In this document: positions 1 to 33,776 of the stretch, one piece after another
Position numbering within the stretch: position 1 is the first letter of the stretch
Layout: every line of letters starts with the position of its first letter
Source of the DNA: an uncultured Heliomicrobium sp.
Lineage (GTDB): Bacteria > Acidobacteriota > Blastocatellia > RBC074
Assembly: GCA_964383955.1 (NCBI GenBank)
Contig: CAYLJQ010000002.1
Coordinates: 1-33,776 of the forward strand
Length of the DNA: 33,776 nucleotides
Direction: 5' to 3'
Program-made: the position numbers and the translations under genes
The notes under the pieces: generated by a model
What the model was told of the DNA's origin: nothing
Databases searched by the model: none
Seen by the model: the letters and a program-made list of their open reading frames with translations, nothing else

Positions 1-64
1 CTGTGCGACGCGGCGGATTATAGGTTCGGCTTCTGCGAAGGCGCAATTGTTTTCTGCGAAGCGC

Positions 65-227
65 ATTTGGAGTGCGACGGCTCCAGCGTCGCTTTGGTAG
101 TCCGCTCCTCGAAAATGCCAATCCGGCAACAAACATTGCCTTTCATTCCAATGAACCGCTTCTTTCGGAAAAGGTGGATCAATGGAAATGACTACCAAAG
201 TGGTGCCAGAGCTACCGCACTCCAAAG
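65..227. repeat. Imperfect palindromic intergenic element (REP/MITE-like) directly downstream of the permease stop codon
   Basis: 11-bp perfect inverted core TTTGGAGTGCG (66-76) / CGCACTCCAAA (216-226) with partly matching extensions. Internal hairpin GCGACG(74-79)/CGTCGC(87-92). The only ORF here (67..453 +) runs antisense into the permease gene and is not credible. Confidence 0.4.
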
Positions 228-231
228 ATGC

Positions 232-1398
232 TTACCCAAGCTGATTTCTAAACCGCCAGGCGCTGATCCCGACCAGCGCAACAGCAAATCCGACCAGCGC
301 CAGCATGTGAATCCAGATGGCTTCGATCCCTGCGCCTTTCAGCAAGATGCCGCGCGCAATCGTCCCAAAGTGACTGATCGGATTGAGCTGCGTAAACGGT
401 TGCATCCAACTCGGCATGGCTTCGATGGGCGTGGTCGCACCCGACAGCATTGAAAGCGGTGGATTGACGAAAAACGCCATCAACTGGGCTTGCTGCTGCG
501 TTTTGCTGAAGGTCGCCAAAAAGGTTCCGATTCCGATTCCCGCCAGCACGCACAACATTCCAGCGGTAAACAGCAACACCAAACTGCCGCGCATTGGCAA
601 ACCGAACACCAGCCAGCCGACCGTCAACGCCAGCACAATCTGCGTCGAAAGCAAAATAAACAGCGGGAAGATTTTGGCCGTCACGATTTCCGCAGCCTGC
701 GCCGGAGTCATCAGCAATTGTTCAATCGTTCCGGCTTCTTTTTCTTTGACCATCGTCGCCGACCCGATGATCGAACCATTCAGCACCAGCAAAATTCCCA
801 GCACGCCAGTGACGATAAACCATGCGCTTTCCAAGCCCGGATTGAACAGCAGCGCGATTTTGGCGACGAGTTTGCCGCGTGCGCTTCCCTGCCCGCCTTC
901 CATTTGCAACGCGACGGCGGGCGTATCTTTTGCGATTCGTTCGTTGAGCGCGGAAATCGTACGCGCAGCGTAGCCACTGGCGATTCCCGCCGTGTTTGAA
1001 TTGACCGCGTCCAGCAAAAACTGAAGGCGCGCGGTTTCGCGGCGTTGACGCCGTTCGGCAAAATCCGAAGGAACGATCAAGCCTGCATCCAGCTTTCCTG
1101 CGCTCAGTGCTTCGCCCAGTTCCGCAGAAGAGCGGAAAGATTCGGCCACAAAAAACGAACGGCTTTCGACAAAGGCCGAAACGACTTCGCGGCTGGCCGC
1201 CGTGTGGCTTTCGTCCACCACGCCCAGCCGCAAATTGGTCACTTCCGGATTCAGCGCGAAGCCGAAAATCAACAGTTGCACCGTCGGCGGCAATATCAAC
1301 GAAACAATCAATTTCTTGTCGGATTTGATCTGCCGCAGTTCTTTCATAAACAGCGGCCACAACCGCCAGCGACGAATTTTGTTGATCAAACTTTTCAT
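232..1398 (-). CDS. ABC-2 type transporter permease (YbhR/YbhS-like)
   Basis: 388-aa ORF. N-terminal TM segment, large extracytoplasmic loop, then five C-terminal hydrophobic helices, as is typical of ABC-2 permeases. GAGG RBS 5 nt before the ATG at 1398. Last gene of the efflux operon. Confidence 0.85.
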   Translation of the reverse strand: MKSLINKIRRWRLWPLFMKELRQIKSDKKLIVSLILPPTVQLLIFGFALNPEVTNLRLGVVDESHTAASREVVSAFVESRSFFVAESFRSSAELGEALSAGKLDAGLIVPSDFAERRQRRETARLQFLLDAVNSNTAGIASGYAARTISALNERIAKDTPAVALQMEGGQGSARGKLVAKIALLFNPGLESAWFIVTGVLGILLVLNGSIIGSATMVKEKEAGTIEQLLMTPAQAAEIVTAKIFPLFILLSTQIVLALTVGWLVFGLPMRGSLVLLFTAGMLCVLAGIGIGTFLATFSKTQQQAQLMAFFVNPPLSMLSGATTPIEAMPSWMQPFTQLNPISHFGTIARGILLKGAGIEAIWIHMLALVGFAVALVGISAWRFRNQLG

Positions 1399-1411
1399 GG
1401 TTCCTCTCGCA

Positions 1412-1452
1412 AGATGCTAGATTTTGGATACTGGGTGTTAGTTCTAGCATCT
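1412..1452 (-). repeat. Intercistronic stem-loop between the two permease genes
   Basis: 10-bp perfect inverted repeat AGATGCTAGA (1412-1421) / TCTAGCATCT (1443-1452) with a 21-nt loop, in the 71-nt gap between the two permease genes (stop at 1470, start at 1398). Confidence 0.5.
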
Positions 1453-1469
1453 AACATCCGGCATCTTCA

Positions 1470-2582
1470 TTAAGCTTCAACTTGCATATGGCGCATCTTC
1501 TTCCACGCCTTCAGAAAGAAAAACGTCCCAACCAGCGCTAACATCAGCGGCGCGTGCCAAACGGCAGGCCATCCGCCGCCGCGTACAAATCCATCGCGGA
1601 CAAGCTCGATGAAATAGCGCGCGGGGACAAAGGCAGAAATCCAACGAATGCCTGCCGGAATGTTCGACACAGGAAAGATGAATCCCGACAGCAGGAACGA
1701 AAGCAGAAACTGCACGCCCGCGACGGCTTGAATTGCGGCAGCTTGATTGGGAATCGAAACGCCGACCATCACGCCGAAACAGACGTTACAGAAAAAATAG
1801 AGTGCTGTGCCGACCAACAGCGGAGTCGGATCCCCCGCGATCTTCAGGTCAAACAGCGGAAAGGCAACCGCCAGCGCCAACACCCATTCGGCCAGGGCGA
1901 TGATGAAAAACGCGGCGATTTTTCCCAGCAGAAATTCATGCGCCGAAATACTGGAAACGTATACCTGCAAGATCGTCTTCTGCTCGCCTTCGCGCGACAT
2001 TGCCAGCGCGGCCAGCAGCGGCGGAAACAACGCCAACACGACGGCGAACGCGCCTGGCCCGATGAACTTCCGGGAAGAAGCGCCGGGGTTGTACCACATG
2101 CGCGTGTCGGCTTTGATTGCGGGTTTCGCGCTTTGTTTGTCACCGGCAATGCTTGCGGCAAAAGCGTTGGTCAACGCCGCCGCCTGCCCGCGCATGCTGT
2201 TGGCAGTGTTGGCGTCAACCGCATCAATCAACCATTGCACTTCGCTCGGTTGGCCGCGCAAGTAATCGCGCTCGAAATTTTCAGGGATCACAATCACGAC
2301 GCGCGCCTCTTCTGCCGCCATCATTTCTTCCGGGCGTTTGTCCGGCACCGACGGCACGATTCGAAATGTCAGCGAAGCGCCAAGCGCATCAATGTATTGG
2401 CGCGACAATGGCGTGCGGTCGAAATCCTGGACAACGACTGCGACTCCTTTGACCGAAAACGACAATGCAGTGCCAAGCAGCGCCAGCAAAATCAGCGGCA
2501 AGACCAGCGCCAGCGCCACCGTCAGTTTGTCGCGGAACACTTGCGTCAATTCTTTGCGGGTTTGAGCGATGATTCGTTTCAT
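1470..2582 (-). CDS. ABC-2 type transporter permease (YbhS/YbhR-like)
   Basis: The ORF track starts at TTG 2588. I prefer ATG 2582, which is preceded by GGAG (GGAGATTGAATATG). The ATPase stop TGA (2585-2587) lies 2 nt before that ATG, suggesting translational coupling. Same topology as the paralogous permease downstream. Confidence 0.85.
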   Translation of the reverse strand: MKRIIAQTRKELTQVFRDKLTVALALVLPLILLALLGTALSFSVKGVAVVVQDFDRTPLSRQYIDALGASLTFRIVPSVPDKRPEEMMAAEEARVVIVIPENFERDYLRGQPSEVQWLIDAVDANTANSMRGQAAALTNAFAASIAGDKQSAKPAIKADTRMWYNPGASSRKFIGPGAFAVVLALFPPLLAALAMSREGEQKTILQVYVSSISAHEFLLGKIAAFFIIALAEWVLALAVAFPLFDLKIAGDPTPLLVGTALYFFCNVCFGVMVGVSIPNQAAAIQAVAGVQFLLSFLLSGFIFPVSNIPAGIRWISAFVPARYFIELVRDGFVRGGGWPAVWHAPLMLALVGTFFFLKAWKKMRHMQVEA

Positions 2583-2584
2583 AT

Positions 2585-4591
2585 TCAATCTCCACTGGCG
2601 ACTTTGCCGTTTTGCCGCGCTTGTTCGACGACGGCGATGAATACATCTTCAAGCGAAAACCGTTCTTGTCGCGCTCTTTGCACTTGAATACCGGCGGTAT
2701 GCAGTCGTTGCGAAAGACGTCTGATTCCGGTGTCTGGCGCATCCTGCACCACGACATGCAACCGGTCACCGAACAGAGAGACGCGCCAACGATCCATTTC
2801 GCCTTTCAGCAAATCCGCCGCGCGTTGCGGCGCGTCGGTGATCAATTCGATCAGATTGTCTGCTTGCGCGGCTTTGATTCCGCTTGGCGTTCCTTCGGCA
2901 ACCAGTTCGCCCGCGACCATAAAGCCCAGCCGATTGCATTGCTCGGCTTCTTCCAGATAGTGCGTAGTGACCAGCACGGCGACGCCGCGATCCGCCAGTT
3001 GATTGATCATTCGCCAGAATGCGCGGCGCGCCAGCGGGTCAACGCCCGAAGTCGGTTCGTCCAGAAACAGCACGCTTGGTTCGTGCATGATTGCCGCGCC
3101 GAATGCCACACGCTGTTTCCAGCCGCCGGGCAATTCGCCGGTTTTCATCTGGCCGCGACCTTCCAAGCCGGAAAATTCCAGCACCCAGCGTTTCTTTTCT
3201 TCGCGCTCTTCAGGCGGGACTTGATACACGCCTGCGAAAAATTCCAGGTTGTCGTTGATCGTCAGATCGTCGTACAGCGAAAACTTCTGCGACATGTAGC
3301 CGATGCGCTGGCGCACGAAGCTGGAGCGCAAGCTGCCGCGCTCTCCGGCAAGCTCCATCTCGCCGTCGGACGCCGCAAGCAAGCCGCAGAGGATTTTGAT
3401 CGTTGTGGTTTTGCCCGCTCCGTTGGCTCCGAGCAGGCCATAAATTTCGCCGTATTTAACTTCGATGTTGACGTCTTTGACGGCGTGAAATGCGCCAAAG
3501 CGTTTGTGCAAATGGCGAGCGCCAATGGCGATTGCATCGGGTTGGCGCTGGCGAAATTCGCGCCGCCGTGGGAATGGGGACGCTTTCATTTCGCCGTTCA
3601 GATCACGAAGGATTGAAACGAACGCGTTTTCCAGTGTTGGCGAACCGCTGCCGATTTCGCGCACTTCAATCTCTGCTTCGCCCAGGGCTTTGCGCGTCAA
3701 CTGTTCACCCTGATTCAAATCGCTGACCATCACATCCAGCCGGTCACCGAACCGCTGCACATCGGCAAGCTCTGAAATCTTATTCAAGACTTCTTCGGCT
3801 TCGCTAAGCTTTGACGCGCGCACTTCCAACCGATGCAGGCCCAGATCGCGGCGAATTTCAGCGGGCGTGCCGATTTGATGAATCTCGCCATCGTGCATCA
3901 GCGCGACGCGTGTGCAGCGTTCGGCTTCGTCCAGATACGGCGTCGCAACGACAATCGTCATTCCGTCCGCTGACAACTGCGCCAGTGTGTCCCAGAATTC
4001 GCGGCGCGAAACAGGGTCAACACCCGTCGTCGGTTCGTCCAGCAGCAACAGCTTCGGTTCAGTGATCAGCGCGCAAGCCAGCGCCAGCTTTTGTTTCATG
4101 CCGCCGCTGAGCTTGCCCGCCAATCGGTCCGTGAAGCGATCCATATCGAACAGCTTCAGATAATGCTGGCCGCGTTCTGTGATTTCGCGGTTTCGCAGCT
4201 TTCGCAACTGGCCGACGTAGCGCAGGTTTTCTGCGACGCTCAAATCCTGGTACAGGCTGAATGTTTGCGTCAGGTAGCCAATCATTGAACGCGCATCACG
4301 CGCCGTTTGACCGTACACCGTCGCTTCGCCGCCAGTCGCCGCCATCACGCCGCCCAGAATCTGAAAGATCGAAGTTTTCCCTGCGCCGTCCGGCCCGATC
4401 AGACCGAAAATTTCACCGCGCCGGATTTCCAGATTCACGCCACGCACGGCTTCCAGCTCACCGTAGCTCTTGCGCAAGCCACGAATATGGATGGCCTTGC
4501 TGGCGCTGTCCGCCATCGCTGTTTCGCACGAACCAGCGACCGTTAAACTTCCATCGAAATAGTTTTGCGTTGCTTCCAGTAGCGCGCTCAT
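2585..4591 (-). CDS. ABC transporter ATP-binding protein with two fused nucleotide-binding domains (YbhF-like)
   Basis: 668 aa. NBD1: Walker A GPDGAGKTS, signature LSGGMKQK, Walker B LLLLDEPTTGVD. NBD2: Walker A GANGAGKTT, signature LPGGWKQR, Walker B VLFLDEPTSGVD. AAGGAGG RBS 6 nt before ATG 4591. Confidence 0.93.
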   Translation of the reverse strand: MSALLEATQNYFDGSLTVAGSCETAMADSASKAIHIRGLRKSYGELEAVRGVNLEIRRGEIFGLIGPDGAGKTSIFQILGGVMAATGGEATVYGQTARDARSMIGYLTQTFSLYQDLSVAENLRYVGQLRKLRNREITERGQHYLKLFDMDRFTDRLAGKLSGGMKQKLALACALITEPKLLLLDEPTTGVDPVSRREFWDTLAQLSADGMTIVVATPYLDEAERCTRVALMHDGEIHQIGTPAEIRRDLGLHRLEVRASKLSEAEEVLNKISELADVQRFGDRLDVMVSDLNQGEQLTRKALGEAEIEVREIGSGSPTLENAFVSILRDLNGEMKASPFPRRREFRQRQPDAIAIGARHLHKRFGAFHAVKDVNIEVKYGEIYGLLGANGAGKTTTIKILCGLLAASDGEMELAGERGSLRSSFVRQRIGYMSQKFSLYDDLTINDNLEFFAGVYQVPPEEREEKKRWVLEFSGLEGRGQMKTGELPGGWKQRVAFGAAIMHEPSVLFLDEPTSGVDPLARRAFWRMINQLADRGVAVLVTTHYLEEAEQCNRLGFMVAGELVAEGTPSGIKAAQADNLIELITDAPQRAADLLKGEMDRWRVSLFGDRLHVVVQDAPDTGIRRLSQRLHTAGIQVQRARQERFSLEDVFIAVVEQARQNGKVASGD

Positions 4592-4763
4592 TGCGAGCCT
4601 CCTTCTCTACCGGATCGCCAGTCCGCTCAAATGTATTCATAGCAGCATCGGGAGTGTTTTCAGTTCCCCGCTTGCTCCAAATATCCGAAATTCCCAACGC
4701 CAAAATGAATACGCATAAACCGATGAATGGCACTCCGATTAAAAGCAAACCGATAATGGTCAT
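4458..4763 (-). CDS. Putative small membrane protein encoded in the low-GC spacer of the efflux operon; 3' end overlaps the ATPase gene out of frame
   Basis: GGAGG (4773-4769) lies 5 nt before ATG 4763. The first ~27 aa (MTIIGLLLIGVPFIGLCVFILALGISD) form one clear TM helix. The ORF has no stop until 4458, giving a 134-nt out-of-frame overlap with the ATPase, so the true extent is uncertain. Confidence 0.35.
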   Translation of the reverse strand: MTIIGLLLIGVPFIGLCVFILALGISDIWSKRGTENTPDAAMNTFERTGDPVEKEARNERATGSNAKLFRWKFNGRWFVRNSDGGQRQQGHPYSWLAQELR

Positions 4764-4933
4764 AATTTCCTCCGATCAATGATTTGGTGTTTTGCAATTT
4801 GACTGAAAACCACATTTCGATCTTCAGCAGAAAATACTCTTCCAATCTGTCATGCGCGAAACACTTGATCAAATGATCATCCGAAATAGAAAAAATTCGT
4901 CGCTCATCAATTCCTAAACCCGATTCCAGCTCG

Positions 4934-6148
4934 TTATCGGTTGGTTGCAACCCATTGATTGCCTTGAACCAGCACTTCGCCGTCGGCAGGCATTCCAGGT
5001 TTGGCAAACCCTTGCGGGTTTGTCAGTTGCAGCTTCACGCCGACGACTTGCTTGATGCGGTCGTTCTGAAAGTACGTGTTTTCCGGCGTGAACGAAGCTT
5101 GCGGATCAATGCGCGAAACCATCGCGTCCAGTGGTTGTTTCGGGTCGGAATCCAGAAACACACGCGCCATTTGGCCTGTGCGCACGCGTCCGATTTCGCC
5201 TTCGGGAATGAACGCGCGCAGATAAACCTGCCCCGGATTCAGGATGGTCAAAATTGCCGTGCCCGGCGAAACAATCTCTCCCGATTCGGCGGAACGCGTT
5301 GCCACCGTGCCTTCAAACGGCGCGATGATCTGCAAATCGTTGCGGTCAGCTTCGGCTTCCTGCAACTGTGCGCGGCTTCTAGCGACTTCGGCTTCGGCGG
5401 ATTGAATGTCCGACTGCGCCTGCAAAATTTGTTGTTCGACGGACGCAGCCTGCGCAGCGCGAATCGCCGGGTTATCCAGATTCGCCTTTGAAGTTTGCAA
5501 CGCACCGCGAGCGGCTTCGACCTGTTTGCGCGCAGCTTCGACAACGGCTTTGTGCGCCACGGCGGCGGTTCGCGCCTGTTCGCCTTCGCGCGCGGGAACG
5601 TCGCCCTGATCGGCCAACGTGGTAAAGCGTTCTTCATCAGCACGCGCCTGCCTGTAATCTGCGTCGGCTTTGGCCAACGAAGCTTCCGCGGAAGCAACGT
5701 GTGCTTGCGCCTGACTGACGCGGCCTTCGGCGTCCACGCGCGCCTGGCTGACACCTAACCGGCTCTGCTCTAGCTGCGCTTGCAGAACGGCGATTTGCTG
5801 GCGCGAGAAGCGTAATTTGGCTTCACTGCGTTCGACGTTTGATAACTCCTGCTGCACGCGCGCGTTGACTTGATCGTCGTCCAGCACGGCGACGACCTGA
5901 CCGGCTTTGACGTGATCGCCTTCGCGGACGGTGATTTCGCGAATGCGCCCGGAAGTCTTGGCCGCCACAATGGCGTCATCGCTTTCAATGCGTCCGCTGA
6001 CTGCAATGATTTCTTTTGGCGCGGACGACTGGCGCAGGAAAAACCACCCGGCTGCCGCTCCGCTGAGTAAAGTAACAAGAAGAATGACGCGAACGATCTT
6101 TTTCTTGTGGCTGATTTTGCTGTTGTTTTCGTTGTTGTTCTTAGTCAT
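4934..6148 (-). CDS. HlyD-family membrane-fusion (periplasmic adaptor) protein, YbhG-like
   Basis: 404 aa. N-terminal TM anchor (IVRVILLVTLLSGAAAGWFFL), long A/Q/E/R-rich coiled-coil hairpin, flanking barrel-sandwich segments (GDHVKAGQVVAVLDD ... IIAPFEGTV). AAGGAGGG RBS before ATG 6148. Confidence 0.9.
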   Translation of the reverse strand: MTKNNNENNSKISHKKKIVRVILLVTLLSGAAAGWFFLRQSSAPKEIIAVSGRIESDDAIVAAKTSGRIREITVREGDHVKAGQVVAVLDDDQVNARVQQELSNVERSEAKLRFSRQQIAVLQAQLEQSRLGVSQARVDAEGRVSQAQAHVASAEASLAKADADYRQARADEERFTTLADQGDVPAREGEQARTAAVAHKAVVEAARKQVEAARGALQTSKANLDNPAIRAAQAASVEQQILQAQSDIQSAEAEVARSRAQLQEAEADRNDLQIIAPFEGTVATRSAESGEIVSPGTAILTILNPGQVYLRAFIPEGEIGRVRTGQMARVFLDSDPKQPLDAMVSRIDPQASFTPENTYFQNDRIKQVVGVKLQLTNPQGFAKPGMPADGEVLVQGNQWVATNR

Positions 6149-6166
6149 AAGTTCCCTCCTTCAAAT

Positions 6167-6268
6167 GTAGCGCAGGTTTTCCAACCTGCGTTTGACATTG
6201 CCAAATGCCTTCGGTTCCGCAGACGGCTTTTTCATTCAAATCAGCGCAGGTTGGAAAACCTGCGCTAC
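6167..6268. repeat. 102-nt palindromic element with 24-bp perfect terminal inverted repeats, between TolC and HlyD genes
   Basis: GTAGCGCAGGTTTTCCAACCTGCG (6167-6190) is the exact reverse complement of CGCAGGTTGGAAAACCTGCGCTAC (6245-6268). Each arm is itself a hairpin (CGCAGGTT/AACCTGCG). Confidence 0.8.
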
Positions 6269-6277
6269 CTTTCGGCG

Positions 6278-7990
6278 TTAGCGGCTGGCCAGCGCGACGT
6301 TATTGCTATCCAGTGTGGTAGACATCGCGCGCTGAAGCTCAGCGGCGGCTTTGTTGTAATCGGTCAGCGCCTTCAACTCTCGCCCGCGCGCAGCCGACAA
6401 AGCGTTTTGCCGATCCAGCACGAAGTAGTTTGTCGATTGCCCGGCGTCGAACTTCCGCTGTTCGCTCTGATACTGAAGCTCTGCGTTCGTACGTGAATTC
6501 GCCGCCGCTTCGACTCTGCGCTTGGCGGTTTCGACGGCTTGCAGCGCGTTGCGGACTTCGACTTCGATTTGCTGTTCGGTTCGCTGGCGTTCCGTGTCCA
6601 GCTTTTTGCCTTCGGCCAGTGCGCGACCGTATTGCGCTTTTGCCGTGCGATTGCGCAGCGACAAATTGATCGAAACGCCTACGCGGAACGTGCGATAGTC
6701 GTTGCTGAACATATTGCCCAGGCTCTGCCCGTAATCGCCCAGGAATTTGTCTGGCGTTGCGCCGAAGGAAATCGGCGGCAACGTGGGCAGCCCTGCGAAT
6801 TCGGAAAGCTTGTTGATCCGGTCAAACAGCAGTTGATTGCTTTCGACAATCGGATTGGTTCCCGTCCGCGCCTTGCCCGCCAAGCCAATCGTGCCGTAGC
6901 TGGCAATCAGGTTGATTTCCGGTTTGGTTTGATCGCGAAAATACTGCACATCAATTTTGTTCATCTCCTTGCGCACACGGTATTGCTCCATTTCCTGGCG
7001 GTTGTTGAATGCCATTCGAATCGCGTCATCCACAGGCAAAGCCGGTTCAGGCTTCAATTGCGGTTGTTCGGCAGGAACCAGCGCGGAGTTCCATTGTTCG
7101 CTGCTTCCTGCTGGCAGCATCAACGCCTTCAGGCCGTTTTCGGCGCGCTGAATGGATTCGATGGCGGCTTCGGCTTCATCCACACGGCGTTCGACTTCGA
7201 CGCGGGCAGAAACCACATCCGCCGGAGCCAGCGTGCCTTTCGCAACCAATCGTTCGTTGTGCTCCAGTTGTGTGCGTGCCAGTTCCACCGATTCGCGCTT
7301 GATGTCGGCATCGCGCCGCGCGAAAACCAAATCCCAATACGCGCGTTCCACGCTGGCGATGATTTCTATCGCGCGCTGGCGGAACTGGCTGTCCGAAAGG
7401 TCCAGCCGTTTGCTGGCGATGCGAATCTGGCGGCGTTCGGCATCAATCTGCCGGTTGCGGAAGATTGGCTGCGTGAAATCCACAGATAAGCGCGAAGTGA
7501 ATTGCGGATTCAGCGAATTGAACAGGTTGTCGCTGGTCGCGCGGCTTTGGTCGTAACTGACGCTGACCTGGCCGCCCTGCCACGGCAATCGTTTCGACAG
7601 CGTCGCCGAGCCTGTAAATTCGGTGGTTTGCAGCCGACCGTTTTCACTGCCCATCAGGATCGAAGCCACAGGCGTGTTTTGCCGTTGGTAAACCATGCTG
7701 CTGGTCAACGACGGGTCATAAACGCTTTTGGCAGCGCGCAAATCAAATTCATTCAACTGTGTGTTGATCCGTTCGATTTCGATGTCGCGGTTGTTGTTCA
7801 GCGCCATCATCACGGCGTCGCGCAACGTCAAATTGATCTGTTTGTCGTTGGCAACGCCGACGCGCGGCGCTGGCGTGGGGGGCTGCTGTGCCAGCGCAGA
7901 TGACGATCCCGAAACGGCCAGCACTGCAACAAATACTCCGGATAACCAATTCGCTTTCAGTTTTTCCTGCATCGTGGTTCTTTTAGACAT
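6278..7990 (-). CDS. TolC-family outer-membrane efflux protein
   Basis: 570 aa. Signal peptide ([18 protein letters not shown]). Internally duplicated architecture with long coiled-coil segments and C-terminal motifs typical of outer membrane factor proteins ([15 protein letters not shown]). GGAGGAGG RBS before ATG 7990. Confidence 0.9.
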
Positions 7991-8114
7991 ACCTCCTCCT
8001 TCTCAATCCCAGAGAATGTGCGAGCACACTCGCCCACTTGGAGATTGACGGTTTATAGATCAGATTGTGGTCTGGGATTTCGCACGTTCACCGCGTGCGC
8101 CCTGGATTGGTTTC

Positions 8115-8516
8115 TTACGGAAACTGAATCTCGTCCTCGTTCGTGGCGAATAAAACAGCAATGGCAATGCCAATCGCGATGCCGACGCCAATGGCGATCT
8201 TGGCTCCTGTGGAAAGGTTGTGGCCCTTGATCTTGCCGACCTGTGGATACGTCACCGTGGACGTTCCTTCGTTTCTGGGATTGATGACGGTGAAGGACTC
8301 TTCCCCGGCTTCACTGATAAACCCTTCCAGCCTGGCGTGGTCTTTCAGTTCCAGTTTCACCAGAGCCTTTTCTCCGGTGCCAAGCTTCTGAATCGCGGCT
8401 TTGATCTTGGCCGTTTGCCGGGCAGCCTTTTCCGTTGGCGTTTTAGCCAAAGCGAACACAGCCAGAACATTGGTCAACGCGACGGTCAGAATCATCACGG
8501 TTACTTTTTTGAACAT
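8115..8516 (-). CDS. Hypothetical exported protein with C-terminal glycine-zipper TM anchor
   Basis: I prefer ATG 8516 (MFKKVTVMIL...), preceded by AGGAGGGAG, over the ORF-track start at 8570. N-terminal signal peptide (ILTVALTNVLAVFALAKTP), a small beta-rich core, and a C-terminal GAKIAIGVGIAIGIAIAVLF helix. Confidence 0.7.
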   Translation of the reverse strand: MFKKVTVMILTVALTNVLAVFALAKTPTEKAARQTAKIKAAIQKLGTGEKALVKLELKDHARLEGFISEAGEESFTVINPRNEGTSTVTYPQVGKIKGHNLSTGAKIAIGVGIAIGIAIAVLFATNEDEIQFP

Positions 8517-8566
8517 AACTTCTCCCTCCTTCTCAAGCAGCCTGCGCCGTAGCGACAAACCGCAAA

Positions 8567-8893
8567 TCAATCGTTTTGTTCGTTATTCGGTCTTTCCGAA
8601 TGTATGTCTTCCTCAAAGGAATGGCCTTGCGCGATTTGCTCCACCAAAGCTTTCATCAGGATGTCAGCCGCAATCAGTTCGACGCCTGCCCTGGCCATCA
8701 CCGCCAGCAATCGTTTTCCCGTTTCGCTGACAAACGTTACCTCGCTCAAATCAATTCGGACTGGCAGCAAAGGCTTGCGAGTTGCGACGCCGCGCCAGCA
8801 ACGCTCCAGCTCCGGCGTCCATTCCCCGGCAAGTTTGCCTGCCAGTTTGAATGTCAGCGACCTTTCATCTCCTTGTTCGGTAATCATCAACAT
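8567..8893 (-). CDS. STAS-domain-like protein (anti-sigma-factor-antagonist fold), orphan
   Basis: I prefer ATG 8893 (MLMITEQGDERSLTFKLAGKLAGEW...). The pattern L.GKL....ELE.....PVRIDLSEVTFVSETGKRLL....AGVEL resembles SpoIIAA/RsbV-type STAS domains, including a DLS-V-F-xS-xG segment. The upstream part of the ORF-track call is R-rich and overlaps the preceding gene. Confidence 0.6.
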   Translation of the reverse strand: MLMITEQGDERSLTFKLAGKLAGEWTPELERCWRGVATRKPLLPVRIDLSEVTFVSETGKRLLAVMARAGVELIAADILMKALVEQIAQGHSFEEDIHSERPNNEQND

Positions 8894-8943
8894 GTCATTT
8901 CGCCTTTTTCTACGGCTCCATCTCCTGACACTTGGTTTTTCTT

Positions 8944-9342
8944 TTATTGCCCGTCCACACAGCCTGCGGCGGCTTTGGCAGCGGCGTACGCGTCCAGCGG
9001 CGACAGCATCACAATCAGCATCCAGATGGGGATAGTGATCAGTGTGCAAATCACGCCCTTCAACCATCCCTGCGTTTTCTGCGCCGAAGTTCTGGCGGAC
9101 ATGCTTTCGGCAACAACCCGTATCAACCGGCCAGAGTAGGTGGTGTAGCTTTCGGAATCGCCTTGCAATAGCTTCGTTTCGTTGCCCAACCTCTGTGCCA
9201 GGTCGGTCGAAGTAGCGTACCGGTTCATTTGACTAACGCCGCAACGGCGGCAGAATTTGTCGTGGTCGCGCAATTCAGCAGTGCAGGCGCAACATAATTT
9301 CAAGCCAATGGTTTCTGTCATTTCCGTTATTGGGTGTGTCAC
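8944..9342 (-). CDS. Hypothetical zinc-ribbon protein with C-terminal TM helix (tail-anchored)
   Basis: GGAGGAG (9354-9348) lies 5 nt before GTG 9342. CxxC-x10-CxxC motif (CCACTAELRDHDKFCRRC) near the N-terminus. One hydrophobic helix (VICTLITIPIWMLIVMLSPL) near the C-terminus. Confidence 0.65.
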   Translation of the reverse strand: MTHPITEMTETIGLKLCCACTAELRDHDKFCRRCGVSQMNRYATSTDLAQRLGNETKLLQGDSESYTTYSGRLIRVVAESMSARTSAQKTQGWLKGVICTLITIPIWMLIVMLSPLDAYAAAKAAAGCVDGQ

Positions 9343-9411
9343 AGCCGCTCCTCCTTTCGAGCATTCTGACTTCATTTCATCTGACTACTTCGTTCCGACA
9401 ACCGGAGATAG

Positions 9412-9427
9412 TGCAAGGCCCTTGCCA
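9412..9427 (-). promoter_or_regulatory. Sigma-54 (RpoN) -24/-12 promoter facing the zinc-ribbon/STAS operon
   Basis: The minus strand reads TGGCAAGGGCCTTGCA. This matches TGGCACG-N4-TTGCW with correct GG-N10-GC spacing and one mismatch. It lies about 70 nt upstream of GTG 9342 and about 280 nt downstream of the sigma-54 activator gene. Confidence 0.7.
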
Positions 9428-9507
9428 AAGTGAGAAACAGATTTCGGCAGGCAGCTAACCTACTGAAAAGATGGAAGTTTTATTTTTGGAGGGTGACAAG
9501 AAGGGAG

Positions 9508-9576
9508 AGTGCCGAAGCCAAGTGCCGAAGCCTTTCGCGCCGAGGTTCCGGCGCGCGCCGATATTTCGGCGCGAAA
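9508..9576 (-). promoter_or_regulatory. Candidate enhancer (UAS) repeats about 80-150 bp upstream of the sigma-54 promoter
   Basis: Tandem direct repeat AGTGCCGAAGCC (9508-9519, 9521-9532). It is followed by the 11-bp perfect inverted repeat TTTCGCGCCGA (9533-9543) / TCGGCGCGAAA (9566-9576), which encloses the palindrome CGGCGCGCGCCG (9549-9560). A T-rich tract (GTTTTATTTTTGG, 9477-9489) lies between these sites and the promoter. Confidence 0.4.
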
Positions 9577-9589
9577 ACTGAAAATGTCC

Positions 9590-9706
9590 AAGGAAGAAAC
9601 CACTGATGGACACAGATCAACACAAATGAGCACAGATCATATTTTCAACTTACCTGTGTCTATCTGCGTGAATCTGTGTTTATCAGTGGTTAAAGCCGCT
9701 TCCTTC
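9590..9706. repeat. Long imperfect palindromic element abutting the stop codon of the sigma-54 activator (possible terminator)
   Basis: AACCACTGATGGACACAGAT (9598-9617) pairs with ATCTGTGTTTATCAGTGGTT (9672-9691) at 18/20 positions. Outer arms AAGGAAG (9590-9596) and CTTCCTT (9700-9706) also pair. CACAGATCA is repeated inside. The spurious ORF 9509..9835 (+) runs through it. Confidence 0.7.
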
Positions 9707-9709
9707 AAC

Positions 9710-12700
9710 TTAGCTTTGGCGTCCAATGCCAAGCTTCTGCATTTTGGATTGCAGGGTGGTGCGCTTCATGCCCAGCCGCGCCGCTGCGCCTTGGGGACCG
9801 CCGACGATCCAGTTGGTTTCTTCCAGCGCGCGTAAGATGTGTTCACGCTCGGCATCATGAAGTGTGGCGAGTTCCGTCACAGGAGCCGGTTCGGAGGATT
9901 TCAATTCGGCCAGGGAAACTTCCAGGCTGTCGCCGCGCGTCAAAATCACAGCGCGCTCGATGAAATGTTCCAGTTCGCGGACGTTGCCCGGCCAGTGGTA
10001 ATTGGTCAGCGCAGTCATAATTTCAGCTGGAATCGAAGTGATTTGTTTTTTCAACCGCCGCGCATATCGCTGCGTGAAAAAACGGGTCAGGGCGGGAATG
10101 TCTTCGCGGCGCTGACGAAGCGGCGGAATCGTAATGGGAAACACATTCAACCGGTAAAACAAATCGCTGCGATACTTTCTATCGGCAACCATTTGTTCCA
10201 GATCGCAGTTGGTGGCGGCAATCAGGCGAACGTCAACTTTTTGTGTGCGCGTGCTGCCCAACCGTTCAAACTCCTGTTCCTGTAAAACGCGCAACAGCTT
10301 CGGCTGCAAATCCAGCGGAATGTCGCCAACTTCATCCAGAAACAGCGATCCGCGATTCGCCAGTTCAAATCGGCCTACGCGCTGCGAAATCGCGCCGGTG
10401 AACGCGCCCTTTTCGTGGCCGAACAACTCGCTTTCCAGCAAGCCGGTGGGAATCGCCGCGCAATTGATTTTGACCAGCGTGCGTTCGCGGCGGTCGCTGA
10501 GGTCGTGAATGGCGCGGGCGATCAATTCCTTGCCGGTTCCGGTTTCACCGCAAATCAGCACCGTGGAGCCAGTTGGCGCAACGGTTTCCACCTGTTTCAA
10601 AATTCGCTTGAAGGTCTGGCTTTCGCCGATCAGTTCTTCGAAATTGTGCTGGGTGCGAATTTCGTCTTCCAGGTACAGCTTTTCGCTGGTCAGTTTGTTT
10701 TTCAGCGCTTCGATTTCGCGGAACGCCAGCGCGTTTTCAACCGCAAGCGCAACCTGATTGGCAACCTGGCAAAGCAATTCTTTCTCATCTTCATTCAGAT
10801 TGGCTTCGCGATAGCTGGCCACCGCCAGCGTGCCCAGCTTGCGTCCGTGCGCGATCAGCGGAACCACACCGCCGGATTTTAGACCTGCGGAGCGGAATCG
10901 GTCGCTAAAACCAGACTGAAACCGCTGCTCATCAATCCGGTCGTGAAAGACCGGTTGCCCGGACATAAAGGCCGAACCACTAAGCGAGCTTTCCAGCGGA
11001 ATCGGCGTTCCCTCTTCAATGGCAAACTGTTTGTCCAGGGATTCGTAGGCATAAGCCCGCAATTGATTGGTGTCAGGATCGTAAAGCGCCAGGCCCACCA
11101 CATCGTGAAGCGAAATTCGGCGCAAAGAAACCGAAATGACCTGGATCAAACTGCGCAAATCAAGTTGCGCCACCATGGCGTTGTTGATTTCCAGCAACAG
11201 CTGCCTGCGGTCTGAGTGGCGATTGGCTTCTTCCTCCGCGGTGCGAATGCGCTCAAAGTTCAACGCATTTTCAACTGCGATGGCGACTTGTCCGGCAATC
11301 TGCATAAAGAGCTCGCCATCGGCTTTGGTAAAGGCGCACTCGGTTTTACTGGCGATGCTCATTGCGCCGATGATGCGGTTTTTCCGTAACAGCGGAACGG
11401 AACAGTTTGCACGAATGCCCTGGCTTACCGCGCGGCGCACCACTTCCGCGGGGAATTGTTTCAGGTAATCCGGCCCCGTAACCACAGGTTGTTTTGTCCG
11501 TATGGCCAAACCAACAGGCGTATCCACCAACGTGGCAATCTGGCCTTCCTGCAAAAAATCTATTTCTTCGCCACGATCCAGCAAGTGCACGCGCAAGATG
11601 TCTTGCTGATCGTCGTACAACCCCATTACGGAGTAATCATGCCGAAACACCTGGCGCAGCGAGGCCGAAACTGCCTGAAACAACGAGGGTAAATCCAGCG
11701 CGGAAGCGATGGCGTTGTTGACCTGTAAAAGCAATTGCAACCTGTCAGATTGACGGTTGGCTTCTTCTTCGGCGGCGCGCGTGCGTTCAAAGTTGAGCGC
11801 GTTTTCCACAGCGATGGCAATCTGATTTGCGCTTTGGCAAAGCAGTTCCCGATCTTCGGCAGAAAACGCAAACGGGCGTTTGCTGGCGACTCCCAATGCT
11901 CCCAGCTTGCGACCGTGCGCAATCAGCGGAATGTTGCAGGCCGACCGCAAACCTGCATTGTATGAACGCCGGGTGAAATCGGAAGGAAACCGTTCCAGGT
12001 CGAATTGATCCAGAAACACAGGCTCTCCCGAAGTATAAGCCACCCCCATGGCGCTGCCTTCCAGTTCGATCAGATAGCTTTCCTCAACCAGATTCATTTG
12101 CTCCGGGAAATCTGTCATGACCACGCGCAGCTTGTTGCTTTCTGGATCGTAAAGCGCAACGCCAGTGGTGTCGTTATGCACTGTTTTCCGCAAGGAGCGC
12201 GAAACAACTTGCAGCAATTCACGCAAATTCAGTTGCGAAACGACGGCATTATTGATTTGCAGCACCGTGCTGAGACGGTCGGACTGGTGCGTCGCCTCCT
12301 GCTCGGCTTCCCGCGCGCGCTGGAAGTTCAACGCATTGTCCACCGCGATGGCAATCTGCCCGGCAATCTGGCCAAGCAACTGTTGATGCTCTTCAGGAAA
12401 CGCATCTTCACGAAAACTGCCCACACCCAGCACGCCGAGCTTGCGGCCATGCACAATTAACGGCACACAACCGCCCGATTCAATTCCCGCTTCGATAAGC
12501 TGCTTATTGAAATCGGAGACGCTGGCTGTAGGGTCAACCCGGTTGTAAAAGATCGGCTGCCCGGAAGTCAGCGCCAATCCACCCAGGCTTCCTTCCATGG
12601 GAACCAGCGTCCCCTGCTGAATAGACAGTCGTTTATCCGGAGAGTCATACGCGTAAGCGCGAAGCTGATTGTTTTTTTCGTCGTATAGCGAAAGTCCGAC

Positions 12701-14467
12701 AATCTCGTGCCCCAGAACTTCCCGCAAACAAGCGGCGGTCACACGCACCAATTCCCGCAAATCCAAGTGAGAAACTGTGGCGTTGTTGACATCCAGCATC
12801 AGGCGCAGACGTTCGAACTGGCGCTTCACTTCCTGTTCAGCGTTTCTTGCTCGCTCAAAGTTGAGCGAATTTTCCAGCGCGATGGCCACTTGTCCGGCGA
12901 GATTGCTGAACAATTCCAGGTCTTGATCTGTAAATCGCTCTTCCTGCGTGCTGCTGATGCCAACGATGCCCAGCTTGCGGCCATGCGCACTGAGCAAAGC
13001 CAGACAGGCGGATTTGGGGCTGCCTGCAACAGGTTGCTGGGAAAACGGGTCGGCAGGATATGCAGCCGGATCAGGCCGTTTTATCAAAAGCGGCTGTCCG
13101 GTAAGAAAGACCTTTCCGGCGGGCGTTCCTTCCAGCGGGATCACATCTCCTTCTCGAAACGTTTCCAGGTCCTTGTAGGAAACGTTTTTGTATTCGCGCA
13201 ACTGATTTAGCTCAGGTTCGTACAGCGCAATCCCCGCCGCGTCATGCGGCATGACATCGCGCAAACTTGCGGAGACGGTTTTCACCAGTTCGCTCAGATC
13301 CAGATGCGAAACGACGGCGTTGTTGATTTCCAGCAACAACCGTATGCGGTCGCGTTCGCGCGCGGCTTGCTGTTCCGTGTCGCGCGCGCGCTCGAAGTTC
13401 AAAGCATTTTCAACCGCGATGGCAATTTGATTCGCGCACTGCATCAACAACGCGACATCCGCTTCATTGAAAGCGTTCTCGCTCAAACTCACCACGCTCA
13501 AAGCGCCAAGCGTGCGATCGTGTGAGATCAGCGGCACGGCGCAGCCCGATTTGACGCCATTGTCCGCCGCTTTGCGCACCCAGGGCGAAGAAAACCTGTT
13601 GAGATCCAGCACAGGACCAACCAGCACGGGCTGGCCGGATGCGATGGCTTCTCCTTCAGGAGTGTTTTCCGCCGAGATTCCTGTACCTTCTTCAATTGAA
13701 ACGTTGCCGAATATTTGCAAGTCCAGAGCTTGCAGGTGCAGTGTGGAGGTTTCGGGATCGTACAGGGATAAAAGCGCCGCGTCGTGCGGAATCGCCTGGC
13801 GCAGGCAAGTGGAAATTACATCCAACAGCTCTCTCAGACCCAGTCGCGAAACAACGGCATTGTTGATTTCCAGCAGCAGGCGCAAGCGGTCGCGTTCCCG
13901 CGCCAGTGCGGCTTCAGCGGCGCTGGCGTTTTCAAAGTTCAAGGTGTTGTCCACCGCAACCGCCACCAGCTTCGCCACCTGTTGGAAAAGCTCCTGGTCG
14001 TGATCGCCCCAGGCATTTGGGTGCAAGCTTCCAAAACCGATTGCTCCTAATCTACGCCCCGCAGATGTCAGCGGTAAAACATAGGCTGTTTTGATGCCGC
14101 GTTGTTTGAGGCCTGGAATTACACGCGAATAGCGTTTTTCGTAAGCACCGAGATCGGTAATCAAAAACGGCTGCTGGGTTTGCCACACCGTTCCGGCAGG
14201 CGCGTCTTCGATGGGCAGTTCGGTGGGAATTTGTGAGCCGTCGAATGTCGTCGTCTCCAGGACGTTCATTCGCATCATGTTGCTTTCCGCGTCATACAAA
14301 ACAATGTTCACGCCATCGAATTTGACGACAAGTTGCAGGCGGCTGGTCAAATCTCTCAGCAATGATTTCAGGTCACGATGCACGGAAATGGCTTCCGCGA
14401 CTTCAAGCAGCGCCCGATATTGTCGCAGTTCGGCATTGTCTAGCGGTGGTCGAGGGTCAACGCTCAT
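9710..14467 (-). CDS. Sigma-54-dependent transcriptional activator (bEBP) with seven tandem GAF domains, AAA+ domain and Fis-type HTH
   Basis: 1585 aa. C-terminal AAA+ sigma-54 interaction module: Walker A GETGTGKE, signature ESELFGHEKGAFTGA, Walker B SLFLDEVGD, WPGNVRELE. Terminal HTH AARLGMKRTTLQSKMQKLGI. It is preceded by seven ~179-aa GAF-like units, each joined by a conserved (A/V)VENALNFER...DRLxLLLEINNAVVSxLDLxEL helix. Confidence 0.92.
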   Translation of the reverse strand: MSVDPRPPLDNAELRQYRALLEVAEAISVHRDLKSLLRDLTSRLQLVVKFDGVNIVLYDAESNMMRMNVLETTTFDGSQIPTELPIEDAPAGTVWQTQQPFLITDLGAYEKRYSRVIPGLKQRGIKTAYVLPLTSAGRRLGAIGFGSLHPNAWGDHDQELFQQVAKLVAVAVDNTLNFENASAAEAALARERDRLRLLLEINNAVVSRLGLRELLDVISTCLRQAIPHDAALLSLYDPETSTLHLQALDLQIFGNVSIEEGTGISAENTPEGEAIASGQPVLVGPVLDLNRFSSPWVRKAADNGVKSGCAVPLISHDRTLGALSVVSLSENAFNEADVALLMQCANQIAIAVENALNFERARDTEQQAARERDRIRLLLEINNAVVSHLDLSELVKTVSASLRDVMPHDAAGIALYEPELNQLREYKNVSYKDLETFREGDVIPLEGTPAGKVFLTGQPLLIKRPDPAAYPADPFSQQPVAGSPKSACLALLSAHGRKLGIVGISSTQEERFTDQDLELFSNLAGQVAIALENSLNFERARNAEQEVKRQFERLRLMLDVNNATVSHLDLRELVRVTAACLREVLGHEIVGLSLYDEKNNQLRAYAYDSPDKRLSIQQGTLVPMEGSLGGLALTSGQPIFYNRVDPTASVSDFNKQLIEAGIESGGCVPLIVHGRKLGVLGVGSFREDAFPEEHQQLLGQIAGQIAIAVDNALNFQRAREAEQEATHQSDRLSTVLQINNAVVSQLNLRELLQVVSRSLRKTVHNDTTGVALYDPESNKLRVVMTDFPEQMNLVEESYLIELEGSAMGVAYTSGEPVFLDQFDLERFPSDFTRRSYNAGLRSACNIPLIAHGRKLGALGVASKRPFAFSAEDRELLCQSANQIAIAVENALNFERTRAAEEEANRQSDRLQLLLQVNNAIASALDLPSLFQAVSASLRQVFRHDYSVMGLYDDQQDILRVHLLDRGEEIDFLQEGQIATLVDTPVGLAIRTKQPVVTGPDYLKQFPAEVVRRAVSQGIRANCSVPLLRKNRIIGAMSIASKTECAFTKADGELFMQIAGQVAIAVENALNFERIRTAEEEANRHSDRRQLLLEINNAMVAQLDLRSLIQVISVSLRRISLHDVVGLALYDPDTNQLRAYAYESLDKQFAIEEGTPIPLESSLSGSAFMSGQPVFHDRIDEQRFQSGFSDRFRSAGLKSGGVVPLIAHGRKLGTLAVASYREANLNEDEKELLCQVANQVALAVENALAFREIEALKNKLTSEKLYLEDEIRTQHNFEELIGESQTFKRILKQVETVAPTGSTVLICGETGTGKELIARAIHDLSDRRERTLVKINCAAIPTGLLESELFGHEKGAFTGAISQRVGRFELANRGSLFLDEVGDIPLDLQPKLLRVLQEQEFERLGSTRTQKVDVRLIAATNCDLEQMVADRKYRSDLFYRLNVFPITIPPLRQRREDIPALTRFFTQRYARRLKKQITSIPAEIMTALTNYHWPGNVRELEHFIERAVILTRGDSLEVSLAELKSSEPAPVTELATLHDAEREHILRALEETNWIVGGPQGAAARLGMKRTTLQSKMQKLGIGRQS
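10720..14400 (-). repeat. Intragenic tandem array: 7 diverged GAF-coding units with ~535-540-nt period
   Basis: The conserved linker coding motif (NALNFER) recurs at approximately 13945, 13405, 12865, 12330, 11795, 11260 and 10735. Units are diverged in sequence, so this is ancient duplication rather than an assembly artefact. Confidence 0.8.
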
Positions 14468-14702
14468 TTTCTTGAATCGAGAATAGAAAAAAGCAGTCTG
14501 CGATGAATGTGGCTTCAGGTCCTGGCACGACCACTTTCGCGCAGTGCTACTGGAATGAATCGCCGGGGGCTAGCATCCTGGGTTCCAACTTATATCTGTT
14601 GCTTTGACGAAGCAGAATTGTCTTTCACGCTCCGATCAGACGCAACCTTTCACCGACAATCCGTCTTGAAACCCCTACAGCAGAATCCTGTGGAGAACGC
14701 CA

Positions 14703-14745
14703 TAAACAAATCGGCGTCACGCTTGTCTCATTTCAGCGTGACGCC
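14703..14745 (-). terminator. Rho-independent terminator after gyrB
   Basis: The minus strand reads GGCGTCACGC-13 nt loop-GCGTGACGCC followed by GATTTGTTTAT. The 10-bp perfect stem is at 14713-14722 / 14736-14745, about 40 nt after the gyrB stop. Confidence 0.65.
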
Positions 14746-14782
14746 GTTCTTTTGCTTACCAAACATCCAATCGCGATTGAAA

Positions 14783-17417
<2,635 letters not shown>

Positions 17418-17427
17418 TGATCCATCC

Positions 17428-18516
17428 TCAAATCACGCGACCTGCCTCCACCAAAAAAGTCGAAGCCCGGTTTCGGTAACGGTCGGCTATTGATCGCTTG
17501 GAGGTCGAGACGATGGTCTGCGCTTTGCCATCCAGATAATCGAGCAAAATTTCGATTCGCGTGCGGTCGAGTTCGGCATCAAGGTCGTCAATAAGGAAAA
17601 TTGGGTACTCTTCAAACACCTGATGATAGACGGTCTGCTGCGCTAATTCAAGAATCAGCAGTGAGCTTCTTTGTTGGCCGGAACTGCCAAAACGGGCAAT
17701 TTCATACCCGTCGGAAAGGATTTCCAGATCGTCCCGATGCGGTCCCACCAGGCTATAGCCGACAGCTATCTCGTTCTTCAGCCTAAGGTTAAGTCGCTCC
17801 CGCAATAACGCGCTGTAATCGCCAAGATCGCCTTTGCCTTCCAGCGAAGATTTATAGTGAACCCGGATTTCTTCAGCTTGAAACAAGGAAGGATTCAGCG
17901 CCGCTTGCAGTTTGGCCAAATACCCGGTTCGCGCCAGATACACTTCCGTTCCGAGCGCCACAAGCTGGTCGTTCCAGGTTTCAATTTGCGGCTGAAATCG
18001 CAGTGGATTGTCAGCGTCCGAAGCCTCTCGTAACAACGCATTTTTCTGCTTCAGCACGCGGTTGTATTCATTCAGCGTGCCCAAATACGATGGCAACGTT
18101 CCGAAAACCCCTCGATCCAGAAACCGCCGCCGTGCTTCAGGCGCTCCGCGAACGATGTCCATTTCGTCCGCAGTAAACGCCAGCGCGTCCAGATTGCCCA
18201 GATACCGCACATTCGGTTCGCGTTTGCCGTTGACGAAGGTTTGTTTGGTTGAGGCCGTTAGCAACAGTTGTAAATCTTTGGTCAGATTGCCGCGCGCAAC
18301 TGTGCCGCGCAAAATGGCTTCGGTTTCATTGTGCCGGATGGCGTCGCGCGGATGAGAAGTTCGAAAGGATTTGGCTGTCGCCAGCAAATAAGCCGCTTCC
18401 AGCCAACTGCTTTTGCCGTGCGCGTTCTGCCCGTAAATCAGGTTCAGCCCCGGAGAAAATTCGATTGATCCGGTGAGGTTGCGAAAATTGAGGGCTTCAA
18501 TTCGGAGCAGGTGCAT
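17428..18516 (-). CDS. recF: DNA replication and repair protein RecF
   Basis: 362 aa. N-terminal MHLLRIEALNFRNL, Walker A GQNAHGKSS, signature FGSSGQQRS, Walker B IFLIDDLDAELD. Conserved recF-gyrB order. Confidence 0.95.
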   Translation of the reverse strand: MHLLRIEALNFRNLTGSIEFSPGLNLIYGQNAHGKSSWLEAAYLLATAKSFRTSHPRDAIRHNETEAILRGTVARGNLTKDLQLLLTASTKQTFVNGKREPNVRYLGNLDALAFTADEMDIVRGAPEARRRFLDRGVFGTLPSYLGTLNEYNRVLKQKNALLREASDADNPLRFQPQIETWNDQLVALGTEVYLARTGYLAKLQAALNPSLFQAEEIRVHYKSSLEGKGDLGDYSALLRERLNLRLKNEIAVGYSLVGPHRDDLEILSDGYEIARFGSSGQQRSSLLILELAQQTVYHQVFEEYPIFLIDDLDAELDRTRIEILLDYLDGKAQTIVSTSKRSIADRYRNRASTFLVEAGRVI

Positions 18517-18519
18517 GTT

Positions 18520-19506
18520 TCAGCTTAAATGCGCGCCATTTGCCAGATCGCGTTTGAATTCCAGCGCGCGCTGCGGACGATCCATCGGTTCTTTTTCCAA
18601 GGCACGCAAAATTTCCGATTCGATCAACGCGTTGACGTCTTTGTTGACCTGGCGCAGCGATTGCGGCTTTTCATTGAGCAGCTTGACTCCGAAATCGCCG
18701 ACGCGTTTGGCGGCAAACGGCGGTTGTCCAGCCAGCATTTCGTACGCGATCACTCCCAGGCTGTAAATATCCGAACGCAAATCAGCTTCTTCGCCGCGAA
18801 ACTGTTCAGGACTTAAGTACGTTGGGCGCAGTGGCAACTGTCCCCTGCCCTGCAATCTGGCGGTGGTGCCCGGCACAAACTGTTGCCCGGAAGCGAATTT
18901 GGTGTAACTGAAACCAACCAGAACCACGTTCGGCATCAGCGCTCCGGTGTCGGCGATTTTGTCAGGCAGAATGATGCACTCCGGTTTCAAATCACGATGG
19001 ACCAAACCCGCTTTGTGCGCGACATCCAGCGCATCGCAAATATCCCCAAGCAAATCCACCGCTGCCTGAACATCAAACCTGGCCGCGCGCTTCATCTCGT
19101 CGCGCAGCGAACGCCCTTTGACGAACTCGCTGACGACATATCCTGTTGCGTCCTGCAACACGCCAAAATCATGCACGGCGGCAACCTGTGGATTTTTGAA
19201 ATGAAGAGCGATTTGGGCTTCGCGGCGAAACCGATCCTGCGCCCGCGGGTCGGCGATGACACTGGCGCGAATGACTTTGACAGCCACTTGTTTGCCGGAT
19301 TCCAGGCTGGTTGCGCCAAAGACGATCCCCGTTGCGCCGCGTCCTAAAACGCGTTCAAGTTGATAACGCGAATTGATGGTGTAAGGAATTCTTTCCACCG
19401 GGACCAATTCCACCATGCAGTCCCGGCAGATTTGCTGGTTTGGGGGGTAACACTCTTTGCAAGACACACACAGCCGCACTGTGTCTGTCGGATCAAAGGC
19501 CGCCAT
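18520..19506 (-). CDS. Cytoplasmic Ser/Thr-kinase-like protein with N-terminal zinc ribbon; predicted pseudokinase or atypical kinase
   Basis: I prefer ATG 19506 (GGAG-containing RBS) over TTG 19530. CxxC-x10-CxxC (CVSCKECYPPNQQICRDC). Kinase fold motifs GRGATG, VAVKVI, HRDLKPEC (18976-18999) and LSPEQ are present. However, the catalytic-loop Asn is Cys and DFG is replaced by GFS (18907-18915). Stop TGA lies 3 nt before the recF ATG. Confidence 0.8.
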   Translation of the reverse strand: MAAFDPTDTVRLCVSCKECYPPNQQICRDCMVELVPVERIPYTINSRYQLERVLGRGATGIVFGATSLESGKQVAVKVIRASVIADPRAQDRFRREAQIALHFKNPQVAAVHDFGVLQDATGYVVSEFVKGRSLRDEMKRAARFDVQAAVDLLGDICDALDVAHKAGLVHRDLKPECIILPDKIADTGALMPNVVLVGFSYTKFASGQQFVPGTTARLQGRGQLPLRPTYLSPEQFRGEEADLRSDIYSLGVIAYEMLAGQPPFAAKRVGDFGVKLLNEKPQSLRQVNKDVNALIESEILRALEKEPMDRPQRALEFKRDLANGAHLS

Positions 19507-19657
19507 AACTCTCTTCTCCCGTAAGTTCAAAATAAAATCTCGGATCAGGATGCTGACTATGATCGAAGATTACCACAACCACCCAGCCATTGCCGAGCTT
19601 GTGCCGTTTTCGGAGCAAGTCTAAAATCACTTCGCTTTTCCGCAATTGACAGAGTCG

Positions 19658-19681
19658 GTACCGCGCGCGGTAGCAAGCGGG
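19658..19681. repeat. 24-nt motif GTACCGCGCGCGGTAGCAAGCGGG (copy 2; inverted partner at 17394-17417)
   Basis: Exact reverse complement of 17394-17417. Lies in the divergent intergenic region between the kinase-like gene and the isomerase gene. Confidence 0.8.
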
Positions 19682-19753
19682 CGCTCAATCAATCGCAACC
19701 TCGCTCCCTACCGGTCGCAGTAATGACCCAACACATTTCAATAGGAGATTTCC

Positions 19754-20629
19754 ATGTCTGACTTGACCCGCAGAGACTGGAGCAAGCTCGCGCTTGGCTC
19801 ACTTGCCGCCGCCGCTTTGCCGTTTGAAACGTTCGCCGCGCAAAAACCCAATTCAAAAGTAAAAGGCGTGCAGCTTGGCGCGCAAAGTTACAGCTTCCGC
19901 GACCGTTCGCTGGACGAAGCCATCAAAGCCTACATTGACACCGGCCTGAACTGTTGCGAGTTGTGGTCTGGCCATCTGGAACCCAAGGGATTGGACCGCG
20001 CCGGGATTCGCACCTGGCGGCTGACTACGCCGCTTAGCTTTTTCACGCTGGCAGGCGAGAAATTCAAAAAGGCCGGCATTGACCTGTACGCGCTGAATTA
20101 CAGCTTCAAGGACGATTTCACAGACGAAGAAATCAAACGCGGCTTTGAGATGACCAAAGCCATCGGCGCGAAGTGCATTACAGCATCCGCCAACGTCAAT
20201 ACCGCCAAACGAATTGATGTTTACGCCAAGCAATACAAGATTCGCGTCGGCATGCACAATCATTCCAACATTCGCCCCAATGAATTTGCCACGCCTGACG
20301 ATTTCGCTAAAGCCATGGAAGGCAATTCCGAATACATCTGCATGAATCTGGACATCGGCCATTTCACTGCCGCGGGCTTTGACGCGGTGGATTATCTGAA
20401 AAAACATCACGACCGCATCGTCACGCTGCACATCAAAGACCGCAAAAAGAATCAGGGCGACAACGTCGTGTTTGGCCAGGGAGACACGCCGATCAAAGAA
20501 GTTTTGACGACGCTGCAAAGAGGCGGATGGAAAATTCCCGCCAACATCGAATACGAATACAAAGGCGCGGACACCGTCGCCGAAGTGAAAGCCTGTTACG
20601 ACTATTGCCGAAAAGCACTCGGTGCCTAA
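19754..20629 (+). CDS. Tat-exported sugar phosphate isomerase/epimerase (xylose-isomerase-like TIM barrel) family protein
   Basis: 291 aa. AGGAG RBS. Twin-arginine signal (MSDLTRRDWSKLALGSLAAAALPFETFAA). Body resembles AP-endonuclease-2 / xylose-isomerase-like TIM-barrel proteins (GMHNHS..., LDIGH, HIKD). Confidence 0.75.
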   Translation: MSDLTRRDWSKLALGSLAAAALPFETFAAQKPNSKVKGVQLGAQSYSFRDRSLDEAIKAYIDTGLNCCELWSGHLEPKGLDRAGIRTWRLTTPLSFFTLAGEKFKKAGIDLYALNYSFKDDFTDEEIKRGFEMTKAIGAKCITASANVNTAKRIDVYAKQYKIRVGMHNHSNIRPNEFATPDDFAKAMEGNSEYICMNLDIGHFTAAGFDAVDYLKKHHDRIVTLHIKDRKKNQGDNVVFGQGDTPIKEVLTTLQRGGWKIPANIEYEYKGADTVAEVKACYDYCRKALGA

Positions 20630-20646
20630 GGAATTGAAACGTTTCC

Positions 20647-20716
20647 AACCACAAAAAGCACAGAAAACACAAAAAGGCAGGTGGTTTATTTTGTGCCTTT
20701 TGAGCTTTTTGTGGTT
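20647..20716. repeat. Imperfect palindromic A/C-rich element, probable terminator after the isomerase gene
   Basis: AACCACAAAAAGCACAGAAAACACAAAAAGGCA (20647-20679) pairs with TGCCTTTTGAGCTTTTTGTGGTT (20694-20716), with a bulge. It translates into the spurious KAQK / [12 protein letters not shown] 20622..20807. Confidence 0.6.
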
Positions 20717-20745
20717 CCTGTATCAGTGTGACGGAGACCTGCCCT

Positions 20746-23121
20746 ATGAAGCCCACAAAATTCATTTCTATCCTTGCTTTAGCGTTTCTCTCCGCCATAT
20801 CACTTGACCGTTCACACGTTACCGGGCAATCAAGAAGCGATCTGGCTGCCAAAGCCAGCAGCGTGCTTTCGCAAACTTCCGGCACGCAAAAATTGTCCGG
20901 CTTGCAAAAACCCGTGCGTGTGCTGCGCGACGAATGGGGTATCGCGCACATTTACGCCGAATCGCAGGACGATCTGTTTTTCGCGCAAGGTTTCGTCGCC
21001 GCGCAGGATCGGCTATGGCAAATGGATTTGTGGCGTCGCCAGGGCGAAGGCAAGTTGGCGGAAATCCTTGGGCCAAGCGCAATCGAACGCGACAAATTCG
21101 CGCGGCTGGTTCGTTATCGCGGCGACATGAAAGCTGAATATGAATCGTACGCGTCTGACGCCAAGCCGATAATCGAAGCCTTTGTTCGCGGCGTGAATGC
21201 GCAAATCGAACTGGTCAAAACATCCGGCAAACTGCCGATTGAATTTCAGCTTTCCGGTTACGAGCCTGAACCGTGGACGCCCGAAGTTTGCCTAACACGA
21301 ATGGCCGGATACGTGATGACGCGCAACGCTTCGACGGAAATTCAACGCGCTGTGCTGGCGCGCGAATTCGGCAAAGAGTTCGTGGATGAATGGATGGAAA
21401 CGGAGCCGAACCGGAAGCTGGAAATCCCAGAAGGCTTGGACCTGGCTGGCATTGATCCCAAAATCCTGGCAGCAGCCAACGCTGCCGGTGGAGCCGTCAC
21501 TTTCAACCCCAGCGACGGCAGCAACAACTGGGTGATTGACGGAACAATGAGCGCAACCGGCAAACCGCTGCTGGCGAACGATCCGCACCGCACGATTGCG
21601 TTGCCGAGTTTGCGGTATCTGGTTCACCTGAACGCTCCTGGCTGGAACGTGATCGGCGCTGGCGAACCTTCGCTGCCCGGAGTCGCCGCCGGTCACAACG
21701 AACGTGTCGGTTTCGGTTTCACCATCGTTGGCATTGACCAACAGGATTTGTATGTCGAAGAAACCAACCCCGCCAATCCGAACGAATATCGCTGGCAAGG
21801 CAAATGGCAGCCGATGCGTGTCGAACGCGAACAACTCAAAGTCAAAGGCGAAGCCACGCCGCGCGAAATCGAATTGAAGTTCACAAACCACGGCCCGGTG
21901 ATTTACGAAGACAAGGAACGCCGCCGCGCTTACGCTCTGAAATGGGTTGGCAGCGAACCCGGCACGGCAGGTTATCTGGCTTCGTTGTCACTGAACCGTG
22001 CAAAAAATTGGCCGGAGTTTTTGAAGGCGCTGGAGCGCTGGAAAGTGCCTTCGGAAAATTTGGTTTATGCAGACGTTGATGGAAACATCGGTTGGGCCGC
22101 CGCCGGAATGACGCCGATTCGCAAAGGCTGGTCAGGTTTGCTGCCTGTGCCGGGAAATGGAAAGTATGAATGGCAGGGCTTTTTGCCGCTCAAGGATTTG
22201 CCGCAAACGTACAACCCGTCCAGGCATTTTATCGCGACCGCCAATCACAACATTTTGCCGCCGGGATACGACAAAGAGCTTGGGTACGAATGGTCAAATC
22301 CGACGCGCTTTCTGCGCATCGCGCAAGTGCTGGGCGCAGCAAAGGAGAAATTGACAGTTGATGATTTTCAGAAGCTTCAACACGAGGAAGTTTCGCTGAA
22401 TGCTCGTGCTTTGATCGCAACGCTTGGCGAAGCCAAAAACGCGCCTGCAGAATTGAAGCCGTTTATTGAACTACTGACCAAGTGGGATTGGCGGCTCAGC
22501 AAAGATTCCGCAGCAGCCGTGTTGTATGAAATCTGGTTGCCAAAACTCGCTCCGGCGATTTTCAAATCACACGTGCCTGAAGCGGCTTGGCGAGCGGTTG
22601 GCAGTCGCATTCAACCCGGCAAGGTGATCACAGCGCTCGCCATTGCTTCACCGCAATGGTTTGGCAAAGAGCCTGTCGCCAATCGTGACGCATTGATCTG
22701 GAAAACATTGGCTGAAGCCGTTGCCGACACAAAAAAACGGCTTGGCGATGACCCGGCGAAATGGCGTTGGGGAACGCTTCACGTTGCGCCGTTCAACCAT
22801 TCGCTGGCGACCGACGCTGACCGACGCTCGTTGCTCAATCTGCCTGCGCCAGAACGTGGCGGCGACGGCAATACCGTCAACAGCACCAGCGGCGCGGGTT
22901 TTCGCCAAACTCACGGCGCATCGTTTCGCGAAATTCTGGATGTGGCGGACTGGGATCGTTCCGTAGGAACCAACGTGCCGGGTCAGTCGGCACAACCAGG
23001 CAGCAAACATTACGGCGATCTGTTGTCGCTGTGGGCGGAAGGAAAATACTTTCCTCTGCTATACAGTAAAGCGAAAGTCGAAGCGATGGCGAAAGACCGG
23101 CTGACGCTGGAACCGAAGTAG
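20746..23121 (+). CDS. Penicillin acylase family protein (Ntn-hydrolase, peptidase S45; penicillin/cephalosporin/AHL-acylase-like)
   Basis: I prefer ATG 20746 ([20 protein letters not shown] signal peptide). Motifs: [27 protein letters not shown]. The self-processing nucleophile context [10 protein letters not shown] is followed by LLANDPHR. About 790 aa, typical for the family. Confidence 0.88.
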
Positions 23122-23198
23122 TGAGTTGGTAATCCGCCTTCAGGCGGAAAGGCTTAGCGATACGGATATCCCGGCTAAAGCCGGGACTACGAACTCAC
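23121..23198. repeat. Palindromic element between convergent acylase and kinase genes (probable bidirectional terminator)
   Basis: Terminal inverted repeat GTGAGTTGGTA (23121-23131) / TACGAACTCAC (23188-23198), 10/11 matches. Two internal hairpins: CCGCC-TTCA-GGCGG (23134-23147) and CCCGGC-TAAA-GCCGGG (23170-23185). Confidence 0.7.
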
Positions 23199-23210
23199 TT
23201 TATTGAATCA

Positions 23211-25427
23211 CTACCGAAAATTTTCCATCAGCATGATTTCGTCGTAGGGGTTTTCCAAATGCGCGTAAAGCAGGCGGCGGCCATCGGCTGACAGGGCCAG
23301 CCCAGGCATCCACCAAAGTGGCGCGTCCGTGACCGTGAACAGCGCTGTGGTGCGGCGCGTGTCAAAACTGAAAAACTGGATTGCCCATTCTGATTCGTCC
23401 TTTTTGAGGGGAAAACAAACTCCTTCCTTGACCAGCGCCCACGACCGCCAATACCCCGCCTCCTTCAATTCCGGAACCAGTGTTTCTTCCCCGCCATTGA
23501 CCGGTACGGAATAAATACCGCGAATGCCACGGTCTTTGGAGTAGTAGAACCGCTTGCCGTCCGGCGACTCGAAGCCTTCGAAACCGCCGCTAAAGGTGAT
23601 TTGCCGGGCCTGACCACCGGCAACGGGCATTCTATAAAGCTGGTTACTGCCGGTGCGATTCGATCTGAAATAAACCCATTGCCCGTCGCGCGACCAGGCG
23701 GGCAGATTTTCCGACGACTTATCGGGGGTCAGCCTGCGCGGGGGGCTGTCCCCCGACGCGCTGATCACATAAATATTTCCATCCCCCTCGTCATACGAAT
23801 CAAAGGCAATCCACTGGCCGTCGTAAGACCAGCGCGGTGAACCCGCCGAACCGTCTCGTGTCAGCAGGCGCGCGGCGGTTTTCCCTTCGGCATCACACAT
23901 CCAAAGCCCCTGCCGGCCACTGCGATCCGAAGCAAAAACAATCGTTTCCCCATCCGGCGAAAAGATCGGACTCTGGTCGTCGTAAAGCGAATTCACCGGC
24001 AGTTTGACGGGTGCGCCAAATTTGTCCGGCACCTCGCGGCCCGCAAAGCCCGCGCCCCGATACAGCGACAGGTTTACATCATTGGCATATTCCGTGAAAA
24101 CCAGCTTGCCGCCCTGCCGCGAGATGTCCGGGGTGATTGGATTGCGAGCATTGACGGCCACCCGCGCAGGTGTCCAGCCTTGCACCGAAACGCGCCACAG
24201 CCCGCGTGTGCCCTGGCGCGTGGCGCTAAAGACGATTTCGCGGCTGTCACTGGTCCAGGCCAGACCGGAAATGGCAGTCCGCTCAAAAGTTAATTGTTGC
24301 GGCGTGCCTCCGCTGGCGGGCACGATACAGATGTCCACCTGGTTTTCGCCAAAGTCGCGAAAAAAGGCCACTAGCTTTCCATCCGGTGAAAATTCCGGGA
24401 AATGATCCGCCAGGGACGGCTCCGGTGTGGTCAAGCGGGTGCGCTGGCCTGTTTCCGGATTCACCAGCACGATGCATTGGCCTTCCGCCGACCCAGGGCG
24501 ACCGCTCACCGCCAGCGTTTTGCCATCCGGCGACCAGGACGCCGTCGTGAAGGTTTCCGCCAGCTTTTGCTCCGGCCCGCCACTGGCGGGCACGCGCATC
24601 ACTTCGCCCTTGCCAGATCGTCCGCGCACGAAAGTCACGTATTTGCCGTCCGGCGTCCAGGAGGGGAAATTGTCATTTTCGGGCGCCGTCGTCAGCCGCA
24701 GGGGCGGTTCGTCCGTGCCAATCATCTTGACGTAAATATCGGCGGGGCCGGCCTCCTCGACACGGCCTCCATCCCAGGCAAAGGCAATGCGGCTTTCATC
24801 AGGAGAAATCGCGGCGTGGTCCTTCCGGCCCGCCTGGCCGACCAATGGCACAAACCGCGGTTCGCCCGCCGGTCTTTTCTCCACGCCATTGCGCGCCGCC
24901 AGCCAGCGATAACCGGCAAATCCCAACCCACTTGCCAGCACCAGCGCAAGGGCCAACCCTGTCAGAGAGTGGGCCCGCCACAAGGGCTGTCTGGCGACAG
25001 ATTGCGCGACTGCTTCCAGCGAGCCCGGCTTGTCAGTTTCCTGGCGCTCGCCCGGTACCTTGTTGTCACGCGCCGTCTCAGACCGCCGCGCAGGCTGAGC
25101 ATTGCTGCTGTCGGGCGCGGTCAAATCCAATTGCGCCAGCGCCTCCATACGCGCACGCACGCTCTGGTAACGCTGGTCACGCTCTTTGACCAGCAGCCGG
25201 CTGATGAGTTCCTGCAAAGTGCCGGTCGCCTCGTCAACAAACTGCCGCAGCGGCGGCGGTTCCTTGTCCAGCAGCGCGGCGAAGACTTCGGCAGTGGAAG
25301 AGCCCGCAAAAGCCGGTTCCCCTGTCAACATTTCGTAAAACACTACCCCCAGACTGAACACATCCGTCCGCGCATCCAGCTTCAGCCCGCGCGCCTGCTC
25401 CGGCGACATGTAACGCGGTGTGCCCAT
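23211..25427 (-). CDS. C-terminal fragment of a Ser/Thr kinase: kinase C-lobe, TM helix, TolB-like PD40 beta-propeller
   Basis: Starts exactly at the P+1/APE segment (MGTPRYMSPEQ ... DVFSLGVVFYEMLTGEPAF). TM helix LTGLALALVLASGLGFAGY. Many PD40-type repeats follow (SPDGK.IAF, WSPDGKTLA, FSPDGETIVF, WSRDGQWVYF). Confidence 0.85.
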   Translation of the reverse strand: MGTPRYMSPEQARGLKLDARTDVFSLGVVFYEMLTGEPAFAGSSTAEVFAALLDKEPPPLRQFVDEATGTLQELISRLLVKERDQRYQSVRARMEALAQLDLTAPDSSNAQPARRSETARDNKVPGERQETDKPGSLEAVAQSVARQPLWRAHSLTGLALALVLASGLGFAGYRWLAARNGVEKRPAGEPRFVPLVGQAGRKDHAAISPDESRIAFAWDGGRVEEAGPADIYVKMIGTDEPPLRLTTAPENDNFPSWTPDGKYVTFVRGRSGKGEVMRVPASGGPEQKLAETFTTASWSPDGKTLAVSGRPGSAEGQCIVLVNPETGQRTRLTTPEPSLADHFPEFSPDGKLVAFFRDFGENQVDICIVPASGGTPQQLTFERTAISGLAWTSDSREIVFSATRQGTRGLWRVSVQGWTPARVAVNARNPITPDISRQGGKLVFTEYANDVNLSLYRGAGFAGREVPDKFGAPVKLPVNSLYDDQSPIFSPDGETIVFASDRSGRQGLWMCDAEGKTAARLLTRDGSAGSPRWSYDGQWIAFDSYDEGDGNIYVISASGDSPPRRLTPDKSSENLPAWSRDGQWVYFRSNRTGSNQLYRMPVAGGQARQITFSGGFEGFESPDGKRFYYSKDRGIRGIYSVPVNGGEETLVPELKEAGYWRSWALVKEGVCFPLKKDESEWAIQFFSFDTRRTTALFTVTDAPLWWMPGLALSADGRRLLYAHLENPYDEIMLMENFR

Positions 25428-25444
25428 TACTGCGCCCGCCCCGG

Positions 25445-26260
25445 TCAGGGAAAGAGGGGCGGAGAGATGGAGAGATGGAGGGACGGAGGGACGGAGGGAG
25501 GATCAACGCTCGCCCTGACTCTCAGTCCCGCCAGCCCTCCGTCTCTCCCTCCTTCCATCGGCTTCGCCAGCCCGAAATCCAGCACTTTGACCAGGCCGTC
25601 CGGGCGCAGCATCACATTTTCTGGTTTGATGTCGCGGTGCAGAATGCCTGCTTCGTGCGCCTTGTCGAGCGCAGCGGCAATCTGTCTGACGATGGACAGG
25701 GCCTCGTGCATGGGCAGCCGCCCGCCGGTGAGCCGTTGGCGCAAGGTCACGCCTTCGATAAATTCCATGACGATGTAATGCAACCTGCCACCGGCCATCT
25801 CCGCCTGACCGAAATCGTAAATCGTCAGAATGTTCGGATGATTGAGCGCGCTGGCGGCTTGTGCTTCCCGCTCGAAGCGGCGCAGGCGCGCAGCGTCCTG
25901 CGTGAAAGCCGCGGGCAGCAGCTTGAGCGCGACTTTGCGATGCAACCGCGTATCTTCGGCCAGATACACTTCGCCCATGCCGCCTGTGCCCAGCAGAGAA
26001 AGAATTTGATAATGACTGATGCGTTGGCCGCCGGTGATGGCATGCAGCGGTGGCGTCAGCAACTGCGCTGCGACATTCAGCGCAGGCGCGGCCAAAAAGC
26101 TGTCTGACTGCGCATCGTGCGCCAGCAGCGATTCAACTTCGCGCCGCAATTCGCCGTCGCCCGCGCAGGCTTGATCCAGAAAGGCGGCGCGCTGACTCGG
26201 CGTCAATTCGATTGCGGCTTGGTGCAACCGGGTGATTTGTTGATAGCGTTCGGGTGTCAT
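25445..26260 (-). CDS. N-terminal fragment of the same Ser/Thr kinase (regulatory leader plus N-lobe through DFG), ending in repeat-encoded P/S/L-rich tail
   Basis: I prefer ATG 26260 (MTPERYQQITRLHQAAIEL...), 16 nt after the sigma-factor stop. Motifs GTGGMGEVY, VALKLL, HRDIKPEN, DFGLAK (DFG at 25571-25579). Reading then runs into the repeat element and stops at TGA 25445-25447. Confidence 0.85.
   Translation of the reverse strand: MTPERYQQITRLHQAAIELTPSQRAAFLDQACAGDGELRREVESLLAHDAQSDSFLAAPALNVAAQLLTPPLHAITGGQRISHYQILSLLGTGGMGEVYLAEDTRLHRKVALKLLPAAFTQDAARLRRFEREAQAASALNHPNILTIYDFGQAEMAGGRLHYIVMEFIEGVTLRQRLTGGRLPMHEALSIVRQIAAALDKAHEAGILHRDIKPENVMLRPDGLVKVLDFGLAKPMEGGRDGGLAGLRVRASVDPPSVPPSLHLSISPPLFP
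25461..25561. repeat. 101-nt palindromic 8-mer-repeat element interrupting the kinase activation-loop coding region
   Basis: The plus strand carries five tandem 8-mers: GGAGAGAT x2, GGAGGGAC x2, GGAGGGAG (25461-25500). After a ~34-nt spacer comes an inverted, related pyrimidine arm CCCTCCGTCTCTCCCTCCTTCCATC (25535-25559). Confidence 0.75.
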
Positions 26261-26276
26261 TTGGAGAGTAAACGGT

Positions 26277-26849
26277 TTATGAGGATAGTTCGCGGTGTAG
26301 CCAGGCGCGTGCCGTGCGCCAGTCTCGCATGACAGTGCCGGGCGAAACACCCAAGACTTCGGCAGTTTCCTCCACGCTCAAACCGCCGAAAAAACGCAAC
26401 TCAATGATCTGGCTTTGCCGGGCGTCCAGTTGCGCCAGGGTCGTCAGGGCATCATCCAGGGCGACCAAATCCAGCGGACGTTCGACCGGCGTAGCCTGCG
26501 CCCCGGTGAGCGAAACAAAAATGGCGTCGCCGCCGCCGCGTTTCTGACTGTCGCGGGCGCGGGCGAAATCCACCAGAATCTGACGCATCAATCGCGCCGA
26601 CACACCGAAGAAATGGGCACGGTTTTGCCAGTCCACCGCTTGCGCGTCGGCCAGCCGCAAAAAGGCCTCGTTGACCAGCGCAGAGGTTTGCAACACAACT
26701 TCGCCCGCTTGTTCGCGCGCCAGATGCCGCCGCGCCAACTGATGCAGTTCCTGGTACACCAGCGGGGTCAACCGTTCGAGCGCCGACGCATCGCCAGCGC
26801 GCCAGGCCTGTAACAAGCGTGTGATTTCCTGGGGAGCCAGTTTTTCCAT
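26277..26849 (-). CDS. ECF-type RNA polymerase sigma factor, TIGR02999-like (kinase-associated ECF group)
   Basis: 190 aa. Characteristic N-terminus ITRLLQAWRAGDASALERLTPLVYQELHQLARRHLARE. Region 2 motif ALVNEAFLRL, then WQNRAHFFGVSARLMRQILVDFARAR. Region 4 motif IELRFFGGLSVEETAEVLGVSPGTVMRDWRTARAWL. Confidence 0.9.
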   Translation of the reverse strand: MEKLAPQEITRLLQAWRAGDASALERLTPLVYQELHQLARRHLAREQAGEVVLQTSALVNEAFLRLADAQAVDWQNRAHFFGVSARLMRQILVDFARARDSQKRGGGDAIFVSLTGAQATPVERPLDLVALDDALTTLAQLDARQSQIIELRFFGGLSVEETAEVLGVSPGTVMRDWRTARAWLHRELSS

Positions 26850-27076
26850 GAGTGTTGTTTGCCGTCGCTGGATAGGACACGGGTACTATACCAGCGAACG
26901 CCCGGTTCCGCAGCGCTTCCAGCGGCCCACAGGATGGAGTCAGCACATGACCGAAAAAAATTCCAAAGCCGTTGTAGTTCCCGCCCAATTTTTCCGCATA
27001 TCTGTAGTAGGGGAGAAAAAACGGCGTCATGCCATGTCAGGTCTCCCTTGATTCCCATCGCCAAGGAAGCGTGCTT

Positions 27077-30000
27077 ATGCCCAAAAATATCGTGGTCCAA
27101 TTCAGGTTTGCCAGTTTACGTCACCGGAAATCGTCTTTGCTTGTTTTGCTGGTGCTGGGTGTGCTGGCGTCGTCAGCCCTCGCCGGTCTTGGCTTGCGCG
27201 GGCCATCCGCATTTTCGTCCGCCAGAGCGGCAAGTAAAAGACTATTAAAGGCGCTGGTCCCTGCGGCGACTCCACGCGCAGCGTTAGCGACGGTCAGTGA
27301 AGTGGAACCGAATAATACGACGGCACAGGCTGACGGCGCCCCGGTACAACTCACCGGCGCAACGGACGTGACGGGTTCAATTGGTACAGTTGGGGATATG
27401 GATGTCTTCAAACTCAGCCTGTCACAAGGCAGAGTGATTGCTTTTGAAGTCTTTGATGCCACTGGCACGGATTGCCTGACCATCGCCACCACGCTGCGAA
27501 TTTTGGATGGCGGCGGGGTCACGATTGCATCCGCCAACTCAGGTTCGGGCATCAACGCCTGTTCGGCACTGACGTGGATGCTGAATGCCGGAACTTATTA
27601 CGTTCGAGTGGAACAAAGCACGAATTCCGCGACGATCCCGGCCTACTTGCTTCGCGTCAAGTTTTTGACCGATCTGGGCAGCGAGGTAGAACCGAACGAT
27701 ACATCCGCCACCGCCACGGCCTTTAACAGTTCCGATGCCTATATTTTTGGCAACCACCAAACCGTTACTGACACTGATTACTATGCTTTGACTGTAGCCG
27801 ATGGCACTTCGCTGAAACTCGAACTCATCGAAGGCGATCAGGCGGTTGAAACCTGCGAAAGCAATGGAGTGGATTCGATCCTGACCCTTTTCGATGCCAA
27901 CGGCACGGCGCTGGGAACCGATAACGATGGCGGGCGGGGTGCCTGCTCGCAAATTGACGGACGCGGGGCGACGCCTACCAACAGTTTTGCCCACAATCTG
28001 GCGGCGGGAACGTATTCCATCCGGGTGACCTCGCCGACCCCCGCGCAAGCACCGGAAAATCAATTCATTTATCGTCTGGTCGTGCAAACGCTGGTCATTC
28101 CGCCGCTCAGCTTGCTGGTGGATAACACCAGCGACGATGGAAGCAAAACAGCTTGCGATTCCAATGTGGCGAACGATTGTTCCTTGCGCGGGGCGCTCGC
28201 CCGCGCCAACGGCTCGGCGGGTAACGACACGATTAGTTTTGATCCGACCATCTTTGCTTCCGCCCAGACCATCTCCCTCACCAACGGCGAACTGGTTGTT
28301 GCCAACAATGGAAGGCTCACCATTAACGGACCGGGTGCGAACCTGCTGACCGTGCAGCGCAGCACGGCGCAGGGCACGCCGAACTTCCGCCTCTTCACAA
28401 TCAACGCCAACACAGAAGTCAACCTCAACGGCCTGACGATCACGGGTGGGCGGACTGTGGACGGGCCGAATGGAGACGCCGCAACCCGAGGGGGCAACGG
28501 CGACAACGGCGGCGGGATTCATAATTCCGGGAGCTTGGCGCTGAGCAACGTTATCGTTACCGGCAACCGCACTGGCATTGGCGGCCAGAGTTCCCGCGCA
28601 GGCGGCAACGGCGGCGATGGCGGCGGGATTTACAACAGCGGCACGCTGACCGTCAGCAACAGCGCCCTGCTAAACAATGTCACCGGCAATGGCCGCGATT
28701 TCGGCGGCAACAGCGGCAGAGGTGGCGGGATTTACAACAGCGGTGCGTTAACTGTCAGCAACAGCACGTTCGAGGGCAATAGGACCGGCAATGGCGGCGA
28801 CAATGGCGGCGCGGGCGGCGACGGTGCAGGGATTTACAACGCTGGCACGCTGAGCGCTGCCAACAGCACATTCCAGGGCAATTTCACCGGGAATGGCCAG
28901 GGCCAAAACAGCAGCATGAGCAGCAACGGCGGCAGCGGCGGGGGAATTTACAACGCCAACACACTGAGCCTGACCAATTGCACCCTGAGCGCCAATTCCA
29001 CTGGGAGTGCCGGAAATGTAATCCCCGGTTTTGGCGCGGCTGGCAATGGGGGCGGCATCTTCAATGGCAATAACGCAAGTAGCAGCACAATCAGGAACAC
29101 CATCGTTGCCCTCAACACGACTGCCGGTACGGGCCCCGACCTTTCCGGCGGCTTCACTTCGCTCGGCTACAATCTGATTGGCGATAATTCCGGCGCGACG
29201 CTCACCCCGACCTTGGGCAATAAGATCGGCACCAGCGCCAGTCCAATTGATCCCAGGCTCGGCGCGCTCGCCAGTCACGGCGGCCCGACGCAAATCCTGC
29301 GGCTCTTGTTTGGTTCTCCCGCCATTGATGCGGGCGACGATTGCGTAGCGGATGCGGCGCATTGCGGTGACGCGAATCTCGCGCAACTCACCACCGATCA
29401 ACGCGGCGCAGGCTTCCCGCGCAAATTCGGCGCGCAGGTAGACATCGGCGCGGTCGAGGCGGACTACACGCTCGTGGCCACGGGCGGCACGCCTCAATCC
29501 ACCATCATCAACAGCAACTTCAGTACTCCCTTACAGGCCACCCTGACCGGCTTTGGGGGTTCGGTTGCCGGCGAGACCATCAGTTTCACCGTGCAGCCCG
29601 CCGGCAATGGCGCCAGCATCGCCCCCTCAACCACTATAAATGTCACCACGAACGGTTTAGGACAGGCGAATGTGACCGTGGCGGCGAATACGATTGCCGG
29701 TGGCCCGTATCTGGTAGCGGCCAGCATTGGCAACCTGAGCGATACCTTCACGCTGACCAATACCTGCCCCGGCTTTGCGATGAGTCTGCCCACCGCGACA
29801 GGCACGTTGGGCCAGACTTATCACAGTTCCGTCGTCGCCACGCCGTCGGTGAGCGCACCGTTGAGCTACCATTATGCGCTGGCAAACAACACGGCGCTGC
29901 CCGCCGGGTTGACGCTGGACGCCAACACTGGCGCCGTCAGCGGCACGCTGAATACGCCGGGCAACGTCAGCTTCGACATCCAGGCGCAGTTGTTCAACAG

Positions 30001-33000
30001 CAGCACGTCGACAGGCTGCGCGGTGACGCAGAGTTTCAGCATCAATGTCACCTGCGTGACGAACCCAGTGGTGACGAATACGAATGACAGCGGCGCGGGC
30101 AGCTTGCGCGAAGCGATTGCCACGGCCTGTCCCGGCAGCACGATTACATTTGGTCTTCCGGCGAACTTGACGATTACGCTGACGTCGGGCGAACTGGCGC
30201 TCAACAAAAATCTGACGATTCAAGGGCCGGGGGCGCGACTGCTCACCGTGAGCGGCAACAATGCCTCACGCGTCTTCTTAATTCCCGTCGGCGTGACGGC
30301 GATTATCAACGACTTGACGGTCACGGGCGGCAATGGGGTTGGTGATAACAGTGGCCTCGGCGGCGGCATTCGCAATTGGGGCAGCTTGACGCTCAACCGC
30401 AGCGCCGTTTCGGGCAACACGGCGACTTTCTTCGGCGGCGGCATTCAAAATCTTGCAGGCGGCACGCTGACCTTGCATCAGAGCACGATCTCCGGCAATC
30501 GCACCGATTCAAACGGCGGCGGCGGCGGGATTGAGAACTCCGGTACGCTGCTGGTGATCAACTCGACCATCAGCGGCAACCAGGCCAACAACAGTGGCGG
30601 CGGCAGTGGTGGAGGCATCTGGACTGGCGGTCCAGTCACGCTTGTCAACAGCACCATCACGGGCAACGCGGCGGCTGGGCCAGGCAGCACGGGCGGCCTT
30701 TATCGTAGTGGTAATGCCGTCGTCACACTCAAGAACACCATCATTGCGGGCAACACCAGCACCAGCAACACCTGGGCGGATGTCAGGAGTTCGTCCAGTT
30801 CGGGCTTTAACTCTCAGGGCTATAACCTGATCGGGCAGAACGACAGCGCGGAGACGTTCTTCCCGCCGGGCAACCCGAACGCCAACCAGGACCGGGTCGG
30901 CACGTCCGGCTCCCCTCTCAACGCCCTGCTCACCTCGTTGCAGAACATCGGCGGCCCGACCGATACACACTGCCCACTGCCCGGCTCCCCTGCCATCAAT
31001 GCCGGTAACAACTGCGTGCTGGTGGACAACGGCTGTGGCAATAACGATCCGGCGCTGATCACCGATCAACGTGGATTCAATCGTCAGGTTGGCAGCGCCG
31101 TGGACATCGGCGCGTTTGAATCGCGCGGATTCACGCTTGCCGTCAGCAGCGGCGACAAGCAAAGCACCATCGCCGGTACGGCCTTCGCCAATCCCTTGAC
31201 CGTGACAGTAACTTCCGCCAGCGCAGAGCCGGTGGACGGCGGACAGGTCGTCTTCACACCGCCGGGCGTTGGTGCCAGCGCAAACATCGCGGGCCTTCCG
31301 GCGACAATCATCGCAGGCACGGCAATCACCGGAACCGTCACCGCCAACGAGATTACCGGTTCGTACTTCGTGATCGCCAGCGCCAACGGTGCGGCTGCGG
31401 ACGTGAATTTCAGTCTGACAAACATTCCTCCAAACTCGGCTCCGACGTTCACACCCGCCACAGCCATCAGCCGTCAGCAAGGCAGTCCGGCTGGCAATGC
31501 CACGACCATCGGCATGGTCAACGACCTGGAAACCGCTCCCGGTTCGCTGACCATTACGCAAGTCGCGGGCGGTACAGCCACAGGCATCACCGTCAGCAAC
31601 ATCACCAACAAGGGAGGAACCATTACGGCGCAGATCAGCGCTTCCTGTACAGCCGTTGAAGGCACTGTTCGCTTCCAGGTGTCGGATGGCAGCTTGACCG
31701 GCACGGGCGAGTTGATGGTCAGCGTGACCGCGAATGCGGTCCCGACAATCGCTTACGGCAATGTCACCGTGGCCGTTGGAGCTTCCACCACCAACAGCCC
31801 GACCACTGCAACTGACAATGGCTCCATCACCGGTTACAGCGTGCAGCCTGCAAAAACCTTCAGCGGAGCGCTTTCGGTGGATGCCGCCGGGCTGGTTTCC
31901 ATCAGCAATGCCGCGCCGGTTGGAACTCACACGATCACGATCCGCGCGACTGACAATTGCAATGCCTCGTCGGATGCAAGCTTCACACTGACCGTGACGA
32001 ACTCCGCACCGAGTATCACGACGCAAACCGGCCTGACGCGGCAACAAGGCGCGGCGGCTTCCAATTCGCAGATTGCGACCGTCAAGGATTCCGAAAGCGG
32101 CGGCAAGGGCGTGACTGTCACCGTCAATGGCGGACCTTCCGCGACGGTCAACGGCGTGACGGTGTCTGGCATCGCCAATTCCGGCGGCACGGTCACGGCG
32201 AACATCGCCGCCACCTGCGGAGCTTCCAACGCCAGCTTCACCCTGACCGCGACAGATGGAAATGGCGCAACAGCGACGGCAACCCTGAGCATCGCAGTAA
32301 CCGGCATCACGGTGAATCCGGCGAAACTGCTCAACGGGCTGACCTTCGCCCCTTACACCGAAACCTCGTCCGCAACAGGCGGAACCGGTTCGTATACGTT
32401 CAGTCTGGCTTCAGGAAGTCTGCCCGCCGGATTGACGCTCAACGGCAACCTGATTGTTGGAACGCCGACGACCGCCGGAGCTTCTACCTTCACCATCCGC
32501 GCCGATGACGATGCCAACACCTGCTTTGGCGAACAGACTTACACCATCAACATCGGCAGCACTGGCTTGATGTATTACCCGCTGGCGCGGCCTGTGCGCT
32601 TGCTGGACACGCGGCCCGGTGCCAGTCCCAACGCCTGCTTCCAACCCAACGCGCCGATTGCGGGCGGAACTTCGCGGCTGCAACCGGCTCGCGGAACTTG
32701 CGAAGGCCTGAACATTCCGGCCAACGCGACAACCATCACCGGGCACATCACCACAGTGCAATCCGGCGGAGGCTTCCTGACGCTCTATCCCAGCGATGCT
32801 CCGCAGCCGATGGTCACAAACTCCAATTACCTGCCGAATGAAATCCTGAACAACGCCTTCACCGTCGGCCTCGGAGCCAGCGACGGCGCGTTCAAGCTTT
32901 TCGTCAGCTCAAACACGGACGTAGTCATTGACGTGACCGGTTATTACGCGCCGCCGTCAGCAAGCGGCCTGTACTTCCATCCGCTGCCGAAACCGATTCG

Positions 33001-33754
33001 GTTGCTGGAAACGCGGACGGGCTTCAGCGGATGCCAGACACCGGGAGCGCCTTTGCAAACCGCAACCACGCGGACGCAAACCGGCGTGTTGACCTGCGAC
33101 GGCGTGACCATCCCAACGGGAGCGCTGGCACTGGTCGGCAACGCAACAACGACGAATTCAACGGGAAGCGGCTACCTGACGCTGTGGCCAGCGGACGCCG
33201 TGCAACCGTTCGCATCGAGCTCGAACTTCGCGGCGGGCATCAACCGCAACGCGCCTTTCACTGTTGGGCTTTCGCTGAACGGAGAGTTCAACATTTACAC
33301 AGCGCGAACGACGGACTTGGTGATTGACGTGATGGGCTACTACAGCACTGAGGCCAACGATGCGAACGGCCAAGGCCTGCTGTTCAACTCACTTGGTTCG
33401 CCGTTGCGGCTGCTTGACACCAGAGCCGCCCAATCGGCTTGTTACCAACCCGGCGCACCGATGACCGGAGGCACGGTCTATACGCAAGAGACGCAAATCC
33501 CCTGCACGAATCTGACGCCGACAGCACGAGGTCTGGTTGGCAACGTCTCTGCACTCAACGCGAGCGCGAACGGCTACCTGACCTTCTGGCCTAGCAACGC
33601 CCCGCAACCAACCGTGGCGACTTCGAATTACCAGACCGGCAGAGTCTTCAACCGCCACTTCACCGTCGGATTGGGAACAGACGCAGCCTTCAAGCGCTTC
33701 GCCGCTTCCAACACCGACGTCATCATTGATATCTCAGGCTTCTTCGCCCCTTGA
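27077..33754 (+). CDS. Giant secreted multidomain protein: signal peptide, 2 PPC-like domains, 2 parallel beta-helix (choice-of-anchor-Q / PMP-repeat-like) modules, Ig-like domains, 3 C-terminal repeats
   Basis: I prefer ATG 27077 (AAGGAAG RBS; MPKNIVV...LLVLLVLGVLASSALAG). EVEPNN/EVEPND...D(M/T)D(V/Y)(F/Y) PPC-like units at ~27299-28090. Modules at ~28111-29465 and ~30056-31125 start with CSLRGAL / GSLREAI, carry repeated GGGI(Y/H/F/R/Q/E/W)N turns and end in GSPAIDAG...DQRG...DIGA(V/F)E. LPAGLTL(D/N) putative-Ig units. Confidence 0.88.
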   Translation: MPKNIVVQFRFASLRHRKSSLLVLLVLGVLASSALAGLGLRGPSAFSSARAASKRLLKALVPAATPRAALATVSEVEPNNTTAQADGAPVQLTGATDVTGSIGTVGDMDVFKLSLSQGRVIAFEVFDATGTDCLTIATTLRILDGGGVTIASANSGSGINACSALTWMLNAGTYYVRVEQSTNSATIPAYLLRVKFLTDLGSEVEPNDTSATATAFNSSDAYIFGNHQTVTDTDYYALTVADGTSLKLELIEGDQAVETCESNGVDSILTLFDANGTALGTDNDGGRGACSQIDGRGATPTNSFAHNLAAGTYSIRVTSPTPAQAPENQFIYRLVVQTLVIPPLSLLVDNTSDDGSKTACDSNVANDCSLRGALARANGSAGNDTISFDPTIFASAQTISLTNGELVVANNGRLTINGPGANLLTVQRSTAQGTPNFRLFTINANTEVNLNGLTITGGRTVDGPNGDAATRGGNGDNGGGIHNSGSLALSNVIVTGNRTGIGGQSSRAGGNGGDGGGIYNSGTLTVSNSALLNNVTGNGRDFGGNSGRGGGIYNSGALTVSNSTFEGNRTGNGGDNGGAGGDGAGIYNAGTLSAANSTFQGNFTGNGQGQNSSMSSNGGSGGGIYNANTLSLTNCTLSANSTGSAGNVIPGFGAAGNGGGIFNGNNASSSTIRNTIVALNTTAGTGPDLSGGFTSLGYNLIGDNSGATLTPTLGNKIGTSASPIDPRLGALASHGGPTQILRLLFGSPAIDAGDDCVADAAHCGDANLAQLTTDQRGAGFPRKFGAQVDIGAVEADYTLVATGGTPQSTIINSNFSTPLQATLTGFGGSVAGETISFTVQPAGNGASIAPSTTINVTTNGLGQANVTVAANTIAGGPYLVAASIGNLSDTFTLTNTCPGFAMSLPTATGTLGQTYHSSVVATPSVSAPLSYHYALANNTALPAGLTLDANTGAVSGTLNTPGNVSFDIQAQLFNSSTSTGCAVTQSFSINVTCVTNPVVTNTNDSGAGSLREAIATACPGSTITFGLPANLTITLTSGELALNKNLTIQGPGARLLTVSGNNASRVFLIPVGVTAIINDLTVTGGNGVGDNSGLGGGIRNWGSLTLNRSAVSGNTATFFGGGIQNLAGGTLTLHQSTISGNRTDSNGGGGGIENSGTLLVINSTISGNQANNSGGGSGGGIWTGGPVTLVNSTITGNAAAGPGSTGGLYRSGNAVVTLKNTIIAGNTSTSNTWADVRSSSSSGFNSQGYNLIGQNDSAETFFPPGNPNANQDRVGTSGSPLNALLTSLQNIGGPTDTHCPLPGSPAINAGNNCVLVDNGCGNNDPALITDQRGFNRQVGSAVDIGAFESRGFTLAVSSGDKQSTIAGTAFANPLTVTVTSASAEPVDGGQVVFTPPGVGASANIAGLPATIIAGTAITGTVTANEITGSYFVIASANGAAADVNFSLTNIPPNSAPTFTPATAISRQQGSPAGNATTIGMVNDLETAPGSLTITQVAGGTATGITVSNITNKGGTITAQISASCTAVEGTVRFQVSDGSLTGTGELMVSVTANAVPTIAYGNVTVAVGASTTNSPTTATDNGSITGYSVQPAKTFSGALSVDAAGLVSISNAAPVGTHTITIRATDNCNASSDASFTLTVTNSAPSITTQTGLTRQQGAAASNSQIATVKDSESGGKGVTVTVNGGPSATVNGVTVSGIANSGGTVTANIAATCGASNASFTLTATDGNGATATATLSIAVTGITVNPAKLLNGLTFAPYTETSSATGGTGSYTFSLASGSLPAGLTLNGNLIVGTPTTAGASTFTIRADDDANTCFGEQTYTINIGSTGLMYYPLARPVRLLDTRPGASPNACFQPNAPIAGGTSRLQPARGTCEGLNIPANATTITGHITTVQSGGGFLTLYPSDAPQPMVTNSNYLPNEILNNAFTVGLGASDGAFKLFVSSNTDVVIDVTGYYAPPSASGLYFHPLPKPIRLLETRTGFSGCQTPGAPLQTATTRTQTGVLTCDGVTIPTGALALVGNATTTNSTGSGYLTLWPADAVQPFASSSNFAAGINRNAPFTVGLSLNGEFNIYTARTTDLVIDVMGYYSTEANDANGQGLLFNSLGSPLRLLDTRAAQSACYQPGAPMTGGTVYTQETQIPCTNLTPTARGLVGNVSALNASANGYLTFWPSNAPQPTVATSNYQTGRVFNRHFTVGLGTDAAFKRFAASNTDVIIDISGFFAP
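32567..33751 (+). repeat. Three tandem copies of a ~127-130-aa uncharacterised domain at the C-terminus of the giant protein
   Basis: Units at ~32567-32955, ~32965-33346 and ~33374-33751. Shared pattern: P(V/I/L)RLL(D/E)TR ... C.(Q/T)P(N/G)AP ... C ... G(F/Y)LT(L/F)(Y/W)P ... P..(S/T)(S/N)N(Y/F) ... FTVGL ... (T/N)TD(V/L)(V/I)IDV.G(Y/F)(Y/F). Confidence 0.8.
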
Positions 33755-33776
33755 AAATCCGCAGTCAGGTTTTGAA

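Follow-up and report, generated by a model that had tools for sequence, protein, structure and literature searches.

In the 33,776-nt stretch of DNA analysed here (the window), one gene encodes a predicted sigma-54 activator with seven GAF sensor domains in series. To our knowledge, the GAF-type sigma-54 activators studied so far have one or two such domains, and the family to which this gene belongs poses the problem of how a signal passes through seven to ten serial GAF domains to a single AAA+ ring.

The activator and its repeated GAF units

The activator gene is an intact ORF of 4758 nt with an ATG start and encodes 1585 aa, laid out as follows.

9710..14467, minus strand: coding sequence of the sigma-54 activator, with seven GAF units, AAA+ domain and HTH (ORF list, translation, Pfam)
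13931..14467, minus strand: GAF unit 1, aa 1-179, type L ("cap" at the N-terminus), diverging most from the other units (26-30% identity)
13391..13930, minus strand: GAF unit 2, aa 180-359, type O
12854..13390, minus strand: GAF unit 3, aa 360-538, type A
12320..12853, minus strand: GAF unit 4, aa 539-716, type B
11786..12319, minus strand: GAF unit 5, aa 717-894, type H
11252..11785, minus strand: GAF unit 6, aa 895-1072, type D, replaced by another type in a 9-GAF orthologue
10718..11251, minus strand: GAF unit 7, aa 1073-1250, type E
10652..10792, minus strand: 47-residue helix from GAF unit 7 to the AAA+ domain, aa 1226-1272, ENALAFREIEALKNKLTSEKLYLEDEIR, candidate signalling helix (AF2 model, heptad scan)
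10133..10633, minus strand: AAA+ sigma-54 interaction domain, Sigma54_activat PF00158, aa 1279-1445 (Pfam, E 5.9e-71)
9914..10117, minus strand: AAA+ lid domain, aa 1451-1518 (Pfam AAA_lid_14)
9731..9862, minus strand: Fis-type HTH_8 DNA-binding domain, aa 1536-1579 (Pfam)

Counting domains by profile, Pfam yields seven separate stretches for each of three GAF models (GAF_2 PF13185, E 5.9e-119; GAF PF01590, 1.3e-100; GAF_3 PF13492, 6.7e-64), one Sigma54_activat and one HTH_8 domain, which together with the motif positions confirms the original prediction of seven GAF-like units joined to a sigma-54 activator output. Judged by its sequence, the protein is a bacterial enhancer-binding protein (bEBP), with a Fis-type HTH and an AAA+ domain that carries Walker A (GETGTGKE, residues 1307-1314), the GAFTGA motif (1354-1359) and Walker B (LFLDEVGD, 1375-1382).

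Copies of the linker motif N-x-L-x-F lie at residues 174, 354, 533, 711, 889, 1067 and 1245 and are thus spaced by 180, 179, 178, 178, 178 and 178 aa, with a DNA period of 534, 537 or 540 nt, in agreement with the regular period of about 179 aa (about 537 nt) first proposed from the sequence. Comparison of the units likewise upheld the proposal that the linker is the best-conserved part of each, while the idea that units 4 and 7 form the closest pair held only in part: their identity is high (50.6%) but not unique, as units 5 and 7 reach 51.1%. Overall the units share 26-51% identity in protein and 40-61% in DNA, without long exact repeats. Tandem Repeats Finder detected no repeat inside the activator gene because the units are too diverged, and the period was therefore taken from the protein motif and a DNA repeat search. 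The low unit identity, together with this null result, points to old repeats and not to an assembly or low-complexity artefact.

Promoter, candidate enhancer and efflux operon

Downstream of the activator gene lie a short regulatory region and eight genes on the same strand.

9598..9691, minus strand: long hairpin right after the activator stop codon (-46 kcal/mol, z -7.6)
9508..9576, minus strand: candidate enhancer (UAS) composed of a pair of GCCGA-N4-TCGGC palindromes and, after them, two direct copies of TTCGGCAC; also conserved at orthologous loci
9412..9427, minus strand: sigma-54 type -24/-12 promoter TGGCAAGGGCCTTGCA (TGGCA-N6-TTGC; positional conservation across loci)
8944..9342, minus strand: first operon gene, for a Zn-ribbon protein of 132 aa that has a hydrophobic segment at its C-terminus, with GTG 9342 as its probable start
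8567..8893, minus strand: 108-aa STAS-like protein (weak Pfam match)
8115..8516, minus strand: small protein of 133 aa with a hydrophobic segment at either end, found in the closest relatives only
6278..7990, minus strand: TolC-like outer membrane efflux protein
4934..6148, minus strand: membrane fusion adaptor (HlyD / RND_mfp)
2585..4591, minus strand: double-NBD ABC ATPase of the DrrA type (TIGR01188, 461 bits against a cut-off of 312)
1470..2588, minus strand: ABC-2 permease 1
232..1398, minus strand: ABC-2 permease 2

Measured from its 5' end, the -24 element precedes the first downstream gene's probable GTG start by 70 nt. A sigma-54 consensus search of the window alone returned 27 matches against 25 expected, which is not significant in itself, and the promoter call is made because the position of the element is conserved across loci: it occupies the same position in all five loci that were fetched (L001, L002, L003, L004 and L005) and in further loci. 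Exactly 102 nt separate the block of two TTCGGCAC repeats from the -24 element in the window, as they do in each of the eight distinct orthologous loci where both were detected. The hairpin after the activator stop codon is possibly a terminator or an insulator and is not conserved in orthologous loci; an Rfam search of the intergenic region and the 5' leader gave sub-threshold miRNA-type matches to this hairpin only, and no riboswitch. A sigma-70 promoter and terminator scan, which is uninformative for the host organism, gave no promoter-like sites and fewer terminator-like matches than expected from shuffling. No sigma-54 gene was seen within the window; it lies outside.

The pump genes are 64-96% identical across orthologous loci. 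The assignments of the first two genes are weak, with E values (about 3e-4 for the Zn-ribbon and about 2e-3 for STAS) below the Pfam cut-offs. With its DrrA-subfamily ATPase, ABC-2 permeases, RND_mfp adaptor and TolC-like protein, the operon resembles exporters of the DrrAB and YbhFSR types. Such pumps are usually placed under TetR-, MerR- or two-component-type regulators and sigma-70 promoters, whereas here the predicted control is by sigma-54 and a multi-GAF activator. From this arrangement, the activator's target is most likely the adjoining drug-type efflux operon behind the -24/-12 promoter.

Predicted structure and known GAF proteins

The activator was modelled with AF2 as two monomers, one of units 1 to 4 (pLDDT 83.3) and one of units 5 to 7 plus the output (pLDDT 78.4). 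All seven units show the same order of helices and strands of a GAF fold, and Foldseek matches them to solved GAF structures. Continuous helices of 53 residues join all adjacent GAF units (155-207, 335-387, 514-566 and their equivalents in the second model), and one of 47 residues leads into the AAA+ domain, as expected from the continuous linker helix that had been proposed. As these models are of monomers, with pTM 0.38-0.39, the geometry between domains and a coiled-coil spine stay hypothetical. A heptad scan of the linker helices gave a hydrophobic occupancy at positions a and d of 0.50-0.67, a modest value by the standard of canonical coiled coils. A sequence search of the PDB with two of the units retrieved weak matches only (3K2N, E 9e-6) and no close solved relative.

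Per Foldseek, the best neighbours of the array are PDE2A (3IBJ and 1MC0), PDE5A, PDE6 and CyaB2 (1YKD), with E values of 7e-13 to 5e-12 and sequence identity of 13-18% to 3IBJ, 1MC0, 3LFV and 1YKD. The array matches came from the N-terminal model; with the C-terminal model, AAA+ matches dominate. In the tandem GAFs of the phosphodiesterases and CyaB2, the connecting helices build the spine of the dimer and pass the effect of a bound ligand on to the catalytic domain. The activator is predicted to share with them the placement of GAF domains on a long continuous helix, and differs in having seven GAFs where they have two and in its output, a transcriptional AAA+ ring in place of a cyclase or phosphodiesterase. 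This likeness does not imply cyclic-nucleotide binding.

The best Foldseek neighbours of the output are ZraR, NtrC1, DmpR and NifA. In its layout the protein is like the group III bEBPs (NorR, PexR, NifA, FhlA and Aquifex Nlh1/Nlh2), which combine a GAF sensor at the N-terminus with a linker helix, a GAFTGA-bearing AAA+ domain and an HTH of the Fis type; also like them, it has a candidate multi-site enhancer, here placed about 100 nt ahead of the -24/-12 promoter. Those proteins carry one GAF (FhlA has two), whereas there are seven here and 3-10 in the family, with number and composition differing between orthologues. The predicted target also sets the activator apart from NorR, PexR, NifA and FhlA, being an efflux pump and not NO detoxification, peroxide defence, nitrogenase or hydrogenlyase, and the equivalog cut-offs of NifA (463.4 against 528.85) and NorR (418.8 against 476) are not reached. 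NorR and PexR are reported to have their AAA+ domain autoinhibited by the GAF domain and to work from enhancers with three UAS sites (PMC2941729; PMC12754779).

Two further groups of proteins have long GAF arrays. In multi-GAF cyanobacteriochromes (e.g. NpF2164, GAF5), many GAFs are discussed as separate input channels within one protein (PMC8707292), and our literature search found no other setting in which this is so. These cyanobacterial GAFs bind bilins and sense light, with kinase or MCP-type outputs, while the activator, whose host most likely belongs to the Acidobacteriota, gives no hint of a chromophore. The giant multi-GAF histidine kinases of Chloroflexota/Anaerolineales MAGs and others have GAF units of the same kind, 7-20 of them head to tail, and one output, in their case HisKA/HATPase_c instead of AAA+/HTH. 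Sequence searches show such kinases to be numerous, in a wider survey of GAF arrays in which full Pfam was run for 3 of 148 new representatives and the others were sorted by two ad hoc phmmer queries; we found no study of them.

Copy number and exchange of GAF cassettes

Tabulating the 120 best homologue clusters, which come mostly from Acidobacteriota/Blastocatellia MAGs, gave 3-10 GAF units per protein, with at least seven in 28 of the 120; these numbers derive mostly from metagenome assemblies, of which at least one (L016/L007) is interrupted within the array. Orthologues at this locus have 3, 4, 5, 7 or 9 units, and across 649 units the length is almost always 178 aa. By these counts, seven GAFs is one value on a 3-10 ladder in a sizeable family and no special number. 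The original prediction had regarded the seven-sensor architecture as undescribed. This stands for the literature, since we found no paper on multi-GAF sigma-54 activators (searches combining Acidobacteria, sigma-54 and GAF, or sigma-54, efflux and GAF, gave nothing relevant), but not for the databases, which already hold the relatives with 3-10 GAFs alongside the many multi-GAF kinases.

When units are typed from an HMM-aligned identity matrix, 121 proteins show 88 distinct cassette architectures, with 95% of type pairs in conserved order. Along the comparison with a 9-GAF orthologue, DNA identity changes from 96% to about 45% and back to 88-98%, exactly between two linkers, and a two-unit indel likewise has its junction within a linker. 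The foreign cassettes have relatives of 85-87% identity at the same relative position in other proteins, and synonymous divergence (dS) differs four-fold between cassettes of one gene. As read from these alignments, what distinguishes relatives is that whole cassettes were inserted, deleted or replaced, the breakpoints falling within linker helices, and the GAF units are ancient types, the nearest relatives of swapped cassettes sitting in other proteins. Several rounds of duplication had been proposed for the array, yet recent duplication is not what separates the relatives. Recent tandem duplication is rejected on two grounds, the median best identity between units of one protein (0.51) and the location of the cassettes' nearest relatives in other proteins.

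The six cassettes shared with the 9-GAF orthologue have dN/dS values of 0.06-0.14, indicating purifying selection on each, and these low values and the near-constant length of 178 aa argue that all cassettes are functional. Unit columns 71-80 and 101-120 vary most between types; in the AF2 models they correspond roughly to the beta2-beta3 loop and to the loop and short helix after beta4, and we take them, from general GAF structures, to line the pocket. Within types their conservation is 0.69-0.75 against 0.29-0.40 globally, a difference that partly reflects plain relatedness. Such type-specific conservation of the presumed pocket segments suggests type-specific small-molecule pockets.

A proposed mechanism and its alternatives

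We lean, with some reserve, towards the reading that the protein is a functional group III bEBP that switches on the adjoining pump, with its GAF cassettes as modular input channels. Activator dimers would bind the repeat block at 9508-9576. At rest, the GAF array would act through the helical spine to block formation of the active AAA+ ring, a step modelled on the single GAF domains of NorR and PexR. Small molecules bound in individual cassettes would then lift the block, the AAA+ ring would form, sigma-54 RNA polymerase would open the promoter, and the pump would be made. Because the array is modular and built of ancient cassettes of fixed length (178 aa), we take every cassette type to be one input channel, and the channels probably answer to different signals, either substrates of the pump or stress metabolites. 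Over time, recombination in the conserved linker helices would add, remove and exchange cassettes without change to the output domain, enhancer, promoter or pump, and variation in copy number would represent a retuned spectrum of inducers.

A bolder form of this reading, which we offer tentatively, makes the array a plug-and-play chemical sensor: some 15 or more ancient cassette types, each for a distinct toxic compound or metabolite, would be swapped via the linkers and act as an OR gate, in which any occupied cassette frees the AAA+ domain, and one activator would thereby answer to many inducers of one multidrug exporter.

It is possible, though we think it rather improbable, that ligand sensing is confined to one or two GAFs, such as the unit adjoining the AAA+ domain, and that the others have lost ligand binding and form a dimerising rod. 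The spare GAFs would then set stability, cooperativity, gain or reach, and copy number would tune threshold and not specificity. In phosphodiesterases, only one of the two GAFs binds cGMP, and these PDE-type tandem GAFs are the closest structural analogues of the array. That orthologues of 3 to 9 units sit at the same conserved operon, that the exact 178-aa period and the strong conservation of the linkers speak for a structural constraint, and that 33 of the 121 proteins use the same cassette type twice would all fit such a rod. Should orthologues with three and with nine GAFs control the same operon, most single cassettes would be dispensable, which would suit a role in gain or spacing as well as it suits separate inputs. 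Against the rod, however, stand the similar purifying selection on the shared cassettes and the conservation within types of segments that vary globally. The unit next to the AAA+ domain, moreover, is itself not always of one type (the last position holds D, E, I, A or B), and 88 architectures among 121 proteins exceed what length tuning would need.

An unlikely alternative to small-molecule sensing is that the array docks proteins, with the Zn-ribbon and STAS-like proteins binding the activator and a feedback of the PspA/PspF or partner-switching kind coupling pump expression to the state of the envelope. The two genes come first after the sigma-54 promoter, and their homologues accompany the activator not only in ABC-type loci but also in RND-type loci with another gene order (L004, L017, L019 and L077). 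However, both assignments fall below the Pfam cut-offs (see the E values above), L005 has no detectable Zn-ribbon homologue, and docking leaves the diversification of the GAF cassettes unexplained. It would be compatible with modular input channels as an extra layer.

Homologues of the activator bear generic or wrong database names ("GAF domain-containing protein", "formate hydrogenlyase transcriptional activator"), the latter given to many of them by JGI, and the protein exceeds the cut-off of the NCBIfam FhlA model (839.7 bits against 830). It does so by 10 bits only because six stretches, from the repeated GAFs, are summed, the best of them spanning profile positions 182-689 only; no hyc, hyp or fdhF genes occur in the window or the related loci examined, where the conserved neighbour is the efflux operon. 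We consider it highly improbable that the activator is an FhlA orthologue, and reject that identification on the summed score, the missing hyc, hyp and fdhF genes and the efflux neighbourhood. Although repeat genes are prone to misassembly and one related MAG has the gene over two contigs, an assembly artefact or decaying pseudogene is effectively refuted by the intact ORF, the units diverged in DNA without long exact repeats, the low dN/dS, and an independent homologue of the same length (P0002, 1585 aa, 91% identical) on five contigs.

Significance of the family

With the same regulator found at the same place carrying three to nine sensors, we read the array as a system of swappable cassettes. 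The orthologues amount to a natural experiment, in which output, enhancer, promoter and pump are the same and the cassettes range from 3 to 9 in many combinations. This set makes it testable whether tandem sensors act as independent inputs or as a cooperative unit, and how helical linkers relay a signal over long distances. The recurrent annotation of the family as "formate hydrogenlyase transcriptional activator" is flagged here as mistaken.

The locus also links sigma-54 control, as predicted, to drug-type efflux in the Acidobacteriota, a dominant but poorly studied soil phylum. Should the plug-and-play reading be true, the array would be a natural, evolvable multi-input transcription factor, the 178-aa module and 53-residue connector of which could be copied for synthetic biosensors, and the same logic may extend to the histidine kinases with 7-20 GAFs. 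Soil Acidobacteriota would then retune the inducers of an efflux pump by swapping, adding and deleting cassettes in linker helices that preserve the register.

Domain organization of the activator

The activator gene was taken from the ORF list and its translation, and the output domains and motifs were located within the protein as follows:

9710..14467, minus strand: activator CDS, ATG start, 1585 aa
aa 1279-1445: Sigma54_activat (Pfam, E 5.9e-71)
aa 1307-1314: Walker A, GETGTGKE
aa 1354-1359: GAFTGA
aa 1375-1382: Walker B, LFLDEVGD
aa 1451-1518: AAA_lid_14 (Pfam)
aa 1536-1579: HTH_8 (Pfam)

Each of three Pfam GAF models matched seven separate stretches of the activator (GAF_2, E 5.9e-119; GAF, 1.3e-100; GAF_3, 6.7e-64). 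Both the seven GAF units (U1 to U7, N- to C-terminal) and the bacterial enhancer-binding protein (bEBP) output of the original prediction were recovered; the units are GAF domains, and by its sequence the protein belongs to the bEBP family. The regular period of about 179 aa (about 537 nt) also held, with the linker motif recurring at residues 174, 354, 533, 711, 889, 1067 and 1245, which gives periods of 180, 179, 178, 178, 178 and 178 aa and a DNA spacing of 534, 537 or 540 nt. The units are 26-51% identical to one another in protein and 40-61% in DNA, with U1 the outlier. U4 and U7, previously singled out as the closest pair, are among the closest (50.6% protein identity) but do not stand alone, U5 and U7 sharing 51.1%. 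Tandem Repeats Finder reported no repeats over the activator gene, and a DNA repeat search found no long exact repeats inside it; with units this diverged, the array is therefore old. The same identities and lack of long exact repeats led us to reject an assembly artefact as its origin.

The NCBIfam FhlA model scores 839.7 bits against the activator, and its cut-off of 830 is reached only when six stretches are summed. Because this 10-bit margin comes from the repeated GAFs, and no hydrogenlyase genes lie near the activator in the window, its identification as FhlA was rejected; NifA and NorR were rejected as well. Homologues are named "GAF domain-containing protein" or "sigma 54-interacting transcriptional regulator" in databases, and many (P0003-P0035 and others) carry the JGI name "formate hydrogenlyase transcriptional activator". 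This FhlA-type name is probably an over-call, and the FhlA naming of multi-GAF activators looks like systematic misannotation due to domain repeats.

Predicted structure

Two monomeric AlphaFold2 models, with homologue alignments as input, cover residues 1-716 (pLDDT 83.3) and 717-1585 (pLDDT 78.4). In these models the order of GAF helices and strands is identical in every unit, and adjacent units are joined by a single unbroken helix of exactly 53 residues, in agreement with the continuous helical linkers proposed from the sequence:

aa 155-207, 335-387, 514-566, 870-922 and 1048-1100: 53-residue inter-GAF helices
aa 692-744: U4-U5 helix, divided between the two models
aa 1226-1272: 47-residue helix from GAF7 to AAA+

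The models thus depict a helical backbone carrying seven conserved GAF folds; how the domains are positioned with respect to one another is unreliable, as pTM is just 0.38-0.39. A simple heptad scan of the linker helices gave hydrophobic a/d occupancies of 0.50-0.67, a signal compatible with a coiled coil, if not compelling. By Foldseek, the best structural likeness to the array was found in the tandem GAF modules of PDE2A (3IBJ, 1MC0), PDE5A, PDE6 and CyaB2 (1YKD), with phytochromes also among the nearest, while the output was nearest to ZraR, NtrC1, DmpR, NtrX and NifA. The nearest solved GAF in a PDB sequence search was 3K2N, which comes from a sigma-54 regulator and was solved by structural genomics; it matched with an E value of only 9e-6.

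GAF copy number in the family

A homologue search over 5.8 billion proteins (E <= 1e-50) returned 496 matches, and homologue lengths form a ladder of about 871, 1048, 1220, 1404, 1585, 1761, 1939 and 2116 aa. Where a source is named, it is a MAG of Acidobacteria, Blastocatellia or Pyrinomonadaceae, with a single one from Verrucomicrobiales. GAF copy number was counted with a unit HMM in the 120 best homologues, a list ranked by bit score and therefore favouring long arrays.

GAF units per protein (unit HMM, 120 best homologues)
3 units: 11 proteins
4 units: 31 proteins
5 units: 38 proteins
6 units: 13 proteins
7 units: 11 proteins
8 units: 9 proteins
9 units: 5 proteins
10 units: 3 proteins

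Unit boundaries in these proteins are nearly always 178 aa apart. The seven-GAF bEBP, originally regarded as a standout architecture, is thus one step of a range from 3 to 10. Nearly all of the comparative data come from metagenome assemblies. We would also note that in one MAG (CAZXHW01) the orthologous activator gene is divided between two contigs (L016, 3381-4766, and L007, 33-4472), one carrying recF-gyrB and two GAF units before it ends and the other six GAF units followed by the efflux operon; since this assembly breaks inside the array, copy numbers from short-read MAGs call for caution.

Cassette exchange among orthologues

Loci counted as syntenic had recF-gyrB flanking the activator, the efflux operon flanking it at the opposite end, or both. 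Copy number varies among them as follows:

3 GAF units: L005, L012
4 GAF units: L002, L009, L010, L011
5 GAF units: L008, L013
7 GAF units: the window, L001
9 GAF units: L003

Clustering of 649 units (cassettes, each including its linker) at 55% identity, an arbitrary threshold, produced 46 types, 15 of them with at least 17 members.

Order of cassette types, by letter
Window activator (7 GAF): L O A B H D E
9-GAF orthologue: L O A C d B H B E
Other 7-GAF orthologue: L A C B H E E
4-GAF orthologue: L C H E
10-GAF proteins: M F A C C C N B H D

Although 88 distinct type strings occur in 121 proteins, the majority order is kept by 95% of ordered type pairs, so the arrays are colinear subsets or expansions of a common order rather than random shuffles. 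A separate five-unit clade, J K A G I, is stable.

Between the window and the 9-GAF orthologue, the AAA+-HTH region shows 99% protein identity and a dS of 0.30. The dS values of U1, U5 and U7 are about 0.3, those of U2 and U3 are 0.6-0.7 and that of U4 is 1.25, whereas in the 9-GAF orthologue U6 is replaced by a cassette that is just 42% identical. DNA identity in 60-nt bins is 91-98% up to aa 900, 35-56% over approximately aa 921-1060 and 85-98% from aa 1081, which places the U6 replacement between two linkers; the junction of a two-unit indel (aa 540-560) also falls within a linker. Extra or foreign cassettes have their nearest relatives (85-87%) at equivalent positions of other proteins, and within proteins the best match between two units is 0.51 identical at the median and never exceeds 0.77. 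Relatives therefore differ mainly because ancient cassette types have been lost, retained or exchanged by recombination, and the earlier suggestion of duplication in several rounds must be revised, recent internal duplication being minor.

In the same comparison, dN/dS is 0.06-0.14 for the six shared cassettes versus 0.018 for the output, values indicating that all six are under purifying selection. Variation from type to type is greatest in the segments at unit columns 71-80 and 101-120, which map roughly to the beta2-beta3 loop and to the loop and short helix after beta4 in the AlphaFold2 models. Their within-type conservation is 0.69-0.75, compared with 0.29-0.40 globally, a difference partly due to shared ancestry. 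Elements of this kind cover the ligand pocket in GAF structures.

Promoter and efflux operon

In the window, recF, gyrB, the activator, an intergenic region and the efflux operon genes follow one another on the same strand. The intergenic region is 334 nt long when measured to the ATG ORF boundary at 9375, and 367 nt when the probable start, a GTG at 9342, is used instead:

9576-9508: repeat block, two palindromes GCCGA-N4-TCGGC and two direct TTCGGCAC repeats
9427-9412: -24/-12 element TGGCAAGGGCCTTGCA, one mismatch to TGGCAC-N5-TTGCW
8944-9342, minus strand: gene 1, 132-aa Zn-ribbon protein with hydrophobic tail
8567-8893, minus strand: gene 2, 108-aa STAS-like protein
Same strand: gene 3, 133-aa small protein
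Same strand: gene 4, TolC-like protein
Same strand: gene 5, MFP adaptor
Same strand: gene 6, double-NBD DrrA-type ABC ATPase
Same strand: genes 7-8, two ABC-2 permeases

A sigma-54 consensus search of the 34-kb window gave 27 matches against 25 expected, so a single match carries little weight alone, and the promoter call is instead made because the element's position is conserved across loci. A matching element sits at the equivalent position in 5/5 loci first compared, and the distance from the start of the TTCGGCAC repeats to TGGCA downstream of them is exactly 102 nt both in the window and in each of eight separate orthologous loci (L001, L002, L003, L007, L008, L010, L011 and L013, with L006 and L003 being one contig). 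The 5' leader and Shine-Dalgarno sequence are also kept, and the pump genes are 64-96% identical among these loci.

In a second subgroup (P0013, 8 GAFs; P0004, 10 GAFs), the activator lies at the end of an OEP-MFP-RND operon. In its locus L004, whose DNA was compared, a sigma-54 element heads the RND operon, a Zn-ribbon homologue comes next, and a STAS-like gene immediately precedes the activator. With activators at both ABC-2 and OEP-MFP-RND operons, gene content ties the family to tripartite efflux pumps. Multi-GAF activators are accompanied by the Zn-ribbon membrane protein and the STAS-like protein at ABC-2 and RND pumps alike, irrespective of gene order (L004, 1879-2220 and 9399-9650; also L017, L019 and L077), which suggests that these two small proteins are part of the regulatory module rather than of the pump.

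A long, imperfect hairpin (9598-9691, minus strand; 38-nt arms, -46 kcal/mol, z -7.6) with an internal 10-nt periodicity (CACAGATCAA-like) lies 18 nt past the activator stop, measured to the inverted-repeat arm base at 9691. No counterpart is present in the orthologous intergenic regions of L001 and L002, and Rfam returned only sub-threshold miRNA-type matches; it could be a terminator or insulator, or a small inserted repeat element. On the other side, the window's gyrB (14783-17308) encodes 841 aa without an intein, and the L002 gyrB (5104-8961), beside a 4-GAF orthologue, encodes 1285 aa and carries one (Intein_splicing).

Neighbouring genes and taxonomic labels

A Ser/Thr kinase carrying PD40 repeats (23211-26350, minus strand), which lies downstream of an ECF sigma gene (26277-26849), is divided into two ORFs in different frames; the break interrupts its activation segment at a proline/serine-rich repeat (SLRPSVPPSLHLS), after DFGLAK and before GTPRYMSPEQ. 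A similar split occurs in L005 (177 aa and 789 aa), and the arrangement in the window could be a frameshift, a pseudogene or a true two-gene arrangement. The 2241-aa ORF at 27029-33754 (plus strand), with He_PIG (putative Ig) as its only recognised domains, is probably a giant surface protein; G+C is about 0.61 in this region and about 0.54 in the remaining window.

Some of the closest MAGs (L006, L007, L010, L016 and L018) bear the label "uncultured Heliomicrobium sp.", a genus assigned to Bacillota/Heliobacteriaceae by NCBI taxonomy. Every other relative has an Acidobacteriota/Blastocatellia label, with which gene content (ECF sigma, PD40 kinases) agrees; given this conflict, the Heliomicrobium labels are probably wrong.

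Proposed mechanism

The window and its relatives hold a complete sigma-54 activator, a conserved enhancer-like block with a -24/-12 promoter, and a conserved efflux operon. The helices that connect the GAFs in PDE-type tandem modules make up the spine of the dimer and transmit ligand binding. A common relay is the signalling helix, about 40 residues long (PMC1592074). NorR and PexR each have a GAF domain that represses AAA+ until a signal arrives, and three UAS enhancer sites recruit three dimers (PMC2941729; PMC12754779). From these precedents we infer a model in which activator dimers would sit on the repeat block at 9508-9576 while the GAF array holds the AAA+ domains inactive. Ligand binding at the cassettes would be passed along the linker helices to the last, 47-residue helix, whereupon the ring would assemble and the pump operon be transcribed. 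Because module (178 aa) and connector (53 residues) have fixed lengths, helical register would be preserved at any cassette number, which would explain why whole-cassette insertions and deletions are tolerated.

We lean modestly towards this model with the cassettes as independent inputs. That they are mostly structural, forming a gain-setting rod, is conceivable but rather doubtful. It is quite improbable that the Zn-ribbon and STAS-like proteins add a protein-level input.

Long GAF arrays elsewhere and novelty

Searching 1.84 billion representatives with the seven-unit profile (E <= 1e-30) returned 8010 proteins. Some of the best 150 are 2000-3950 aa long and have 10-20 matched stretches (e.g. 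P0121, P0125, P0135 and P0154), most of these with a histidine-kinase output, so long GAF arrays occur beyond the activator family. By Pfam, P0121 has 19 GAFs with HisKA/HATPase_c and P0125 has 15 GAFs with HisKA; these giant histidine kinases share the activator's kind of GAF unit but have a different output. An ad hoc phmmer sorting of 148 new representatives gave 81 histidine kinases (mostly 7-13 units), 7 bEBPs and 60 with other or no recognised output. Named long-array representatives come from Chloroflexota/Anaerolineales MAGs.

We found no description of such 10-20-GAF proteins in the literature searched, which lies mostly outside subscription journals; there, discussion of proteins with many GAFs is confined to cyanobacteriochromes and phytochromes, and that of tandem GAFs to PDEs and CyaB2. 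The same literature yielded nothing on multi-GAF sigma-54 activators, nor on how sigma-54 might control such pumps in Acidobacteria, and both results are no more than absence of evidence. The activator's parts and general logic are already known; what is new is the length of the array on a bEBP, the fact that orthologues sharing a fixed target are polymorphic at cassette level, and the link to efflux.

Follow-up and report, generated by a model that had tools for sequence, protein, structure and literature searches.

Organization of the locus

The window, i.e., the whole stretch of 33,776 nucleotides analyzed in this study (contig CAYLJQ010000002.1 of an uncultured member of the Blastocatellia), carries on its minus strand an ECF sigma factor-linked Ser/Thr kinase gene, which encodes a kinase domain and a PD40 beta-propeller and which is cut between the DFG motif and GTPRYMSPE. 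The break sits inside an element of roughly 100 nt (about 86 to 101 nt), in which five tandem 8-mers face a complementary arm. The features of the locus, all on the minus strand, are the following:

26277..26849 (-), ECF sigma factor gene, 190 aa, directly upstream of the kinase (Pfam PF07638 Sigma70_ECF, 182.8 bits)
25445..26260 (-), N-terminal kinase ORF, 271 aa: an N-terminal region and subdomains I-VII through DFGLAK, followed by out-of-frame translation of the repeat and a premature stop
25535..25559 (-), purine-rich 5′ arm of the hairpin, coding strand GATGGAAGGAGGGAGAGACGGAGGG: inverted repeat of 25 nt, 88% complementary, folds
25499..25534 (-), spacer (loop) between the arms, 36 nt; the frame of the downstream gene has a TGA within GTTGATCC
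25474..25498 (-), pyrimidine-rich 3′ arm, coding strand CCCTCCGTCCCTCCGTCCCTCCATC, belonging to the 8-mer array
25461..25476 (-), perfect tandem duplication, plus strand GGAGAGAT x2 (16 nt), lying for the most part beyond the best-matched arms
25445..25447 (-), premature TGA stop of the N-terminal half, where the conserved loop codons CTG ACC (Leu-Thr) are read out of frame
23211..25427 (-), C-terminal ORF, 738 aa: kinase subdomains VIII-XI, linker, hydrophobic stretch and PD40 (TolB-like) beta-propeller

The N-terminal half (26260..25445) ends with ...VLDFGLAKPMEGGRDGG...SISPPLFP* and matches positions 1-151 of the 263 positions of the Pfam Pkinase model (PF00069) with 112.3 bits, while the C-terminal half (25427..23211) begins with MGTPRYMSPEQ and matches positions 159-253 with 43.6 bits (cut-off in both cases 31.7). 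The C-terminal half additionally contains the PD40 domain (167 bits, Pfam) and can be aligned with orthologues from end to end; its hydrophobic stretch is probably a transmembrane segment. From the coverage of the Pkinase model by both halves, the cut falls between subdomains VII and VIII and thus within the activation segment, in agreement with what the initial annotation had read from the ends of the two ORFs. With its Pkinase score and all catalytic motifs (HRDIKPEN, DFG and MSPE, as read from the translations) the gene qualifies as a Hanks-type Ser/Thr kinase, but it lacks one uninterrupted frame. DFG and GTPRYMSPE are 137 nt apart and in different frames, with a TGA in between, and this stop of the N-terminal half lies 17 nt upstream of the conserved Met of VMGTPRYMSPEQ. 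In comparison with three orthologues, both halves exhibited a dN/dS of 0.17-0.25, a measure that is blind to a recent relaxation of constraint, and no second lesion was found in either half.

The start of the kinase follows the sigma factor gene after 17 nt, and the same order of both genes is common to the loci L084, L086, L088, L089, and L214. No anti-sigma factor is present among the neighbouring Pfam calls. When inspected by eye, the sigma factor has QTSA in place of the DAED motif of other ECF sigma factors (VLQTSALVNEAF versus the expected DAEDLVQEAF). ECF43-type sigma factors are described as lacking DAED and as being activated by a neighbouring kinase (PMC8999054). As read by eye, the QTSA-bearing region 2.2 appears consistent with this description, and by analogy the kinase of the window may activate its adjacent sigma factor in the same way.

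Anatomy of the repeat hairpin

On the plus strand, positions 25461-25500 consist of GGAGAGAT twice, GGAGGGAC twice and GGAGGGAG, corresponding to 8-nt units of the GTCCCTCC and CATCTCTC types on the coding strand. The array thus comprises 2+2+1 imperfect units with two perfect copies of each duplicated unit. Both this array and the inverted arm at 25535-25559, as delineated in the initial annotation, were recovered, the former by TRF with a period of 8 and 5.8 copies (25454-25499) and the latter as the inverted repeat with 88% complementarity. In shuffles of the window, the expected count of the 24-nt array is 0. Inverted repeats with at least 22 matches in 25 positions and loops of 3-60 nt occur twice in the window and were absent from 30 dinucleotide-shuffled windows. 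Compared with dinucleotide shuffles, the folding energies gave weak z-scores of -1.9 as RNA and -1.3 as DNA, because shuffled sequence of purine-rich and pyrimidine-rich composition pairs well too; the support for the structure therefore comes from the inverted-repeat test and not from the energy.

A search against Rfam 15 yielded nothing at the gathering threshold. The matches below it were confined to microRNA-precursor models (18-41 bits versus thresholds of 47-168) and are generic matches to long hairpins. The hairpin has no T-tail of an intrinsic terminator, and the sole terminator-like match in 25200-25800 lies elsewhere. An intron or intein was ruled out by the size of about 100 nt and by the different frames of both halves.

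Removal of any one of the 8-nt units results in a single ORF of 1014 codons from 26263 (1013 aa from the ATG at 26260), and the earlier proposal that the loss of one unit would join both ORFs without an intervening stop was hence correct. One of the two GGAGAGAT copies at 25461..25476 is a candidate for the extra unit, as deletion of either restores the frame. The removal of the complete 101 nt (25461-25561), which had been suggested as a second way to restore the frame, does also yield a single ORF (983 aa); its boundary is, however, arbitrary, since the loop of the nearest relative re-aligns with the window only from CTG ACC (Leu-Thr) on.

Inserts in the activation loops of related kinases

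The relatives of the window kinase are full-length single ORFs of about 1000 aa from Blastocatellia with up to 72% identity. In the comparison of orthologous kinases that the initial annotation had suggested, their activation loop lies within one uninterrupted ORF, and an arrangement of two conserved ORFs, which would characterize a genuine split gene, was seen in none of them. About 20 of the 120 homologues listed have loops of 33-49 residues, most others having 17-27. The composition of the long loops is that of a translated hairpin with a purine arm and a pyrimidine arm, i.e., 15-30 residues between DFG and the P+1 loop, which are first rich in Gly/Glu/Arg/Asp and then in Pro/Ser/Leu. The underlying DNA consists of tandem 7- or 8-mers from at least three unit families, which are in frame and translated. 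At L088, for example, about nine GGAGGGAC-type units face (GTCCCTCA)n (z = -7), at L089 (AAGGATG)n faces (TTCATCC)n (z = -5.3), and the syntenic orthologues L086 and L084 exhibit GGAGAGAC/GGAGGGAC arrays. The GGAGGGAC unit is also present in the loop of a paralogue with 45% identity, and in-frame translated palindromic inserts occur in P0002, P0009, P0053, L108, and others. Among the matches listed, none of 102 other kinase loops was out of frame; this background survey was derived from a scan of a genome collection with the kinase alignment, which matched generic kinase motifs, and represents a broad sample of Acidobacteriota rather than close orthologues.

On a loop-masked neighbour-joining tree without bootstrap support, the insert types were patchily distributed and close sisters differed in the presence of an insert. 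A single ancestral insertion was therefore rejected, and the distribution implies a repeated gain or turnover at the activation loop. The nearest relative of the window kinase (P0016, L214) has a plain loop of 22 residues without any element. In the lineage of this relative the same locus (L213) has undergone a deletion of about 3 kb, joined at a 9-nt overlap between two matched segments, which has taken the sigma factor gene and the N-terminal half of the kinase. An interpretation of L213 as a contig folded back at the loop was rejected in favour of this deletion, and loss of the locus therefore appears to be tolerated.

Occurrence of the hairpins outside kinase loops

Hairpins of like types were found between genes at L012, L030, and L037, together with more than 20 further intergenic cases built from other repeat units. 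This type of hairpin is common in the intergenic DNA of Acidobacteriota and scattered through their genomes, with most copies between genes. Further copies of the 101-mer, which the initial annotation had envisaged, were not present within the window; hairpins sharing the repeat unit do exist on other contigs, but their loop sequences are unrelated and no internal sequence is conserved. In a metagenome scan for GGAGRGAY x3, which gives no copy numbers, most of the loci listed were plain purine arrays whose contexts were unrelated, and a facing arm was present in 17 of the 120 loci listed, one of the 17 being situated in another kinase loop (L108). The unit number of related arrays differs widely between loci (2 to more than 20). 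This variation suggests that slippage occurs over evolutionary time.

Sequence of the junction in other assemblies

Base for base, the Logan assemblies of SRR13208889 and SRR13208890 agree with the NCBI record across the junction, and the identical frameshifted product of 271 aa was also called in SRR13208906. All three runs stem from a single study and hence probably represent the same population. Every retrieved assembly spanning the junction exhibited the OFF state. In SRR12762292, which contains a strain with 99.7% identity, the contig ends ahead of the junction. Logan assemblies are built with k-mers of k = 31. The perfect repeat of only 16 nt is shorter than this, which makes an error by collapse or expansion unlikely. 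The two 90% clusters of the window kinase are singletons.

Origin of the frameshift

The kinase gene of the window probably represents a recent null allele, i.e., a young pseudogene, that arose through slipped-strand duplication of one 8-nt unit in the tandem-repeat hairpin. Hairpin elements have repeatedly come to occupy the coding region of the activation loop in ECF sigma factor-associated Ser/Thr kinases, where their length is normally a multiple of three and where they are translated. Relative to the minimal loop assumed in the initial annotation, the extra DNA of the window element amounts to 101 nt instead of 93 nt, most likely because strand slippage at the hairpin's edge duplicated one GGAGAGAT unit. 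The frameshift would let the protein end after subdomain VII and would thereby sever the catalytic N-lobe from the C-lobe and the propeller, so that the adjacent ECF sigma factor would lose a kinase by which it might otherwise be phosphorylated and activated. As relatives carry in-frame translated elements, it would be the difference of one 8-nt unit, and not the presence of the element, that breaks the gene. The in-frame insert would have come first and the 8-nt slip second. The predicted loss of kinase function is read from the sequence, and the C-terminal half could in principle re-initiate at the ATG 17 nt past the stop.

As the nearest relative (P0016) has a normal loop of 22 residues, the element could also have arrived already out of frame. 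In this case an element with a length that is not a multiple of three would have landed in the loop, or replaced a part of it, and the gene would have been broken at the insertion without any in-frame stage. The gain of inserts is evidently recurrent in this kinase family, which fits such an event. Yet, the arms are already diverged (88% complementarity) and the 8-nt duplication is still perfect, so that the two would seem to differ in age and to stem from separate events, and among the loci listed all other copies seen in kinase loops are in frame. Furthermore, no target-site duplication was recognizable by eye at the borders of the element. Disruption at the insertion itself is thus rather unlikely. 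The related proposal of a MITE-like insertion that made a pseudogene holds in so far as the window element is a copy of a dispersed hairpin repeat and the gene most likely a null allele. However, a target-site duplication was not evident by eye, the copies have no conserved internal sequence in common, and, as relatives carry elements of this kind in frame and translated, its presence would not be what breaks the gene.

A reversible, phase-variable switch, as considered in the initial annotation, would require that gain and loss of 8-nt units toggle the kinase and thereby the regulon of the ECF sigma factor, with the window representing the OFF state. The frame arithmetic of this proposal is right and the mechanism possible: eight is not divisible by three, and the loss of one unit or, arithmetically, the gain of two reopens the frame without an intervening stop. 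The otherwise intact and historically constrained gene, as well as the variation of related arrays between loci, would also be in line with a switch. Nevertheless, the 2+2+1 imperfect units with perfect repeats of 16 nt are far below the tracts of classical contingency loci, and all assemblies covering the junction are identical and OFF. An in-frame variant was absent from both 90% clusters as well as from a homologue search in 5.8 billion clustered proteins. In four clusters of insert-bearing kinases, formed at 90% identity, the loop length was constant, and the absence of out-of-frame loops among the 102 matches listed does not point to switching either. A switch at this locus therefore appears improbable.

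An artefact of sequencing or assembly in low-complexity, hairpin-forming sequence, with the true gene being in frame, is very improbable. In its favour, hairpins and repeats are notorious for causing such errors, a single study supplied all the data, and a different kinase is found in several pieces on one contig (P0158, P0160, P0163), which may reflect either assembly error or decay. Against the assembly error that the initial annotation had listed, the NCBI record is identical to the separately assembled Logan runs, the perfect repeat of 16 nt fits well within a single read, and an error of exactly one whole unit is atypical of short reads.

There is hardly any reason to assume that the gene is functional despite its split, be it by recoding (-1 frameshift or ribosomal bypass) to full length or by reassembly of separate halves: although the needed frame change is -1, a strong hairpin is present and the gap of just 17 nt between stop and ATG makes translational coupling conceivable, no X_XXY_YYZ heptamer was seen by eye between the TGA in GTTGATCC and the stop of the N-terminal half (about 25447-25510), the hairpin lies upstream and not downstream of any possible shift site, the ATG is not preceded by a Shine-Dalgarno-like motif and encodes the conserved Met of VMGT, and no relative shares a conserved two-ORF arrangement. 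A programmed -1 frameshift was hence rejected (all three frames inspected by eye), as were a prfB-like +1 shift, which goes in the wrong direction, and a bypass of the gene-60 type, for which matched take-off and landing codons are missing.

Relevance of the hairpin elements

Taken alone, the frameshift that probably inactivated the window kinase would constitute an ordinary young pseudogene. Its context is less ordinary, as about 20 kinases of uncultured Blastocatellia and other Acidobacteriota contain translated DNA hairpins in the very segment that controls kinase activation. If this holds, in-frame "selfish DNA in genes" would occur beyond Rickettsia, from which it is known, in a major phylum of soil bacteria and there in a regulatory hot spot of signalling proteins. 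The kinase family would then offer a test case for the effect of such inserts on kinase regulation as well as for the origin and spread of facing-array hairpins. Kinase calls that are split at such loops should accordingly be annotated as frameshifts by unit number rather than as two genes. A limited literature search for inverted tandem-repeat hairpins in Acidobacteria and for a wider class of such elements yielded no description. It would be a bold assumption, and one of low probability, that hairpins of facing 7-9-nt arrays form an undescribed self-propagating or self-generating class of Acidobacteriota, which repeatedly colonizes the loops of ECF sigma factor-linked kinases and produces ON and OFF states by slippage, the window kinase being one OFF state caught by sequencing in a contingency system that serves environmental signalling. 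If true, these hairpins would preferentially colonize the loops and lead to hypervariable translated inserts, with units of 7 or 8 nt, which are not multiples of three, conferring slippage-prone ON/OFF behaviour.

Among known systems, the Rickettsia palindromic element (RPE), which is inserted in frame, comes closest. According to a summary of Ogata et al. (2000) in PMC10969869, RPEs are short palindromic elements that occur between and inside genes, where they are in frame and translated. As far as this summary goes, they resemble the present elements in length (about 100-150 nt), in being palindromic, in occurring both intergenically and intragenically, and in comprising several families; like the inserts of the relatives, they add an in-frame extra peptide at apparently tolerated protein sites (PMC10969869). 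Unlike the RPE families, which are summarized there as having a conserved consensus and a conserved peptide, the elements of Acidobacteriota consist of variable 7-9-nt arrays with a non-conserved loop and a low-complexity peptide. Their recurrence at one site, the activation loop of kinases, is not part of what that summary describes for RPEs. The window copy furthermore differs from the in-frame RPEs portrayed there in being 8 nt out of register, and the host phylum is Acidobacteriota instead of the genus Rickettsia.

MITEs and the palindromes of the REP and BIME type are, like the present element, small, hairpin-forming, non-coding, dispersed, and mostly intergenic, and they can be situated at the ends of genes and now and then interrupt an ORF or become fused to it (PMC10969869; PMC3733652). 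Inverted arms are present in the window element, whereas no flanking direct repeat was visible at its borders by eye and no conserved terminal inverted repeats around a conserved core are evident. REPs and BIMEs, which are associated with a RAYT transposase, are imperfect palindromes of 20-40 nt, are extragenic and have a GTAG/CGTC head, in contrast to the intragenic window element of about 86-101 nt, whose arms start with GATGG. With the contingency loci of, for example, Haemophilus and Neisseria, where phase varies by slipped-strand mispairing (PMC12721329), the window tract has in common an intragenic unit whose length is not a multiple of three, so that each gain or loss of a unit changes the frame. 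However, classical contingency loci exhibit long perfect tracts and length heterogeneity within populations (PMC12721329), whereas the window has two perfect copies per unit and the assemblies and clusters exhibited no heterogeneity in tract length. The heptamer arrays of cyanobacteria and Beggiatoaceae (TAACTGA, PMC4679880; heptamer SSRs, PMC4692102) are likewise dispersed, mostly intergenic and built from family-specific units across genomes. These arrays are direct and usually located upstream of start codons, with one inverted case (PMC4679880), while the elements described here consist of facing complementary arrays that form a hairpin.

A kinase gene split within its activation segment

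The Ser/Thr kinase gene, which had been described in the initial annotation as one kinase domain divided between two ORFs, was confirmed to be encoded in two pieces:

26260-25445, minus strand: upstream kinase ORF, 271 residues, ending ...VLDFGLAKPMEGGRDGGLAGLRVRASVDPPSVPPSLHLSISPPLFP*
25427-23211, minus strand: downstream kinase ORF, 738 residues, beginning MGTPRYMSPEQ

According to Pfam, the first ORF covers positions 1-151 of the Pkinase model (263 positions) and the second, which continues into PD40 beta-propeller repeats, positions 159-253; this partition places the cut within the activation segment. An ECF sigma gene (PF07638) is located 5′ of the kinase and ends 17 nt from the kinase start. 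The gene order sigma, kinase, penicillin amidase, AP endonuclease-like gene, small kinase and SMC-like gene is common to the window and the contigs L084 and L086, and, judged from this synteny, their kinases P0006 and P0009 can be regarded as positional orthologues of the window kinase. 3′ of the syntenic block, gyrB contains an intein in L084 (18853-23057; Intein_splicing and LAGLIDADG Pfam hits) and none in L086 (18744-21281). A tandem repeat with a period of 102 nt (28601-28851; 2.5 copies, 75% matches) was found in the window inside an ORF of 2241 residues (27029-33754), which encodes Gly/Asn-rich repeats.

The suggested check for an uninterrupted kinase in orthologues was carried out by searching 5.8 billion clustered proteins. 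This yielded full-length relatives of about 1000 residues, all single ORFs and annotated by their sources as Blastocatellia or Acidobacteriota kinases. None of the clustered proteins was closer than 72% identity, the top value, and at the 90% level both the N-half and the C-half cluster as singletons.

The DNA between the halves is as initially described, with TRF and an inverted-repeat search in agreement. On the plus strand, 25461-25500 reads GGAGAGAT twice, GGAGGGAC twice and GGAGGGAG (period 8, 5.8 copies), and an arm at 25535-25559 is 88% complementary to 25474-25498. Deletion of 25461-25561 or of any one 8-nt unit rejoins the ORFs, as had been proposed, and gives single open frames of 983 and 1013 residues, respectively. 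This repeat hairpin is not a chance occurrence: shuffles of the window give an expectation of zero such arrays, and the real window contains two inverted repeats of this quality (at least 22/25 matches), while 30 dinucleotide shuffles of it gave none. The fold z-scores of the element (-1.9 as RNA, -1.3 as DNA) are weak evidence if taken alone, because shuffled purine-rich and pyrimidine-rich sequence pairs well too. The second of these inverted repeats (6167-6270) consists of a 24-nt sequence with the palindromic core GTAGCGCAGGTTTTCCAACCTGCG that recurs in inverted orientation about 55 nt away; it starts with GTAG, looks REP/BIME-like and lies in the spacer of two minus-strand genes (4934-6148 and 6278-7990).

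Translated repeat hairpins in related kinases

The novelty lies in the context, the recurrence of translated repeat hairpins in the activation loops of Acidobacteriota kinases, and not in the frameshift as such; no description of such hairpins was found in the literature searched. In most of the 120 listed relatives DFGLAK and GTPRYMSPE are 17-27 residues apart, while about 20 exhibit a spacing of 33-49 residues. These long loops have a G/E/R/K/D-rich first and a P/S/L/F-rich second half, as in the following examples:

KDEGGRMKDEKDADSQLHPSSFIPHPS
GKTDGETERREVGESIIALSLRPSFSPS
RQRDRGTERWRDGGMEGQRDGETLSLYPSVPQSLSPSVS
LRIADCGLRIEENETPALIPSDNPQSAIRNPQS

Their DNA shows that the inserts are translated hairpins built of tandem repeats.

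Repeat hairpins in kinase loops, with fold z-scores against mononucleotide shuffles
L088 (P0053), paralogue, 45% identical: about nine GGAGGGAC-type 8-mers facing (GTCCCTCA)n; z -7.0
L089 (P0002), orthologue, 72% identical: (AAGGATG)n facing (TTCATCC)n; z -5.3
L086 (P0009), syntenic orthologue: GGAGAGAC units, with the opposite pyrimidine arm decayed; z -1.2
L084 (P0006), syntenic orthologue: expanded purine array only; z -0.1

The unit in L088 is the window's own. In a background sample of Acidobacteriota kinase loops all 102 were in frame, and an insert of this kind was present only in L052, where (GCGGAAN)n faces (AATCCGC)n; compared with this sample, an out-of-frame loop is restricted to the window and its identical copies.

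On a neighbour-joining protein tree (loop masked, no bootstrap) the three repeat-unit families are interleaved and close sisters differ. P0004 is of the 7-mer type, P0006 and P0009 of the 8-mer type, and inserts are present in P0017, P0053, P0046 and P0023 and absent from their respective sisters P0011, P0050, P0044/P0049 and P0024/P0026. This indicates that inserts have probably been gained or replaced repeatedly inside one tolerant loop. A single ancient insertion does not agree with these two features of the tree, nor a nucleotide-precise target site with the insert starts, which vary from one to four codons past DFGLAK with no fixed nucleotide. The window's nearest neighbour on the tree, P0016, has a plain loop of 22 residues, and its DNA does not realign with the window before the codons CTG ACC (Leu-Thr).

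Origin of the frameshift and its consequences

The split kinase is a young frameshift allele, correctly observed and ordinary in itself. Its simplest history would be an in-frame insert, followed by slippage duplication of one GGAGAGAT unit. Compared with the loop left by the 101-nt deletion, the window contains 101 extra nt, where the in-frame figure is 93, and two GGAGAGAT units form a perfect tandem duplication (25461-25476) which lies mostly beyond the best-matched arms on the coding strand (inverted-repeat pair I4; folds). The arms have already diverged, their complementarity being 88%. The new frame meets a TGA formed by the conserved Leu-Thr codons, 17 nt ahead of the conserved Met in VMGTPRYMSPEQ, where the kinase would be terminated. 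Both halves are otherwise intact, with dN/dS values of 0.17-0.25 for each against three orthologues, which makes the lesion young by comparison with these divergences.

Disruption at the moment of insertion, with no prior in-frame stage, would fit with P0016 lacking the element, and is considered unlikely. The proposed reversible slipped-strand ON/OFF switch appears rather improbable: the 8-nt arithmetic does permit frame toggling, as had been stated, but each tract is short and imperfect, the OFF state alone was seen, in-frame variants are absent from the record, and loop lengths are constant inside four 90%-identity clusters of insert-bearing kinases. A misassembled junction, also proposed initially, is very unlikely. 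The Logan assemblies of SRR13208889 and SRR13208890 equal the window at 100% over 8 and 15 kb with the junction covered, and SRR13208906 encodes the exact 271-residue frameshifted product too; as these runs apparently come from one study, they probably represent one population. The longest perfect repeat has 16 nt, which is below the Logan k-mer of 31 and far below read length, and a copy-number error in assembly is therefore unlikely. Recoding or a functional split gene, for which no signal was found in the window kinase or its relatives, is the least credible explanation.

ECF43-type sigma factors lack a DAED motif and are activated via phosphorylation by the adjacent kinase (PMC8999054; PMC13147305). 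The window's sigma factor, a candidate member of this type, has QTSA at the DAED position and, by analogy, would be expected to be left inactive by loss of the kinase. In SRR16980155, the orthologous locus of the P0016 lineage (99% identical) exhibits a deletion of about 3 kb (L213 1376-4504 versus L214 1-6162), which takes out the ECF sigma gene and the N-half of the kinase; the matched segments share 9 nt, with the breakpoint falling within activation-loop codons. This suggests that the sigma-kinase locus is dispensable. Other lesions were observed in P0127, P0129, P0130 (P0006 cluster), P0132 (P0014 cluster), P0158, P0160, P0163 (P0047 cluster). Lesions in the family include 341-residue internally deleted versions on long contigs, a 19-residue tandem duplication in one protein, and one kinase that is split into three calls within a single 36-kb contig. 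In this large paralogous family, gene decay or assembly indels appear to be frequent.

Facing-array hairpins outside kinase loops

The facing-array architecture is common outside genes. A de novo scan of about 1 Mb of Acidobacteriota loci revealed over 20 hairpins in which arrays of 7-9-nt units face each other, mostly intergenic and with many distinct unit sequences; some families occur in two copies per locus or are common to several genomes of Pyrinomonadaceae/Blastocatellia. A limited literature search found no published account of this class in Acidobacteria.

L030 and L037, sigma-kinase spacer: 7-mer family (GGATGAR)n hairpins
L012, directly past the kinase stop codon: 7-mer family (GGATGAR)n hairpin
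L012 5191-5264, 5749-5847, 6373-6467: intergenic hairpins
L013 4018-4156; L016 9014-9106, 9868-9944: intergenic hairpins
L030 5903-5989; L037 5893-5977, 10885-11048, 12283-12350: intergenic hairpins
L040 11332-11508, 12798-13007, and others besides: intergenic hairpins
Window 20647-20716: second hairpin, CACAAAAAG-type 9-mers facing their complement

The second window hairpin lies between the end of the AP-endonuclease-like gene (near 20629) and the start of the penicillin amidase gene (near 20746), and the corresponding spacer in the syntenic L084 and L086 contains a different palindromic element. In L084, a nested palindrome of about 200 nt with repeated CGCTCCGTAGGAGCG-type units (9690-10010) fills the sigma-kinase spacer, which in the window measures only 16 nt. 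A metagenome scan with three GGAGRGAY units was dominated by plain arrays; among the matches listed, a facing arm was present in 17 of 120 loci. The examined ones appear to be mostly intergenic, and in L108 the hairpin lies inside the activation loop of another kinase.

The closest analogue in mode of action is the Rickettsia palindromic element, which PMC10969869 describes as selfish palindromic DNA that is inserted in frame and translated. Unlike the elements described there, those found here have arms of tandem-repeat arrays, lack a conserved consensus sequence, reside in Acidobacteriota and recur at one regulatory loop. MITEs, REPs and heptamer repeat arrays (PMC4679880, PMC4692102) share single features with the element, and simple-sequence contingency loci with the window tract, outside the definition of each class. 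Copies with a common unit have unrelated hairpin-loop sequences, and the borders of the window element show, by eye, no target-site duplication, which does not fit a classical MITE with a conserved core; of the suggested MITE-like pseudogene, a probable null allele is retained and the classical MITE is not.

All frames of the 8-mer unit and of its complement are free of stop codons, and an in-frame copy is therefore translatable in any register. On a Bryobacteraceae contig (L076 8197-8394), (GACGCGGA)n pairs with (TCTCCGCG)n in a hairpin whose spacer measures about 130 nt; this hairpin sits in a stop-free frame of 684 residues and may be another in-frame intragenic copy.
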